In this document: positions 1-32,000 of the stretch, piece after piece | Numbering within the stretch: the first letter of the stretch is position 1 | Layout of the letters: every line of letters starts with the position of its first letter | Origin: Candidatus Saccharimonadota bacterium | Lineage (GTDB): Archaea > Nanobdellota > Nanobdellia > Pacearchaeales > GW2011-AR1 | Assembly (NCBI GenBank): GCA_041659445.1 | Contig: JBAZYG010000001.1 | Span: 300,001 to 332,000, forward strand | Length of the DNA stretch: 32,000 nucleotides | Direction of reading: 5' to 3' | The notes under the pieces: generated by a model | Told to the model about the DNA's origin: nothing | Seen by the model: the letters and a program-made list of their open reading frames with translations, nothing else | Databases searched by the model: none | Translations under genes and position numbers: made by a program

Positions 1-1
1 T

Positions 2-193
2 TATGTTGGTTGGAAAAATGCAATAGAAAATTTAGAAGGATTCCCTCAAGATATTGAAGTTATGTCAGAAGAGGATTTTAGTATTTTAGTTAGTTTAAAA
101 AAAGCTAGTGAAGAAGGAGATATAGAAATGCAAAAACAGCTCAAACAAGAATTAGGTTATGAAAAAGATTATCCTGAAGTGGATTATATTTAA
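2..193 (+). CDS. 3' end of an unidentified CDS that starts upstream of the window
   Basis: Frame 2 is open from the window edge to TAA at 191-193 (...EGDIEMQKQLKQELGYEKDYPEVDYI*). No recognisable motif. Confidence 0.4.
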   Translation, partial: YVGWKNAIENLEGFPQDIEVMSEEDFSILVSLKKASEEGDIEMQKQLKQELGYEKDYPEVDYI

Positions 194-214
194 TTTAAAA
201 TTTTTTGAATTAAG

Positions 215-240
215 GATTTTAAGTCCATGTTATTTATAAG
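215..240 (+). promoter_or_regulatory. Promoter of the ABC operon: upstream element GATTTTAAGTCCA, 5-nt gap, TATA box TTTATAAG
   Basis: TTTATAAG at 233-240 starts 29 nt before ATG 262. AAGTCCA at 221-227 ends 5 nt before the TATA. The same 13-mer recurs at 3296-3308. Confidence 0.7.
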
Positions 241-261
241 TAAGTTTTTTTTAAGACTAAA

Positions 262-1029
262 ATGAAAAAGGAAAATCAATTAATACAAATAATTGATGTC
301 TGGAAAAAATACGATATGGGAAAGAATAATTCACTTATTGTGTTAAGAGATATTAATCTAAGCATTTATGAAAAAGATTTTGTCGCAATTACAGGACCTT
401 CTGGTTCTGGTAAATCAACAATGGTTAATATTGTCGGAGCTTTGGATAAACCCTCTTGGGGTAAATTAATATTAAAAGAAAAAAATGTTTCAAAAATGGA
501 TGAATCTTCTTTAGCATTCTTAAGAGGAAAAACAATTGGATTTATCTTTCAGCAATTTAATTTAATTCCTACATTAAGTGCATTGCAAAACGTTATGCTT
601 CCTATGGAAATTTTAGATATAAATGAAAAAGAAGCAAAAAAAAGAGCAGAAGAACTATTAATAATGCTTGGACTTGGAGAAAGATTAAACCATAAACCAA
701 ATGAATTATCTGGAGGACAACAACAACGTGTAGCTATTGCAAGATCTCTTTCAAATGACCCAGAAATTATAATTGCAGACGAACCCACTGGGAATTTAGA
801 TAGTAAGACTGGAGAATTTGTAATGGATTTTTTAGGAAAAATGAACGAAAAAGGAAAAACCATAATCTTAATAACGCATGATTTAAATTTAGTTCATTAT
901 GCTAAAAAGATAGTATACCTTAAGGATGGAAAAATTGAAAAAATAATTACAAATAAAAGAAATAAATTGTGGACATCAAGTCCACTCCCTTTAAAAAGAA
1001 AATATTTTTTTAATAAAAATGAAAAATAA
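262..1029 (+). CDS. ABC transporter ATP-binding protein, MacB/LolD-like
   Basis: Walker A GPSGSGKST, Q-loop FQQFNL, ABC signature LSGGQQQRVAIARSL, Walker B IIIADEPTGNLD, H-loop ITHD. The C-terminal ~25 aa tail runs through the next gene's promoter. Confidence 0.95.
   Translation: MKKENQLIQIIDVWKKYDMGKNNSLIVLRDINLSIYEKDFVAITGPSGSGKSTMVNIVGALDKPSWGKLILKEKNVSKMDESSLAFLRGKTIGFIFQQFNLIPTLSALQNVMLPMEILDINEKEAKKRAEELLIMLGLGERLNHKPNELSGGQQQRVAIARSLSNDPEIIIADEPTGNLDSKTGEFVMDFLGKMNEKGKTIILITHDLNLVHYAKKIVYLKDGKIEKIITNKRNKLWTSSPLPLKRKYFFNKNEK
969..997 (+). promoter_or_regulatory. Internal promoter for the 1019 gene: palindrome GTGGAC-atcaa-GTCCAC (contains AAGTCCA), 5-nt gap, TTTAAAAA
   Basis: Perfect 6-bp inverted repeat at 969-974/980-985. 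AAGTCCA at 978-984. TTTAAAAA at 990-997 starts exactly 29 nt before ATG 1019. Confidence 0.55.
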
Positions 1030-2047
1030 AAAAAATATTTTTTTGTTATTATTTTTAATTAGTTTGGCTTTAATTCAAATTCAATTTATTTCTTCAGAAG
1101 AAGTCAATTATTCTATAAATTATTTATACGATGGCATTCAAATTTCTTCATTAAAATATGAACCCTATCCTGTAAACCCCGGAGAATATTTTGATGTATG
1201 GATACAAGTAGAATTAGGTTCTTCTGTAAATTATGCTAAATTTGAATTAATAGAAGAATTTCCTTTTAGTTTAGATGAGAATGAAAATGCAACAAGAGAA
1301 TATGAAGATTTTTCTGGGGCTGTAATAATTCATTATAAAGTAAGGGTATCTAAAGATGCAGTAGAATCTGAAAATTCTTTAAAAATTGGAATTAGTTCAA
1401 ATAAATATACTACTGGAGATGTTATTTATGAACTTCCAATAAGTATTGAGAATGCACAAACAGATTTTGATTTAGTAGTTCAAGACTCAACAACTTCTGA
1501 GATTTCTTTAGCAATTGCAAATATTGGAAAAAACACTGCAAACTCTATGATTGTTAGAATTCCAAACCAAGAATATTATCGAGTTACTGGAACAAATGGA
1601 CAAATGGTAGGAAATTTGGAATCTGGAGATTATACCATAGTAAGTTTTAGCTTGACTTCAATTGGGAAAAATTCAGAAAATCCTTTAATAGTTCAAATAG
1701 ATTACACAGATAGTATTGGAGAAAGAAGAAGTTCACAGAAAGAAGTATATATTAATTCTTTATATTCTAATATAAATGAATCTCAAAATTCAGAAATTCC
1801 TGAAAATTTTCCTGGAAACTTTTCACAAGATTTCCCAATTAGGAAAAAAATAAAGGTTTGGCCATATGTTCTTGCAGGAGTTTTGATAATAATTTTAATT
1901 GGATTTTTGATTTATTCCAAATTTCTAAAGAAAAAAAAATCTAAAATTAAAAAATTAAGTGAAATGAAAAATGTGAAAACTAATGAGATTCCTGATTGGA
2001 TGAAAAAAGCAAAAGATAAGGAAATAAATTCTTCTTTTAAAAAATGA
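1019..2047 (+). CDS. Exported, C-terminally membrane-anchored protein with CARDB/COG1361-like (S-layer-type) beta domains
   Basis: N-terminal signal-like helix (IFLLLFLISLALIQ). CARDB-like segment (ISLAIANIGKNTANSMIVRIPNQ). C-terminal TM (WPYVLAGVLIIILIGFLIY) followed by a Lys-rich tail. Lies between the ABC ATPase and the FtsX permease. Confidence 0.7.
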   Translation: MKNKKNIFLLLFLISLALIQIQFISSEEVNYSINYLYDGIQISSLKYEPYPVNPGEYFDVWIQVELGSSVNYAKFELIEEFPFSLDENENATREYEDFSGAVIIHYKVRVSKDAVESENSLKIGISSNKYTTGDVIYELPISIENAQTDFDLVVQDSTTSEISLAIANIGKNTANSMIVRIPNQEYYRVTGTNGQMVGNLESGDYTIVSFSLTSIGKNSENPLIVQIDYTDSIGERRSSQKEVYINSLYSNINESQNSEIPENFPGNFSQDFPIRKKIKVWPYVLAGVLIIILIGFLIYSKFLKKKKSKIKKLSEMKNVKTNEIPDWMKKAKDKEINSSFKK

Positions 2048-3288
2048 AATTAAAAAAATCGTTTCATTTAGCATGGAATATTTTAATTCATAGTAAACTA
2101 AGAAGTTGGTTAACTATCATCGGAATTGTCATTGGAATTGCTGCAATTGTTTCAATTGTTTCAATTAGCATCGGTGCAAAACAGCAATTAGAAAATCAAC
2201 TTGGAAATCTTGGAGCAGATATTCTTACAATTTCACCAGGATTTTCAAAAGCATCTGGAAATTTCGGTTTTGTTGGAGGGCCTTCAGGAATGGAAAAAAC
2301 ATCTTCAAATTCTGAATCTAAAAATTTAACCTCAAAAGATTTGGTTGTTTTAAAAAATATAGACAATGTAAAATATGCAATGGGATATGTTTCTTCTTCA
2401 GGAGATTTAACTTATCTTGGAGAAACGGCATCTGTAAGTATTTCTGGTGTTGATGAAAATGTGTGGGATGAAATAACAACAGAAGAATTATCCTCTGGGC
2501 GAATGCTTATAAATGGAGATACTTATTCCATAGTTATTGGCGAAAGACTTGCAACATCTACTTTTGATGAAATTCCTTTAAATTCAAAAGTTACAATTGA
2601 GGGTAAAACTTTCAAAGTAGTAGGAATACTAAAAGATGGAAATTCTGTTTATATACCTATAGAAACTGCAAGAAATATATTAGATGATGTTGGCGAAGAA
2701 GAATTTGATTCTATTTCTATAAAAATTGAAGATGTTACTTTAGCTGACGAAACCGCTGGAAATATTACAAAAAAATTAATGATGTCTCGTGGAATTTTAA
2801 ATGAAGACGAAAAAGATTTCACAGTTACAAACCCGTCTTCAATGCAAGAAACAATGCAGGAAACAATGAATAGCATGTCAATTTTTCTCGGAGCAATTGC
2901 AGCAATTTCACTTCTCGTTGGTGCAATAGGAATAGCAAATACTATGTTTACTTCTGTTCTAGAAAAAACAAAAGAAATAGGTATAATGAAAGCTATTGGG
3001 GCAAAAAATAAAGATGTCCTTTTAATATTTTTAATAAATTCTGGATTAATTGGATTTGTTGGAGGATTTGGGGGGGTTATATTGGGGATTTTTGGTTCAG
3101 GACTAATTGGATCAATGGTATCTTCTTCTGGAACAGGGATGACTAGGATGTTTGGAAGCACAGCATTAACACCAGGGTTATTAATTGGAGCATTACTTTT
3201 TTCCGTTTTTATCGGAATGATATCAGGAGCAATACCTGCATATAGGGCTTCAAAATTAAAACCGGTTGATGCACTAAGATATGAATAA
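2044..3288 (+). CDS. ABC transporter permease, MacB/FtsX family
   Basis: N-terminal TM, a ~230-aa extracytoplasmic domain, then a C-terminal three-TM FtsX-type domain (KEIGIMKAIGAKNKDVLLIFL..., ...AYRASKLKPVDALRYE). ATGA overlap with the upstream gene. Confidence 0.9.
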   Translation: MKLKKSFHLAWNILIHSKLRSWLTIIGIVIGIAAIVSIVSISIGAKQQLENQLGNLGADILTISPGFSKASGNFGFVGGPSGMEKTSSNSESKNLTSKDLVVLKNIDNVKYAMGYVSSSGDLTYLGETASVSISGVDENVWDEITTEELSSGRMLINGDTYSIVIGERLATSTFDEIPLNSKVTIEGKTFKVVGILKDGNSVYIPIETARNILDDVGEEEFDSISIKIEDVTLADETAGNITKKLMMSRGILNEDEKDFTVTNPSSMQETMQETMNSMSIFLGAIAAISLLVGAIGIANTMFTSVLEKTKEIGIMKAIGAKNKDVLLIFLINSGLIGFVGGFGGVILGIFGSGLIGSMVSSSGTGMTRMFGSTALTPGLLIGALLFSVFIGMISGAIPAYRASKLKPVDALRYE

Positions 3289-3295
3289 TTTTATA

Positions 3296-3321
3296 GATTT
3301 TAAGTCCACCCAACTTATAAA
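3296..3321 (+). promoter_or_regulatory. Promoter with the same GATTTTAAGTCCA element, 5-nt gap, CTTATAAA
   Basis: The 13-mer is identical to 215-227. AAGTCCA at 3302-3308 and TATA at 3314-3321 have the same spacing as the ABC operon promoter. Confidence 0.65.
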
Positions 3322-3380
3322 GAAAATCTTTTTGGAAGATTATTAAAAAATTAATAAAAATGAAAGGAGGTAACAAAAAA

Positions 3381-3833
3381 ATGGAAGAAAATAAAAAGAA
3401 ACTCAAAAGAAAATATTTTGCTTGGATTTTTGCAGTCTTTGCAATAGCTCTTTTAAGTTTTGGCTTTGTTTCAGCTTTTGGATTCAGTAATGGTCTAATG
3501 GTTGGTTTAAGTGATCAAGATAAAGAAACATTAGAAACTCAAAGAGAAGCAATGCAAACAGCTATTGAAAATGGAGATTATGAAACTTGGGAAACTTTAA
3601 TGTTAGAAAAAATTGAAATGATGAAAAATGAGGTTAACCAAGAAAATTTTCAAAGATTAGTTGAGATGAATCAGAATAAAGAAGAATTTAAATCAGCTAT
3701 GGAAGAAGCTAGAGAAACTGGAGATTATGAATCTATGCAAGAAGTAAGAGAACAATATGGTTTTCCAGAAATGCATGGTAAAGGTTTTGCATTTGGAAGA
3801 GGAATGCATATTGAAGAAAATGAAGAGGATTAA
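3381..3833 (+). CDS. Small acidic exported/membrane-anchored protein (unknown function)
   Basis: ORF track starts at 3360. I prefer ATG 3381 because GGAGG at 3366-3370 lies 10 nt upstream. N-terminal hydrophobic helix (YFAWIFAVFAIALLSFGFVSAFG), then a Glu-rich helical region. Confidence 0.6.
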   Translation: MEENKKKLKRKYFAWIFAVFAIALLSFGFVSAFGFSNGLMVGLSDQDKETLETQREAMQTAIENGDYETWETLMLEKIEMMKNEVNQENFQRLVEMNQNKEEFKSAMEEARETGDYESMQEVREQYGFPEMHGKGFAFGRGMHIEENEED

Positions 3834-3846
3834 TTTTCTCTAAAAA

Positions 3847-3865
3847 TTTTTTTTATTTTTTTTTA
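3847..3865 (+). terminator. Oligo-T tract (archaeal-type terminator) after the 3381-3833 gene
   Basis: T8 and T9 runs directly downstream of the stop at 3831-3833, between convergent genes. Confidence 0.45.
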
Positions 3866-3867
3866 TT

Positions 3868-4215
3868 TTATAAACTTTCAAAATAAGAATTAATTTTCTT
3901 TATTTCTTGAGAAGTTATTTCTTTTTTCAAAAAATCCTCAAAATCAATTATTTTGTATTTTCTGTATTTGTAATAATTTTCAGAAGCATAACCAAATTTT
4001 TTTATTTTTCCATAAATATTTATTCCTGCTTCAAAACAATTTGAAAATATAGAATATTGCCAAACACTTTTTTCAGTTGGAAGTTTTTCGTTATCCCTTC
4101 GCCAATCTGCACATTCAAAAACCCTCATTAATTCAATAGCTTCTCTTTCACTGTTAGTTTTAATGACGAGGTTTTCTGAGATATCTAAATGAATTTTGGG
4201 TTTTATTTTTGTCAT
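3868..4215 (-). CDS. Hypothetical protein
   Basis: 115-aa ORF. TTTTAAAA at 4238-4245 lies about 30 nt upstream of the ATG. No recognisable motif. Confidence 0.6.
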   Translation of the reverse strand: MTKIKPKIHLDISENLVIKTNSEREAIELMRVFECADWRRDNEKLPTEKSVWQYSIFSNCFEAGINIYGKIKKFGYASENYYKYRKYKIIDFEDFLKKEITSQEIKKINSYFESL

Positions 4216-4264
4216 GAGACTTTTCTAAATTAAAACCTTTTAAAAACCTTTTGGTAAACAAATT

Positions 4265-4588
4265 TTATTTTAATTTAACTGCAGTTCCATAAGCAAGCAT
4301 TTCTGATGCTCCTTGCATTACAGTAGATGTTGAAAATCTCATTCCAACAATTCCGTTTGCTCCAAGCTTTATTGCTTCATTTACCATTCTGTTATAAGCT
4401 TCATCTCTTGATTGAACTGTTAATTCAGTGTAAGCTTTAACTTCTCCACCGATGATATTTTTGAATACTGCTCCAATGTCTCTACCGATGTTTCTTGCTC
4501 GAACAGTATTTCCTCTTACAATTCCTAAAACTTGGATTATTTTTTTATTTGGAATTTCATTAGCTGTTGTCACAATTATTTCTTTCAT
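4265..4588 (-). CDS. YbjQ/UPF0145 family protein (putative heavy-metal-binding domain fold)
   Basis: Full-length pattern typical of UPF0145: TTANEIPNKKI..LGIVRGNTVRARNIGRDI...GGE...Y..L....R.EA..RM...A..LGANGIVG.RF.TS. GGAGG Shine-Dalgarno 6 nt upstream. Confidence 0.85.
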   Translation of the reverse strand: MKEIIVTTANEIPNKKIIQVLGIVRGNTVRARNIGRDIGAVFKNIIGGEVKAYTELTVQSRDEAYNRMVNEAIKLGANGIVGMRFSTSTVMQGASEMLAYGTAVKLK

Positions 4589-4803
4589 TTTCTACCTCCT
4601 TTTTGTTTTTTATAATTAATTTGCTCTATTTTATCTTCTTTTTTATTAAAAAGAATTATTATTCCTATAATAAAAATTGGTAAAGAATAAATCCAAATAA
4701 ACAAAATATTTTTGTTTTCAAAAAATCCTGGAATAAATGTAAGAATTAATCCAATAATTGCAAAAGTTAATCCCCAAGTTATTCTTGTTTCCATAAATTT
4801 CAT
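4585..4803 (-). CDS. Small two-TM membrane protein, co-transcribed with the YbjQ-like gene
   Basis: Two hydrophobic helices. ATGA overlap with the downstream YbjQ-like gene. Confidence 0.6.
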   Translation of the reverse strand: MKFMETRITWGLTFAIIGLILTFIPGFFENKNILFIWIYSLPIFIIGIIILFNKKEDKIEQINYKKQKGGRK

Positions 4804-4909
4804 AAAGAATTTTAGTTAATAAATCTTTTTTTGGTTAATTCCAAAGAATTATGTGCTAAAATTTAAATCTAAAAAATAAAAATAAATAAAATAAGATATT
4901 AGATATTAT

Positions 4910-5239
4910 TTAATATCTTCTTCCAGATGAACGATTATCTCTTCTGTTGTTATCTCGACTTCCAAAACTTCTTCTTGGTTTGTTCTCTCTAGGTGTATCT
5001 TCTTTTGGCCTTGCTTCATTAACAGTTAACTTTCTACCTTCAAATTCCTTTTCATTAAGTTCGTCAATTGCTTTTTTGGCCATTTCTTCGTTTTCGATTG
5101 TTACGAAACCAAAACCCTTTGATCTGCCAGAATAACGATCTCGAATTAGTGTTGCTTCTTCAATTTCGAATTTTGAAAAAATCTTTTTAAGTCCTTCTTC
5201 ATCAATACTAAAAGGCAAATTTCCAACGTATATTTTCAT
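4910..5239 (-). CDS. RRM-domain RNA-binding protein with an Arg/Ser/Gly-rich C-terminal tail
   Basis: RNP2 IYVGNL and RNP1 KGFGFVTI at canonical spacing. Tail RRSFGSRDNNRRDNRSSGRRY. GGAGG (5244-5248) lies 4 nt upstream of the ATG. Confidence 0.9.
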   Translation of the reverse strand: MKIYVGNLPFSIDEEGLKKIFSKFEIEEATLIRDRYSGRSKGFGFVTIENEEMAKKAIDELNEKEFEGRKLTVNEARPKEDTPRENKPRRSFGSRDNNRRDNRSSGRRY

Positions 5240-5336
5240 GTTTCCTCCTTACACTTGTGCAAAAGAAATCGCTTCTGCGTTTCTTTTTGTTTAAATTTTA
5301 TAAGAAACTATGTTTTTAAAGGTTTGCACGAGGTTT

Positions 5337-6008
5337 TTAATCAAATGCGAAATACATTGTTGTAATTTCTTGATTAAGTGAGTTCAAATTTAGACTAAAA
5401 CGATTAGAATGCATGAAGCTTTGAATTCCTCTAACTTGTTTTATTGCTTTTTTTGCTTCTTGAGAAATATGAATCTTTATTTGTGATTTTTCTGTGATTT
5501 CTATATTTTCTACAATATTTTCATAGTCTTGTTGTAATTTTTTATATGCTTTTAAATTATCTTTTGCATAATTTTTTTCCTGGCGTCTATGAGCTTCACC
5601 TACTGCTTGACAAACTCCAAAAGCAGCTAATCCCCATCCAGTACTTCGTGCATAAATAAATGCTCCTCCTAAAGCTAATGATAAACCATCCATTAAAACC
5701 CCATTAAAATTAGTCCAATAATTTTTTTTCCAGAATTTATGATAATTCCAAAATTTTAGATCGTCTAATTTTTGCTCTGCTTCTGTTATCTGTTTAGTTA
5801 CATCATCATAACTTAAATTTTTTAAAAGTCCTAATGCAATTTTTTTGATTTCAGATGGTTCTAAATTGTTATATCCATAAAATTCTAAATTCGGATTTTC
5901 TTGTTTTTGTGTAAATTCTGATAAATCTCCTTCACAGAAAAAATTATTTGTAAGAATATATTTTGGTTTTAAACTCTCATCTTGCACAAGTTGCAATAAT
6001 TTTACCAT
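5337..6008 (-). CDS. Hypothetical protein with a central Gly/Ala-rich hydrophobic hairpin
   Basis: 223-aa ORF. Hydrophobic segment GLSLALGGAFIYARSTGWGLAAFGVCQAVG. The start is uncertain because there is no TATA at the usual -29 position. Confidence 0.55.
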   Translation of the reverse strand: MVKLLQLVQDESLKPKYILTNNFFCEGDLSEFTQKQENPNLEFYGYNNLEPSEIKKIALGLLKNLSYDDVTKQITEAEQKLDDLKFWNYHKFWKKNYWTNFNGVLMDGLSLALGGAFIYARSTGWGLAAFGVCQAVGEAHRRQEKNYAKDNLKAYKKLQQDYENIVENIEITEKSQIKIHISQEAKKAIKQVRGIQSFMHSNRFSLNLNSLNQEITTMYFAFD

Positions 6009-6089
6009 AAAAATTTATAAATTAACACTTTTTAAGTATTATTATAGTTTAATAGATAAATATAAAAATAAAATATTCTTTAAGAAACC

Positions 6090-6329
6090 ATGAGAGATTA
6101 TTATGATAGAAGAAGAGGTGGGACTTTTAAAGTCATAGTGGTTTTAATTATATTGTTTTTGATCTGGGGGTTTTTAGGTGCAAAGCAAGTCGAGAAAACT
6201 GGATTGCCTTGTAAAATTGGATATCAGGATAAATTATGTTGGTCTTGGGAAAAAAAAGTTACTAATTCTACAAATACAGGAAATTTAATAAATGAAGTTA
6301 ATGAACTACCGTCTAATCTAACAGAATAA
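6090..6329 (+). CDS. Small single-TM protein
   Basis: 79-aa ORF with TM FKVIVVLIILFLIWGFLGA. TATAAAAA at 6061-6068 starts 29 nt upstream. Confidence 0.5.
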   Translation: MRDYYDRRRGGTFKVIVVLIILFLIWGFLGAKQVEKTGLPCKIGYQDKLCWSWEKKVTNSTNTGNLINEVNELPSNLTE

Positions 6330-6376
6330 TTAAGGTTCTACATAAGGTTTATAACTCGTGATTTCTATTATATAAA

Positions 6377-7168
6377 ATGGCAAAATTAAATGAAAAATTG
6401 GTGTATGGTTTTTTAATGGTTTTAGTTTTAGGATTTGCTTTAATTGCTAGTTTTTCTTTGATTTCAGCAGAAGGAAACGATTCTGGAAACGGACAAGGTA
6501 ATGGACAAAACGACGACGAAGAATGTGCTCTTGACTCTGAATGTGATGAAGGAGAATCTTGTATTGAAGGAGATTGCGAAGATTTATTGATTTCAGAAAA
6601 TGAAGACGATGACGAAGAAGATGTTGAAGAAGTAGAAATTGAAAGTGAAGAAGAAATTGAACTTCAAAACAACGAGAGTAAAAAATACAAATACCATTAC
6701 AAGTATGAAAATGGTGAAGAAGTAGAAACAGAATTTCAATACCAACACGATAATAGATGGGAGTTTAGAGTTGGAAATTATTCTGCACAGTGTTCTGGAG
6801 AGTGCAATTTTAGTATGAACCAAAGTGAAATTCTTGTTAAGTTTTCAAATGGAAAATATGCTTTAATCAAAGTAATGCCTGACACAGCTGCTGAAAAAGC
6901 TATTGAACGACTTAAGTTAAAAGTTTGCTCAGAAGAAAATAATTGCACAATTGAATTAAAAGATGTTGGAGAAAGAGCTAATGAAACTGAAGAAGAGAAT
7001 TCAACAAATGTAGCTTATGAAGTGCAAGCTGAAAAACCAGCAAAAGTTTTTGGATTTATCAACTCTGAAATGAAAGTTAAAGCAGTTGTTGATGCAGAAA
7101 CTGGCGAAGTTATTAAAGTTAAAAAAGCCTGGTGGGCATTTTTAGCATCAGAACCTGAAGAAAACTAA
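6377..7168 (+). CDS. Secreted acidic protein with a Cys-rich motif and a PepSY-like C-terminus
   Basis: Signal/TM LVYGFLMVLVLGFALIASFSLISAEG. CALDSECDEGESCIEGDC (C-x5-C-x6-C-x5-C). D/E-rich linker. C-terminal VKAVVDAETGEVIKV resembles the PepSY signature. TTTATAAC at 6348 is 29 nt upstream. Confidence 0.7.
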   Translation: MAKLNEKLVYGFLMVLVLGFALIASFSLISAEGNDSGNGQGNGQNDDEECALDSECDEGESCIEGDCEDLLISENEDDDEEDVEEVEIESEEEIELQNNESKKYKYHYKYENGEEVETEFQYQHDNRWEFRVGNYSAQCSGECNFSMNQSEILVKFSNGKYALIKVMPDTAAEKAIERLKLKVCSEENNCTIELKDVGERANETEEENSTNVAYEVQAEKPAKVFGFINSEMKVKAVVDAETGEVIKVKKAWWAFLASEPEEN

Positions 7169-7172
7169 AAAA

Positions 7173-7200
7173 TTTCTTTTTCTTTTTTTCTTTTTTATTT
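7173..7200 (+). terminator. T-rich tract downstream of the 6377-7168 gene
   Basis: tttctttttctttttttcttttttattt lies immediately after the stop at 7166-7168. Confidence 0.45.
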
Positions 7201-7239
7201 AATAGAAAGTTTTATGAAGTAAATGATTAAGAAGTATAT

Positions 7240-7467
7240 ATGAATAAAGTCATTGATTATGAAGGAATTTCAAAAGGCTTTGAAGAAGTTATGAAAATTA
7301 CAGGAATAGATAGAAAAAGTTTAGTTGTAGCATATAGAAAAAGTTTAATTGATTATCAAAATTCTGGAATGCCTAAAGAAGATGCAATGATTTATGCTTT
7401 TTGTGATTCAACTTTTGATTTTATTTTGAATTCTTCTTATAACTTTTTAAATAAACGAAAGATTTAA
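7240..7467 (+). CDS. Hypothetical small protein
   Basis: 75-aa ORF. TTTATGAA at 7211 is 29 nt upstream of the ATG. Confidence 0.5.
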   Translation: MNKVIDYEGISKGFEEVMKITGIDRKSLVVAYRKSLIDYQNSGMPKEDAMIYAFCDSTFDFILNSSYNFLNKRKI

Positions 7468-7491
7468 AAAAGAAAATAAATATAAAAAACG

Positions 7492-7599
7492 ATGGTAAAG
7501 AATGTCGCATATGACGATGATGAGTGGGAAGACGATAAAGAAGATGAAGATGAAGAGAAAGAAGACAAAGATGATGATTTCAGCGAAGAAGACTATTAA
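7492..7599 (+). CDS. Candidate 35-aa hyper-acidic micro-protein (below the ORF-track cutoff)
   Basis: ATG to TAA gives MVKNVAYDDDEWEDDKEDEDEEKEDKDDDFSEEDY. It starts with MVK like many genes here. Low complexity, so it could be a chance ORF. Confidence 0.3.
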   Translation: MVKNVAYDDDEWEDDKEDEDEEKEDKDDDFSEEDY

Positions 7600-7685
7600 G
7601 TAGTTTATCTAGCAAAGATTTTTCTTTTACTTTTATTTTTTTATTTGGCAATTGATAAATTTATAAAATTGTAATGTTATAAATA

Positions 7686-8612
7686 ATGATGGATTGGAAA
7701 AAAGTTTTGAGCATTCTAGCATTTTTGTTCATTATAGGCTTGCTTTTATTATATTGGTATTTTCCCTCTGTGCCTTCAGATTATTCTATTAATAAAAATT
7801 CTAATTTTAGTAAAGAGCCAATTAATTCAAGCTTTAATTCAAGTTTAATGCAATTTTATGAAAATATGAGATTTCCTTTAGAAAATATTTCTTATTCAAT
7901 TGAAAATACTTGTAATTTGCAAAAAAAAGCAGATATGGAAAGAGCATTTGAAATTATTGAAGAAAAAACATCTCTTAATTTTTATAGTTCAAATCAAGGA
8001 CAAATACATATTTTTTGTGAGGATAGAAATAAAATAGATTCAGAAGGTTTGTTTGTTGCTGGAGAAGGAGGACCTGCAAATATTACTCTTGGAAAATATT
8101 TCAGTGTAATTGAAAATGGACAGATTTTACTTATAAAAAGTTCAGAGTGTCCAAACCCGAATATTGCAATACATGAATTACTTCATGTTTTAGGATTTCA
8201 ACATTCAGATAATTCAAATAATATTATGTATCCTGTTAGCGAATGTGATCAAATTATCAGCGATGATATTTTAATTAAAATACAGGAATTATATTCTTAT
8301 CCAAGTCTTCCGGATTTGGAATTTGAAGGGGTTTCTGTTAGCATAAAAAACAGAATGTTAGACTTTAACTATAGTATTAGAAATGAAGGATTGATTAAAT
8401 CTGAAAATTTTGTGGTTGGAGTTTATGTTAATGATAAAAAAATTAAAGAAATTGAAACTGAAGGGTTGGAAATGGGTTATGGACAAAAAGTCAGTGTAGA
8501 AAATTTCTTATTAAGTCAAATGAAAATAGATGAAATCAAGTTTGTGATTGAAGGGGATTTTGAAGAGTTAAATAAAAAAAATAATGAGATTACTTTGAAT
8601 GTAACAAAATAA
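7686..8612 (+). CDS. Membrane-anchored metzincin (matrixin/M10-like) zinc metalloprotease with a C-terminal CARDB-like domain
   Basis: HELLHVLGFQHS matches the HExxHxxGxxH zinc motif, followed by the Met-turn NIMYP. N-terminal TM ILAFLFIIGLLLLYWYF. C-terminal beta domain (VSVSIKNRMLDFNYSIRNEGLIKSENFVVGVYVND). The second ATG at 7689 fits the 29-nt TATA rule (TTTATAAA 7660-7667). Confidence 0.85.
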   Translation: MMDWKKVLSILAFLFIIGLLLLYWYFPSVPSDYSINKNSNFSKEPINSSFNSSLMQFYENMRFPLENISYSIENTCNLQKKADMERAFEIIEEKTSLNFYSSNQGQIHIFCEDRNKIDSEGLFVAGEGGPANITLGKYFSVIENGQILLIKSSECPNPNIAIHELLHVLGFQHSDNSNNIMYPVSECDQIISDDILIKIQELYSYPSLPDLEFEGVSVSIKNRMLDFNYSIRNEGLIKSENFVVGVYVNDKKIKEIETEGLEMGYGQKVSVENFLLSQMKIDEIKFVIEGDFEELNKKNNEITLNVTK

Positions 8613-8614
8613 TC

Positions 8615-8704
8615 TCAATCATCTAAAACATTCATAAAATCTTCGTCAAAATCTTCTTCTTCTGAAGCGATTTCTTGTTCTTCATAGTTATCTTCATCAA
8701 TCAT
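8615..8704 (-). CDS. Candidate 29-aa acidic micro-protein
   Basis: MIDEDNYEEQEIASEEEDFDEDFMNVLDD, read by hand on the minus strand. No canonical TATA at -29. Speculative. Confidence 0.2.
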   Translation of the reverse strand: MIDEDNYEEQEIASEEEDFDEDFMNVLDD

Positions 8705-8895
8705 CTTGTTGTAGGGAGATTCTCCCTGTACCTCATTTTTATATTTTTAGAATAACTCTTGTCCTTTTTAAAATCTTCTATTCAAAAAAATACATGTTTT
8801 TACGAGGACAAAGTTTAAAAACAGAAAGAAGTTTGTAAATGATATCTAAAATAAAGTATTCTAAGAATTTTCCTTTAAACAAATTATTTTTTTAA

Positions 8896-9222
8896 TTAAA
8901 AAGTAAATTTATCTGAATTTCCTCGAATAAATTTCATATTATCAATGAATTTTTTTACTTCTGGAGAAACACTTTGTTCAGTATAAATATCATAAGTTCC
9001 ATTTACTCCGTAAATTTTCATTAAATCATTTTCAATATCGAACATAAATGTATTTATATGTTTTCCGTCAGTATAAATTGGTTCATGTAAATGAGATTGC
9101 CATAAAATTGGATTTTTAAAAACCATTTGAAAAACTTGATCTGTTTGTGCAACTAATTCTAAAGCTTTTTTATTGATTTTTGATTTTCCTTCAATATCTG
9201 CATTTTTATATTCGTTTGTCAT
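8896..9222 (-). CDS. Hypothetical protein
   Basis: 108-aa ORF starting 4 nt after the stop of the upstream gene (same strand). No recognisable motif. Confidence 0.6.
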   Translation of the reverse strand: MTNEYKNADIEGKSKINKKALELVAQTDQVFQMVFKNPILWQSHLHEPIYTDGKHINTFMFDIENDLMKIYGVNGTYDIYTEQSVSPEVKKFIDNMKFIRGNSDKFTF

Positions 9223-9225
9223 TTT

Positions 9226-9561
9226 TTATATAAAAATTAATTTTGTACAATCAAGACCTTTTTCTTTTGAAAATTCTTCTATCTTTTCTTCTAAAGAAGA
9301 AACATCGCAATTTTCAAAATTATTTTCAACATCATTTATGAATTCTGCATAAGTAATGTAATTCATTTTTCCAAAAATTTTCCCTAAAAAACTGTTTGGA
9401 TAAATTATTTTCATTTCTCCTGTTAATAAGTATCCTTTTCCTAAACAAGATTCTCTAGCAGAGATCATTGCACCTAAGTCACTTTTAAGTATTAATGTTT
9501 TTACTTCATTCCCTACTTTTATTTCTGGAAAGATATATGCCTTTAATTCAGGTTTTGTCAT
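9226..9561 (-). CDS. Hypothetical protein
   Basis: 111-aa ORF. TTTATAAA at 9583-9590 is exactly 29 nt upstream. Confidence 0.6.
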   Translation of the reverse strand: MTKPELKAYIFPEIKVGNEVKTLILKSDLGAMISARESCLGKGYLLTGEMKIIYPNSFLGKIFGKMNYITYAEFINDVENNFENCDVSSLEEKIEEFSKEKGLDCTKLIFI

Positions 9562-9631
9562 ATTTTTTTAATATTCTTATTATTTATAAATCTTTCTAAA
9601 AAGTACTATTATTCAGTTAATACAGATTAAA

Positions 9632-10045
9632 TTATTTTATTTTTTTTATCCTTTCTATAATATCCATTCCTGTTTCTGGTCCAAAAGTATCAAATACATT
9701 TCTTATATAATCTTCACTTGAATTATCTCTTGTAACAATAATTCCTGCGCAAATATCATCGTCTAATTGTCTTATAGGGTCATTTGGACTAAATTCAATT
9801 TTTTGTTTTACCTTTTGCATTGCTCCTATTAAACCAGTCATTGGACCATCAATTCCTTGATCAGAGTCGTCATATAATTTACCAGCTAAAGCTTCATGAG
9901 CTTCAACTATTTTTCCTTGTTCTCTTAATATTCCAGCAACTCTAACTCGGTAATCACTATCTGATTCTTTTGAACATCTTTCTATTCCAAAATCTTTTCC
10001 ATATCTTATTGCAAGAGCGTTTCTATCAAATTTTTCTTCTACCAT
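9632..10045 (-). CDS. Hypothetical protein
   Basis: 137-aa ORF. TTTTTAAA at 10067-10074 is 29 nt upstream. No recognisable motif. Confidence 0.6.
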   Translation of the reverse strand: MVEEKFDRNALAIRYGKDFGIERCSKESDSDYRVRVAGILREQGKIVEAHEALAGKLYDDSDQGIDGPMTGLIGAMQKVKQKIEFSPNDPIRQLDDDICAGIIVTRDNSSEDYIRNVFDTFGPETGMDIIERIKKIK

Positions 10046-10083
10046 GATATATTTGTAATTTTAGGGTTTTTAAATATTTATAT

Positions 10084-10494
10084 TTAATTTGATAAACTTT
10101 TCACTCTTTTCTTGAGTTTCAAATAATTTTTTATTACAGATTCTGTTCGATTAGAAATATCAATTTTGCTTTTTGGATTCCAATAAGAAAGATATTTAAT
10201 TTCATTGCTTGGCTTTGCTTTTCCATAAGCATCAACAAGAAATACTTTAACATGATTTCTTATTTCTTTTCCTCGGTGATTTATCCAAGCATTTCCGATA
10301 TAACTAAATAAATAAAATATTTTTTTTGTTTTTAGAGTGGTTTCTTCTTCTAATTCTCTTATTGTGGCATCTTTTCTAGATTCTCCTTGATTTGCTCCAC
10401 CTCCAGGCAAGGTGAATTTCTTTTTCTTTCCAGCAACGACGATAATTCCCTTAGGTGTTTCAACAATTGCTATTCCTTTTCTTCGTTTTATCAT
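10084..10494 (-). CDS. NUDIX hydrolase
   Basis: Nudix box GGGANQGESRKDATIRELEEETTL, matching G-x5-E-x7-REUxEExGU. Confidence 0.9.
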   Translation of the reverse strand: MIKRRKGIAIVETPKGIIVVAGKKKKFTLPGGGANQGESRKDATIRELEEETTLKTKKIFYLFSYIGNAWINHRGKEIRNHVKVFLVDAYGKAKPSNEIKYLSYWNPKSKIDISNRTESVIKNYLKLKKRVKSLSN

Positions 10495-10501
10495 GATTTA
10501 A

Positions 10502-11758
10502 TTAATTTTTTAAGAGGGTTTCTTCTTCCTTATATTTTTCACCTAAATCTATTTTTATCTTTCTAATACTCTCTTCTATACTATCTCTTAATATTTTTAA
10601 ATTTCCTCTAACATATTCCCCCGAATTAATAATTGTAGTAACTTTTGTTTGCATAGCGTCAATATTTTTGAAATTATCTTCTATAGTATTTAATTCAGAG
10701 GAAATCTTTTCAAAGTTAACTTTATCTTCTGAACCTTTACTTTCCCTAAGAACAAAAAGTCTAGCTATACGATAAGCAAAATATAAATTATCTTCATCAT
10801 AATAAGTTATAAGGTATTTATCACTTATTTTAATTGGACAAAGTTCTCTTGGCATTTCATCTCTTTTTGCAAAAATAAATATTCCAAAAGAAGCTTTTCT
10901 ATTTTGTATTGCATCATTTATCTCATCTATTGTTTTTTTAGAAGAATAACCTGAACTATCTTTACATTCAATAATAATACTCTTTTTATTTTCAAGTTCT
11001 ATTGAAATATCTCCTTTCTTACTTTCTGTACCTAATTTATCTCCAGTCATATTAATAGTGTTTTCATAATAACTTGCTAATGTCTGAAGATTTCTATAAA
11101 CTTCTTCTTCAAACTCAAATCCTTTTGCAGTTCCTTTTTGTTTTTCAATATTAATGGCACTTTCTTTTAATACTTGGTCTCTAATATCTTTTATTTCTTT
11201 ATCTCTAATTTCATTTAATCTTTCTAATATTTGTTCTTTAAGTTGCCTAGTGGGTGAATCTTTTTTATTAGGATCAAGTAATTCTTGTAATTTTTTTTCA
11301 TCCATTTCAGAATTTTCTTTTAGTTCTTCAATTAAAAGAGATAATGCACTTTTTTTATTATCCATATTAAAGGTGTCATCAATTATCTTTCTTATTTGAC
11401 CCTTGTCTTTATTGAAATATGAGTCAATTAATTCTTTCATTTGAAATAATGGGCTTTGAACATTATTCAAACTAAATGTTTTTTCAATTTTTTCATTAAG
11501 ATTATCTGTTTGTTTTTCAAATAATTCTTTTGTTTTAGCTATAAAATTATTAAATTCCTTTTCAACAAAGTCTATATTTTCAGTTAAAACCATTTGTTTT
11601 AAACCAACACAACCAATAATCAGAGCTTTTGTTGTCCAATCTTCTAAATTTTCCTTATCTTTTAAAAAATTATAAGTATCTGGATTTGAAATTGTTAAAT
11701 TTTCAATATGAACTTCTTCATTTTTCTTGTCAATGATGACTTTATTGCCTTTTTCCAT
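10502..11758 (-). CDS. Coiled-coil protein with a C-terminal PD-(D/E)XK-like nuclease domain (DUF2130/RmuC-like architecture)
   Basis: The N-terminal ~200 aa are heptad-rich and charged. The C-terminus has KGFEFEEEV...GDISIE...IIIECKD, giving D...E-x-K spacing typical of restriction-endonuclease-fold proteins. The family assignment is by pattern only. Confidence 0.65.
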   Translation of the reverse strand: MEKGNKVIIDKKNEEVHIENLTISNPDTYNFLKDKENLEDWTTKALIIGCVGLKQMVLTENIDFVEKEFNNFIAKTKELFEKQTDNLNEKIEKTFSLNNVQSPLFQMKELIDSYFNKDKGQIRKIIDDTFNMDNKKSALSLLIEELKENSEMDEKKLQELLDPNKKDSPTRQLKEQILERLNEIRDKEIKDIRDQVLKESAINIEKQKGTAKGFEFEEEVYRNLQTLASYYENTINMTGDKLGTESKKGDISIELENKKSIIIECKDSSGYSSKKTIDEINDAIQNRKASFGIFIFAKRDEMPRELCPIKISDKYLITYYDEDNLYFAYRIARLFVLRESKGSEDKVNFEKISSELNTIEDNFKNIDAMQTKVTTIINSGEYVRGNLKILRDSIEESIRKIKIDLGEKYKEEETLLKN

Positions 11759-11808
11759 TAAAAATCAAATATTAAACTTATATTTAAATCTTCTTAAAAT
11801 TTTCTAAA

Positions 11809-11994
11809 TTATTTTTTCCACTTAACTATCATAATTACTAATCCGGCAATAAAAATAAGTGCTCCAATTATATCAATGTCTATTCCCCATTGACCATATG
11901 TTAAAATATTCAAGAATTGAAAAGCTATTCCGATAAGCATTATAATAATACCAATTTTTCTTGTAAATTTGAATTTTGTTTTATGCTTTTCCAT
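11809..11994 (-). CDS. Small two-TM membrane protein
   Basis: The ORF-track version (to 12072) overlaps the tRNA-Tyr 3' exon. Trimmed to the internal Met (MEKHKTKF...) at 11994, 13 nt downstream of the tRNA 3' end. Confidence 0.55.
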   Translation of the reverse strand: MEKHKTKFKFTRKIGIIIMLIGIAFQFLNILTYGQWGIDIDIIGALIFIAGLVIMIVKWKK

Positions 11995-12007
11995 TTTAAT
12001 AAAAAAA

Positions 12008-12206
12008 TCCCTCCACCAAGAGTCGAACTTGGGATCTCCCGGGTTCTGCTTTCCAGGATTCTGGCTTATCAAGTTTCATTTAATTTCCATGACGGAATAT
12101 CCACTCTAAACATGACGTTAGTCCATCTTTAAAGGAGGTTGAACGTCAAGGAACCTTGGTTCCTTAAGTCTACAGCCAGGCGCTCTAACCACTGAGCTAT
12201 GGAGGG
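12008..12206 (-). tRNA. tRNA-Tyr (GTA) with a 126-nt intron at the canonical 37/38 position
   Basis: Hand-folded. Acceptor CCCTCCA/TGGAGGG (C1:G72, A73), D arm GCTC-AGTGGTTA-GAGC, anticodon stem CCTGG/CCGGG, loop CTGTAG|intron|C, T arm CCAAG-TTCGACT-CTTGG. 5' exon 12170-12206, intron 12044-12169, 3' exon 12008-12043. CCA is not encoded. Confidence 0.85.
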
Positions 12207-12303
12207 ATTCATACTTAATATCCCGTATATATGATTTCTCATCTATAGAGGGGATTCACACTTAATATCCCGTATATATGATTTCTCATCTATAGAGGGA
12301 TTG
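12204..12303. repeat. Tandem direct repeat, 47 bp x ~2.1 copies, covering the tRNA-Tyr 5' end and promoter
   Basis: Copy 1 (12204-12250) and copy 2 (12251-12297) differ at one base (cata vs caca). A partial third copy ggatt follows. Each copy carries GTATATATGA (TATA-like). Confidence 0.95.
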
Positions 12304-12360
12304 TAAAATTAAGACATAAAAAGAATTTTTAAAGTTATTGTTTAATTTTATTTTATTAGA

Positions 12361-12675
12361 TTAATAATCAACAGGAATATATCTCTCAGATCCAGTTCTT
12401 AGTCCATCTTTACTTATAGAAACTTCTTTGATATAAGGCAAATCCATTACTCTTTTCATTAGATTTAAAGCATTTTCATAATTATCTATAACTGCAACAT
12501 TTTGGTACTCCGCTGGAAGACCTTTATATATTTTTAAAAAACCAATATTTTCAAAAATAATTGATTCTAATCTTCCCTTTTTAATTTCATCATTAAATTC
12601 CTTATTATTATAAGCGCTTTCTGCTAGAGTTATTTTAACAGCGTATTGTCCGTTGTATTTTTCTGAATTTGACAT
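12361..12675 (-). CDS. Hypothetical protein
   Basis: 104-aa ORF. TTTATAAA at 12697-12704 is exactly 29 nt upstream. Confidence 0.6.
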   Translation of the reverse strand: MSNSEKYNGQYAVKITLAESAYNNKEFNDEIKKGRLESIIFENIGFLKIYKGLPAEYQNVAVIDNYENALNLMKRVMDLPYIKEVSISKDGLRTGSERYIPVDY

Positions 12676-12716
12676 TTTATTAAAGAATATTTAGAATTTA
12701 TAAATTTTATTGTGAT

Positions 12717-12962
12717 TTAAGCATAACTAAAATAATAAAAATTATTTTCAAATCTGTATTTTAGTTCTTTGTCATATTTATCCTTGAAAGAATCACATAA
12801 ATTCTTTGCATTTTGTTCATCCTCGGGATTTCCAGTATGAAAAACTTCTTCAACTTCTTGAGAAGACAATATTCTATTCATATTTATTAAAAGATAATTT
12901 TTGTAAGTAGAATAATTTCTATTTCCAAGCAATCCCTGATTTTTTTCTAAATTTTTTACCAT
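12717..12962 (-). CDS. Small hypothetical protein, tandem paralog A
   Basis: 81 aa. Shares the N-terminus MVKxLEK and C-terminus LCxxFKxxYDKELKYxF....YFSYA with the neighbour. TTTATAAA at 12984-12991 is 29 nt upstream. Confidence 0.65.
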   Translation of the reverse strand: MVKNLEKNQGLLGNRNYSTYKNYLLINMNRILSSQEVEEVFHTGNPEDEQNAKNLCDSFKDKYDKELKYRFENNFYYFSYA

Positions 12963-13005
12963 ATTTTAATTTAAAAATTTAAATTTATAAAAATTATTGC
13001 GATAA

Positions 13006-13248
13006 TTAAGCATAACTAAAATAGCAAATTCCTTTTCTAAATGAATATTTTAATTCTTTGTCATATCTTTCTTTAAACAAATTACATAATTCTTTTATAT
13101 GTGCTTCATTATTCTTTCCCATTATATAAGGAAGTTCTTTTAATTGAGGTTGCGATTCTAAAGTATCATGTATCCCGATTATTGTGAATTGCTTAAAGCT
13201 TTCATTAAACTCTTCACCAAAAATAGGCTTTTCTAAAGTTTTTACCAT
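13006..13248 (-). CDS. Small hypothetical protein, tandem paralog B
   Basis: 80 aa, paralogous to 12717-12962. TTTATAAA at 13270-13277 is 29 nt upstream. Confidence 0.65.
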   Translation of the reverse strand: MVKTLEKPIFGEEFNESFKQFTIIGIHDTLESQPQLKELPYIMGKNNEAHIKELCNLFKERYDKELKYSFRKGICYFSYA

Positions 13249-13300
13249 AATTATGAGTTAACAATTCAATTTATAAAGATTTATATTTTTTAGAATAAAC

Positions 13301-14686
13301 TTATTCGTCTTTCATATCAGCAGCTTCTGCAACAAAGTAAGCTCTGTTTGATGCTACTTCTTTGATTTTTCCGTCTTTCTCGAATATGGCTGTTGTTGGA
13401 GGTAATGCAAATCTACCTAAAACTCCAATCTTTGATGAATAAATTATGTAATTAATTACTCTTGATTCTCCTTTTTCTAATTTGTCAAAGTTCCATTGTA
13501 ATAATCTCTTTGAAGCATCCATTTTTGTTGGAGCGTTTCCTAAGAATTTTTCATAAAGCTTTACTAAAGGAGGCAATCTTTCCATAACATTAACTTTTTC
13601 AATGTATTTTTTAGCATGAATATTTACAGTTACCTTTAATGCAAATTCTCCGCCTTTTGCTCTCACGAATGAAATGTGTTTCTTTAATACAAGATATCTA
13701 TTCACAGATTTTTTAGTGAAAACAACAATCACGATTATTAATATAATAACCAAGAATGGAATTATCCAATTTGTTCGAACAATTATTTGTTGTGTCTCAC
13801 CTGGTTTTATTTCTTGAAGCCAGCTATAATAAATTTTTCCACCTTGTCTTGTAACAGAAGTTGGTTCTGGACTAAAACTTGTGAAAAGTCTTGAAAAAAC
13901 ATTTTTCTTTATTGTTGTTTCTGTTGTAACAATTACATTTCCTTCATTTGTCTTTTCAATTATTTTTTTATCGATAATAAAACCATATTCTCTTTTTGAA
14001 GAAGTTAAAATATCTTTTTCAACAAATTCAATAGGAGCTTGAGCTTCAGCAGTTATACCATTGTAATTTATTGTTGCAGTTACAGTATAAAATCCAGCCA
14101 TTAATTCTTTGAAATCATCTTTATTTAATTCAACTGTAAATGTTTTTTTCTCTTTATAATTTAAAGAAACTTTTTCCTCGAAATCAAAAAATGAAGATTT
14201 GAAATTAACATTCACGTCTTCAAAATTGTAATCTATTTTATTATATAAATAAACTTGCATTGTTTTTGTCTCAGGATCAATATTCTGAGAACCAATTTCA
14301 AATGCATCTTCTAAATTTACTACATTCACTGTAATTTGTTTGCTTATTTCAGATTTGTCTAATGCTTGAATAACCAAATCAAATGTTGAATAACCTAAAT
14401 CTGTATTTGAACTAGGATAAATTTTTAATTGAACATCTTTTGTTTCACCATGATTTATTGTAATTCTTCCAGAAGGTTCCAAGCCTAAACCAAAAAAAGT
14501 GTAAAAAAGAAAACTGTTTGAAGGTCCGTTATTTGTAATTCTTAAATTAATTATTGCAGGTTGATTTAAATCCACAATCATTACTTCGTTTGAAGGTTGT
14601 TTTTCAATTGTTAAATCTATTGGTGTAACAAATGGAATTATTAATAACGCTAGAACAAAAACAAACATCAAATTTCTCTTTTTCAT
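13301..14686 (-). CDS. Exported membrane protein with CARDB/NEW3-like beta domains and one internal TM
   Basis: I prefer the start at 14686 (MKKRNLMFVFVLALLIIPF, signal-like), with TATTTAAA about 30 nt upstream; the ORF track starts at 14719. Segments such as PAIINLRITNNGPSNSF are CARDB-like. TM helix IIPFLVIILIIVIVVFT. Confidence 0.7.
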   Translation of the reverse strand: MKKRNLMFVFVLALLIIPFVTPIDLTIEKQPSNEVMIVDLNQPAIINLRITNNGPSNSFLFYTFFGLGLEPSGRITINHGETKDVQLKIYPSSNTDLGYSTFDLVIQALDKSEISKQITVNVVNLEDAFEIGSQNIDPETKTMQVYLYNKIDYNFEDVNVNFKSSFFDFEEKVSLNYKEKKTFTVELNKDDFKELMAGFYTVTATINYNGITAEAQAPIEFVEKDILTSSKREYGFIIDKKIIEKTNEGNVIVTTETTIKKNVFSRLFTSFSPEPTSVTRQGGKIYYSWLQEIKPGETQQIIVRTNWIIPFLVIILIIVIVVFTKKSVNRYLVLKKHISFVRAKGGEFALKVTVNIHAKKYIEKVNVMERLPPLVKLYEKFLGNAPTKMDASKRLLQWNFDKLEKGESRVINYIIYSSKIGVLGRFALPPTTAIFEKDGKIKEVASNRAYFVAEAADMKDE

Positions 14687-14765
14687 GTTAAAGAAAATGA
14701 ATTTTAGATATTTAAACATTTCTATGGAAAATTTTTAGAGATTTTTAGAAAATTATTTAATCTTT

Positions 14766-15200
14766 TCATTTAAAACTATTTGAACTTCTTATTTCATCCC
14801 AATCTGTAGTGCATCCTTTAAACCCGTTATTTTCAGAGGATTTAAGAAAATTTGGATTAACACTGCCTTTGACGAATTCTTTTAAATTTTTAAAAATTTC
14901 TTCAAATAGTTTTAAATCTTTATGGTATATGTCGTATATTGGACAAATTTTATTTTCTGAAAATCCAGAAGTTGAAAATCTATCGCAGAATTCTTTAAAA
15001 GTTTCATGAAATCTTAAATCATAAGAAGCATAATCTTTATACATTAAACAGTCTTCTCTTAGAGAACAACCTATTTCTTCTTTTGGAAAAACCCTATTTC
15101 CATGAATTTCTCCAATTTCAAGAGGCATACTTTTTGGTTGATAACCTTTTCCAGATATTTCTAGAAAATTAGAATCTTGTGAAGGTTTTTTCTTAACCAT
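14766..15200 (-). CDS. Hypothetical Cys/His-containing protein
   Basis: 144-aa ORF. TTTAAAAA at 15222-15229 is 29 nt upstream. No recognisable motif. Confidence 0.6.
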   Translation of the reverse strand: MVKKKPSQDSNFLEISGKGYQPKSMPLEIGEIHGNRVFPKEEIGCSLREDCLMYKDYASYDLRFHETFKEFCDRFSTSGFSENKICPIYDIYHKDLKLFEEIFKNLKEFVKGSVNPNFLKSSENNGFKGCTTDWDEIRSSNSFK

Positions 15201-15231
15201 ATTTTATTAATTTAAATTTAGTTTAAAAAGA

Positions 15232-15456
15232 TTATTGCACTTCAGAATCAGACATATAATAATCAAAAACAATGTTTTCCAAATCTTCTGAAAAAGGTTT
15301 GTCGTTGTTCTCGTCATAAATTAATCTTTCAAATCTCTTAGGTTCCTTTTTCTTTAAATTGTAAAAATAACTTTGATAATCAAAATTTCTTATTTTTAAT
15401 TGAAATTCATCAATTTGTTTAAGAACTTCTTTTGTTACTTCTTGATATGATTGCAT
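15232..15456 (-). CDS. Hypothetical small protein (74 aa, trimmed)
   Basis: TTTATAAA at 15478-15485 lies exactly 29 nt upstream of the internal Met (MQSYQEV...). The longer ORF-track N-terminus is Phe-rich read-through of AT-rich promoter DNA. Confidence 0.5.
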   Translation of the reverse strand: MQSYQEVTKEVLKQIDEFQLKIRNFDYQSYFYNLKKKEPKRFERLIYDENNDKPFSEDLENIVFDYYMSDSEVQ

Positions 15457-15574
15457 ACAAAGAATTACTAAACTTTCTTTATAAAAATTGTTGTGATTGA
15501 TTTTATTTTTAAAATAAAAAAATATATAAACTAAACAAAAATCAGTATATAACTTAAATGAAAATAAGAAAATC

Positions 15575-15802
15575 ATGGAAGAAAAAACAAAAAAAGAGTG
15601 TTCAAAATTAAAAAAAATTTTAAGAGGCATATACCATCCTGAAGGAATTCAGCTTCTTATTAAAGATTCACTTAAAAGAAAAAAATATGCCTCTGAAAAA
15701 ATTGAGGATATCTCAGAAATTGGGGAACATCTGGACAATGTAAAATATATTTTTTATGGAGCAACAACCTTCTTATTGGTATATTACGAATTTTTTAAAT
15801 AA
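15575..15802 (+). CDS. Hypothetical small protein
   Basis: 75-aa ORF. TATATAAC at 15546-15553 is 29 nt upstream. Divergent from the 15456 gene. Confidence 0.45.
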   Translation: MEEKTKKECSKLKKILRGIYHPEGIQLLIKDSLKRKKYASEKIEDISEIGEHLDNVKYIFYGATTFLLVYYEFFK

Positions 15803-15806
15803 TAAT

Positions 15807-16310
15807 TTAATGTCTTCCTTCTAAATCAAGGTATGCTTTTGCTTGTCCTAAGAATTCATCACATGCAGTTGCAACTTTTCCTTCAAATGTACTAATTCTG
15901 TCTGTAATTACCCATTTTTCATAAATTGCTCTTAAGAATTTTCTATATGCTGTTGTTTCAAATTTCCCATCATAGTCTCGAACAAGAATTCCTTTGATTG
16001 AAACTTCAACGCTTCCTTTGTTTGATTTTAACTTTACTCCGTCTTGATTCATCTCAACATCAACTAAACCAAGAATTCTGAATTTTACTTTTACATCTAT
16101 TTTAAAATAATCAGTATATTTTTTAGAACCTTCCCATTCAACGTCAATATCTTTGGAGTTTCCTTTTATTTTTTCCGAATATTTTGATTCAACTAAATCC
16201 AAACCTGTTTCTTGACTTAGCCATTCATAACAAAATTTATAAAAATCTTTGAATGAAAAAACGCCATCATACTTTACCTTACTCGAATAAATGTCTTGTT
16301 TTTCCGCCAT
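15807..16310 (-). CDS. Hypothetical protein (167 aa)
   Basis: Clean ORF, divergent from the thermosome gene. No motif recognised. Confidence 0.65.
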   Translation of the reverse strand: MAEKQDIYSSKVKYDGVFSFKDFYKFCYEWLSQETGLDLVESKYSEKIKGNSKDIDVEWEGSKKYTDYFKIDVKVKFRILGLVDVEMNQDGVKLKSNKGSVEVSIKGILVRDYDGKFETTAYRKFLRAIYEKWVITDRISTFEGKVATACDEFLGQAKAYLDLEGRH

Positions 16311-16440
16311 CTTTTATGTATTTAAGACAAAAATATTATTTAAATATTCTTCGGATTTGGAAAAATTTATAAATAGTTTGGAATTTGGGTTTTATTAGTG
16401 AGATACAATCCTAATATAGATTAATTTCATTACAACAATC

Positions 16441-16448
16441 TTTAAATA
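16441..16448 (+). promoter_or_regulatory. Proximal TATA box of the thermosome gene
   Basis: TTTAAATA starts 29 nt upstream of ATG 16470. Confidence 0.6.
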
Positions 16449-16469
16449 ATTACAGAATTATCTTAAAAC

Positions 16470-18089
16470 ATGGTGAAAAGTCCTGATTTATTTTCTGAAG
16501 ATATTTCTAGAATGATTGGTAGAGATGCACAACGAAATAATATTCTAGCTGCAAAAATGGTTGCAGACATAGTCAAAACAACTTTAGGTCCAAAGGGAAT
16601 GGACAAAATGCTGGTTTCTCCTACTAATGATATTATTATCACAAATGATGGCGTGACAATTTTAGATGAAATGCAAATTGAACATCCTGCTGCAAAAATG
16701 ATGGTTGAAATTGCTAAAACTCAAGAAAATGAAGTTGGAGATGGAACAACAACTGCAGTTATGCTCGCTGGAAAACTTTTGGAAAATGCAGAAAAACTTT
16801 TGGATTCAAAAATTCATCCAACAACAATTACTAAAGGTTATAATATTGCGCACGAAAAAGCTCAAGAAATTTTGAGAGATATTTCTTTAGAAATAAGTCC
16901 TGAAAACGACGCTGTTTTAAAACAAATTGCAATGACTGCTATGACTGGAAAAGGTGCAGAAAATTCCAAGGAAAAATTTGCAGAAATTATTGTCGAGGCT
17001 GTTAAAATGATTTCAGAAAATGGAAAGGTTGATTTGAATAATATTAAAATTGAAAAAATTATGGGAAATGGAATTAAAGATAGTGAATTAGTGAAAGGAA
17101 TTGTTTTAGATAAAGAAAGAATTTCTCAAGAAATGCCGAAGATGATTAATAATGCAAAAATTGCTTTGATTGATTTTCCTTTAGAAATAAAAAATCCAGA
17201 AATAGATACAAAAATTTCAATTTCAACTCCTCAGCAATTGCAAGATTTTATCGAAGAAGAAGAAAATTCAATCAGAACTATGGTTGAAAAAATTTTAGTT
17301 ACAAATGCAAATGTTTTGTTTTGTCAAAAAGGCATTGATGATTTTGCAAGTTATTTACTTTCTAAAGAAGGCGTTTATGCTTGTCGAAGAGTTTCAAAAA
17401 GTGACATGGAAAAATTAGCAAAAGCTACGAGTGGAAAAATTGTTAGTAATTTAAATGAATTATCGTCTAGGGATTTGGGTGAAGCAGATGTTGTTGAACA
17501 AATTAAAACGAAAAATGAAACTTTTAGTTATATTAAAGGATGCAAAAATCCAAAAGCTGTGACAATTCTTGTTCACGGCGGAACAGAACATGTTATTGAT
17601 GAAATTGAAAGAGCAATTATCGACGGGTTGGGTGATGTTGCTTCTGCAGTTGAAACTCGTTTAGTTGTTCCAGGAGGAGGAGCAATTGAAATTGAATTAT
17701 CAAGAAGATTAAAAGAATTTTCTCAAATGTTTCATGGAAGAGAACAATTAGCAATTTTTGAATTTGCAAATGCACTTGAATTTATTCCAATTACTCTAGC
17801 TGAAAATGCAGGACTTGATCCAATAGATATTTTAACTCAATTAAAAGCAAAACACGACGCAGGAGAAATGAATTTTGGATTAAATTTATTTACAAATTCT
17901 ATCGAGAACGCTTTGGGAGCAAAAATCATTGAACCATACAAAGTAAAAAGCCAAGCCTTGACTTCTGCTAGTGAAGTTGCAATTATGATTTTAAGAATCG
18001 ACGATGTTATTGCTTCAAAACCCAGTAAAAAAGGAAATATGAATCGTTCTGATTTTGGAAAAGGATTTGATATTGGAGGATTGGAATAA
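16470..18089 (+). CDS. ths: Thermosome subunit (group II chaperonin, Cpn60/TCP-1 family)
   Basis: [27 protein letters not shown] (ATP-binding) and VPGGGAIE motifs. 539 aa, typical length. Confidence 0.97.
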
Positions 18090-18532
18090 TGAAATTAGAA
18101 GAAATCAAATTTGGATATATTGATAGAAATGCAAATCCAAAAATTACAAAATTTGATAAAAAAAATTTAAAAAAAGAAGATAAATTTATACAAATAAAAA
18201 TTGAAGAAAATGAATATATCTTTGTTGGAGATCTTTATCATAGAAGAATTTTAAAAGAAGCTTTAGAATTTTTTGGAATAGAATATAAAACAAAATTTAA
18301 TAGAATGCATCAAGAAATGCCTTTAGGAATTGGAAATTCTTATCAAATAATTGGTGCTGGAAAAATAAAACTTTCAAATGAAAAATTAAAGTTTTATGAT
18401 GCTAGTTCAGATTATTTTGATTTAGTTAAGGGTGCAAATAAGCGAAATTTAGAAGATTTTTTTGGAAAAGTAAATGTGATTGACGAAAATGTTCTAGAAT
18501 ATCCTTCTTTTTTAGTAAATTTTAATATTTAA
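18089..18532 (+). CDS. Hypothetical protein, paralog 1; Janus/PHPT1-like motif pattern (putative phosphohistidine-phosphatase fold)
   Basis: The start overlaps the thermosome stop (TAATG), with GGAGGA 8 nt upstream. Motifs FIQIKI, LYHRRIL, YQIIGAGKIKL and FYDASSDYF are collinear with human PHPT1 FKYVLIRV, EYHADIY, ECLGGGRISH and VYGYSMAYG as I recall them. Confidence 0.6.
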   Translation: MKLEEIKFGYIDRNANPKITKFDKKNLKKEDKFIQIKIEENEYIFVGDLYHRRILKEALEFFGIEYKTKFNRMHQEMPLGIGNSYQIIGAGKIKLSNEKLKFYDASSDYFDLVKGANKRNLEDFFGKVNVIDENVLEYPSFLVNFNI

Positions 18533-18573
18533 ATCACAATAATACTTATAAATAGCTCTTTACAAAAAAAATT

Positions 18574-18972
18574 ATGGAATTAGAAGATAAATCCCAATTT
18601 GAACATAATTTTTTAGGTTTTGACATTAATGAACTGAGTCAGGATTTTATACAAATTTATATAAATAATTGTCCTTATTTTCAGTTTATACGAAGAGAAT
18701 CTATGGGTAGCGCAAAACATTCAGAAGCACTTGAAAAAATACTTGAAAAATTCAAAGTAAATTACAATAAAATAAGAATACATGGAAAAATGGTTCCTGA
18801 AAAAAATAAAGATGGCGAATATCAACTTGTAGGTGCTGGAAAGTGTTTTAAGATGGTTGATTATTTTGAATTTATTGGAAATAGCTCAGTTTATAATTGC
18901 GAACCAAACAAAAAACATTTTGATGAAACTAAAAAACCAGAAGGAATAAAATTTATTTGCCCAAAAGGTTGA
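18574..18972 (+). CDS. Hypothetical protein, paralog 2 of the Janus/PHPT1-like pair
   Basis: Shares FIQIYI, AKHSEAL, YQLVGAGKCFK and FIGNSSVYN with paralog 1. Own promoter: CAATAATACTTATAAA, with the TATA 29 nt upstream. Confidence 0.6.
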   Translation: MELEDKSQFEHNFLGFDINELSQDFIQIYINNCPYFQFIRRESMGSAKHSEALEKILEKFKVNYNKIRIHGKMVPEKNKDGEYQLVGAGKCFKMVDYFEFIGNSSVYNCEPNKKHFDETKKPEGIKFICPKG

Positions 18973-19011
18973 AATAAATAAAATTAAAAACCAATTTTTC
19001 TAAAATAAAAT

Positions 19012-20139
19012 ATGAATTATCACATCATCCTAACAGAAAGATGCAATCTTAAATGTAAATATTGTTATGAAAAATCTATGAATGAATTTGATAATGGATT
19101 ACAAAAAAAATGGGATTATGATAATACTGTTCCTTTTGATTCTGAAGTTAAACCTGAAAATCTTAAAAATTTTTTAAAACCAGGAGATAGATTGATTTTT
19201 TATGGAGGAGAACCTTTGATTATGCTTGAAAAAATAAAAGAAATTATGGATTTTCTCAAGAATTCTAAAATTAAATTTTGTATTCAAACAAATGGCATGC
19301 TCTTGAATTTAATTCCAAAAGAATATTTAATAAAATTCGAAAAAATATTAATTTCTATTGATGGAGATGAAAAAACAGATAATGAGAATAAAGGAAAAAT
19401 ACATTATAATCAAGTTCTAAAAAATTTGCAAATAATTAGAGAAAATGGGTTTAAAGGAGAAATTGTTGCAAGAATGGTAATTTCTCCACCAAAATCTTTT
19501 GATGTTTACAATCAAGTTTTACATCTCGTGAATTTAATAAAAAAAAGATATTTAGATTCGATTCATTGGCAGATAGACGCAGGATTTTATAAAAATGATT
19601 TTAACGAAAAAGAATTTTCAAATTTTGTTAATAAATATAATCATGAAATTACTAGATTAATTAATTGGTGGATTAAAGAAATAAAAAACGGAAAAATTTG
19701 GAAATTATATCCTTTTTTAGGCATTCTAAATAGATTAATGAAATGGGATAAAGAAACTAAAATTCATTGTGGAGCAGGTTATGCGAATTATACTATAACT
19801 ACTTCTGGAAAAATTTCTGCTTGTCCAATTTTAAATTCAGTTAAAAACTTTTATTGTGGAGATTTGAACACACCTAAAGAAAAACTTAGGAAAATTTATT
19901 GTGAAGGAAATTGTTTGAATTGTAACTTCTCAAAAATTTGTGGAGGAAGATGTTTATATTGGAATTATTCTCGACTTTGGCCAAAAAAAGGGGATGAACT
20001 AATTTGTAAAACAATAAAGCATTTAATAAAAATTCTCGAGGACAAAATTCCAGAAATAGAAAAAATAATTCAAAAAAATATTTTTTCAGAAAAAGACTTT
20101 AAATATGAAAAATATTTTGGCCCAGAAATTATACCCTAG
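19012..20139 (+). CDS. Radical SAM enzyme with a C-terminal SPASM domain (putative peptide/protein-modifying maturase)
   Basis: CNLKCKYC matches the CxxxCxxC radical SAM cluster motif, and FYGGEPL is a SAM-binding motif. The C-terminus has C-x12-G-x4-C (CGAGYANYTITTSGKISAC), then CLNC-x5-C-x3-C (CLNCNFSKICGGRC) and a trailing Cys, giving the 7-Cys SPASM signature. Confidence 0.92.
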   Translation: MNYHIILTERCNLKCKYCYEKSMNEFDNGLQKKWDYDNTVPFDSEVKPENLKNFLKPGDRLIFYGGEPLIMLEKIKEIMDFLKNSKIKFCIQTNGMLLNLIPKEYLIKFEKILISIDGDEKTDNENKGKIHYNQVLKNLQIIRENGFKGEIVARMVISPPKSFDVYNQVLHLVNLIKKRYLDSIHWQIDAGFYKNDFNEKEFSNFVNKYNHEITRLINWWIKEIKNGKIWKLYPFLGILNRLMKWDKETKIHCGAGYANYTITTSGKISACPILNSVKNFYCGDLNTPKEKLRKIYCEGNCLNCNFSKICGGRCLYWNYSRLWPKKGDELICKTIKHLIKILEDKIPEIEKIIQKNIFSEKDFKYEKYFGPEIIP

Positions 20140-20178
20140 TATAGTTATCTTTATAAGTAGAATTGATAGTTTATTTTT

Positions 20179-20421
20179 ATGGATTTAGAAAAAATAAAGG
20201 AAATTCCAGAAGAAAAATTAACAAAAATCTTGAGAGAAATAGACGAGAAAGTAACTGAAGCTATAGCAGAACAAGCACTTTATGCCGAAGGTTGGAGAGA
20301 TAGTTTATCAGAAGAAAGTTTAGATTTTTCTAAAGAATTTGATTTTTATAAACTAACAAATGCCGAAGCCCACCAAAAAATAATAGAAATAAAACAATAT
20401 ATTCGAAATGGATCAAAGTAA
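20179..20421 (+). CDS. Hypothetical small acidic protein
   Basis: 80-aa ORF. TTTATAAG at 20150-20157 is 29 nt upstream. Confidence 0.55.
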   Translation: MDLEKIKEIPEEKLTKILREIDEKVTEAIAEQALYAEGWRDSLSEESLDFSKEFDFYKLTNAEAHQKIIEIKQYIRNGSK

Positions 20422-20632
20422 AGAAAATAACTTAGATAACCTAATAATTTTGAAAAAAAGATTAGATGAAATTTTTATAGAAGGAGACGAACTTTCAAAT
20501 TGGAAACCTGGTTTGTCGCCAGAACAAAGAAAGATTGTTGAAATTTATGGTTGGGAAGACTTAAATAAATATAATTTATATTCTGAAATTTCAAAAGAAA
20601 TCTTAAAAGGACTCAAGCAAAAACATCCTTAA
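20408..20632 (+). CDS. Hypothetical small protein
   Basis: 74-aa ORF overlapping the upstream gene by 14 nt. Its 3' end overlaps the convergent TatD gene by 20 nt. Confidence 0.5.
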   Translation: MDQSKENNLDNLIILKKRLDEIFIEGDELSNWKPGLSPEQRKIVEIYGWEDLNKYNLYSEISKEILKGLKQKHP

Positions 20633-21350
20633 AATTTTTTTCTATTTGTTTTTCTACAAGCTCTTCAGAAGTTTTCCATATTTCTGAAATTTTTTTTATT
20701 GATTCTTTAATAAATGCAGACTGATTTTTCGTTTCCTTGTAAGGAGACAAAAACGGCGAATCAGTTTCTGTCAAAACTTTTTCTTTTGGAATTTCTAAAA
20801 TCATCTTTTGAAAATGTTCACTTCTTACAATATTTGTTGGAATTGAAAAATAGCATCCTAATTCCACTGCTTTTTTGACTAAATTAAAATTTCCTGAAAA
20901 ACAATGCAAAATTATTTTTAATGAAGAATATTCTTTTAAGATTTCCAAAACCTCTTTTTCTGCTTTTCTTGAATGTACTATCACTGGTAATCCATTCTCT
21001 CTTGCAATATTCAATTGAAATTTTAAAACTGATTCTTGAACTTTTTTATCTTTTCCTTCTTGAAAGTCCATACCAATTTCACCAATTGCAGTGATTGAAT
21101 TTTTGTGTTTTTCAAAAAAATCTTTGAAATTAAATAAATCATGTCTTGTAATCTTATCAGAAGGATATATTCCAATTGCCAATCGAACAATATCATAATT
21201 CTTCGCAATTTCAAGATTTTTTATACAAGAAATTAAATCAACTGAATTTGTAATTACGCTTGAAACATTTTCTTTCTCTGCATTTTTTATTAAATCAACT
21301 AATTCCTCTTTCTTAAAAAAATCTAAATGTGCATGAACATCGTATTTCAT
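20613..21350 (-). CDS. tatD: TatD-family metal-dependent hydrolase/DNase
   Basis: N-terminal DVHAHLDF (HxH). Later GEIGMD, VIVHSR and ILHCFSG motifs are typical of TatD amidohydrolase-fold nucleases. Confidence 0.9.
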   Translation of the reverse strand: MKYDVHAHLDFFKKEELVDLIKNAEKENVSSVITNSVDLISCIKNLEIAKNYDIVRLAIGIYPSDKITRHDLFNFKDFFEKHKNSITAIGEIGMDFQEGKDKKVQESVLKFQLNIARENGLPVIVHSRKAEKEVLEILKEYSSLKIILHCFSGNFNLVKKAVELGCYFSIPTNIVRSEHFQKMILEIPKEKVLTETDSPFLSPYKETKNQSAFIKESIKKISEIWKTSEELVEKQIEKNFKDVFA

Positions 21351-21351
21351 T

Positions 21352-22203
21352 TTAAATTAATGAAGCATAAAGCACACACCCTAAAATAATTAATGATAAA
21401 ATTATGCTTTTCCAATTTAATTTTTCTTTTAAGAAAATTACAGATGAAAAATAAATTAAAATTGGTCCTAACATCAACATTAAAGTTGTTGAAACAACTC
21501 CAATTTCAAGATATCCATAATAAAGAATTATTCTATATACTATCCAGATTATAGCGATTAAAAATATTTTAAGATTTAAACCACTATTTCCTTTTTGGAA
21601 TAATTTTGGTCTAAAAACTATAAACGTTAATATTCCAATTAAAATGCATCTTACAAAATAAAAAGTAATTGCAGAATAATAATCTAAAACTAGCCTTGAT
21701 AAAACTAATTCTAACGCAAATAATAAACTACCAAAAAGTGCAGCTAAAGATGCGGAACTAAATTGTAAATGATGTTTTTTAATATGAGCGAATACTAGGG
21801 CAACACCTGCAATTAACGCCGGAATTAATATTGAAGTCTTTGTTTCAAATATTGTTAATCCAATCAAACTAAATATAATTGAAAATAAAATAACAAAAAG
21901 AGGTTCAGTAATTCTTATTGGTTCTAATTTTGTTAAGGTTTCCTTTTTCAAAGAATAAAAAGTTAAGATATTTGCAAAAAAAGAAATTACAACAATAGCA
22001 AGCATTAAAAGAATGTTTTTTAATTGAAACGCTTCTGGTTTTGCATTCCAGAAAAAAAACACTAATGGAAGTAAAATTATAGAAATTGATAAAAAACTAA
22101 AAGTTTGAAAATGTTTTATGTTTACTTTTTTCTTTTTTAATAGGAATCTTTCAGCAACTGTTCCAGCAGCTAACGCAATTGCAGAAATTATAGGAATCCA
22201 CAT
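21352..22203 (-). CDS. EamA/DMT-superfamily transporter (about 10 TM)
   Basis: Roughly ten hydrophobic helices in two similar halves, each ending in an EamA-like FLKE/LKKE segment. Stop is 1 nt from the TatD start. Confidence 0.75.
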   Translation of the reverse strand: MWIPIISAIALAAGTVAERFLLKKKKVNIKHFQTFSFLSISIILLPLVFFFWNAKPEAFQLKNILLMLAIVVISFFANILTFYSLKKETLTKLEPIRITEPLFVILFSIIFSLIGLTIFETKTSILIPALIAGVALVFAHIKKHHLQFSSASLAALFGSLLFALELVLSRLVLDYYSAITFYFVRCILIGILTFIVFRPKLFQKGNSGLNLKIFLIAIIWIVYRIILYYGYLEIGVVSTTLMLMLGPILIYFSSVIFLKEKLNWKSIILSLIILGCVLYASLI

Positions 22204-22304
22204 ATTATCACCTTTTAAATATAAGAAAACTATCTTTAAAAACTCTTTTTATTCTTAAAACCTGAATTAGATAAACTTATAAATATTTTTTGACAAATAT
22301 ATCT

Positions 22305-22844
22305 ATGGTAAAAAAAGAGGAGTCTTCTTTAAACTTAAAAGAGAGAAATATTAGTTTGGTTTTAGATTCCTATGAAGATATATTTTCTAGTTTTGATCCG
22401 AGACTACCTGATTCTAGAGCTATTTCAGATGATTTTCTTTCTGAATGTAAAAGAGCGACGTTGGACAAAGGAGAAGATTTAGAATTAAGGTTATTTATAC
22501 CTAAAATTAAAAGAAGTTATCTTGAAGAAGTTAAAATAAAAAAGAGATTAAAAGAACATTTTTTAAAACATCATAAAGAAAAAGAAAAAGAGAGAAAAAA
22601 AGTAAGATATAGTGGTTTAATTTGGTTTTTTTTAGGAGTTTTAATTATGTCGTTAGAAACATTTTTTATAAAATATCGTGAAGGATGGATTATTGAATTT
22701 TTAATAATTATTTCTACTCCTGCAAGTTGGTTCTTTTTTTGGGAAGGACTTGATAAAATATTTATTACTTCAAAAGAAAATAAAATTGATTATGATTTTT
22801 ATAAAAAAATGCATAAATCAGAAATTTCTTTTTTTGAATATTAA
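22305..22844 (+). CDS. Hypothetical protein with two C-terminal TM helices
   Basis: ATG 22305 (MVKKEESS...) is preferred over the TTG at 22290 because CTTATAAA at 22276-22283 lies 29 nt upstream of 22305. Confidence 0.6.
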   Translation: MVKKEESSLNLKERNISLVLDSYEDIFSSFDPRLPDSRAISDDFLSECKRATLDKGEDLELRLFIPKIKRSYLEEVKIKKRLKEHFLKHHKEKEKERKKVRYSGLIWFFLGVLIMSLETFFIKYREGWIIEFLIIISTPASWFFFWEGLDKIFITSKENKIDYDFYKKMHKSEISFFEY

Positions 22845-22931
22845 TTTTAATAAAAATAAATTTCTTCTTAAAAGCAAATTACTTATTCAAAATAAAAAGA
22901 TTATTAAAATAAGATATATACTCTTTTTTGT

Positions 22932-23003
22932 GCGTGAGTAGTTCAGTGGTTAGAATATTTCGTTGCCAACGAAGTGACCCGGGTCCGAATCCCGGCTCGC
23001 GCA
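22932..23003 (+). tRNA. tRNA-Gly (GCC)
   Basis: Hand-folded. Acceptor GCGTGAG/CTCGCGC, D arm GTTC-AGTGGTTA-GAAT, anticodon arm TTTCG-TTGCCAA-CGAAG, T arm CCGGG-TCCGAAT-CCCGG, A73. 72 nt, no intron, no encoded CCA. Confidence 0.93.
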
Positions 23004-23009
23004 TTCTGT

Positions 23010-23150
23010 AAGGAAACGAGGTTTCCTTTTCTCTCGATTTCGTACGGGAAATTAAACTTTTAAATTACTCCTATCACGACATCGTTCGTGTTCAACCTTC
23101 CTCAAACACTGAACATCAACTTCAGAATTGCCTCCTACGAAGTTGCAATT
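23010..23150 (+). ncRNA. Candidate structured RNA between tRNA-Gly and tRNA-Val (unclassified)
   Basis: A locally GC-enriched island in AT-rich DNA with three hairpins: AGGAAAC-gag-GTTTCCT (23011-23027), CACGA-catcgt-TCGTG (23075-23090), CAACTTC-15nt-GAAGTTG (23117-23145). No ORF. The strand is not established. Confidence 0.25.
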
Positions 23151-23226
23151 AAAAATTAAAAAAACAAAAATAATAAAACAAAAACCTTTTTAACTGCAAT
23201 TTATCTTTAGATTTTATATTTACACA

Positions 23227-23297
23227 GGCCCGTTAGTCTAATGGCAGAACACTTCGTTTACACCGAAGAAGCGGAGGTCCGATTCCTCTACGGGCCA
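23227..23297 (+). tRNA. tRNA-Val (TAC)
   Basis: Hand-folded. Acceptor GGCCCGT/ACGGGCC, anticodon arm CTTCG-TTTACAC-CGAAG, T arm GGAGG-TCCGATT-CCTCT, A73. The D stem has one mismatch. 71 nt. Confidence 0.88.
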
Positions 23298-23366
23298 TTT
23301 TAACATTTTTAATCTTATTTTTGAGTATAACAATCTTTAAAAAAAGCTTCTTTTATTTATTTTAAA

Positions 23367-23969
23367 ATGAAACTCTTTGAAGATGAACTTACCAAATTAT
23401 ATCATTATGGTCTTAACTTTGCATTTCAACAAAACAACAACTACCTTAAAAGAGAAGATATTGAAGATATTGTGAGCGATTCCATGCTTGCATTATTAGA
23501 AAATTATGAAAATAAAAAATTTAAACATTTTAACATAAGATCCACAGAAACATATTTTATAAGTATTGTCAAGATTAAAATTTTTCAAAGAAACTTAAAA
23601 CTTTCAAAAGAAGCCAAAAAGTTAAAAGAATGGTTATTAACTCAAGAAAAATATGAACCTCATGATTTTTTTTATTCAGAAGAAACAAAAAAACAAAAAG
23701 ATTTAGGAGAATTTTTAATAGGTCTTTCAGGGGGACCGAAGTCAAGAAAAATCCTTTATGAATATTTTTTCGAAAAAAAACCTCAAATAAAAATAGCTCA
23801 GGAAATGGGGCTTGGAAAAATAGATGTTAAAAATCGTGTTTGCATTGCAAAAAAATTAATCAAAAAGAAAATAAAAAAAAGCAATTCGTTAAAAAGAGAA
23901 TTAATCGAAATATTAAAAAAACAAAAAAATTATAATGAAAATTTTGAAAGGATTTTTAATGAATTATAA
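23367..23969 (+). CDS. Sigma-70/ECF-like protein (region 2-like N-terminus, region 4-like HTH C-terminus)
   Basis: The N-terminus (LYHYGLNFAF....REDIEDIVSDSMLALLENYENKKF....TYFISIVKIKIFQ) is collinear with ECF sigma region 2. The C-terminus (SRKILYEYFFEKKPQIKIAQEMGLGKIDVKNRVCIAKKLIKKKI) is collinear with the region 4.2 HTH. Pattern match only. Confidence 0.5.
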   Translation: MKLFEDELTKLYHYGLNFAFQQNNNYLKREDIEDIVSDSMLALLENYENKKFKHFNIRSTETYFISIVKIKIFQRNLKLSKEAKKLKEWLLTQEKYEPHDFFYSEETKKQKDLGEFLIGLSGGPKSRKILYEYFFEKKPQIKIAQEMGLGKIDVKNRVCIAKKLIKKKIKKSNSLKRELIEILKKQKNYNENFERIFNEL

Positions 23970-24030
23970 AGAAAAAATTTAATCCTCTGGGAGTAACAAG
24001 CTTTATAAATACAAATTAACAATTTTAATT

Positions 24031-25806
24031 ATGACAGACCAAGATTCTGAAAATATTCCTGGAATGGAAATTGATAATAAATATAAAAAACCAGAAATTG
24101 ACAATAACGCTGAACAAGCAAAAAAACAATTTGAAAAAACCAAAAAAGAACTAGATAAAATAAAAAATTTCATTATTAAAAAATATAAATTTGTTCAATC
24201 TATAAGTATTTTACCTCCTCAATCAATTAAATTCTTTATCGAAGAAGAAGAAGCTCCAAAAGAATCTGAAAAATATGTTCATATTAATATAATCATTCCT
24301 GATGAAAAGGAAAAAGAAGCCCAAAAAATACAAAAAGAAATAGTTAAGGAAATTGAAAAAACAAAAGAAAAAGTTTGGTTGCACATAAGAACTCCGAAGG
24401 AAATCTGGGAAATTTGCATGGACCAAAAATTTGAAATTAGTTCTGCAATTTTTATGTCTTTTCCATTATATGATAAAGGATTTTTAGAAGCAATGAGAGT
24501 TGCAGAAATTCACAAATCACTTGTTTTACAAAAATTTGACAGATATGTTGTTAGTTATGTTTTAGGAGGAAGTTTAGTAAGAGGAGATGCAATGAAAACT
24601 TCTGATTTAGATGTGTTTATTATTATCAATGATACAGATGTTAAAAGAATGTCAAGACTAGAACTTTTGGAAAGATTAAGAGGAATGATTTATAGATATG
24701 TTGCAGAAGCGGGTTCATTGGCTGGCTCAAAAACAAAATTAGAACCCCAAATTTATTTATTGACTGATTTTTGGGATGCAGTTAAAGACGCACACCCTGT
24801 TATGTTTACTTTTATTCGTGACGGTGTTCCTATTTATGATAGAGGAACTTTCATGCCTTGGAAAGCTTTGCTGAGAAAAGGAAAATTAAAACCAAGTCCA
24901 GAAGCAATAGATATGTTTATGTCGATGGGTGACGAAGTAATTCCTAGAAGCAAAAGAGTTATGTTATCAGAAGTTTTCACAAATATTTTTTGGGGAGTAA
25001 CGACACCTGCTCAAGCAGTAGTGATGCTTAACGGATGCCCGCCACCAAATGCAAAGAAAGAACTAGTTCGTGAATTCAAAAAGGAATTTCTTGAAACAAA
25101 AATGATTGAAAAAAAATATGTAGATTTCTTAGAAAAAGTAATTGAAACATGGAGAGATTATGAACATGAAAAAATAAAAGAAATTAAAGGTGAGGAAATT
25201 GACAAGCTTTTGAAAGAGACTGAAGATTTTTTGAAAAGATTAAAAGAATTGAGAATACAAATTGAGAAAAAATTCCAAGAAAAAACAATTGAACAAATTT
25301 ACGCAGATACTTTTGAATTAATCAAAATCATAGTCGGTAAAAAATCACAAGAGCAAACAATTAATGATTTTGAAAAGAACTTTGTCAAGAAAGGAAAATT
25401 TTCTCCTCAGGATTTAAGAATTTTAAGAGAAATTGTTTCAGCTAGAAATGAATTCAAGAAGGGAAAATCAGATAGTCATAAAATTGATAGAGCAAGAAAA
25501 GATGGGGAAATTTTGATTAACAATTTGGTTGAATATTCTCAAAGATGTGATTTAGTTTCTATTGAAAAGGGCAGAATGAAATTAAAATTAAAAGATAAAG
25601 TTATAGAAATTATTAGTTCTGGTGGAAAAACTTTTGTTTTTGATGCTGGAACTGTGAAAAAAATCACAAACAAAATTGAAGAATCATCAATGGAAGAAGT
25701 TGAACAATCTATTAAAGATCAAAAAGAAAAGAAAAACATTGAAATTAACCTTAAAGTTTTTGAAATTCTAAAAAAAGAGTTTGGTGACTTTGAAATTCTG
25801 ATTTAA
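24031..25806 (+). CDS. Large nucleotidyltransferase (Pol-beta/MNT superfamily) protein with helical HEPN-like C-terminal modules
   Basis: NTase motif LGGSLVRGDAMKTSDLDVFII, matching hG[GS]-x10-DxD. Paralogous over about 250 aa to 30721-31626. Extra N-terminal (~170 aa) and C-terminal (~170 aa) extensions. TTTATAAA at 24002 is 29 nt upstream. Confidence 0.8.
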   Translation: MTDQDSENIPGMEIDNKYKKPEIDNNAEQAKKQFEKTKKELDKIKNFIIKKYKFVQSISILPPQSIKFFIEEEEAPKESEKYVHINIIIPDEKEKEAQKIQKEIVKEIEKTKEKVWLHIRTPKEIWEICMDQKFEISSAIFMSFPLYDKGFLEAMRVAEIHKSLVLQKFDRYVVSYVLGGSLVRGDAMKTSDLDVFIIINDTDVKRMSRLELLERLRGMIYRYVAEAGSLAGSKTKLEPQIYLLTDFWDAVKDAHPVMFTFIRDGVPIYDRGTFMPWKALLRKGKLKPSPEAIDMFMSMGDEVIPRSKRVMLSEVFTNIFWGVTTPAQAVVMLNGCPPPNAKKELVREFKKEFLETKMIEKKYVDFLEKVIETWRDYEHEKIKEIKGEEIDKLLKETEDFLKRLKELRIQIEKKFQEKTIEQIYADTFELIKIIVGKKSQEQTINDFEKNFVKKGKFSPQDLRILREIVSARNEFKKGKSDSHKIDRARKDGEILINNLVEYSQRCDLVSIEKGRMKLKLKDKVIEIISSGGKTFVFDAGTVKKITNKIEESSMEEVEQSIKDQKEKKNIEINLKVFEILKKEFGDFEILI

Positions 25807-25862
25807 TTTATTCATCCTTTTCAATGCAATAATACTTATAAACAATTAATCAAAGTATTTTT

Positions 25863-26291
25863 ATGGTAAAATATCTTTGTGAAGTTTGTGAAACAAGGTA
25901 TCCTACAGAAAAAGAAGCAAAAGATTGCGAAGAGAAACCCTTAATTGGACCAGAAGTCAAATCAGGGTTAGTGCTAGAAATTACAAATCCAAAAAACTAT
26001 TTTTTATTCTTTTCTCAAAAAGGATTCAAAAATCATGAAAGAACTTATGAAACATATTCTTTTGGATTAGAAGAAGGAAAGCTTTGGTATTGTATAGATG
26101 GTATTTCTTCAGGCTCTGAAATAGATGATTGTGTCAAAAAGGGTTTATATAAAAAAGTCTCAGATGAACAACTTAATAAAATTAATGAAATAGTTTTAGA
26201 AAAGTCCAGACTACAAACCACTCCTCTTATAGATTTTTTAGAAAGATTAAAATTAGAAAAGTTCCATAATGAATGTAATTTTCTTGATTAA
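25863..26291 (+). CDS. Hypothetical protein with an N-terminal CxxC...C motif
   Basis: 142-aa ORF with CEVCETRYPTEKEAKDCE at the N-terminus. Promoter CAATAATACTTATAAA. Confidence 0.6.
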   Translation: MVKYLCEVCETRYPTEKEAKDCEEKPLIGPEVKSGLVLEITNPKNYFLFFSQKGFKNHERTYETYSFGLEEGKLWYCIDGISSGSEIDDCVKKGLYKKVSDEQLNKINEIVLEKSRLQTTPLIDFLERLKLEKFHNECNFLD

Positions 26292-26336
26292 ATTTAACAC
26301 AATAATATTTATAAACAAACAAATTCTAAATTTCAA

Positions 26337-26633
26337 ATGATAGAAGATTTAGAAAAAAAGGTGGATAAAAACAGAGAGAATATAAAAATAAATAAACAGA
26401 ATATTGTAAAAAATAAAAAAAGATTAGATAAACATGATGAAAAATTTGACAAATTAACTCAAGATTATCAAAAACTTGTCCAAGAAAATATTAAATTAAG
26501 AGCACAATTAAAAAATTATCCGCAATTAAAAGAGATAGTAACAGGATATGAAAATAAATTTAAAAAATATGATGAAACAATTAAAAAGATACAAGAACAA
26601 ATGAAAGGACGTGATATAGGCGATGCTTGTTAA
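26337..26633 (+). CDS. Small coiled-coil protein
   Basis: 98 aa, Lys/Glu-rich and heptad-like. Promoter CAATAATATTTATAAA, with the TATA 29 nt upstream. Confidence 0.55.
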   Translation: MIEDLEKKVDKNRENIKINKQNIVKNKKRLDKHDEKFDKLTQDYQKLVQENIKLRAQLKNYPQLKEIVTGYENKFKKYDETIKKIQEQMKGRDIGDAC

Positions 26634-26670
26634 TATGAAAGTTTATAAATTAATTTTAATATTCTCTTAA

Positions 26671-27411
26671 ATGAACATACTAATTTTAATAATTGTCTCA
26701 ACAATTATAGTTAGCTTGATTACTTTTGTAGGAATTTTTACATTGATTCTTAAAAAAAAGAATCTGAATAATTTTCTCAAAGTTTTAGTTTCACTTTCTG
26801 CAGGAGCGTTGATTGGAGGAGCATTTTTTCATTTAATTCCTGAAGCTTCGAATGACTTGACTTTAGAAAGAACAATGCTTTTTGTTTTAATTGGATTTGT
26901 TTTATTTTTCTTAATTGAAAAAGTTCTTCATTGGAGACACTGTCACAAAGGAAATTGTGAAGTTCATAGTTTTGCACACATTAGTTTATTTGGAGACGGA
27001 ATTCACAATTTTATCGACGGTTTGCTAATTGCTTCAAGTTTCTTAGTTGATATTCATATTGGTTGGATAACAACTTTAGCAATAATAATTCATGAAGTTC
27101 CACAAGAATTTGGGGATTTTGGAGTTTTAGTTTATGGTGGATTTGAAAAAAGAAAAGCACTATTTTACAATTTTATATCTGGGCTTCTTGCTGTGCTCGG
27201 AGGAATTTTTGGATATTTAATATTTTCAATAACAGAATTTAATTTTGCATTCTTGCTTGCAATTGCAGCAGGAGGATTTTTGTATATTTCATCTTCTGAT
27301 TTAATTCCTGAAATTCGAAAAGAAACATCTTTAAAAAAAGCATTAATTAATTTTTTAATATTCTTAGCAGGATTAGTTTTAATGTATTTTTTGAGGTTTG
27401 TGGGAATTTAA
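26671..27411 (+). CDS. ZIP-family divalent metal (zinc) transporter
   Basis: Signature IIHEVPQEFGDFGVL in a TM helix. Cytoplasmic His/Cys-rich loop HWRHCHKGNCEVHSFAH. About 8 TM helices. Confidence 0.9.
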   Translation: MNILILIIVSTIIVSLITFVGIFTLILKKKNLNNFLKVLVSLSAGALIGGAFFHLIPEASNDLTLERTMLFVLIGFVLFFLIEKVLHWRHCHKGNCEVHSFAHISLFGDGIHNFIDGLLIASSFLVDIHIGWITTLAIIIHEVPQEFGDFGVLVYGGFEKRKALFYNFISGLLAVLGGIFGYLIFSITEFNFAFLLAIAAGGFLYISSSDLIPEIRKETSLKKALINFLIFLAGLVLMYFLRFVGI

Positions 27412-27414
27412 AAA

Positions 27415-27834
27415 TTAATAATCGTCGCCATTTGCAATAATAATGCTTTCTAATCCTGAACTAGGAAAATGTAATTTCCTTATTTTCTCAGCAAGAATAT
27501 AATATAATTTTTCTTTTGCTTTTTCATGATTTTTTTCTCCTAATGCCTTATGTATGTTCTTTAATACGTTTTCATTTGATAATCCTTTTGAACTTAAAAC
27601 ATTACATGAATCGAGCAAATCATCAAAAGTTTCATTCATAAAGTAAGACTCAAGAGACTGGAAATCAAGAGATGCATCTCCCCCAATACTCTCATATAAT
27701 TTATTTGGATTTTTTGTATTTAAAAAAATATACTTAATAGCATTTCTGATTGCACCCTCATTACTCAAATCGCAGTCTATTTTTTTATAAATTGCTGCTA
27801 ATTCATAAACTAAATTGTCTTCTTCATTTTTCAT
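27415..27834 (-). CDS. Hypothetical protein
   Basis: 139-aa ORF. TATTTAAA at 27856-27863 is 29 nt upstream. No recognised motif. Confidence 0.6.
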   Translation of the reverse strand: MKNEEDNLVYELAAIYKKIDCDLSNEGAIRNAIKYIFLNTKNPNKLYESIGGDASLDFQSLESYFMNETFDDLLDSCNVLSSKGLSNENVLKNIHKALGEKNHEKAKEKLYYILAEKIRKLHFPSSGLESIIIANGDDY

Positions 27835-27935
27835 ATTTAATTTTAAAAAGTTATATATTTAAAGATTTATGTTGTGATTTGGAATATAAATTTATTTATT
27901 ATTCTCCTTTTATTTAAATTAATTTAAAGATAACC

Positions 27936-27943
27936 TTTATAAA
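27936..27943 (+). promoter_or_regulatory. TATA box of the L35Ae / Cys-protein / L10e operon
   Basis: TTTATAAA starts 30 nt upstream of ATG 27966. Confidence 0.6.
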
Positions 27944-27965
27944 CTAATTTTATCAATTAACTAAC

Positions 27966-28232
27966 ATGACAACAGGAAAAGTAATTCAATTTCGAAGAGG
28001 AAGACATAATATTCATGAAAGGCATTTTTTAATTGAAATTCCAAGTGTAGATTCTAAAGAAAAAGCACAGAAATTCGTCGGAAAAGAAGTTCATTGGAAA
28101 AGTTCTGGAAAAAATGCTAAAATAATCAAAGGAAAAATCACTTCATCTCACGGAAATAAAGGTGTTGTTCGAGCGATTTTTGAAAAAGGGCTTCCTGGAC
28201 AAGCAATCACAACAGAGGTAGAAATAAAATGA
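27966..28232 (+). CDS. rpl35ae: Ribosomal protein L35Ae (eL33)
   Basis: [12 protein letters not shown]...[26 protein letters not shown] closely parallels archaeal L35Ae (e.g. ...[26 protein letters not shown]). Confidence 0.9.
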   Translation: [88 protein letters not shown]

Positions 28233-28438
28233 GTGAAACAAAATGCATTCTTTATGATATTTGCAATTATGCAATTCCTTTTGAAAAAGGTTTAGAAACT
28301 CCAGACAAAGAAAAACAAAGTTTTTATCTTACAAGATGTTTAAAAAATAAATGGGAAAAAGGTGGATGTCCACAAATGTCAATTAGTGGAGAAAGAACAC
28401 ATTTAACACAATTAAAAAATGAAATAATCAGAGAATAA
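28229..28438 (+). CDS. Small 4-Cys protein of unknown function embedded in the ribosomal-protein operon
   Basis: 69 aa with Cys at positions 6, 12, 37 and 47. ATGA overlap with the L35Ae stop. Its own stop is 1 nt before the L10e ATG. Confidence 0.6.
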   Translation: MSETKCILYDICNYAIPFEKGLETPDKEKQSFYLTRCLKNKWEKGGCPQMSISGERTHLTQLKNEIIRE

Positions 28439-28439
28439 A

Positions 28440-28979
28440 ATGGGATTAAGAAAAGCAGCAGCATATTCAAAGAAAAAAGTTACACCTTATACTAGAAATT
28501 CAAAGAAAAAAAATAAGGCATTCATAAAAGCAGTTCCTGCTCAAAAAATTGTTAAATTTGAAATGGGAAATAGTAATCTTTTTCATTCTGGAAAATTACC
28601 ACATGTTTTGAATGTTTATTCAGCTGAAAAAGTTCAAATAAGACATAATGCTCTTGAAGCATGCAGACAATTCATAAATAAAAAATTGGACAAAGATTTG
28701 GCTGGACAATATTTTTTCAAGGTTGTTACATATCCACATCATGTTCAAAGAGAAAATAAAATGTTGACTGGTGCAGGTGCTGATCGTATGCAAACAGGAA
28801 TGCAATTATCTTTTGGAAAAGCAATTGGAAAAGCAGTTATTGCTCAAAAAGGAACAAAGATTTTTATAATTGCCGTCGGAACAGATAAAGGACTTGCAAT
28901 TGCTAGAAAATCAATCCATCAAATAGACCCTAAACTTCCTGGAAAAATCAAAACAGAATACGAAAGATTTTCTGAATGA
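28440..28979 (+). CDS. rpl10e: Ribosomal protein L10e (uL16)
   Basis: N-terminus ...YTRNSKKKNKAFIKAVPAQKIVKFEMGN and internal ...TGAGADRMQTGMQLSFGK are typical of archaeal L10e. Confidence 0.95.
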   Translation: MGLRKAAAYSKKKVTPYTRNSKKKNKAFIKAVPAQKIVKFEMGNSNLFHSGKLPHVLNVYSAEKVQIRHNALEACRQFINKKLDKDLAGQYFFKVVTYPHHVQRENKMLTGAGADRMQTGMQLSFGKAIGKAVIAQKGTKIFIIAVGTDKGLAIARKSIHQIDPKLPGKIKTEYERFSE

Positions 28980-29060
28980 TTTAATTATGTAAAAGTTGTT
29001 ACTTTTAGTTAATGGTAACAAAACCGAAAGATTTATAAACTTTAATATTATTGATTTTTT

Positions 29061-29285
29061 ATGAAAGAAAAAGACACATACACAGCAAATGAAGTTGAAG
29101 ATATAGTTGTAAATGCTGTTAAATTAAATGATGCTTATACATCCCTTGTTAAATTATATAATGATCAAAATGCTAAAACCTTTAGAGAATATGAGAGGAA
29201 AAATATAAACAAATTAGTAAATCTATGTAATCAAAAACTACCGAAAAGTTTAATAACTAAATTAGGAATAAAAACAATTGAATAA
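29061..29285 (+). CDS. Hypothetical small protein
   Basis: 74-aa ORF. TTTATAAA at 29032-29039 is 29 nt upstream. First gene of a four-gene same-strand cluster. Confidence 0.55.
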   Translation: MKEKDTYTANEVEDIVVNAVKLNDAYTSLVKLYNDQNAKTFREYERKNINKLVNLCNQKLPKSLITKLGIKTIE

Positions 29286-29293
29286 AAAATAAA

Positions 29294-29953
29294 ATGACAG
29301 AAAAAAAACCTGAACCAAAAAAAGAACCATCAATCCTTGAAAAAACTTTATTAAGAGAAGATTTTATGCAAATAGTCGGAGCTAATTTAGTAAAAGCAAA
29401 TCCAAATGAATATGGTTCAAGAGGAGTAAATTACGTAGACCCGGTTTATAGTCAAGTTATGAATAGTGAAGCAGTTAATAATATAAGACTTAACGAATAT
29501 CAAAAATCAAAACAAGAATATGAAGCTAGAGGAGTTTTTGGAGACCCGAGTTATTTATCAAACCCTGAAATTTCAAACCTTGTAATCAGACAAATTGATG
29601 AAGTTATGGAAAAATCTAGTTTAGGTGAACTTTATAGTGTTGTCAAAAAAATTGCACCAGGATTAGATTTTAAATTACCAGATAAATTAAAAGGACTTTC
29701 AAGAGAAGAAGTAATTAATAATGTAATTAAAAAAGGAGCAATAACTAAAGAAGGTGGTTTAGATGCTAAAAAATTAAGTCCAGAAGAACAAGATTACTTC
29801 GGATTTTACCAATTAATTTCAAATGCATACAAAGAAATTAGTGCTCTTAGTTTAATGAATTCAGGATTTTACTCAAGTATTAATGCAATGGGTAATCAAC
29901 TTGGTGAAAAATATTTCCCAAAACCTAAAGAAAAAGAAAAGAAAAAAGAATAA
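29294..29953 (+). CDS. Hypothetical protein with Lys/Glu/Pro-rich termini
   Basis: 219-aa ORF, 8 nt after the upstream stop. No recognised motif. Confidence 0.6.
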   Translation: MTEKKPEPKKEPSILEKTLLREDFMQIVGANLVKANPNEYGSRGVNYVDPVYSQVMNSEAVNNIRLNEYQKSKQEYEARGVFGDPSYLSNPEISNLVIRQIDEVMEKSSLGELYSVVKKIAPGLDFKLPDKLKGLSREEVINNVIKKGAITKEGGLDAKKLSPEEQDYFGFYQLISNAYKEISALSLMNSGFYSSINAMGNQLGEKYFPKPKEKEKKKE

Positions 29954-29954
29954 A

Positions 29955-30401
29955 ATGAAAAAAACAGAATATCAAATTATACCATCAGAAAATTCTATTG
30001 AATGTAAAATAGGAATTCCTTCTAGAAACATCGAAAGAATAATAAAAGGAATAATGGAACAAGAAAGATTTTGTGAACTTACTATACCCTCAGAAGATAC
30101 TAGATATTTTTATGACCAAGTAAACGGCACAATGATAATAATTCCTAAACAAAATAAAGAAAGAATATTCATTGCAGGTCCAGAAAAAGAAAGAGCAGTT
30201 TCAAGATTGAATTCAATTCTTGAAAACCCAAATCCAAAATTAATTGATGCACCAAGACTTGTTAGAGTTGTGAAAAAAGAAGATGACTACAAAATTTATA
30301 ATATTGAAAAAATTATAAAAGGAACATATAATCCTTTTTTTCATTGCATAGAAAAAGGAACATATAATAAAATTGAAAAAGAAAATAAAAAATTAAAATG
30401 A
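29955..30401 (+). CDS. Hypothetical protein (148 aa, trimmed)
   Basis: The ORF-track start at 29883 overlaps the upstream gene by 71 nt. The internal ATG at 29955 (MKKTEYQ...) begins 2 nt after the upstream stop. Confidence 0.55.
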   Translation: MKKTEYQIIPSENSIECKIGIPSRNIERIIKGIMEQERFCELTIPSEDTRYFYDQVNGTMIIIPKQNKERIFIAGPEKERAVSRLNSILENPNPKLIDAPRLVRVVKKEDDYKIYNIEKIIKGTYNPFFHCIEKGTYNKIEKENKKLK

Positions 30402-30718
30402 AAAAATTATTAAATCTTTTAACAATACCTATATTTACTTTTGGTTTATTTGGATGTAGAGATTCAAGTCAAGATTTTGAAAATGTAAAAGAGTATGATA
30501 ATTACAAAGCAATTGCGAGTTTTGGTCCAGAAGGAAAAAAAATGTTTATATCAAATGGAAAAGATGACATATTTGCAGAAGGAGATTCAATGCACAAAAC
30601 ATTTTATTTACTTAGAATATATTTAAGTCCTGAAAGTGAATTAACAAAATATGCAAATGTAGATTCATTAAACAAAATTTATAACGAAGTTAAAGAAACT
30701 GGTGAAAAACATAATTAA
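30398..30718 (+). CDS. Putative lipoprotein
   Basis: Signal peptide with a lipobox-like LFGC (MKKLLNLLTIPIFTFGLFGCRDSS). ATGA overlap with the upstream gene. Confidence 0.6.
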   Translation: MKKLLNLLTIPIFTFGLFGCRDSSQDFENVKEYDNYKAIASFGPEGKKMFISNGKDDIFAEGDSMHKTFYLLRIYLSPESELTKYANVDSLNKIYNEVKETGEKHN

Positions 30719-30720
30719 AA

Positions 30721-31626
30721 TTAAATATTTTCTTTAACAATCTTAACCATTTCTTCTAAGAATTCTTGTGCACGTTGTTGCCAAACATCAATTTCTGCAC
30801 CTTTAACATCTTTCATTTCTCCATGTTCAATTTGTTTATGAAGAAACAATAAATCCCTATACCAAATAATGTATTTTGCTTTTAATCTTCCTGGATCAAC
30901 AAAAGTTTCTTTTAAATTTCTTGCAATGTGCTCTGGGGAAGGTGGAATTACTCTTGCTGAAATTAATGCAGCGTGAGCAGAATCAACCATTGACCAATAA
31001 ATTCCCTCGATTGCTCCTAATTCTGCACCCCTACTTCTTGCAAGATGAATTGGTGCTCTTTGTAAACAACTATAAATTGCTTCAGGTGTAGGTTTAATTT
31101 TACCCTCGATTAAAAGGTATTTTAATGGATTAAAAAAACCAGCTACATCAATCATTGCTTCGCCATATCTTAAAATATTTAAAACAATTGGATCACCTCT
31201 TAACAAATCTTCCCACCATGTTGAAAGTTTTACTGTGTTAATATGTAAATCTGCTGAATAAGGATTTGTTCTCAAAATTTTATCTAATTCTTCTCTATAC
31301 CATGCAATTAATTCTTGGTCCCATTTTACAGAAGCATCGTCGAGGATTAGTATAATATCAATATCAGAACCAACATCAATTTTTTTCTTTGCAACAGAAC
31401 CAAAAAGAACTATTGATTTTATTATTTTATCGAATGTTTTATATGCTTTAACAGCAAAATCCATTGCAATATCTTTTTCTGTTTTTAATTGCAGTGTGGG
31501 ATATTTTTTTGCACCTTGTTTTCTTTTTTGCTCAACTTCTTGTTTATAATTTTCTTTAAGTTCTTCTGATTTTTTAGAAATTTCTGACTTAACAGAACTT
31601 TTTTTAGAAACTTTTTTTATTTTCAT
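30721..31626 (-). CDS. Nucleotidyltransferase (Pol-beta/MNT superfamily) fused to a helical HEPN-like domain; paralog of 24031-25806
   Basis: NTase motif LFGSVAKKKIDVGSDIDIILI. Shared downstream blocks include EGKIKPTPEAI vs KGKLKPSPEAI and VKGAEIDVW vs IKGEEIDKL. Confidence 0.8.
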   Translation of the reverse strand: MKIKKVSKKSSVKSEISKKSEELKENYKQEVEQKRKQGAKKYPTLQLKTEKDIAMDFAVKAYKTFDKIIKSIVLFGSVAKKKIDVGSDIDIILILDDASVKWDQELIAWYREELDKILRTNPYSADLHINTVKLSTWWEDLLRGDPIVLNILRYGEAMIDVAGFFNPLKYLLIEGKIKPTPEAIYSCLQRAPIHLARSRGAELGAIEGIYWSMVDSAHAALISARVIPPSPEHIARNLKETFVDPGRLKAKYIIWYRDLLFLHKQIEHGEMKDVKGAEIDVWQQRAQEFLEEMVKIVKENI

Positions 31627-31676
31627 TCTACCTCTCTTTATATTATATATTTAATTGGCTTTTTAAATATTCTTGA

Positions 31677-31994
31677 TTATTCTCTTCCGCCACCCATTCG
31701 TCCGCCAGTTCCGCCTCCGACAACTCCGCCAAATTCTGTAGGTAATCTTGAAAAAGTTGTTCCAAATGTTTCGTAATTTGTTTGAGGCAACCAGTTTCCG
31801 ACTAAACCTTCTGAATATCCTTGATATAATCCAAGTGACTGATTCCATTGAGGTCCTGCTCCTGAAGTGTAAAAAGAAGAACCAAATGCCTCGAAAGTTT
31901 CTTTTATTGGAGGAGTTTGCATGTGTTGCCACCAATCTCCTGCTTCAATAATTTTTTTTGCTTCAAAACCTTTTTCACCAAGTTTACCCATCAT
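31677..31994 (-). CDS. Hypothetical protein with a Gly-rich C-terminus (N-terminus may lie beyond the window)
   Basis: ORF ending ...FGGVVGGGTGGRMGGGRE. The frame stays open to the window edge upstream of the Met at 31994. Confidence 0.5.
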   Translation of the reverse strand: MMGKLGEKGFEAKKIIEAGDWWQHMQTPPIKETFEAFGSSFYTSGAGPQWNQSLGLYQGYSEGLVGNWLPQTNYETFGTTFSRLPTEFGGVVGGGTGGRMGGGRE

Positions 31995-32000
31995 TTCTTT

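What the first reader, a model, noticed from the sequence alone, without database searches (positions are those of the whole stretch)
16356..20632. Candidate composite system: chaperonin, two PHPT1-like proteins, rSAM/SPASM and two small acidic proteins on one strand
Six consecutive same-strand genes run from 16470 to 20632 with short gaps: overlap, 41, 39, 39 nt, overlap. The block combines a protein-folding machine, two putative phospho-protein phosphatase-fold proteins and a protein-modifying radical enzyme. It is bounded by divergent and convergent genes on the other strand. I know of no described system with this composition. It could be a protein quality-control or post-translational modification module.
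Basis: inference. Interest (0 to 1): 0.7.

Follow-up and report, generated by a model that had tools for sequence, protein, structure and literature searches.

The report
Thermosome operon with PHPT1-like partner
The six neighbouring genes are real but are not one system: only the chaperonin and a small phosphohistidine-phosphatase-like protein look functionally tied, and the other genes are independently transcribed neighbours.

Summary
They are not one module.

- **Separate promoters.** These genomes carry a TATA box about 30 nt before most start codons. By that signature the block splits into four units: thermosome+p147, p132, the rSAM, and p80+p74.
- **The rSAM.** This TIGR04084 radical SAM/SPASM enzyme is a conserved gene with no constant partner. 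It lies next to the thermosome in 32-33 of 80 related genomes, always behind its own promoter.
- **p80 and p74.** They look like coding genes but have no relative anywhere I searched.
- **The PHPT1-like call holds weakly.** Five sub-threshold tests all rank PHPT1/Janus first, and the catalytic His, Lys and Ser equivalents are conserved.
- **The real unit is thermosome plus this small protein.** In 10-11 loci, covering three divergent subfamilies and both gene orders, the two genes abut or overlap (10 of 11 gaps are 2 nt or less). One locus has no rSAM nearby.

More distant family members are unlinked to the thermosome. The biochemical function is untested.

The parts
15807..16310 (-). p167: conserved 167-aa protein of unknown function, divergent from the thermosome. 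A flank, not part of the unit.
   Evidence: Homologs lie in the same divergent position in 26 of 81 loci. No Pfam, NCBIfam or PDB match.
16432..16449 (+). BRE/TATA-like promoter of the thermosome (acaacaat-ctttaaataa), with the TATA starting 30 nt before the ATG
   Evidence: Read from the sequence. The motif peaks at -30/-29/-28 across the loci: 416 occurrences against 1164 genes.
16470..18089 (+). Thermosome (group II chaperonin) subunit, 539 aa
   Evidence: PF00118, E 2e-179. NF041082 742 bits (cutoff 450). TIGR02339 691 bits (cutoff 671).
18075..18079 (+). GGAGG Shine-Dalgarno-like site inside the thermosome 3' end, about 10 nt before the p147 start
   Evidence: Read from the sequence. There is no TATA motif before p147.
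18089..18532 (+). p147: PHPT1/Janus-like small protein. Its start overlaps the thermosome stop (TAATG), so it is read as co-transcribed and translationally coupled.
   Evidence: Family of 152 clusters. AF2 model pLDDT 95.4. PHPT1 is the top Foldseek hit (prob 0.72) and the top or only PDB sequence hit. hhalign against PHPT1 gives 53%. The same coupling to the thermosome is seen in related loci.
18535..18554 (+). BRE/TATA promoter of p132 (cacaataata-cttataaata), with the TATA starting at -29
   Evidence: The same consensus sits before other window genes, for example 25863 and 26337.
18574..18972 (+). p132: second, divergent PHPT1-like paralog with its own promoter
   Evidence: BLASTP against p147, E 3e-4. 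E 1.4e-29 against the family HMM. It keeps the conserved His, the GAGK motif and the S..Y motif (sequence).
18983..18992 (+). TATA-like promoter of the rSAM gene (attaaaaacc), starting at -29
   Evidence: A 'TTAAAAA'-type motif sits at about -29 before the rSAM in L007, L013, L016, L017, L024, L027, L040, L072 and L086.
19012..20139 (+). TIGR04084-family radical SAM/SPASM enzyme, 375 aa. Independent transcription unit; substrate unknown.
   Evidence: TIGR04084 272 bits (cutoff 225). Invariant C11/C15/C18 and seven SPASM cysteines. 2755 homologs at E <= 1e-10. At least 534 hits in GTDB species genomes.
20149..20157 (+). TATA-like promoter of p80 (ctttataag), starting at -30
20179..20421 (+). 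p80: acidic 80-aa protein with no detectable relatives (pI 4.8, no Cys)
   Evidence: Coding-like composition. No family hits. No relatives in the 80 loci, metagenome contigs or viral contigs.
20408..20632 (+). p74: acidic 74-aa protein with no detectable relatives. It overlaps p80 by 14 nt and has no promoter of its own, so it is read as coupled to p80.
   Evidence: Not significantly similar to p80.
20613..21350 (-). TatD-family hydrolase, convergent flank. Syntenic in the clade, not part of the unit.
   Evidence: PF01026, E 4e-62. TIGR00010 206.8 bits (cutoff 206). In 13 of the 81 compared loci, usually downstream of the rSAM.

Best explanation
The run of six genes is a syntenic neighbourhood in a Pacearchaeota/Woesearchaeota genome, made of four separately promoted transcription units. 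It is not one system.

**The one conserved functional pairing** is the thermosome gene with a small protein of a previously undescribed archaeal family, remotely related to the eukaryotic phosphohistidine phosphatase PHPT1/Janus.
- *Shown:* here p147 starts on the thermosome stop codon behind a GGAGG site and has no promoter of its own.
- *Shown:* in relatives the family member sits either just after or just before the thermosome gene, with gaps of -14 to +2 nt in all but one locus (+12 nt).
- *Inferred:* the small protein is made together with the chaperonin. It either removes N-linked phosphate (P-His or P-Lys) from the thermosome or its clients, using the conserved His as general base as in PHPT1, or it acts as a binding cofactor.

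**The other genes**
- p132 is a diverged duplicate that has acquired its own promoter.
- The TIGR04084 rSAM/SPASM enzyme is an independent, widely conserved gene with an unknown, probably protein, substrate. It is simply syntenic with the thermosome in this clade.
- p80 and p74 are a genome-specific pair of genes with no relatives, sitting in a variable slot.
For: **Transcription units**
- A TATA-like motif peaks sharply at -30/-29/-28 from the ATG: 416 occurrences against 1164 genes across 81 loci, versus about 12 at any other position. In the window 24 of 46 genes have it.
- The thermosome, p132, the rSAM and p80 each have this motif. p147 and p74 do not.

**Thermosome and PHPT1-like family**
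- Family member directly after the thermosome: gaps of -1, +1, +1, +1, +2, -14 and +1 nt (window, L016, L017, L040, L022, L086, P0006 contig). L022 is only a weak family match (E 1e-3).
- Family member directly before the thermosome: gaps of 0, -4, -4 and +12 nt (L081, L087, L098, L013). The TATA then lies before the small gene, and an SD-like GGAGG lies before the thermosome in L081 and L098.
- Only 26% of same-strand neighbour pairs in these loci have gaps of 5 nt or less.
- The linked members belong to at least three divergent subfamilies.
- L087 has the pair but no rSAM adjacent.
- Five of 12 look-ups anchored on the small protein landed next to a thermosome gene.

**PHPT1 likeness**
- Family profiles searched against PDB sequences return PHPT1 as the only or top hits (E 0.6 and 0.09).
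- hhalign gives 53% probability over 96 columns and aligns K21, H53 and S94 with conserved K, H and S.
- The Foldseek top hit for the pLDDT-95 model is PHPT1 entry 2nmm (prob 0.72).
- PF05005 (Janus/Ocnus) is the only Pfam family hit by more than one member.

**rSAM independence**
- It has its own promoter, 31-53 nt after the preceding gene, in the 9 of 14 loci where the motif was flagged.
- Elsewhere its neighbours are a GATase, a Dph6-like protein, FtsZ, SecE, LemA and HisRS.

**p80 and p74**
- No homologs found.
Against: - Every PHPT1 similarity score is individually below significance. The window proteins do not reach Pfam's PF05005 threshold.
- Only about 6-7 of 33 thermosome-bearing loci carry the small protein, so the chaperonin does not need it.
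- More distant family members, including one from an Aenigmarchaeota contig, are not next to a thermosome. The linkage could therefore be inherited synteny within one clade.
- Promoters are inferred from motif position only; no transcript data were available.
- The Arg78 equivalent of PHPT1 is not conserved across the family.
- No assay or interaction evidence exists.
Confidence: 0.6

Rival explanations
1. One reading: all six genes form one co-regulated module for protein quality control or post-translational modification. The chaperonin folds, the phosphatase-fold proteins regulate, and the rSAM modifies, with the two acidic proteins as substrates or adaptors.
For: - The genes are on one strand with short gaps.
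- Thermosome-rSAM adjacency recurs in 32-33 of 80 species-level genomes.
- The order thermosome, family member(s), rSAM recurs in L016, L017, L040, L086 and the P0006 contig.
Against: - Four separate promoters are predicted.
- Opposite-strand genes are inserted between the thermosome and the rSAM in L001, L002, L003 and L032.
- The rSAM lacks thermosome adjacency in Methanofastidiosa, in records labelled Thermococci and in many DPANN genomes.
- p80 and p74 have no homolog anywhere searched.
- No complete six-gene arrangement was found in any other locus.
Confidence: 0.07
2. Pure neighbourhood with no functional links at all. The PHPT1-like genes are fast-evolving accessory genes that entered the thermosome transcription unit once in an ancestor. 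They persist, move and duplicate locally by descent, without acting on or with the chaperonin.
For: - The distribution is patchy, about a fifth of thermosome loci.
- The slots around the thermosome and the rSAM hold many unrelated lineage-specific genes.
- Distant family members are unlinked to a thermosome.
Against: - The coupling persists across at least three subfamilies only 25-30% identical to each other, and in both gene orders. In each case a 0-4 nt junction is rebuilt.
- Most genes in these genomes keep their own promoter, so sharing the thermosome promoter is the exception.
Confidence: 0.22
3. The rSAM/SPASM enzyme post-translationally modifies one of its neighbours, either the thermosome or the PHPT1-like protein encoded directly upstream, in the way anSME-like maturases act on folded protein substrates.
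For: - The rSAM has no RRE or N-terminal domain and is the size of anSME, which is compatible with a protein substrate.
- A family member lies 36-53 nt upstream of the rSAM in at least seven loci.
- The thermosome lies upstream in 32-33 of 80 loci.
Against: - The rSAM occurs in at least 534 species genomes, most without the small protein. Among the 80 loci examined many lack an adjacent thermosome.
- p147 has no cysteine.
- L087 keeps the small protein and thermosome pair without an adjacent rSAM.
- The promoters are separate.
Confidence: 0.08

Closest known systems
PHPT1 / Janus-Ocnus family (Pfam PF05005; human 14-kDa phosphohistidine phosphatase, PDB 2AI6, 2HW4, 2NMM)
   Same: - Similar size (about 120-150 aa).
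- Same order of secondary-structure elements (beta-beta-alpha-beta-beta-beta-alpha-beta), comparing the model with the PHPT1 topology as I recall it.
- hhalign places the family's conserved Lys, His and Ser on PHPT1 K21, the catalytic H53 and S94 of the phosphate-binding loop. The G-x-G and S-x-x-Y motifs also align.
- PHPT1 is the top hit by sequence profile, by profile-sequence comparison (hhalign), by fold search and by Pfam member scan.
   Different: - All scores are below significance, and the window proteins fail the Pfam threshold.
- The family is archaeal. The taxa identified are DPANN: Pacearchaeota/Woesearchaeota, plus one Aenigmarchaeota contig.
- There is an extra beta-hairpin insertion between helix 1 and the G-x-G strand. 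The p147 subfamily also has N- and C-terminal extensions.
- The Arg78 equivalent is variable.
- An invariant Gln (the FxQ motif) has no PHPT1 counterpart.
- The gene is coupled to a chaperonin gene, which to my knowledge is not described for PHPT1.
TIGR04084 (rSAM_AF0577) radical SAM/SPASM family. Nearest characterised relatives are PapB-type ranthipeptide maturases and anSME.
   Same: - Scores above the family cutoff.
- CxxxCxxC motif plus a full seven-Cys SPASM motif.
- Compact architecture of about 370 aa without an RRE domain, as in anSME.
   Different: - No function is known for the family, and no paper in the held library mentions it.
- It falls far below the cutoffs of PapB (100 vs 340 bits), anSME (53 vs 349) and viperin (66 vs 180).
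- It has no conserved precursor gene next to it.
- Its C-terminal tail, FEYEKYFGPEIIP, is almost invariant.
Group II chaperonin cofactors (prefoldin in archaea; phosducin-like proteins for eukaryotic CCT)
   Same: A small protein genetically tied to a group II chaperonin, which suggests co-expression with it.
   Different: There is no sequence or fold similarity to prefoldin or phosducin. No interaction has been shown. It is present in only some genomes of one clade.

Membership tests
Thermosome / group II chaperonin | Full-length match above the curated cutoffs of the thermosome models | tested here: met
   NF041082 742 bits (cutoff 450). TIGR02339 691 bits (cutoff 671). PF00118 covers residues 31-517.
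TIGR04084 radical SAM/SPASM | HMM score above the curated cutoff | tested here: met
   272 bits against a cutoff of 225.
TIGR04084 radical SAM/SPASM | CxxxCxxC radical SAM cluster motif and the seven-Cys SPASM motif for two auxiliary clusters | tested here: met
   C11, C15, C18 and C253, C271, C301, C304, C310, C314, C332 are invariant in 14 homologs.
TIGR04084 radical SAM/SPASM | Catalytic activity and substrate | not testable with these tools
   No characterised member. No paper in the library.
PHPT1 / Janus-Ocnus (PF05005) | Pfam gathering threshold | tested here: not met
   p147 and p132 give no hit. Only 3 of 76 family members hit PF05005, best E 0.042.
PHPT1 / Janus-Ocnus (PF05005) | Same fold as the solved PHPT1 structures | tested here: inconclusive
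   The model has pLDDT 95.4. The Foldseek top hit is 2nmm_C with prob 0.72, E 0.56 and TM 0.38 (query) / 0.50 (target). The order of secondary-structure elements is the same.
PHPT1 / Janus-Ocnus (PF05005) | Catalytic His53 and the phosphate-binding Ser94 loop | tested here: met
   hhalign aligns the conserved His (at least 90% of members) with H53, Ser (at least 90%) with S94 and Lys with K21. The alignment itself has only 53% probability.
PHPT1 / Janus-Ocnus (PF05005) | Phosphohistidine or phosphoramidate phosphatase activity | not testable with these tools
   Needs an enzyme assay.
RiPP-type rSAM maturase system (precursor plus maturase) | A conserved precursor gene adjacent to the maturase | tested here: not met
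   No gene family is constant on either side of the rSAM across 80 loci. The upstream gap of 31-53 nt holds only a promoter.
RiPP-type rSAM maturase system (precursor plus maturase) | N-terminal RRE / peptide-recognition domain | tested here: not met
   The radical SAM motif starts at residue 11, and the Pfam Radical_SAM match starts at residue 5.
Single operon / composite six-gene system | One transcription unit, and a gene set conserved across genomes | tested here: not met
   Four predicted promoters. The full gene set was found in no other locus.
Anti-phage systems (prokaryotic viperin; Qat system via QatD) | Scores above the curated cutoffs, and presence of the partner genes | tested here: not met
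   Viperin 66 bits (cutoff 180). QatD 148 bits (cutoff 230). PADLOC hit only pVip (rSAM) and QatD (TatD); the five small proteins scanned had no hit.

The most novel reading that the evidence does not exclude
The PHPT1-like proteins are dedicated partners of the DPANN thermosome. In this reading they are an archaeal branch of the PHPT1/Janus fold, co-translated with the chaperonin. They either hydrolyse N-linked phosphate (P-His or P-Lys) on the thermosome or its clients, or they dock on it as a new kind of group II chaperonin cofactor. That would place PHPT1-type phosphatases and protein N-phosphorylation in archaea that largely lack two-component systems.
Probability: 0.25. Interest if true: 0.65.

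Novelty: new variant of a known kind. Interest (0 to 1): 0.4.

Why it matters
- **It removes a false lead.** The proposed six-gene system for quality control or post-translational modification is not a system.
- **It leaves a smaller, testable one.** This is an undescribed family of about 150 clusters at 50% identity, with no Pfam model. It looks like the phosphohistidine phosphatase PHPT1, which I know mainly as a eukaryotic family. In Pacearchaeota/Woesearchaeota it is wired into the thermosome transcript.
- **If the link is functional,** it would give a first accessory factor specific to a DPANN chaperonin and a handle on N-phosphorylation in archaea.
- **It flags TIGR04084** as a highly conserved rSAM/SPASM enzyme (55-65% identity among the 120 closest homologs) that still has no known substrate.
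- **It gives a practical tool.** The sharp -30 TATA signature separates co-transcribed genes from merely adjacent ones in these genomes.

Tried and rejected
1. **TIGR04084 as RaSEA, the archaeosine rSAM.** Rejected. NCBI annotation uses a separate RaSEA name, RaSEA is not among the best 25 NCBIfam hits shown, and the family is still unnamed. The original RaSEA paper is not held.
2. **TIGR04084 as GMGT synthase (Gms).** Rejected on architecture. Gms homologs are over 420 aa and have an N-terminal six-helix domain. Here the radical SAM motif starts at residue 11. I had no Gms sequence, so this was not tested by alignment.
3. **Defence island (viperin plus QatD).** The scores are far below the curated cutoffs and no partner genes are present.
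4. **Viral or mobile origin of the small proteins.** No PHROG hits, no BFVD fold match, and no viral contig relatives of p80 or p74.
5. **p80 and p74 as paralogs or a split gene.** BLASTP E 6.2. No protein of about 150 aa related to them lies downstream of the rSAM elsewhere.
6. **First AF2 model from six sequences** (pLDDT 74). It gave no meaningful Foldseek hits and was superseded by the 76-sequence model.
7. **Scans that could not run or found nothing.** Metagenome scans with p80 and with the p147 subfamily found no relatives.
8. **The sigma-70 promoter scanner was not used,** because it does not apply to archaea. I used a TATA position histogram instead.

Full report
**1. Observation**

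All six + strand ORFs are present at the stated coordinates, with the stated spacing.

| Gene | Coordinates | Length | Junction to next gene |
|---|---|---|---|
| thermosome | 16470-18089 | 539 aa | 1-nt overlap |
| p147 | 18089-18532 | 147 aa | 41 nt |
| p132 | 18574-18972 | 132 aa | 39 nt |
| rSAM | 19012-20139 | 375 aa | 39 nt |
| p80 | 20179-20421 | 80 aa | 14-nt overlap |
| p74 | 20408-20632 | 74 aa | – |

- The flanks are a divergent 167-aa gene (15807-16310, -) and a convergent TatD gene (20613-21350, -).
- The window has about 26% G+C. The exact p147 sequence is annotated in NCBI as a hypothetical protein of a Candidatus Pacearchaeota archaeon (DPANN).
- A run of six same-strand genes is not unusual here; longer runs occur in the window.

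**2. Identities**

- The 539-aa protein is a thermosome subunit: NF041082 742 bits (cutoff 450) and PF00118 over its full length.
- The 375-aa protein belongs to TIGR04084 (rSAM_AF0577): 272 bits against a cutoff of 225. In 14 homologs C11/C15/C18 and seven SPASM cysteines are invariant, and the C-terminal tail FEYEKYFGPEIIP is almost invariant.
- This rSAM has no N-terminal recognition domain. It scores far below the cutoffs of every characterised maturase model. Its closest solved structure is only a generic radical SAM match.
- p147 and p132 are weak paralogs with no Pfam or NCBIfam family.
- p80 and p74 are acidic (pI 4.8 and 5.4) and contain no cysteine. Their composition is coding-like. 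They hit nothing in Pfam, NCBIfam, PADLOC or PHROGs.

**3. Is 'PHPT1-like' right?**

- An exhaustive HMMER search with a p147-subfamily profile found 152 clusters at 50% identity, mostly proteins of 115-165 aa.
- Conserved positions (p147 numbering) are Q35, H51, P78, Y85, G89, G91, S106 and Y109.

Five independent tests all rank PHPT1/Janus first, although none is significant alone:

| Test | Result |
|---|---|
| 76-sequence profile vs PDB sequences | only PHPT1 entries returned, E 0.6 |
| 90-sequence short-class profile vs PDB sequences | PHPT1 first, E 0.09 |
| hhalign vs human PHPT1 | 53% probability over 96 columns (residues 9-120) |
| Foldseek with the AF2 model | top hit PHPT1 2nmm_C, prob 0.72, TM 0.38 (query) / 0.50 (target) |
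| Pfam scan of 76 members | PF05005 (Janus/Ocnus) is the only family hit by more than one member (3 of 76, best E 0.042) |

- The hhalign alignment places the family's Lys, His and Ser on K21, the catalytic H53 and S94 of PHPT1.
- The AF2 model built with the 76-sequence alignment has pLDDT 95.4.
- I accept remote homology with moderate confidence, about 0.7. Membership of PF05005 by its own threshold is not met, and activity is untested.
- I found no paper describing archaeal PHPT1 homologs.

**4. Is the neighbourhood conserved?**

I anchored on the rSAM and fetched 80 loci from GTDB species genomes. Most are Pacearchaeota, Woesearchaeota and Nanoarchaeota; some are Methanofastidiosa and MAGs labelled Thermococci. 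I called genes and clustered them in scripts.

- **Core synteny.** Thirty-two or 33 loci show p472(-), p167(-), sometimes a CBS-domain gene(-), thermosome(+), 0-3 variable genes, rSAM(+), variable genes, then TatD(-) and/or EamA(-).
- **Variable slots.** Between the thermosome and the rSAM the slot may be empty, or hold the PHPT1-like family, or hold unrelated genes. Some of those are on the opposite strand (L001, L002, L003, L032).
- **PHPT1-like family.** It is detected in L008, L013, L015, L016, L017, L019 and L040, and weakly in L022.
- **p80 and p74.** They have no homolog in any locus. They also have none in JGI metagenome contigs or viral contigs.
- **rSAM elsewhere.** In the other lineages the rSAM sits next to a GATase and a Dph6-like protein, or FtsZ and SecE, or LemA, or HisRS. 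It has no constant partner on either side.
- **rSAM tree.** On a rough rSAM tree, thermosome adjacency is concentrated in one large part of the tree with scattered losses. The PHPT1-like genes are patchy within that part.

**5. Contexts anchored on the small protein**

| Protein (locus) | Arrangement |
|---|---|
| P0160 (L081/L082) | CBS(-), family member, thermosome, rSAM |
| P0127 (L086) | thermosome, family member, rSAM |
| P0006 | thermosome, family member, a 130-aa gene (probably a paralog; no DNA to check), rSAM, EamA(-) |
| P0161 (L087/L088) | p472(-), p167(-), CBS(-), family member, thermosome; no rSAM adjacent |
| P0157 (L098) | p167(-), CBS(-), two small genes, family member, thermosome |
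| P0176, P0182, P0221, P0265, P0164, P0143, P0150 | no thermosome next to the gene |

- The P0182 contig is Aenigmarchaeota, judged from the names of its TBP cluster.
- P0176 has a tandem paralog beside it.
- The linkage is therefore specific to the Pacearchaeota/Woesearchaeota-type synteny group.
- Within that group it covers at least three subfamilies only about 25-30% identical to each other, and both gene orders.

**6. Transcription units**

- A TATA-like motif ([ACT]TT[TA]A[TA]A) shows a sharp peak at -30/-29/-28 from the start codon. There are 416 occurrences against 1164 genes of at least 100 aa across the 81 loci, versus about 12 at any other position. This indicates mostly leaderless, individually promoted genes. 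In the window 24 of 46 genes have the motif.
- Within the block, the thermosome (16440), p132 (18545), the rSAM (18983) and p80 (20149) each carry the motif at the right distance.
- p147 has none. It starts on the thermosome stop codon (TAATG), about 10 nt after a GGAGG site. p74 has none and overlaps p80.
- The short gaps of about 40 nt that suggested an operon are therefore just long enough to hold a promoter.
- In 9 of the 14 loci inspected, the rSAM has a 'TTAAAAA'-type motif at about -29, 31-53 nt after the preceding gene, even when that gene is the thermosome.
- The PHPT1-like gene instead abuts the thermosome. Gaps are -1, +1, +1, +1, +2, -14 and +1 nt when it is downstream, and 0, -4, -4 and +12 nt when it is upstream. 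When it is upstream, the TATA lies before the small gene, and in two loci a GGAGG-like site lies before the thermosome.
- Only 26% of same-strand neighbour pairs in these loci have gaps of 5 nt or less.

**7. Interpretation**

- *Shown:* gene identities, synteny frequencies, junction lengths and motif positions.
- *Inferred:* promoters, co-transcription, the PHPT1-like fold and active site, and any biochemical role.
- My best reading has four transcription units. The thermosome plus PHPT1-like gene is the only conserved functional pairing.
- The small protein most likely acts on or with the chaperonin, either as a P-N phosphatase or as a binding cofactor.
- The rSAM is an independent conserved enzyme with an unknown, probably protein, substrate. 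p80 and p74 are a genome-specific pair.
- The pairing is optional: about a fifth of thermosome loci have it. It could still be inherited synteny, which is why I give that rival 0.22.

**8. Alternatives checked**

- RaSEA was rejected.
- GMGT synthase was rejected on architecture.
- The viperin and Qat defence systems were rejected.
- A RiPP precursor-maturase logic was rejected.
- No paper mentions TIGR04084.
- No paper in the library describes phosphohistidine on the thermosome: the only paper holding both words mentions phosphohistidine once, and I did not read it.

**9. Verdict**

- The composite-system interpretation is not supported.
- The PHPT1-like call and a chaperonin link are partly supported.
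- Novelty lies in a new archaeal variant of the PHPT1/Janus kind, coupled to a group II chaperonin gene.
- Interest is 0.4.

Noticed in passing
window-wide, and L001-L080: A TATA-like motif sits at a fixed distance, starting 28-30 nt before the ATG. It is often preceded by 'caATAAT'. There are 416 occurrences against 1164 genes, which implies mostly leaderless, singly promoted genes in these DPANN genomes.
   Followed up: yes
window 15807-16310 (-), and 13301-14719 (-): p167 (no family, no PDB match) and the 472-aa protein p472 each have homologs in 26 of the 81 loci, upstream of and divergent from the thermosome. A CBS-domain gene often lies between them and the thermosome. Their function is unknown.
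   Followed up: partly
window 20101-20139 (rSAM C-terminus): The last 13 residues of the rSAM, FEYEKYFGPEIIP, are almost invariant in 14 homologs at 54-65% identity. This could be a docking or regulatory tail.
   Followed up: no
L005 8286-8567; L096 39-320; L098 1211-1513: A Cys-rich small protein of about 93 aa (motif HCIECKFC) occurs in L005 (between the thermosome and the rSAM) and in L096 (just upstream of a PHPT1-like gene). A 100-aa Cys-containing ORF at the equivalent position in L098 may be related. It may be another accessory gene of this neighbourhood.
   Followed up: no
L089 6001-6372 and 6405-6779; P0006 contig; window 18089-18972: The PHPT1-like family is often present as two tandem, divergent paralogs, even in a marine contig with no thermosome nearby. 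This hints at a heterodimer.
   Followed up: partly
L015 9126-9467; L025 9081-9422; L093 4495-4941: A small GNAT acetyltransferase sits between the thermosome and the PHPT1-like gene in L015 (4-nt overlap with it). In L093 one sits directly upstream of a PHPT1-like gene with no thermosome present.
   Followed up: no
protein P0225 (1662 aa): A very long protein matched the family profile in five stretches (E 2e-5). Whether this is a real repeat of the fold or a spurious match was not examined.
   Followed up: no
window 22931-23004 and 23227-23297: tRNA-Gly(GCC) and tRNA-Val(TAC) genes lie here. The 41-aa ORF at 22879-23004 (-) lies antisense to tRNA-Gly and is probably spurious.
   Followed up: partly
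L021, L053 (record titles): Two MAGs are titled 'bacterium'. Both encode the archaeal rSAM, and L021 also carries the p167, thermosome and TatD synteny. The taxonomic labels are probably wrong.
   Followed up: no
window 262-3288 and 7686-8612: There is a MacB/FtsX-type ABC transporter module with a CARDB-domain protein. A matrixin/astacin-like metalloprotease with a CARDB domain also lies here. Both are probably cell-surface functions.
   Followed up: no

Follow-up and report, generated by a model that had tools for sequence, protein, structure and literature searches.

Two adjacent genes in the genome of a DPANN Pacearchaeota archaeon, designated A and B, are diverged copies, arranged in tandem, of one uncurated protein family. 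They were found in the window, that is, the whole 32,000-nucleotide stretch of DNA analyzed here. On balance, we consider it probable that both proteins are deep homologs of the PHPT1/Janus family with likely PHPT1-like chemistry, and that they most likely act with or on the thermosome, or with or on something that is handled along with it. The ORFs, their paralogy, the family and its conserved residues, the rank of PHPT1 as best match and the gene adjacency were observed directly; that the resemblance reflects homology and not convergence, that the proteins are catalytic, what they act on and how they are tied functionally to the thermosome are inferred. The relevant features are as follows.

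16470..18089, + strand: thermosome gene (group II chaperonin, Cpn60/TCP-1), from its ORF and translation
18075..18079, + strand: GGAGG, Shine-Dalgarno-like, 9 nt 5' of the ATG of ORF A and within the end of the thermosome coding sequence
18089..18532, + strand: ORF A, 147 aa, PHPT1/Janus-like long form, from its ORF and translation
18239..18241, + strand: codon of A His51, proposed equivalent of PHPT1 catalytic His53 (conservation, model helix and Ocnus coordinates)
18353..18364, + strand: codons of A G89-A90-G91-K92, proposed equivalents of PHPT1 G75-G76-G77-R78 (conservation, HMMER and hhalign)
18404..18415, + strand: codons of A S106-S107-D108-Y109, proposed equivalent of the PHPT1 phosphate-binding S94-M95-A96-Y97 loop (conservation and alignments)
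18533..18573, + strand: A-B spacer, read from the sequence
18574..18972, + strand: ORF B, 132 aa, short-form diverged paralog of A, from its ORF and translation
19012..20139, + strand: radical SAM/SPASM enzyme, NCBIfam TIGR04084 (AF0577 family), 272 bits against a cut-off of 225

Both ORFs lie exactly where the initial annotation had placed them, and all of the sequence blocks quoted there were found: FIQIKI, LYHRRILKEALEFF, YQIIGAGK and FYDASSDY in A, and FIQIYI, AKHSEALEKILEKF, YQLVGAGK and FIGNSSVY in B. The paralogy read from these blocks was above chance by two methods. BLASTP aligned A with B at 31% identity across 85 residues (E = 3e-4), and B scored 30.9 bits against an HMM built from A-type relatives only (B and B-like sequences left out), compared with 14.9 bits for the best of 20,000 B shuffles. 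The long form represented by A carries extra strands at the N- and C-terminus. The archaeal source assumed in that annotation was also correct; identical NCBI proteins are WC812_02185 and WC812_02190 of a Candidatus Pacearchaeota MAG, with the thermosome gene immediately upstream.

At the junction between the thermosome gene and A, the TAA stop codon of the former overlaps the ATG of the latter (TAATG). GGAGG would function as the Shine-Dalgarno element of A. Reading of the A-B spacer revealed no Shine-Dalgarno sequence; a TATA-like element (CTTATAAATA) is located approximately 24 nt 5' of the ATG of B, and the spacer may thus harbor an internal promoter that yields a leaderless B transcript. 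A scan for sigma-70 promoters and intrinsic terminators, models that are uninformative for an archaeon, detected nothing exceeding shuffled sequences.

An exhaustive profile search yielded 257 family representatives at E ≤ 1e-3, corresponding to at least 257 clusters at 50% identity; the breadth of the family came from this search, and word-indexed homolog searches were shallow (6, 1 and 9 proteins). The sources are archaeal wherever they could be determined. Two scans of GTDB species genomes for the family found nothing, and there was no evidence for a viral or mobile-element origin, as IMG/VR scans were empty and no meaningful match emerged from a Foldseek search of BFVD. Conservation counts, the Pfam scan and the family profile are based on 148 members, none of which had a confident Pfam match. 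A and B themselves had no Pfam match of any kind, even at E ≤ 10. In NCBIfam, B was unmatched and A had two chance-level matches only (E about 0.1), both unrelated to phosphatases.

The near-invariant residues of the family, in A numbering, are Q35, H51, L59, Y85, G89, G91, S106 and Y109. The core residues are K32, Q35, H51, Y85, G89-A-G91-K92, S106 and Y109 in A, and Q27, H49, Y83, G87-A-G89-K90, S104, Y107 and H115 in B. The initial annotation had proposed that the candidate catalytic His, the Ser and a GxG(K/R) motif should be checked for conservation among relatives. His occupies the A His51 column in 142 of 148 members, and the S106 column is equally robust (Ser in 143/148), as is that of Y109 (Tyr in 146/148). 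The motif held in part: G89 and G91 are kept in 144 and 147 of the 148 members, respectively, but a basic residue (K/R) follows at position 92 in only 65, although both window proteins have Lys there. His, GxG, Ser and Tyr are jointly kept in 134/148 members, A and B included. Gly is present at the position of PHPT1 Gly92 in 76/148.

Accessory positions are less uniform. Equivalents of PHPT1 K21, R45 and H102 are Lys in 118, Arg in 98 and His in 115 of the 148 members, respectively. In A, the first of these is K32, but F45 and N120 replace the Arg and His of most members, so that A lacks the Arg45 and His102 equivalents. In B, D24 and Q37 stand where Lys and Arg are usual, which leaves B without equivalents of Lys21 and Arg45. 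The His itself is gone from some paralogs next to a thermosome gene, with Ser in its place in P0105 and Pro in P0132.

We compared the family HMM with 177,635 PDB sequences, and the top three matches were three human PHPT1 constructs (E = 0.5, corresponding to about 3e-6 per sequence), with GAGK aligned to GGGR and FYgxSxdY aligned to VYGYSMAY. Scored with this HMM, PHPT1 reached 13.1 bits, compared with 10.0 for the highest-scoring of 20,000 shuffles. In Pfam, Ocnus (PF05005) gave sub-threshold matches in 10 of 148 members (best E = 0.0086), and each of the other Pfam families was matched by at most two members. The PF05005 gathering score is 23 bits, which neither A nor B reaches, and the two members with reported bit scores stood at 13.3, approximately 10 below it. 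A direct hhalign comparison of the family with PHPT1 gave E = 4.5e-4 over 103 columns with a probability of 33%; with a 7-sequence alignment, E was 0.13, and the PHPT1 signal emerged only with the 148-member profile. Searches of A and B by phmmer against PDB sequences returned noise only (photosystem II CP43, E = 1.8). The database-wide E-values for PHPT1 similarity were 0.06–0.5, each marginal on its own.

The human PHPT1 blocks quoted in the initial annotation were accurate; the human PHPT1 sequence used here matched PDB 2ai6 over residues 1–125 with no mismatch visible in the alignment. Both hhalign and HMMER aligned the GxG block with PHPT1 GGGR and the Ser-x-x-Tyr block with YGYSMAY. However, the N-terminal half of the hhalign alignment was mis-registered, placing the family His on PHPT1 residue 40 and not on His53, whereas the match coordinates of the Ocnus HMM placed the His on His53 and GxG on Gly75/Gly77. 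Because the hhalign register differs, the proposed equivalence of His51 and His53 rests on secondary-structure position together with the HMM coordinates.

AlphaFold models were obtained for A (pLDDT 95.1, pTM 0.89) and B (pLDDT 86.0, pTM 0.79), with a predicted order of beta-beta-alpha-(extra hairpin)-beta-beta-alpha-beta. In these models, A and B share the fold of PHPT1, in which two helices flank a mixed beta-sheet. The structural comparison that had been recommended returned PHPT1 2nmm as the best PDB match in Foldseek for both: 2nmm_C for A (E = 0.41, probability 0.75, TMt 0.51) and 2nmm for B (E = 0.064, TMq 0.47, TMt 0.57), for which 2nmm_C and 2nmm_B were the top two matches (probability 0.98 and 0.77). 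The TM-scores of 0.38–0.57 are borderline and refer to predicted models. The place of catalytic His53, at the N-terminus of helix alpha-1, is taken by His51 in A and His49 in B, both of which begin helix 1 (residues 51–61 in the A model), and the place of the phosphate-binding loop (Tyr-Gly-x-Ser94-x-Ala96-Tyr97) is taken by FYDASSDY in A and FIGNSSVY in B. The PDB profile ranking, the recurrence of Ocnus, the HMM coordinates and the best structural match support the earlier claim that the PHPT1/Janus-like blocks are in register.

The resemblance might instead be convergent or fortuitous, with A and B belonging to an unrelated small alpha/beta family whose motifs happen to fall in register. 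In favor of this, every database-wide E-value exceeds 0.05, A and B have no Pfam match, the hhalign probability is low and its N-terminal register conflicts with the motif-based one, and the family invariants Q35 and Y85 are missing from PHPT1. However, PHPT1/Ocnus came first among 10^4–10^5 entries in four separate tests (PDB profile, Pfam HMM, hhalign, and Foldseek with both models), none of 20,000 shuffles attained the real score, and the residues common to both families are exactly those of the PHPT1 active site. We regard this explanation as unlikely; chance resemblance was rejected on the PDB profile rank, the recurrence in Pfam and the shuffles. The individual statistics are weak, but taken together they favor deep homology with a retained His/GxG/Ser-x-x-Tyr core. 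Accordingly, of the alternatives left by the initial annotation, a deep homolog or a convergent family, the evidence favors the former. Membership of the SixA type was also considered. SixA enzymes have an RHG motif and act through a phospho-enzyme intermediate; A and B have no His_Phos Pfam match and neither sequence contains an RHG motif, and this assignment was rejected.

Nine independent loci carry one to three family genes directly beside a thermosome gene, namely those of the window and the P0006 contig together with L001, L002, L003, L004/5, L008, L012 and L013, the last two being the sole additional loci from a metagenome scan. The Janus-like gene is upstream of the thermosome gene in two loci and downstream in seven, always on the same strand and with gaps of –1 to 57 nt. 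The thermosome of the window is 75% identical to the Cpn60_TCP1 product of L004, whereas the Janus-like protein of L004 is only 26% identical to A. The more distant members P0062, P0125 and P0151 have no adjoining thermosome gene. Loci with the thermosome link seem to derive from related lineages, and part of the adjacency would thus be due to inherited synteny. This adjacency is the strongest contextual clue in the region and had been missed in the initial annotation. No phosphohistidine on the thermosome is documented in the searchable literature, and a paper on marine-virus thermosomes (PMC5332604) proved unrelated.

A second neighbor is the radical SAM gene, which starts 39 nt downstream of B. 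Its ortholog, 53% identical, adjoins the thermosome and Janus-like genes in L004/L005, and on the P0006 contig a Radical_SAM gene lies downstream of A and a second 130-aa ORF. The gene is absent from L001, L002 and L008, and none was seen in L003, L012 or L013; with three of nine thermosome-linked loci containing it, it is recurrent, not obligatory. A literature search on TIGR04084/AF0577 returned nothing relevant.

Returning to deep homology with PHPT1, the predicted fold places three elements at its active-site positions: the near-invariant His that opens helix 1 would correspond to the His53 site, a GxG turn on the central strand to the Gly75–Gly77 site, and a Ser-x-x-Tyr loop before helix 2 to the phosphate-binding Ser94-x-Ala96-Tyr97 loop (residue roles in PHPT1 according to PMC4817053 and PMC11277029). 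The coincidence of these elements makes PHPT1-like chemistry likely. In the proposed mechanism, water activated by the His as general base would hydrolyze a protein phosphoramidate (phosphohistidine, possibly phospholysine), and the Ser hydroxyl and loop amides would hold the phosphate. The invariants Q35 and Y85 may reflect a different ligand. A and B would be co-transcribed with the thermosome gene, with A translationally coupled to it. Because the adjacency persists while the Janus-like proteins have diverged to approximately 26% identity, the most likely partner or substrate is the thermosome itself or something that is handled along with it.

The same operon linkage, rearranged yet kept, would also fit a Janus fold without a phosphatase role in A and B, namely, as non-catalytic thermosome cofactors or adaptors (pseudo-enzymes) whose pocket serves only to bind a ligand or part of the chaperonin. 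The tandem one to three paralogs evolve fast, as the divergence in L004 relative to its thermosome indicates, the His is lost in several thermosome-adjacent copies, and two of the accessory basic or His residues are missing from each window protein. The Janus proteins of Drosophila offer a parallel, since it is unclear whether they function as phosphatases (PMC4817053). However, the full His/GxG/Ser/Tyr set, kept in most members and in both window proteins, is what would be expected of a catalytic or phosphate-binding site. Moreover, A and B show no Pfam similarity to prefoldin or phosducin-like proteins, known cofactors of group II chaperonins, and their structural matches are neither coiled-coil nor thioredoxin-like. 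We would give a non-catalytic role a modest chance at best. The radical SAM neighbor raises another reading, in which the TIGR04084 enzyme has A and B as its partners or substrates, with the invariant Ser or Tyr as possible modification sites, or in which they are accessory subunits of a thermosome-modifying system. Peptides or proteins are the usual targets of SPASM-domain radical SAM enzymes, the window enzyme has peptide maturases as its nearest named NCBIfam matches, and the close spacing to B and the recurrence of the trio in L004/L005 and on the P0006 contig are consistent with such a link. Against it, the gene is missing from most thermosome-linked loci, in L004 it adjoins the thermosome gene and not the Janus-like gene, and A and B are folded domains of 130–150 aa with no leader/core, Cys-rich or repeated motif. 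This reading appears quite improbable. An interpretation of A and B as RiPP-like precursors was also down-weighted, given a maturase in three of nine loci and the confidently folded globular domains of both proteins.

More speculatively, the deep PHPT1/Janus homologs could form part of a thermosome-dedicated module of PHPT1-type enzymes in DPANN and possibly other archaea, which would control the chaperonin or its clients via N-phosphorylation (phosphohistidine/phospholysine) or another labile modification. Such a module would comprise one to three fast-evolving Janus-fold paralogs, catalytic and pseudo-enzyme, often together with a radical SAM/SPASM enzyme. We put this forward tentatively, as a scenario that is rather doubtful at present; if true, it would imply an archaeal origin of the eukaryotic PHPT1/Janus family and a new regulatory layer on group II chaperonins.

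A literature search for PF05005 in prokaryotes found no paper on prokaryotic Janus/PHPT1 homologs. The A/B family would provide the first candidate PHPT1-type phosphoramidate phosphatases in prokaryotes, and an archaeal branch with a retained active-site core would greatly deepen the evolutionary history of the Janus/PHPT1 fold. A predicted fold and a functional hypothesis are now available for these 257 or more clusters, and the rearranged but kept thermosome operon suggests a concrete partner for a poorly understood modification.

Three known systems are relevant for comparison. In TIGR04084 (AF0577-family) neighborhoods, the radical SAM gene of the window scores above the cut-off and recurs with the thermosome and Janus-like genes; that family has no curated function or partner, and the Janus-like proteins are not obvious substrates. 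SixA is the prokaryotic phosphohistidine phosphatase treated in the papers found; this bacterial enzyme, reported to dephosphorylate phosphohistidine on proteins such as ArcB, NPr and Ndk, belongs to the histidine phosphatase/PGM superfamily and shares the presumed chemistry of A and B, but its fold and mechanism are unrelated. The closest counterpart is human PHPT1 (14-kDa phosphohistidine phosphatase; PDB 2ai6, 2hw4, 2nmm and 2ozw) together with the Janus/Ocnus family (PF05005). Unlike PHPT1, to which identity in structural alignments is only 7–13% and whose Pfam gathering score is not reached, the family has helix 1 and the GxG strand separated by an extra beta-hairpin of approximately 14 residues (IPxxxG motif), Gln35 and Tyr85 as invariants of its own, and no conserved basic residue after GxG. 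The long 29–39 loop of PHPT1 is missing, and A-type members carry additional N- and C-terminal strands. The family is also archaeal where determinable and operonic with a chaperonin, and its phosphatase activity is putative. Like PHPT1, however, it has a core of similar size (about 115–125 aa) and a similar order of secondary structures, a sheet and two helices with the His at the start of helix 1. It likewise has a GxG turn, followed by Lys in A and B as compared with Arg78 in PHPT1, and a (F/V)YGxSxxY loop accompanied by frequent equivalents of Lys21, Arg45 and His102.

Two neighbouring small ORFs, A and B, lie between a thermosome gene and a radical SAM (rSAM)/SPASM gene in the window:

16470-18089, + strand: thermosome gene, whose TAA stop overlaps the ATG of A (TAATG)
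18089-18532, + strand: ORF A, 147 aa, read from the window
18574-18972, + strand: ORF B, 132 aa, read from the window
19012-20139, + strand: rSAM/SPASM gene of the uncharacterised NCBIfam family TIGR04084 (AF0577 type; score 272 bits, cut-off 225)

The initial annotation had described A and B as archaeal tandem paralogs with a motif pattern like that of the phosphohistidine phosphatase PHPT1. All motif blocks that it quoted were found in both proteins, and the PHPT1 blocks that it gave were correct. We found that A and B share 31% identity over 85 residues (BLASTP, E = 3e-4), and that B scored 30.9 bits against an HMM built non-circularly from eight A-type sequences alone, compared with a best score of 14.9 for 20,000 shuffles of B; these results confirm the paralogy. 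The archaeal (DPANN) setting is also correct, because the identical database proteins are hypothetical proteins of a Candidatus Pacearchaeota MAG (WC812_02185 and WC812_02190) and a thermosome gene lies immediately upstream.

Neither protein matched any Pfam family, even at E <= 10, and the NCBIfam scan of both yielded only two chance-level matches, both to A (E about 0.1). Word-indexed searches found five relatives for A and none for B. With an exhaustive HMMER profile search across 1.84 billion representatives, we recovered a family of 257 proteins at E <= 1e-3 (48 of them at E <= 1e-10), mostly 113-135 aa long. In an alignment of 148 of these 257 members, the columns conserved at 90% or more were Q35, H51, L59, Y85, G89, G91, S106 and Y109 (A numbering).

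Family residues at positions equivalent to PHPT1 residues (A numbering; 148 members)
Position 32: K in 118/148; PHPT1 K21
Position 45: R in 98/148; PHPT1 R45
Position 51: H in 142/148; PHPT1 H53
Positions 89 and 91: G in 144/148 and 147/148; PHPT1 G75 and G77
Position 92: K or R in 65/148; PHPT1 R78
Position 104: G in 76/148; PHPT1 G92
Position 106: S in 143/148; PHPT1 S94
Position 109: Y in 146/148; PHPT1 Y97
Position 120: H in 115/148; PHPT1 H102

The conservation expected of the candidate residues was thus observed for the His, GxG and Ser, but not for the basic residue after GxG, which only 65 members carry; the full His, GxG, Ser and Tyr set was present in 134/148. A keeps this core and K32, with F45 and N120 at the Arg45- and His102-equivalent positions, and B keeps the core and H115, with D24 and Q37 at the Lys21- and Arg45-equivalent positions. 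In PHPT1, His53 is the general base, the phosphate is held by the hydroxyl of Ser94 and by amides at residues 53, 54 and 96, and Lys21 and Arg78 are substrate anchors (PMC11277029; PMC4817053). Judged from the alignment, the residues common to the family and PHPT1 are these same active residues.

We searched the family profile against 177,635 distinct PDB sequences (hmmsearch), and the top three matches were three human PHPT1 constructs (E about 0.5), with family elvGaGkikl..kikfygkSsdYeigpn paired with PHPT1 ECLGGGRISHqsQDKKIHVYGYSMAYGPAQ. Because PHPT1 had been named beforehand, the relevant figure is the per-sequence probability of ~3e-6. PHPT1 scored 13.1 bits against the family profile, and none of 20,000 shuffles exceeded 10.0. 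In individual Pfam scans of the 148 members, 10 matched Ocnus (PF05005), the family of PHPT1, at E < 1 (best E = 0.0086), and no other family among the 24,736 scanned was matched by more than two members. A comparison of the family with human PHPT1 using hhalign gave E = 4.5e-4 over 103 columns, at a probability of only 33%.

AlphaFold2 models computed with the family alignment were confident, with pLDDT 95.1 and pTM 0.89 for A, and pLDDT 86.0 and pTM 0.79 for B. For both, the best Foldseek match among 350,542 PDB chains was PHPT1 (2nmm), at marginal values: E = 0.41, probability 0.75 and TM by target 0.51 for A, and E = 0.064, probability 0.98, TMq 0.47 and TMt 0.57 for B, where chains C and B of 2nmm ranked 1 and 2. 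The predicted element order, beta1-beta2-alpha1-(small hairpin)-beta3-beta4-alpha2-beta, agrees with that described for PHPT1, in which two helices flank six strands (PMC4817053).

The PDB profile search, Pfam member scan, hhalign comparison and predicted structures are each marginal singly; their weight comes from agreement on PHPT1/Ocnus, and this concordance of four tests weakens the rival explanation of convergence or chance resemblance and supports the PHPT1/Janus-like interpretation. We consider it very probable that A and B are homologous to PHPT1/Janus. In Pfam coordinates, PHPT1 residues 8-117 correspond to Ocnus profile positions 3-108, and residues 32-109 of the member P0027 to positions 39-102, so that P0027 His37 falls at position ~44, that of PHPT1 His53; the P0027 coordinates also give a family-specific insertion of ~14 residues relative to the profile. 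Residues 67-103 of P0113 correspond to positions 63-101, with G70 and G72 on Gly75 and Gly77. Without secondary structure, hhalign placed the family His opposite PHPT1 residue 40, not His53; the equivalence to His53 is well supported but not proven.

A GGAGG motif lies 9 nt upstream of the ATG of A; A, in contrast to B, shows coupling to the stop codon of the thermosome gene. The 41-nt A-B spacer (18533-18573) carries a TATA-like CTTATAAATA ~24 nt before the ATG of B and no SD sequence, and a separate leaderless transcript may be made from B. Two small ORFs directly follow the rSAM gene (20179-20421, 80 aa, and 20408-20632, 74 aa; both +, 14-nt overlap); neither matched Pfam, and they may form a small two-gene cassette. 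A Pfam family was lacking for 6/10 neighbouring ORFs scanned (window 13301-16310 and 22290-23969); neighbours with one were TatD (20613-21350), EamA (21352-22203; with synteny also on contigs L001, L002 and P0006) and NTP_transf_2 (24031-25806), plus the thermosome, which was outside the ten.

Gene order at other thermosome-linked loci (Janus-like, family gene)
P0006 contig: thermosome, A-type, 130-aa ORF, rSAM
L001: thermosome, A-type, B-like
L002: thermosome, A-type
L003: thermosome, A-type
L004/L005: Janus-like, thermosome, rSAM (0-nt gap)
L008: thermosome, then three tandem paralogs
L012: Janus-like, thermosome
L013: thermosome, Janus-like

At every thermosome-linked locus examined, the family and thermosome genes abut on the same strand. 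L004 and the window share 75% identity in the thermosome and 53% in the rSAM enzyme; identity between A and the Janus-like protein of L004, which is encoded on the opposite side of the thermosome gene, is only 26%. The Janus-like gene is fast-evolving, variable in copy number and mobile around the chaperonin gene, yet attached to it, which argues for selection on co-expression and not inherited synteny alone. The loci appear to come from related lineages, since, for example, a 167-aa neighbour without a Pfam match is also syntenic, divergently upstream of the thermosome region (window 15807-16310, - strand; L012 779-1282; L013 44-547; 61% identity between window and L012). No thermosome gene was found beside the more distant members P0125, P0062 and P0151; the P0125 contig is archaeal, because it encodes PCNA. 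A conserved gene of 184-189 aa precedes the Janus-like/thermosome unit in divergent orientation at three related loci, L004 (5337-5900), L012 (1359-1928) and L013 (1203-1757), all on the - strand, without a counterpart among the window's immediate neighbours; its L004/L005 copy matches Pfam CBS (PF00571), and a CxxC...CxxC motif ends the copies in L012 and L013.

On the likeliest reading, A and B would be remote PHPT1 homologs with the catalytic core retained, in which the His would activate water to attack a phosphoramidate held in the Ser-x-x-Tyr loop, and would act in one functional unit with the thermosome. We infer that such a functional link is somewhat favoured, and put retained hydrolase activity on phosphoramidate or phosphohistidine by A, B or both at about an even chance; our literature search found no report of phosphohistidine on a thermosome. 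One rival reading makes A and B a non-catalytic Janus-fold chaperonin cofactor. The His is replaced by Pro in P0132, the third of the tandem L008 paralogs (1824-3408), and by Ser in P0105 of L013 (3926-4423); judged from these substitutions both may be pseudo-enzymes, which suggests that some thermosome-adjacent copies are non-catalytic. A and B themselves keep the His. Another rival reading makes A and B a partner or substrate of the rSAM enzyme, whose gene starts 39 nt after B, but TIGR04084 genes occur in 3/9 thermosome-linked loci (window, L004 8054-9178 and P0006 contig), and their absence from most loci weakens this explanation.

The results support the PHPT1-related reading of the family, as a new archaeal form of the Janus/PHPT1 fold in a thermosome operon that often also carries an rSAM/SPASM gene; our literature search turned up no account of Janus/PHPT1 homologs in prokaryotes and none of a thermosome-PHPT1 link. 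The family is unrelated to SixA, which the part of the literature consulted presents as the established bacterial phosphohistidine phosphatase. The closest known system is PHPT1, without curated membership, as the family scores below the Pfam gathering score. It differs from PHPT1 in its low identity (about 10%), an extra hairpin, family-specific invariant residues (Q35 and Y85) and an Arg78 equivalent that is not conserved.

Follow-up and report, generated by a model that had tools for sequence, protein, structure and literature searches.

A thermosome gene and a gene for a predicted PHPT1-like protein share a stop/start overlap in an archaeal genome

Introduction

Prefoldin and the phosducin-like proteins of eukaryotic CCT/TRiC are small partners of group II chaperonins, and to our knowledge archaeal thermosomes are usually described with prefoldin as their only partner. 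Gene linkage suggests that the small protein described here, sp1, may be another such partner. In neither sequence nor fold is it related to prefoldin or to the phosducin-like proteins and, unlike them, it represents a family of one Pacearchaeota-like clade that is dispensable in most relatives.

In predicted structure, sp1 and its paralogue sp2 share the small α/β fold of human and animal PHPT1 (14 kDa; Janus/Ocnus family, PF05005; PDB 2NMM, 2HW4, 2AI6). The bacterial phosphohistidine phosphatase SixA is a possible prokaryotic functional analogue but its fold, that of the histidine phosphatase/PGM superfamily, is unrelated, and sequence and fold searches with sp1 and sp2 detected no similarity to it. 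In mammals, no dedicated phosphohistidine phosphatase other than PHPT1 is known; this protein is built of a β-sheet with a helix on each flank, two in all, and its catalytic set consists of K21, H53, R78, S94 and A96, of which Lys21, Arg78 and Ser94 anchor the substrate and bind phosphate (PMC4817053). In contrast to eukaryotic PHPT1, the sp1 family is archaeal (DPANN) and stands in a probable operon with a chaperonin gene.

Haloferax volcanii and E. coli both have gene pairs that are translated by termination-reinitiation (PMC6728339, PMC10666635). According to published experiments, overlaps of -1 and -4 nt couple translation tightly in archaea, and they are over-represented where the two genes encode subunits of a heteromeric complex (PMC6728339; PMC10666635). 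Such pairs are co-directional, overlap by -4 or -1 nt or are separated by a very short gap, and have no promoter for the downstream gene. The thermosome and sp1 genes likewise lie in the same direction and overlap by -1 nt (TAATG), and sp1 shows no promoter of its own.

Results

Gene order and the thermosome/sp1 junction

The window, by which we mean the whole 32,000-nucleotide stretch of DNA analysed here, carries the features listed in Table 1. The thermosome assignment is secure: the open reading frame is matched by Pfam PF00118 (Cpn60_TCP1; E=2e-179, residues 31-517), by NCBIfam NF041082 (thermosome_alpha; 741.6 bits, cut-off 450) and, over its full length, by TIGR02339 (691.4 bits, above the curated cut-off of 671.1), and the protein is 55-74% identical to thermosomes from Pacearchaeota, Woesearchaeota and Nanoarchaeia MAGs.

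Table 1. Features of the thermosome/sp1 region (positions within the window)
Feature	Position	Strand	Remarks
Putative BRE/TATA promoter of the thermosome-sp1 unit, ATTACAACAATCTTTAAATAAT	16429..16450	+	matrix score 8.3
Thermosome (group II chaperonin) gene	16470..18089	+	539 aa, first cistron
GGAGGA, SD-like element inside the thermosome 3' end	18075..18080	+	seen in the sequence
TAATG stop/start overlap, thermosome/sp1	18087..18091	+	-1 nt
sp1	18089..18532	+	147 aa, second cistron, predicted PHPT1-like fold
Putative BRE/TATA promoter of sp2, CACAATAATACTTATAAATAGC	18535..18556	+	matrix score 17.9, highest of the region
sp2	18574..18972	+	132 aa, sp1 paralogue, own predicted promoter
Radical SAM/SPASM gene, TIGR04084 (AF0577 family, function unknown)	19012..20139	+	NCBIfam 272 bits, cut-off 225

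The original prediction, that the thermosome gene is coupled through TAATG to the gene that follows it, is correct as to the junction itself, since A18089 belongs both to the thermosome TAA (18087-18089) and to the sp1 ATG (18089-18091). This is the earliest in-frame start of sp1, and the N-terminus that it specifies aligns with the MEKIKFGY of homologues. The GGAGGA that had been read as a Shine-Dalgarno element is also present, with 9 nt separating GGAGG from the sp1 ATG, and it doubles as the Gly-Gly codons of the thermosome C-terminal tail (...IGGLE). GGAGG occurs 28 times in 64 kb (both strands counted) and stands within 20 nt of the start of three of the 44 genes, where about 0.3 would be expected; none of the three has a -29 TATA box. 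As the element is not conserved at the same position in relatives, the conserved feature is the stop/start overlap and not the Shine-Dalgarno sequence. Because GGAGG is present in this genome, classical re-binding of ribosomes would look the same as reinitiation. Tight junctions are not peculiar to this pair: four other co-directional pairs in the window overlap by 4-14 nt and three further ones are separated by +1, +3 and +7 nt.

The earlier view that most genes of the window have their own leaderless promoter agrees with the finding that at least 23 of 44 genes carry a BRE/TATA element whose TATA begins 28-31 nt 5' of the ATG. The putative thermosome promoter follows this pattern, its TATA lying about 30 nt before the ATG as in other genes, which implies a leaderless mRNA. 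For sp1, a scan with a matrix built from 23 window promoters gave no score above 5.0 over the 250 nt at the 3' end of the thermosome gene, and there is no TATA at -29 from the sp1 ATG; it is the sole gene of the cluster without the TATA box that is typical of this genome. The candidate promoter of sp2 sits in the 41-nt spacer 3' of sp1, with its TATA beginning 29 nt before the sp2 ATG. A T-run lies at 18505-18514, inside sp1.

sp1 and sp2 resemble PHPT1 in predicted fold and in motifs

The two small proteins are 31% identical to each other (BLASTP E=3e-4), sp2 having four cysteines and sp1 none, and the sp1 family comprises 257 cluster representatives. Direct assignment of sp1 or sp2 to PHPT1 by sequence was rejected: Pfam gave no match to either, even at E≤10, searches of NCBIfam and of PDB sequences (phmmer) returned nothing significant, and BLASTP against human PHPT1 was non-significant (E=0.28). 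Thus no sequence model places sp1 or sp2 in the PHPT1/Janus-Ocnus family (PF05005). A word-based search with sp2 found no homologue, and a first scan of genome contigs with the pattern [LIF][YF]HR[RM]IL[KR]E[TA] found no match. Among 150 relatives, 10 match PF05005 (Ocnus) weakly (best E 0.0086); a family profile searched against PDB sequences has PHPT1 in all three top places (E about 0.1), and when hhalign aligns the 150-sequence profile with human PHPT1, 103 columns are covered at E=2e-4, with a probability of only 46%.

AF2 models of sp1 (pLDDT 88.8) and sp2 (pLDDT 90.5) both show the β-sheet and two flanking helices of the PHPT1 fold. In Foldseek searches of the PDB the top match of sp1 is human PHPT1 (2nmm_C; prob 0.93, TM 0.57, a modest E=0.28) and the top two matches of sp2 are both PHPT1 (prob 1.00, TM 0.64, E=0.04, again modest). 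The PHPT1 matches span 104-115 columns of the 106-residue chain and every other match has prob ≤0.12, so that human PHPT1 is the only credible PDB match for each of two independent models. The proteins differ from PHPT1 in their low identity (about 10-15%), with no significant Pfam match, in an extra β-hairpin after helix 1 and, in sp1-type proteins, in additional N- and C-terminal strands.

Conserved residues of sp1 are K32, Q35, H51, G89-A-G91-K92, S106 and Y109. By hhalign, K32 pairs with K21 of PHPT1, GAGK92 with G75-G-G77-R78, S106 with S94 and Y109 with Y97, and hmmsearch agrees for K32, GAGK and S106; counterparts of Lys21, Arg78 and Ser94 are therefore found by alignment in sp1, while sp2 has Asp at the Lys position. 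At the level of motifs, K21-Y-V-L of PHPT1 corresponds to KF(I/V)Q in the sp1 family, G-G-G-R78 to G-A-G-K, and Y-G-Y-S94-M-A-Y to (F/Y)-x-x-S-x-D-Y. Conservation among 150 sequences is high at K/R32 (125), Q35 (148), H51 (144), G89 (146), G91 (149), S106 (144) and Y109 (147), whereas the Arg78 equivalent, position 92, is K or R in only 69. In both models the near-invariant H51 begins helix 1, a place like that of His53 in PHPT1 (PMC4817053); this position is the only ground on which the two residues may be equivalent, and hhalign does not pair them. Besides the Asp at the Lys32 position, sp2 retains His49, GAGK, Ser104 and Tyr107. In the window sp1, Phe replaces the Arg that 100 of 150 relatives have (judged by eye, the counterpart of human Arg45, in a segment that hhalign leaves unaligned), and Asn replaces the His of 116; the protein thus lacks both an Arg45-like residue, unlike PHPT1, and the second conserved His of its own family, so its predicted activity may be altered.

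The PHPT1-like label given to these proteins by the original prediction therefore stands as regards fold and motif, but no sequence model gives it significance for the window proteins. The evidence supports remote homology only, and common descent of the sp1 family and PHPT1 appears probable to us. In this sense sp1 would represent the PHPT1/Janus fold in archaea, in divergent form, with a catalytic-site constellation of Lys, His, G-x-G-K/R and Ser, and the conserved residues of catalytic type point to an enzyme more than to a holdase or adaptor.

Linkage to the thermosome gene across genomes

In 19 of the 21 distinct genomic contexts of the family that were examined, the PHPT1-like gene adjoins a thermosome gene, 14 directly downstream and five directly upstream, the two exceptions (L097 and L101) being from other archaeal lineages. 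In 16 of these 19 the two genes are spaced by -11 to +8 nt: the downstream arrangement accounts for 12 of them (-1 to +8 nt; 14 cases in all) and the upstream one for four (-11 to 0 nt; five cases in all). Every sp1-type homologue found directly follows a thermosome gene (P0006 contig, L001-L005, L006/L007/P0024, L008 and L027), and when loci were chosen blind to context, by the peptide NYELVGAG alone, six of seven were thermosome-adjacent. The junction is again -1 nt in the P0024 contigs, 0 to +2 nt in nine further loci and +8 nt in one; overall, the thermosome/PHPT1-like junctions of relatives include -4, -1, 0, +1 and +2, as in coupled pairs. Distant short forms stand immediately 5' of the thermosome gene with ATGA or TAAATG junctions (L089, L090/091, L092/093, L095), and in L089, L090, L092 and L094 a TATA about 30 nt before the PHPT1-like ATG indicates that the thermosome gene is the second cistron. 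Several divergent subfamilies fill the thermosome-adjacent slot in different genomes. Wider spacers occur downstream in L004 (55 nt, with a TATA-like box) and L008 (49 nt) and upstream in L094 (57 nt), which argues that coupling is not obligatory.

The gene is patchily distributed. Only one of 80 species-representative genomes with a related (55-74% identical) thermosome has a PHPT1-like gene; in the other 79 there is none within 5 kb of the thermosome gene, and the thermosome therefore does not need it. Conservation of the gene order in related genomes, by which the original prediction was to be judged, holds strongly for the contexts of the family; taken literally, however, the refuting observation that the prediction named, absence of the adjacency, is what most relatives show. 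Rather than partnering thermosomes in general, the PHPT1-like gene is an accessory of a sub-lineage. The downstream carriers group together in one thermosome subclade, and much of the downstream arrangement could have been inherited from one ancestor. The thermosome tail ...KKGNMN...GLE was considered as a marker of carriers and discarded, as it is also found in the non-carriers L009, L029 and L023. With all HMMER filters off, no hidden family members were found among the proteins encoded immediately 3' of the thermosome gene in the non-carriers L012, L024, L028, L029 and L032.

The radical SAM neighbour

The product of the gene 3' of sp2 belongs to TIGR04084; its residues 11-18 read CNLKCKYC and supply the CxxxCxxC motif, and its C-terminus is rich in Cys. 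Genes of this kind lie 3' of the thermosome block in 11 loci, three of which (L009, L029, L030) are without a PHPT1-like gene. The protein also matches prokaryotic viperin models weakly, far below its TIGR04084 score.

Discussion

The observations reported here are, in our judgement, somewhat better explained than not by a bicistronic operon in which translational coupling ties synthesis of the chaperonin to that of a PHPT1-fold enzyme with which it works, and the original interpretation is to that extent partly supported. The parts of this explanation differ in strength. That thermosome and sp1 form an operon with translational coupling is very probable. The two genes would be transcribed as one bicistronic, probably leaderless mRNA from the TATA about 30 nt 5' of the thermosome ATG; ribosomes would end thermosome synthesis at the TAA and restart at the overlapping sp1 ATG by termination-reinitiation, probably helped in the window genome by the GGAGG 9 nt upstream. 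A shared transcript and reinitiation would mean that sp1 is made only when and where the thermosome is made. Stoichiometric co-expression, which had been proposed on the strength of the overlap, goes too far, because the overlap permits termination-reinitiation but does not set a 1:1 ratio.

Whether sp1 and the thermosome are functional partners, perhaps in contact with each other, is a question on which we regard the chances as even. As the original prediction had it, sp1 may be a co-factor, a regulator or an enzyme that modifies clients. If it is an enzyme, sp1 would most likely hydrolyse a phosphoramidate (P-N) bond, for example that of phospho-His or phospho-Lys. The family is kept on either side of the thermosome gene, which makes the thermosome or the proteins that it handles the most likely partner or substrate. 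A more ambitious proposal is that the PHPT1-like protein is a dedicated chaperonin accessory enzyme that strips P-N phosphoryl groups (phospho-His, phospho-Lys) off the thermosome or the proteins inside its cavity, that labile N-phosphorylation tunes chaperonin activity in these reduced-genome archaea, and that the PHPT1 fold is far older than its eukaryotic distribution suggests and was originally tied to protein folding; we consider this unlikely on present evidence, and the narrower idea that sp1 is a specific phospho-His phosphatase whose target is the thermosome is also doubtful, if anything slightly more so. Our literature searches on TIGR04084/AF0577, archaeal PHPT1, phosphohistidine with chaperonin, and DPANN thermosome operons found nothing relevant.

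The same gene order could arise from co-regulation only, with a stress or housekeeping enzyme profiting from the strong, probably heat-responsive promoter of the thermosome gene without contact with the chaperonin or its clients. We rate this as a real but lesser possibility. It would fit the 79 of 80 related genomes in which the thermosome works without a PHPT1-like gene, the strong promoter that the paralogue sp2 appears to have of its own, the spacers of L004 (with its TATA-like box), L008 and L094, the family members that stand alone in other lineages, and the many unrelated substrates of eukaryotic PHPT1 (PMC11277029). It does not readily explain why the neighbour in 19 of 21 contexts, on both sides, is the thermosome gene and no other highly expressed gene, nor the use of -1 and -4 overlaps, which are statistically enriched for complex subunits (PMC10666635); moreover, upstream copies stand between the promoter and an essential gene, a costly position unless joint dosage matters. 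Adjacency might instead record insertion history at an accessory-gene hot spot followed by vertical descent, with no functional meaning. The patchy distribution, the variable content 3' of the thermosome gene among close relatives, the radical SAM gene found in the same place without a PHPT1-like gene, the presence of one or two PHPT1-like copies per locus, whose fast divergence leaves 25-50% identity where the thermosome has 66-75%, the concentration of downstream carriers in one subclade and the L098 copy, which lacks the conserved His and Ser, would all be expected of such a site. Yet the gene occupies two positions, and several subfamilies keep junctions of ≤8 nt across deep divergence; upstream copies have taken the promoter over and overlap the thermosome start (ATGA); the catalytic motifs are under strong purifying selection; and PADLOC, PHROGs and BFVD are all negative for sp1 and sp2, giving no mobile-element, defence or viral signature, so that a defence or viral origin was rejected for them. 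A history of insertion and descent alone seems improbable to us.

It is also conceivable, though very improbable, that the radical SAM/SPASM enzyme has sp1 and sp2 as substrates or partners and that the thermosome is an incidental neighbour. The radical SAM gene lies within one or two genes in eight of 14 carrier loci with enough sequence, as against three of about 24 non-carriers, sp2 with its four Cys stands between sp1 and that gene, and the relatives of the enzyme about which most is known are peptide maturases. Six carriers, however, lack the gene (L001, L002, L027, L090, L095, L099), in L092 the thermosome gene separates it from the PHPT1-like gene, and sp1, without Cys and with a pLDDT of about 89, looks like a compact enzyme-like domain. 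The tight junction, too, is with the thermosome gene, the radical SAM side having spacers of 39-41 nt with promoters.

Returning to the coupled operon, a conserved, translationally coupled, enzyme-like partner of the thermosome would add something new to the biology of group II chaperonins, and the linkage, in a small group of tiny-genome archaea, points to a chaperonin partner or regulator. About 257 sequence clusters make up an archaeal family with the predicted PHPT1 fold and active-site residues, and this family also bears on the obscure deep origin of PHPT1. No Pfam or NCBIfam model names the small window proteins, and it is the gene neighbourhood that yields a testable hypothesis of function for thermosome and sp1. 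Both sp1 and sp2 are small and should express easily.

A one-nucleotide overlap in a leaderless context

The original prediction held that the thermosome gene is coupled by a TAATG junction, with GGAGGA as Shine-Dalgarno sequence, to a gene for a protein resembling the phosphohistidine phosphatase PHPT1 (here sp1), in a region of leaderless promoters. The ORF coordinates (see table) agree with the overlap and its upstream GGAGGA, which also forms Gly-Gly codons of the thermosome tail. The shared ATG is the first in-frame start of sp1, and homologues start at the equivalent place (MEKIKFGY alignment). The window has 27% G+C, and in it four other co-directional pairs overlap by 4-14 nt and three further pairs are spaced by +1 to +7 nt.

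At least 23 of the 44 window genes have the BRE/TATA consensus cAAtAAt.cTTTATAAAt and in these the TATA begins at a distance of 28-31 nt from the ATG, most often 29. Such spacing implies that most of the mRNAs are leaderless. This architecture is very regular, a further example lying at 24000-24021. No site of this type precedes sp1: throughout the final 250 nt of the thermosome gene, scores are no higher than 5.0, whereas true sites have a median of 12.6. GGAGG is rare (28 copies in 64 kb, both strands counted), and only three genes, none of them with a -29 TATA, have it within 20 nt of their start; chance alone would give about 0.3. These results confirm both the TAATG junction and its leaderless surroundings, with the double role of GGAGGA as Gly-Gly codons and the other close junctions of the window as caveats.

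Features in and around the thermosome block (window coordinates)
Feature	Position	Strand	Remarks
167-aa protein	15807-16310	-	
Thermosome BRE/TATA	16429-16450		same promoter type
Thermosome	16470-18089	+	539 aa; PF00118, E=2e-179; TIGR02339, 691 bits (cut-off 671)
GGAGGA, Shine-Dalgarno-like	18075-18080		within thermosome 3' end
Thermosome stop TAA	18087-18089		last A common to sp1 ATG (18089-18091)
sp1	18089-18532		147 aa
sp2 BRE/TATA	18535-18556		score 17.9, top of region
sp2	18574-18972		132 aa; follows sp1; sp1 paralogue (31% identity, E=3e-4)
Radical SAM/SPASM protein	19012-20139	+	TIGR04084 (AF0577), uncharacterised; just 3' of thermosome block
80-aa ORF	20179-20421	+	3' of radical SAM gene
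74-aa ORF	20408-20632	+	overlaps 80-aa ORF by 14 nt
TatD-family nuclease	20613-21350	-	TIGR00010, at cut-off
EamA-type transporter	21352-22203	-	1 nt from TatD-family gene
tRNA-Gly(GCC)	22931-23004	+	
tRNA-Val(TAC)	23227-23297	+	

PHPT1-like genes adjoin thermosome genes on either side

Every close homologue of sp1 lies directly 3' of a thermosome gene. The spacing is +1 nt in contig P0006 and loci L001, L027 and L003 (in the last from the real thermosome stop), +2 nt in L002, +8 nt in L005 and +49 nt in L008; L004 has a 55-nt spacer with a TATA-like box, and three contigs of P0024 share the -1 nt, TAATG-type overlap of the window. When loci were fetched blind to context, by the peptide NYELVGAG alone, six of seven adjoined a thermosome gene.

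The distant short forms of the family instead stand immediately 5' of the thermosome gene, through an ATGA overlap (L089, L090/091), a TAAATG junction (L092/093), an 11-nt overlap (L095, where the start of the copy is putative) or a 57-nt spacer (L094). In L089, L090, L092 and L094 it is the PHPT1-like ATG that the standard TATA box precedes, by about 30 nt, and the thermosome is the second cistron. The thermosome gene of L003 (598) has an in-frame TAA 20 codons ahead of the real stop and that of L094 (3811/3812) is in two ORFs; such interruptions reflect either errors in sequencing or genes in decay.

Of the 21 distinct contexts of the family that were tallied, 14 are downstream of a thermosome gene, five upstream and two unlinked. 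Both unlinked copies belong to other archaea and lie beside gyrB/gyrA (L097, 39% G+C) and a ParE toxin gene (L101, 44% G+C).

sp1 and sp2 are predicted to have a PHPT1-like fold

Searches of Pfam, NCBIfam, PADLOC, PHROGs and PDB sequences gave no match for either protein. Among 1.84 billion cluster representatives, a profile search recovered 257 relatives at E<=1e-3, mostly of 115-165 aa. AlphaFold2 models both proteins with confidence (pLDDT 88.8 for sp1, 90.5 for sp2), and the best Foldseek match of each in the PDB is human PHPT1 (2nmm; prob 0.93, TM 0.57, E 0.28 for sp1 and prob 1.00, TM 0.64, E 0.04 for sp2), the remaining matches being noise. Profile-level sequence evidence independently supports this match: a 150-sequence family profile aligned with human PHPT1 over 103 columns (E=2e-4), its best three matches among PDB sequences were all PHPT1 (E ~0.1), and 10 of the 150 members weakly matched Pfam Ocnus. 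Judged by the cut-off of the PF05005 model itself, the family is not a member of PF05005. We conclude that it forms a distant archaeal branch of the PHPT1/Janus fold, one not modelled before.

Residues that matter in PHPT1 are Lys21, His53, Ala54, Arg78, Ser94 and Ala96 (PMC4817053), His53 being the proposed general base (PMC11277029). Profile alignments pair K32 (sp1 numbering) with Lys21, G89-A-G91-K92 with G75-G-G77-Arg78, S106 with Ser94 and Y109 with Tyr97. Conservation among the 150 sequences is high at Q35 (148), H51 (144), G89 (146), G91 (149), S106 (144) and Y109 (147), with K/R32 in 125. Like His53, H51 is found at the N-terminus of helix 1, and we infer from secondary-structure order that the two are equivalent; hhalign mis-registers this segment. 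The family is probably catalytic. The window sp1 departs from the family twice (Phe for an Arg found in 100/150, Asn for a His found in 116/150), and sp2 lacks Lys at the K32-equivalent position. The copy at L098 4941-5423, +1 nt after a thermosome stop, lacks the conserved His and Ser (...AGPEDSSNLLENLL..., ...GGCEIYG...) and may be a catalytically dead variant, yet one retained beside the thermosome.

Probable coupling to the chaperonin and alternative explanations

In the best-supported reading, the thermosome and sp1 would be expressed from one leaderless bicistronic mRNA and joined by translational coupling at TAATG, and the Shine-Dalgarno-like GGAGG may add to sp1 initiation in the window genome. 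In archaea, genes with -1 and -4 overlaps are tightly coupled through termination-reinitiation, an effect that disappears once the spacer is about 20 nt long, and complex subunits are over-represented among such pairs (PMC6728339; PMC10666635). GGAGG at this junction is not conserved in the relatives examined, which suggests that the overlap, rather than GGAGG, is the selected feature. The coupling mechanism itself is ordinary; what appear to be new are the small proteins as a family and their dedicated tie to a group II chaperonin. In the literature that we searched, neither archaeal PHPT1 homologues nor a thermosome-PHPT1 operon nor a TIGR04084 function was described.

Linkage on both sides of the thermosome, maintained through rearrangement and at 25-50% protein identity, argues for selection on joint production of the small protein with the chaperonin. 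The product may act on the thermosome, on its clients, or merely share its regulation; that co-regulation is the whole of the relationship we consider rather unlikely. The 'stoichiometric' expression that had also been proposed is conjectural, since an overlap fixes no 1:1 ratio. A primary tie of the small proteins to the neighbouring TIGR04084 gene is highly improbable: that gene stands after the thermosome block in 11 loci, but six carriers of the PHPT1-like gene lack it and three non-carriers have it.

An explanation by inheritance combined with a variable hot spot of accessory genes is distinctly less likely than co-regulation.

In a tree of the small proteins, several divergent subfamilies hold the thermosome-adjacent slot in different genomes. 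Occurrence is patchy: of 80 species-representative genomes whose thermosomes are 55-74% identical, L027 alone has a family member within 5 kb, and small proteins 3' of the thermosome in other genomes are unrelated to the family (HMMER, filters off). In a neighbour-joining tree of thermosomes every carrier falls within one Pacearchaeota-like clade, downstream carriers forming a subclade that includes three non-carriers and upstream carriers being dispersed among about 17 non-carriers. The comparative linkage signal is robust and the hypothesis directly testable; the lineage to which the PHPT1-like gene is limited is narrow and uncultured, and the gene's function is one that we infer.

The thermosomes nearest to that of the window, at 55-74% identity, are from Pacearchaeota, Woesearchaeota and Nanoarchaeia MAGs (DPANN archaea). 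L035 (JAFCCB010000044.1), labelled 'Candidatus Dojkabacteria bacterium', has a Pacearchaeota-type thermosome (64% identity), and those of four 'uncultured Methanosarcinales' MAGs (L050, L066, L075, L087) group in the tree with Woesearchaeota/Nanoarchaeia-labelled MAGs; all five are probably mis-binned or mislabelled.

Other genes around the thermosome block

The TIGR04084 gene, found also at L005 3040-4164, L009 7335-8435, L030 6765-7892, L092 9054-10178 and L100 3828-4952, is a second recurrent thermosome neighbour without assigned function. The gene for the 167-aa protein, for which Pfam, NCBIfam, PHROGs, PADLOC and PDB sequences gave no match, accompanies the thermosome gene more constantly than the PHPT1-like gene does. 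It is conserved in most Pacearchaeota-clade loci (up to ~65% identity), mostly 0.1-4 kb 5' of the thermosome gene and usually on the opposite strand. The 80- and 74-aa ORFs have no database match and no Cys, the former with a -29 TATA. The two tRNA genes are the only Rfam/ARAGORN matches in the window. In relatives, the thermosome block is usually bounded by the EamA gene, in convergent orientation.
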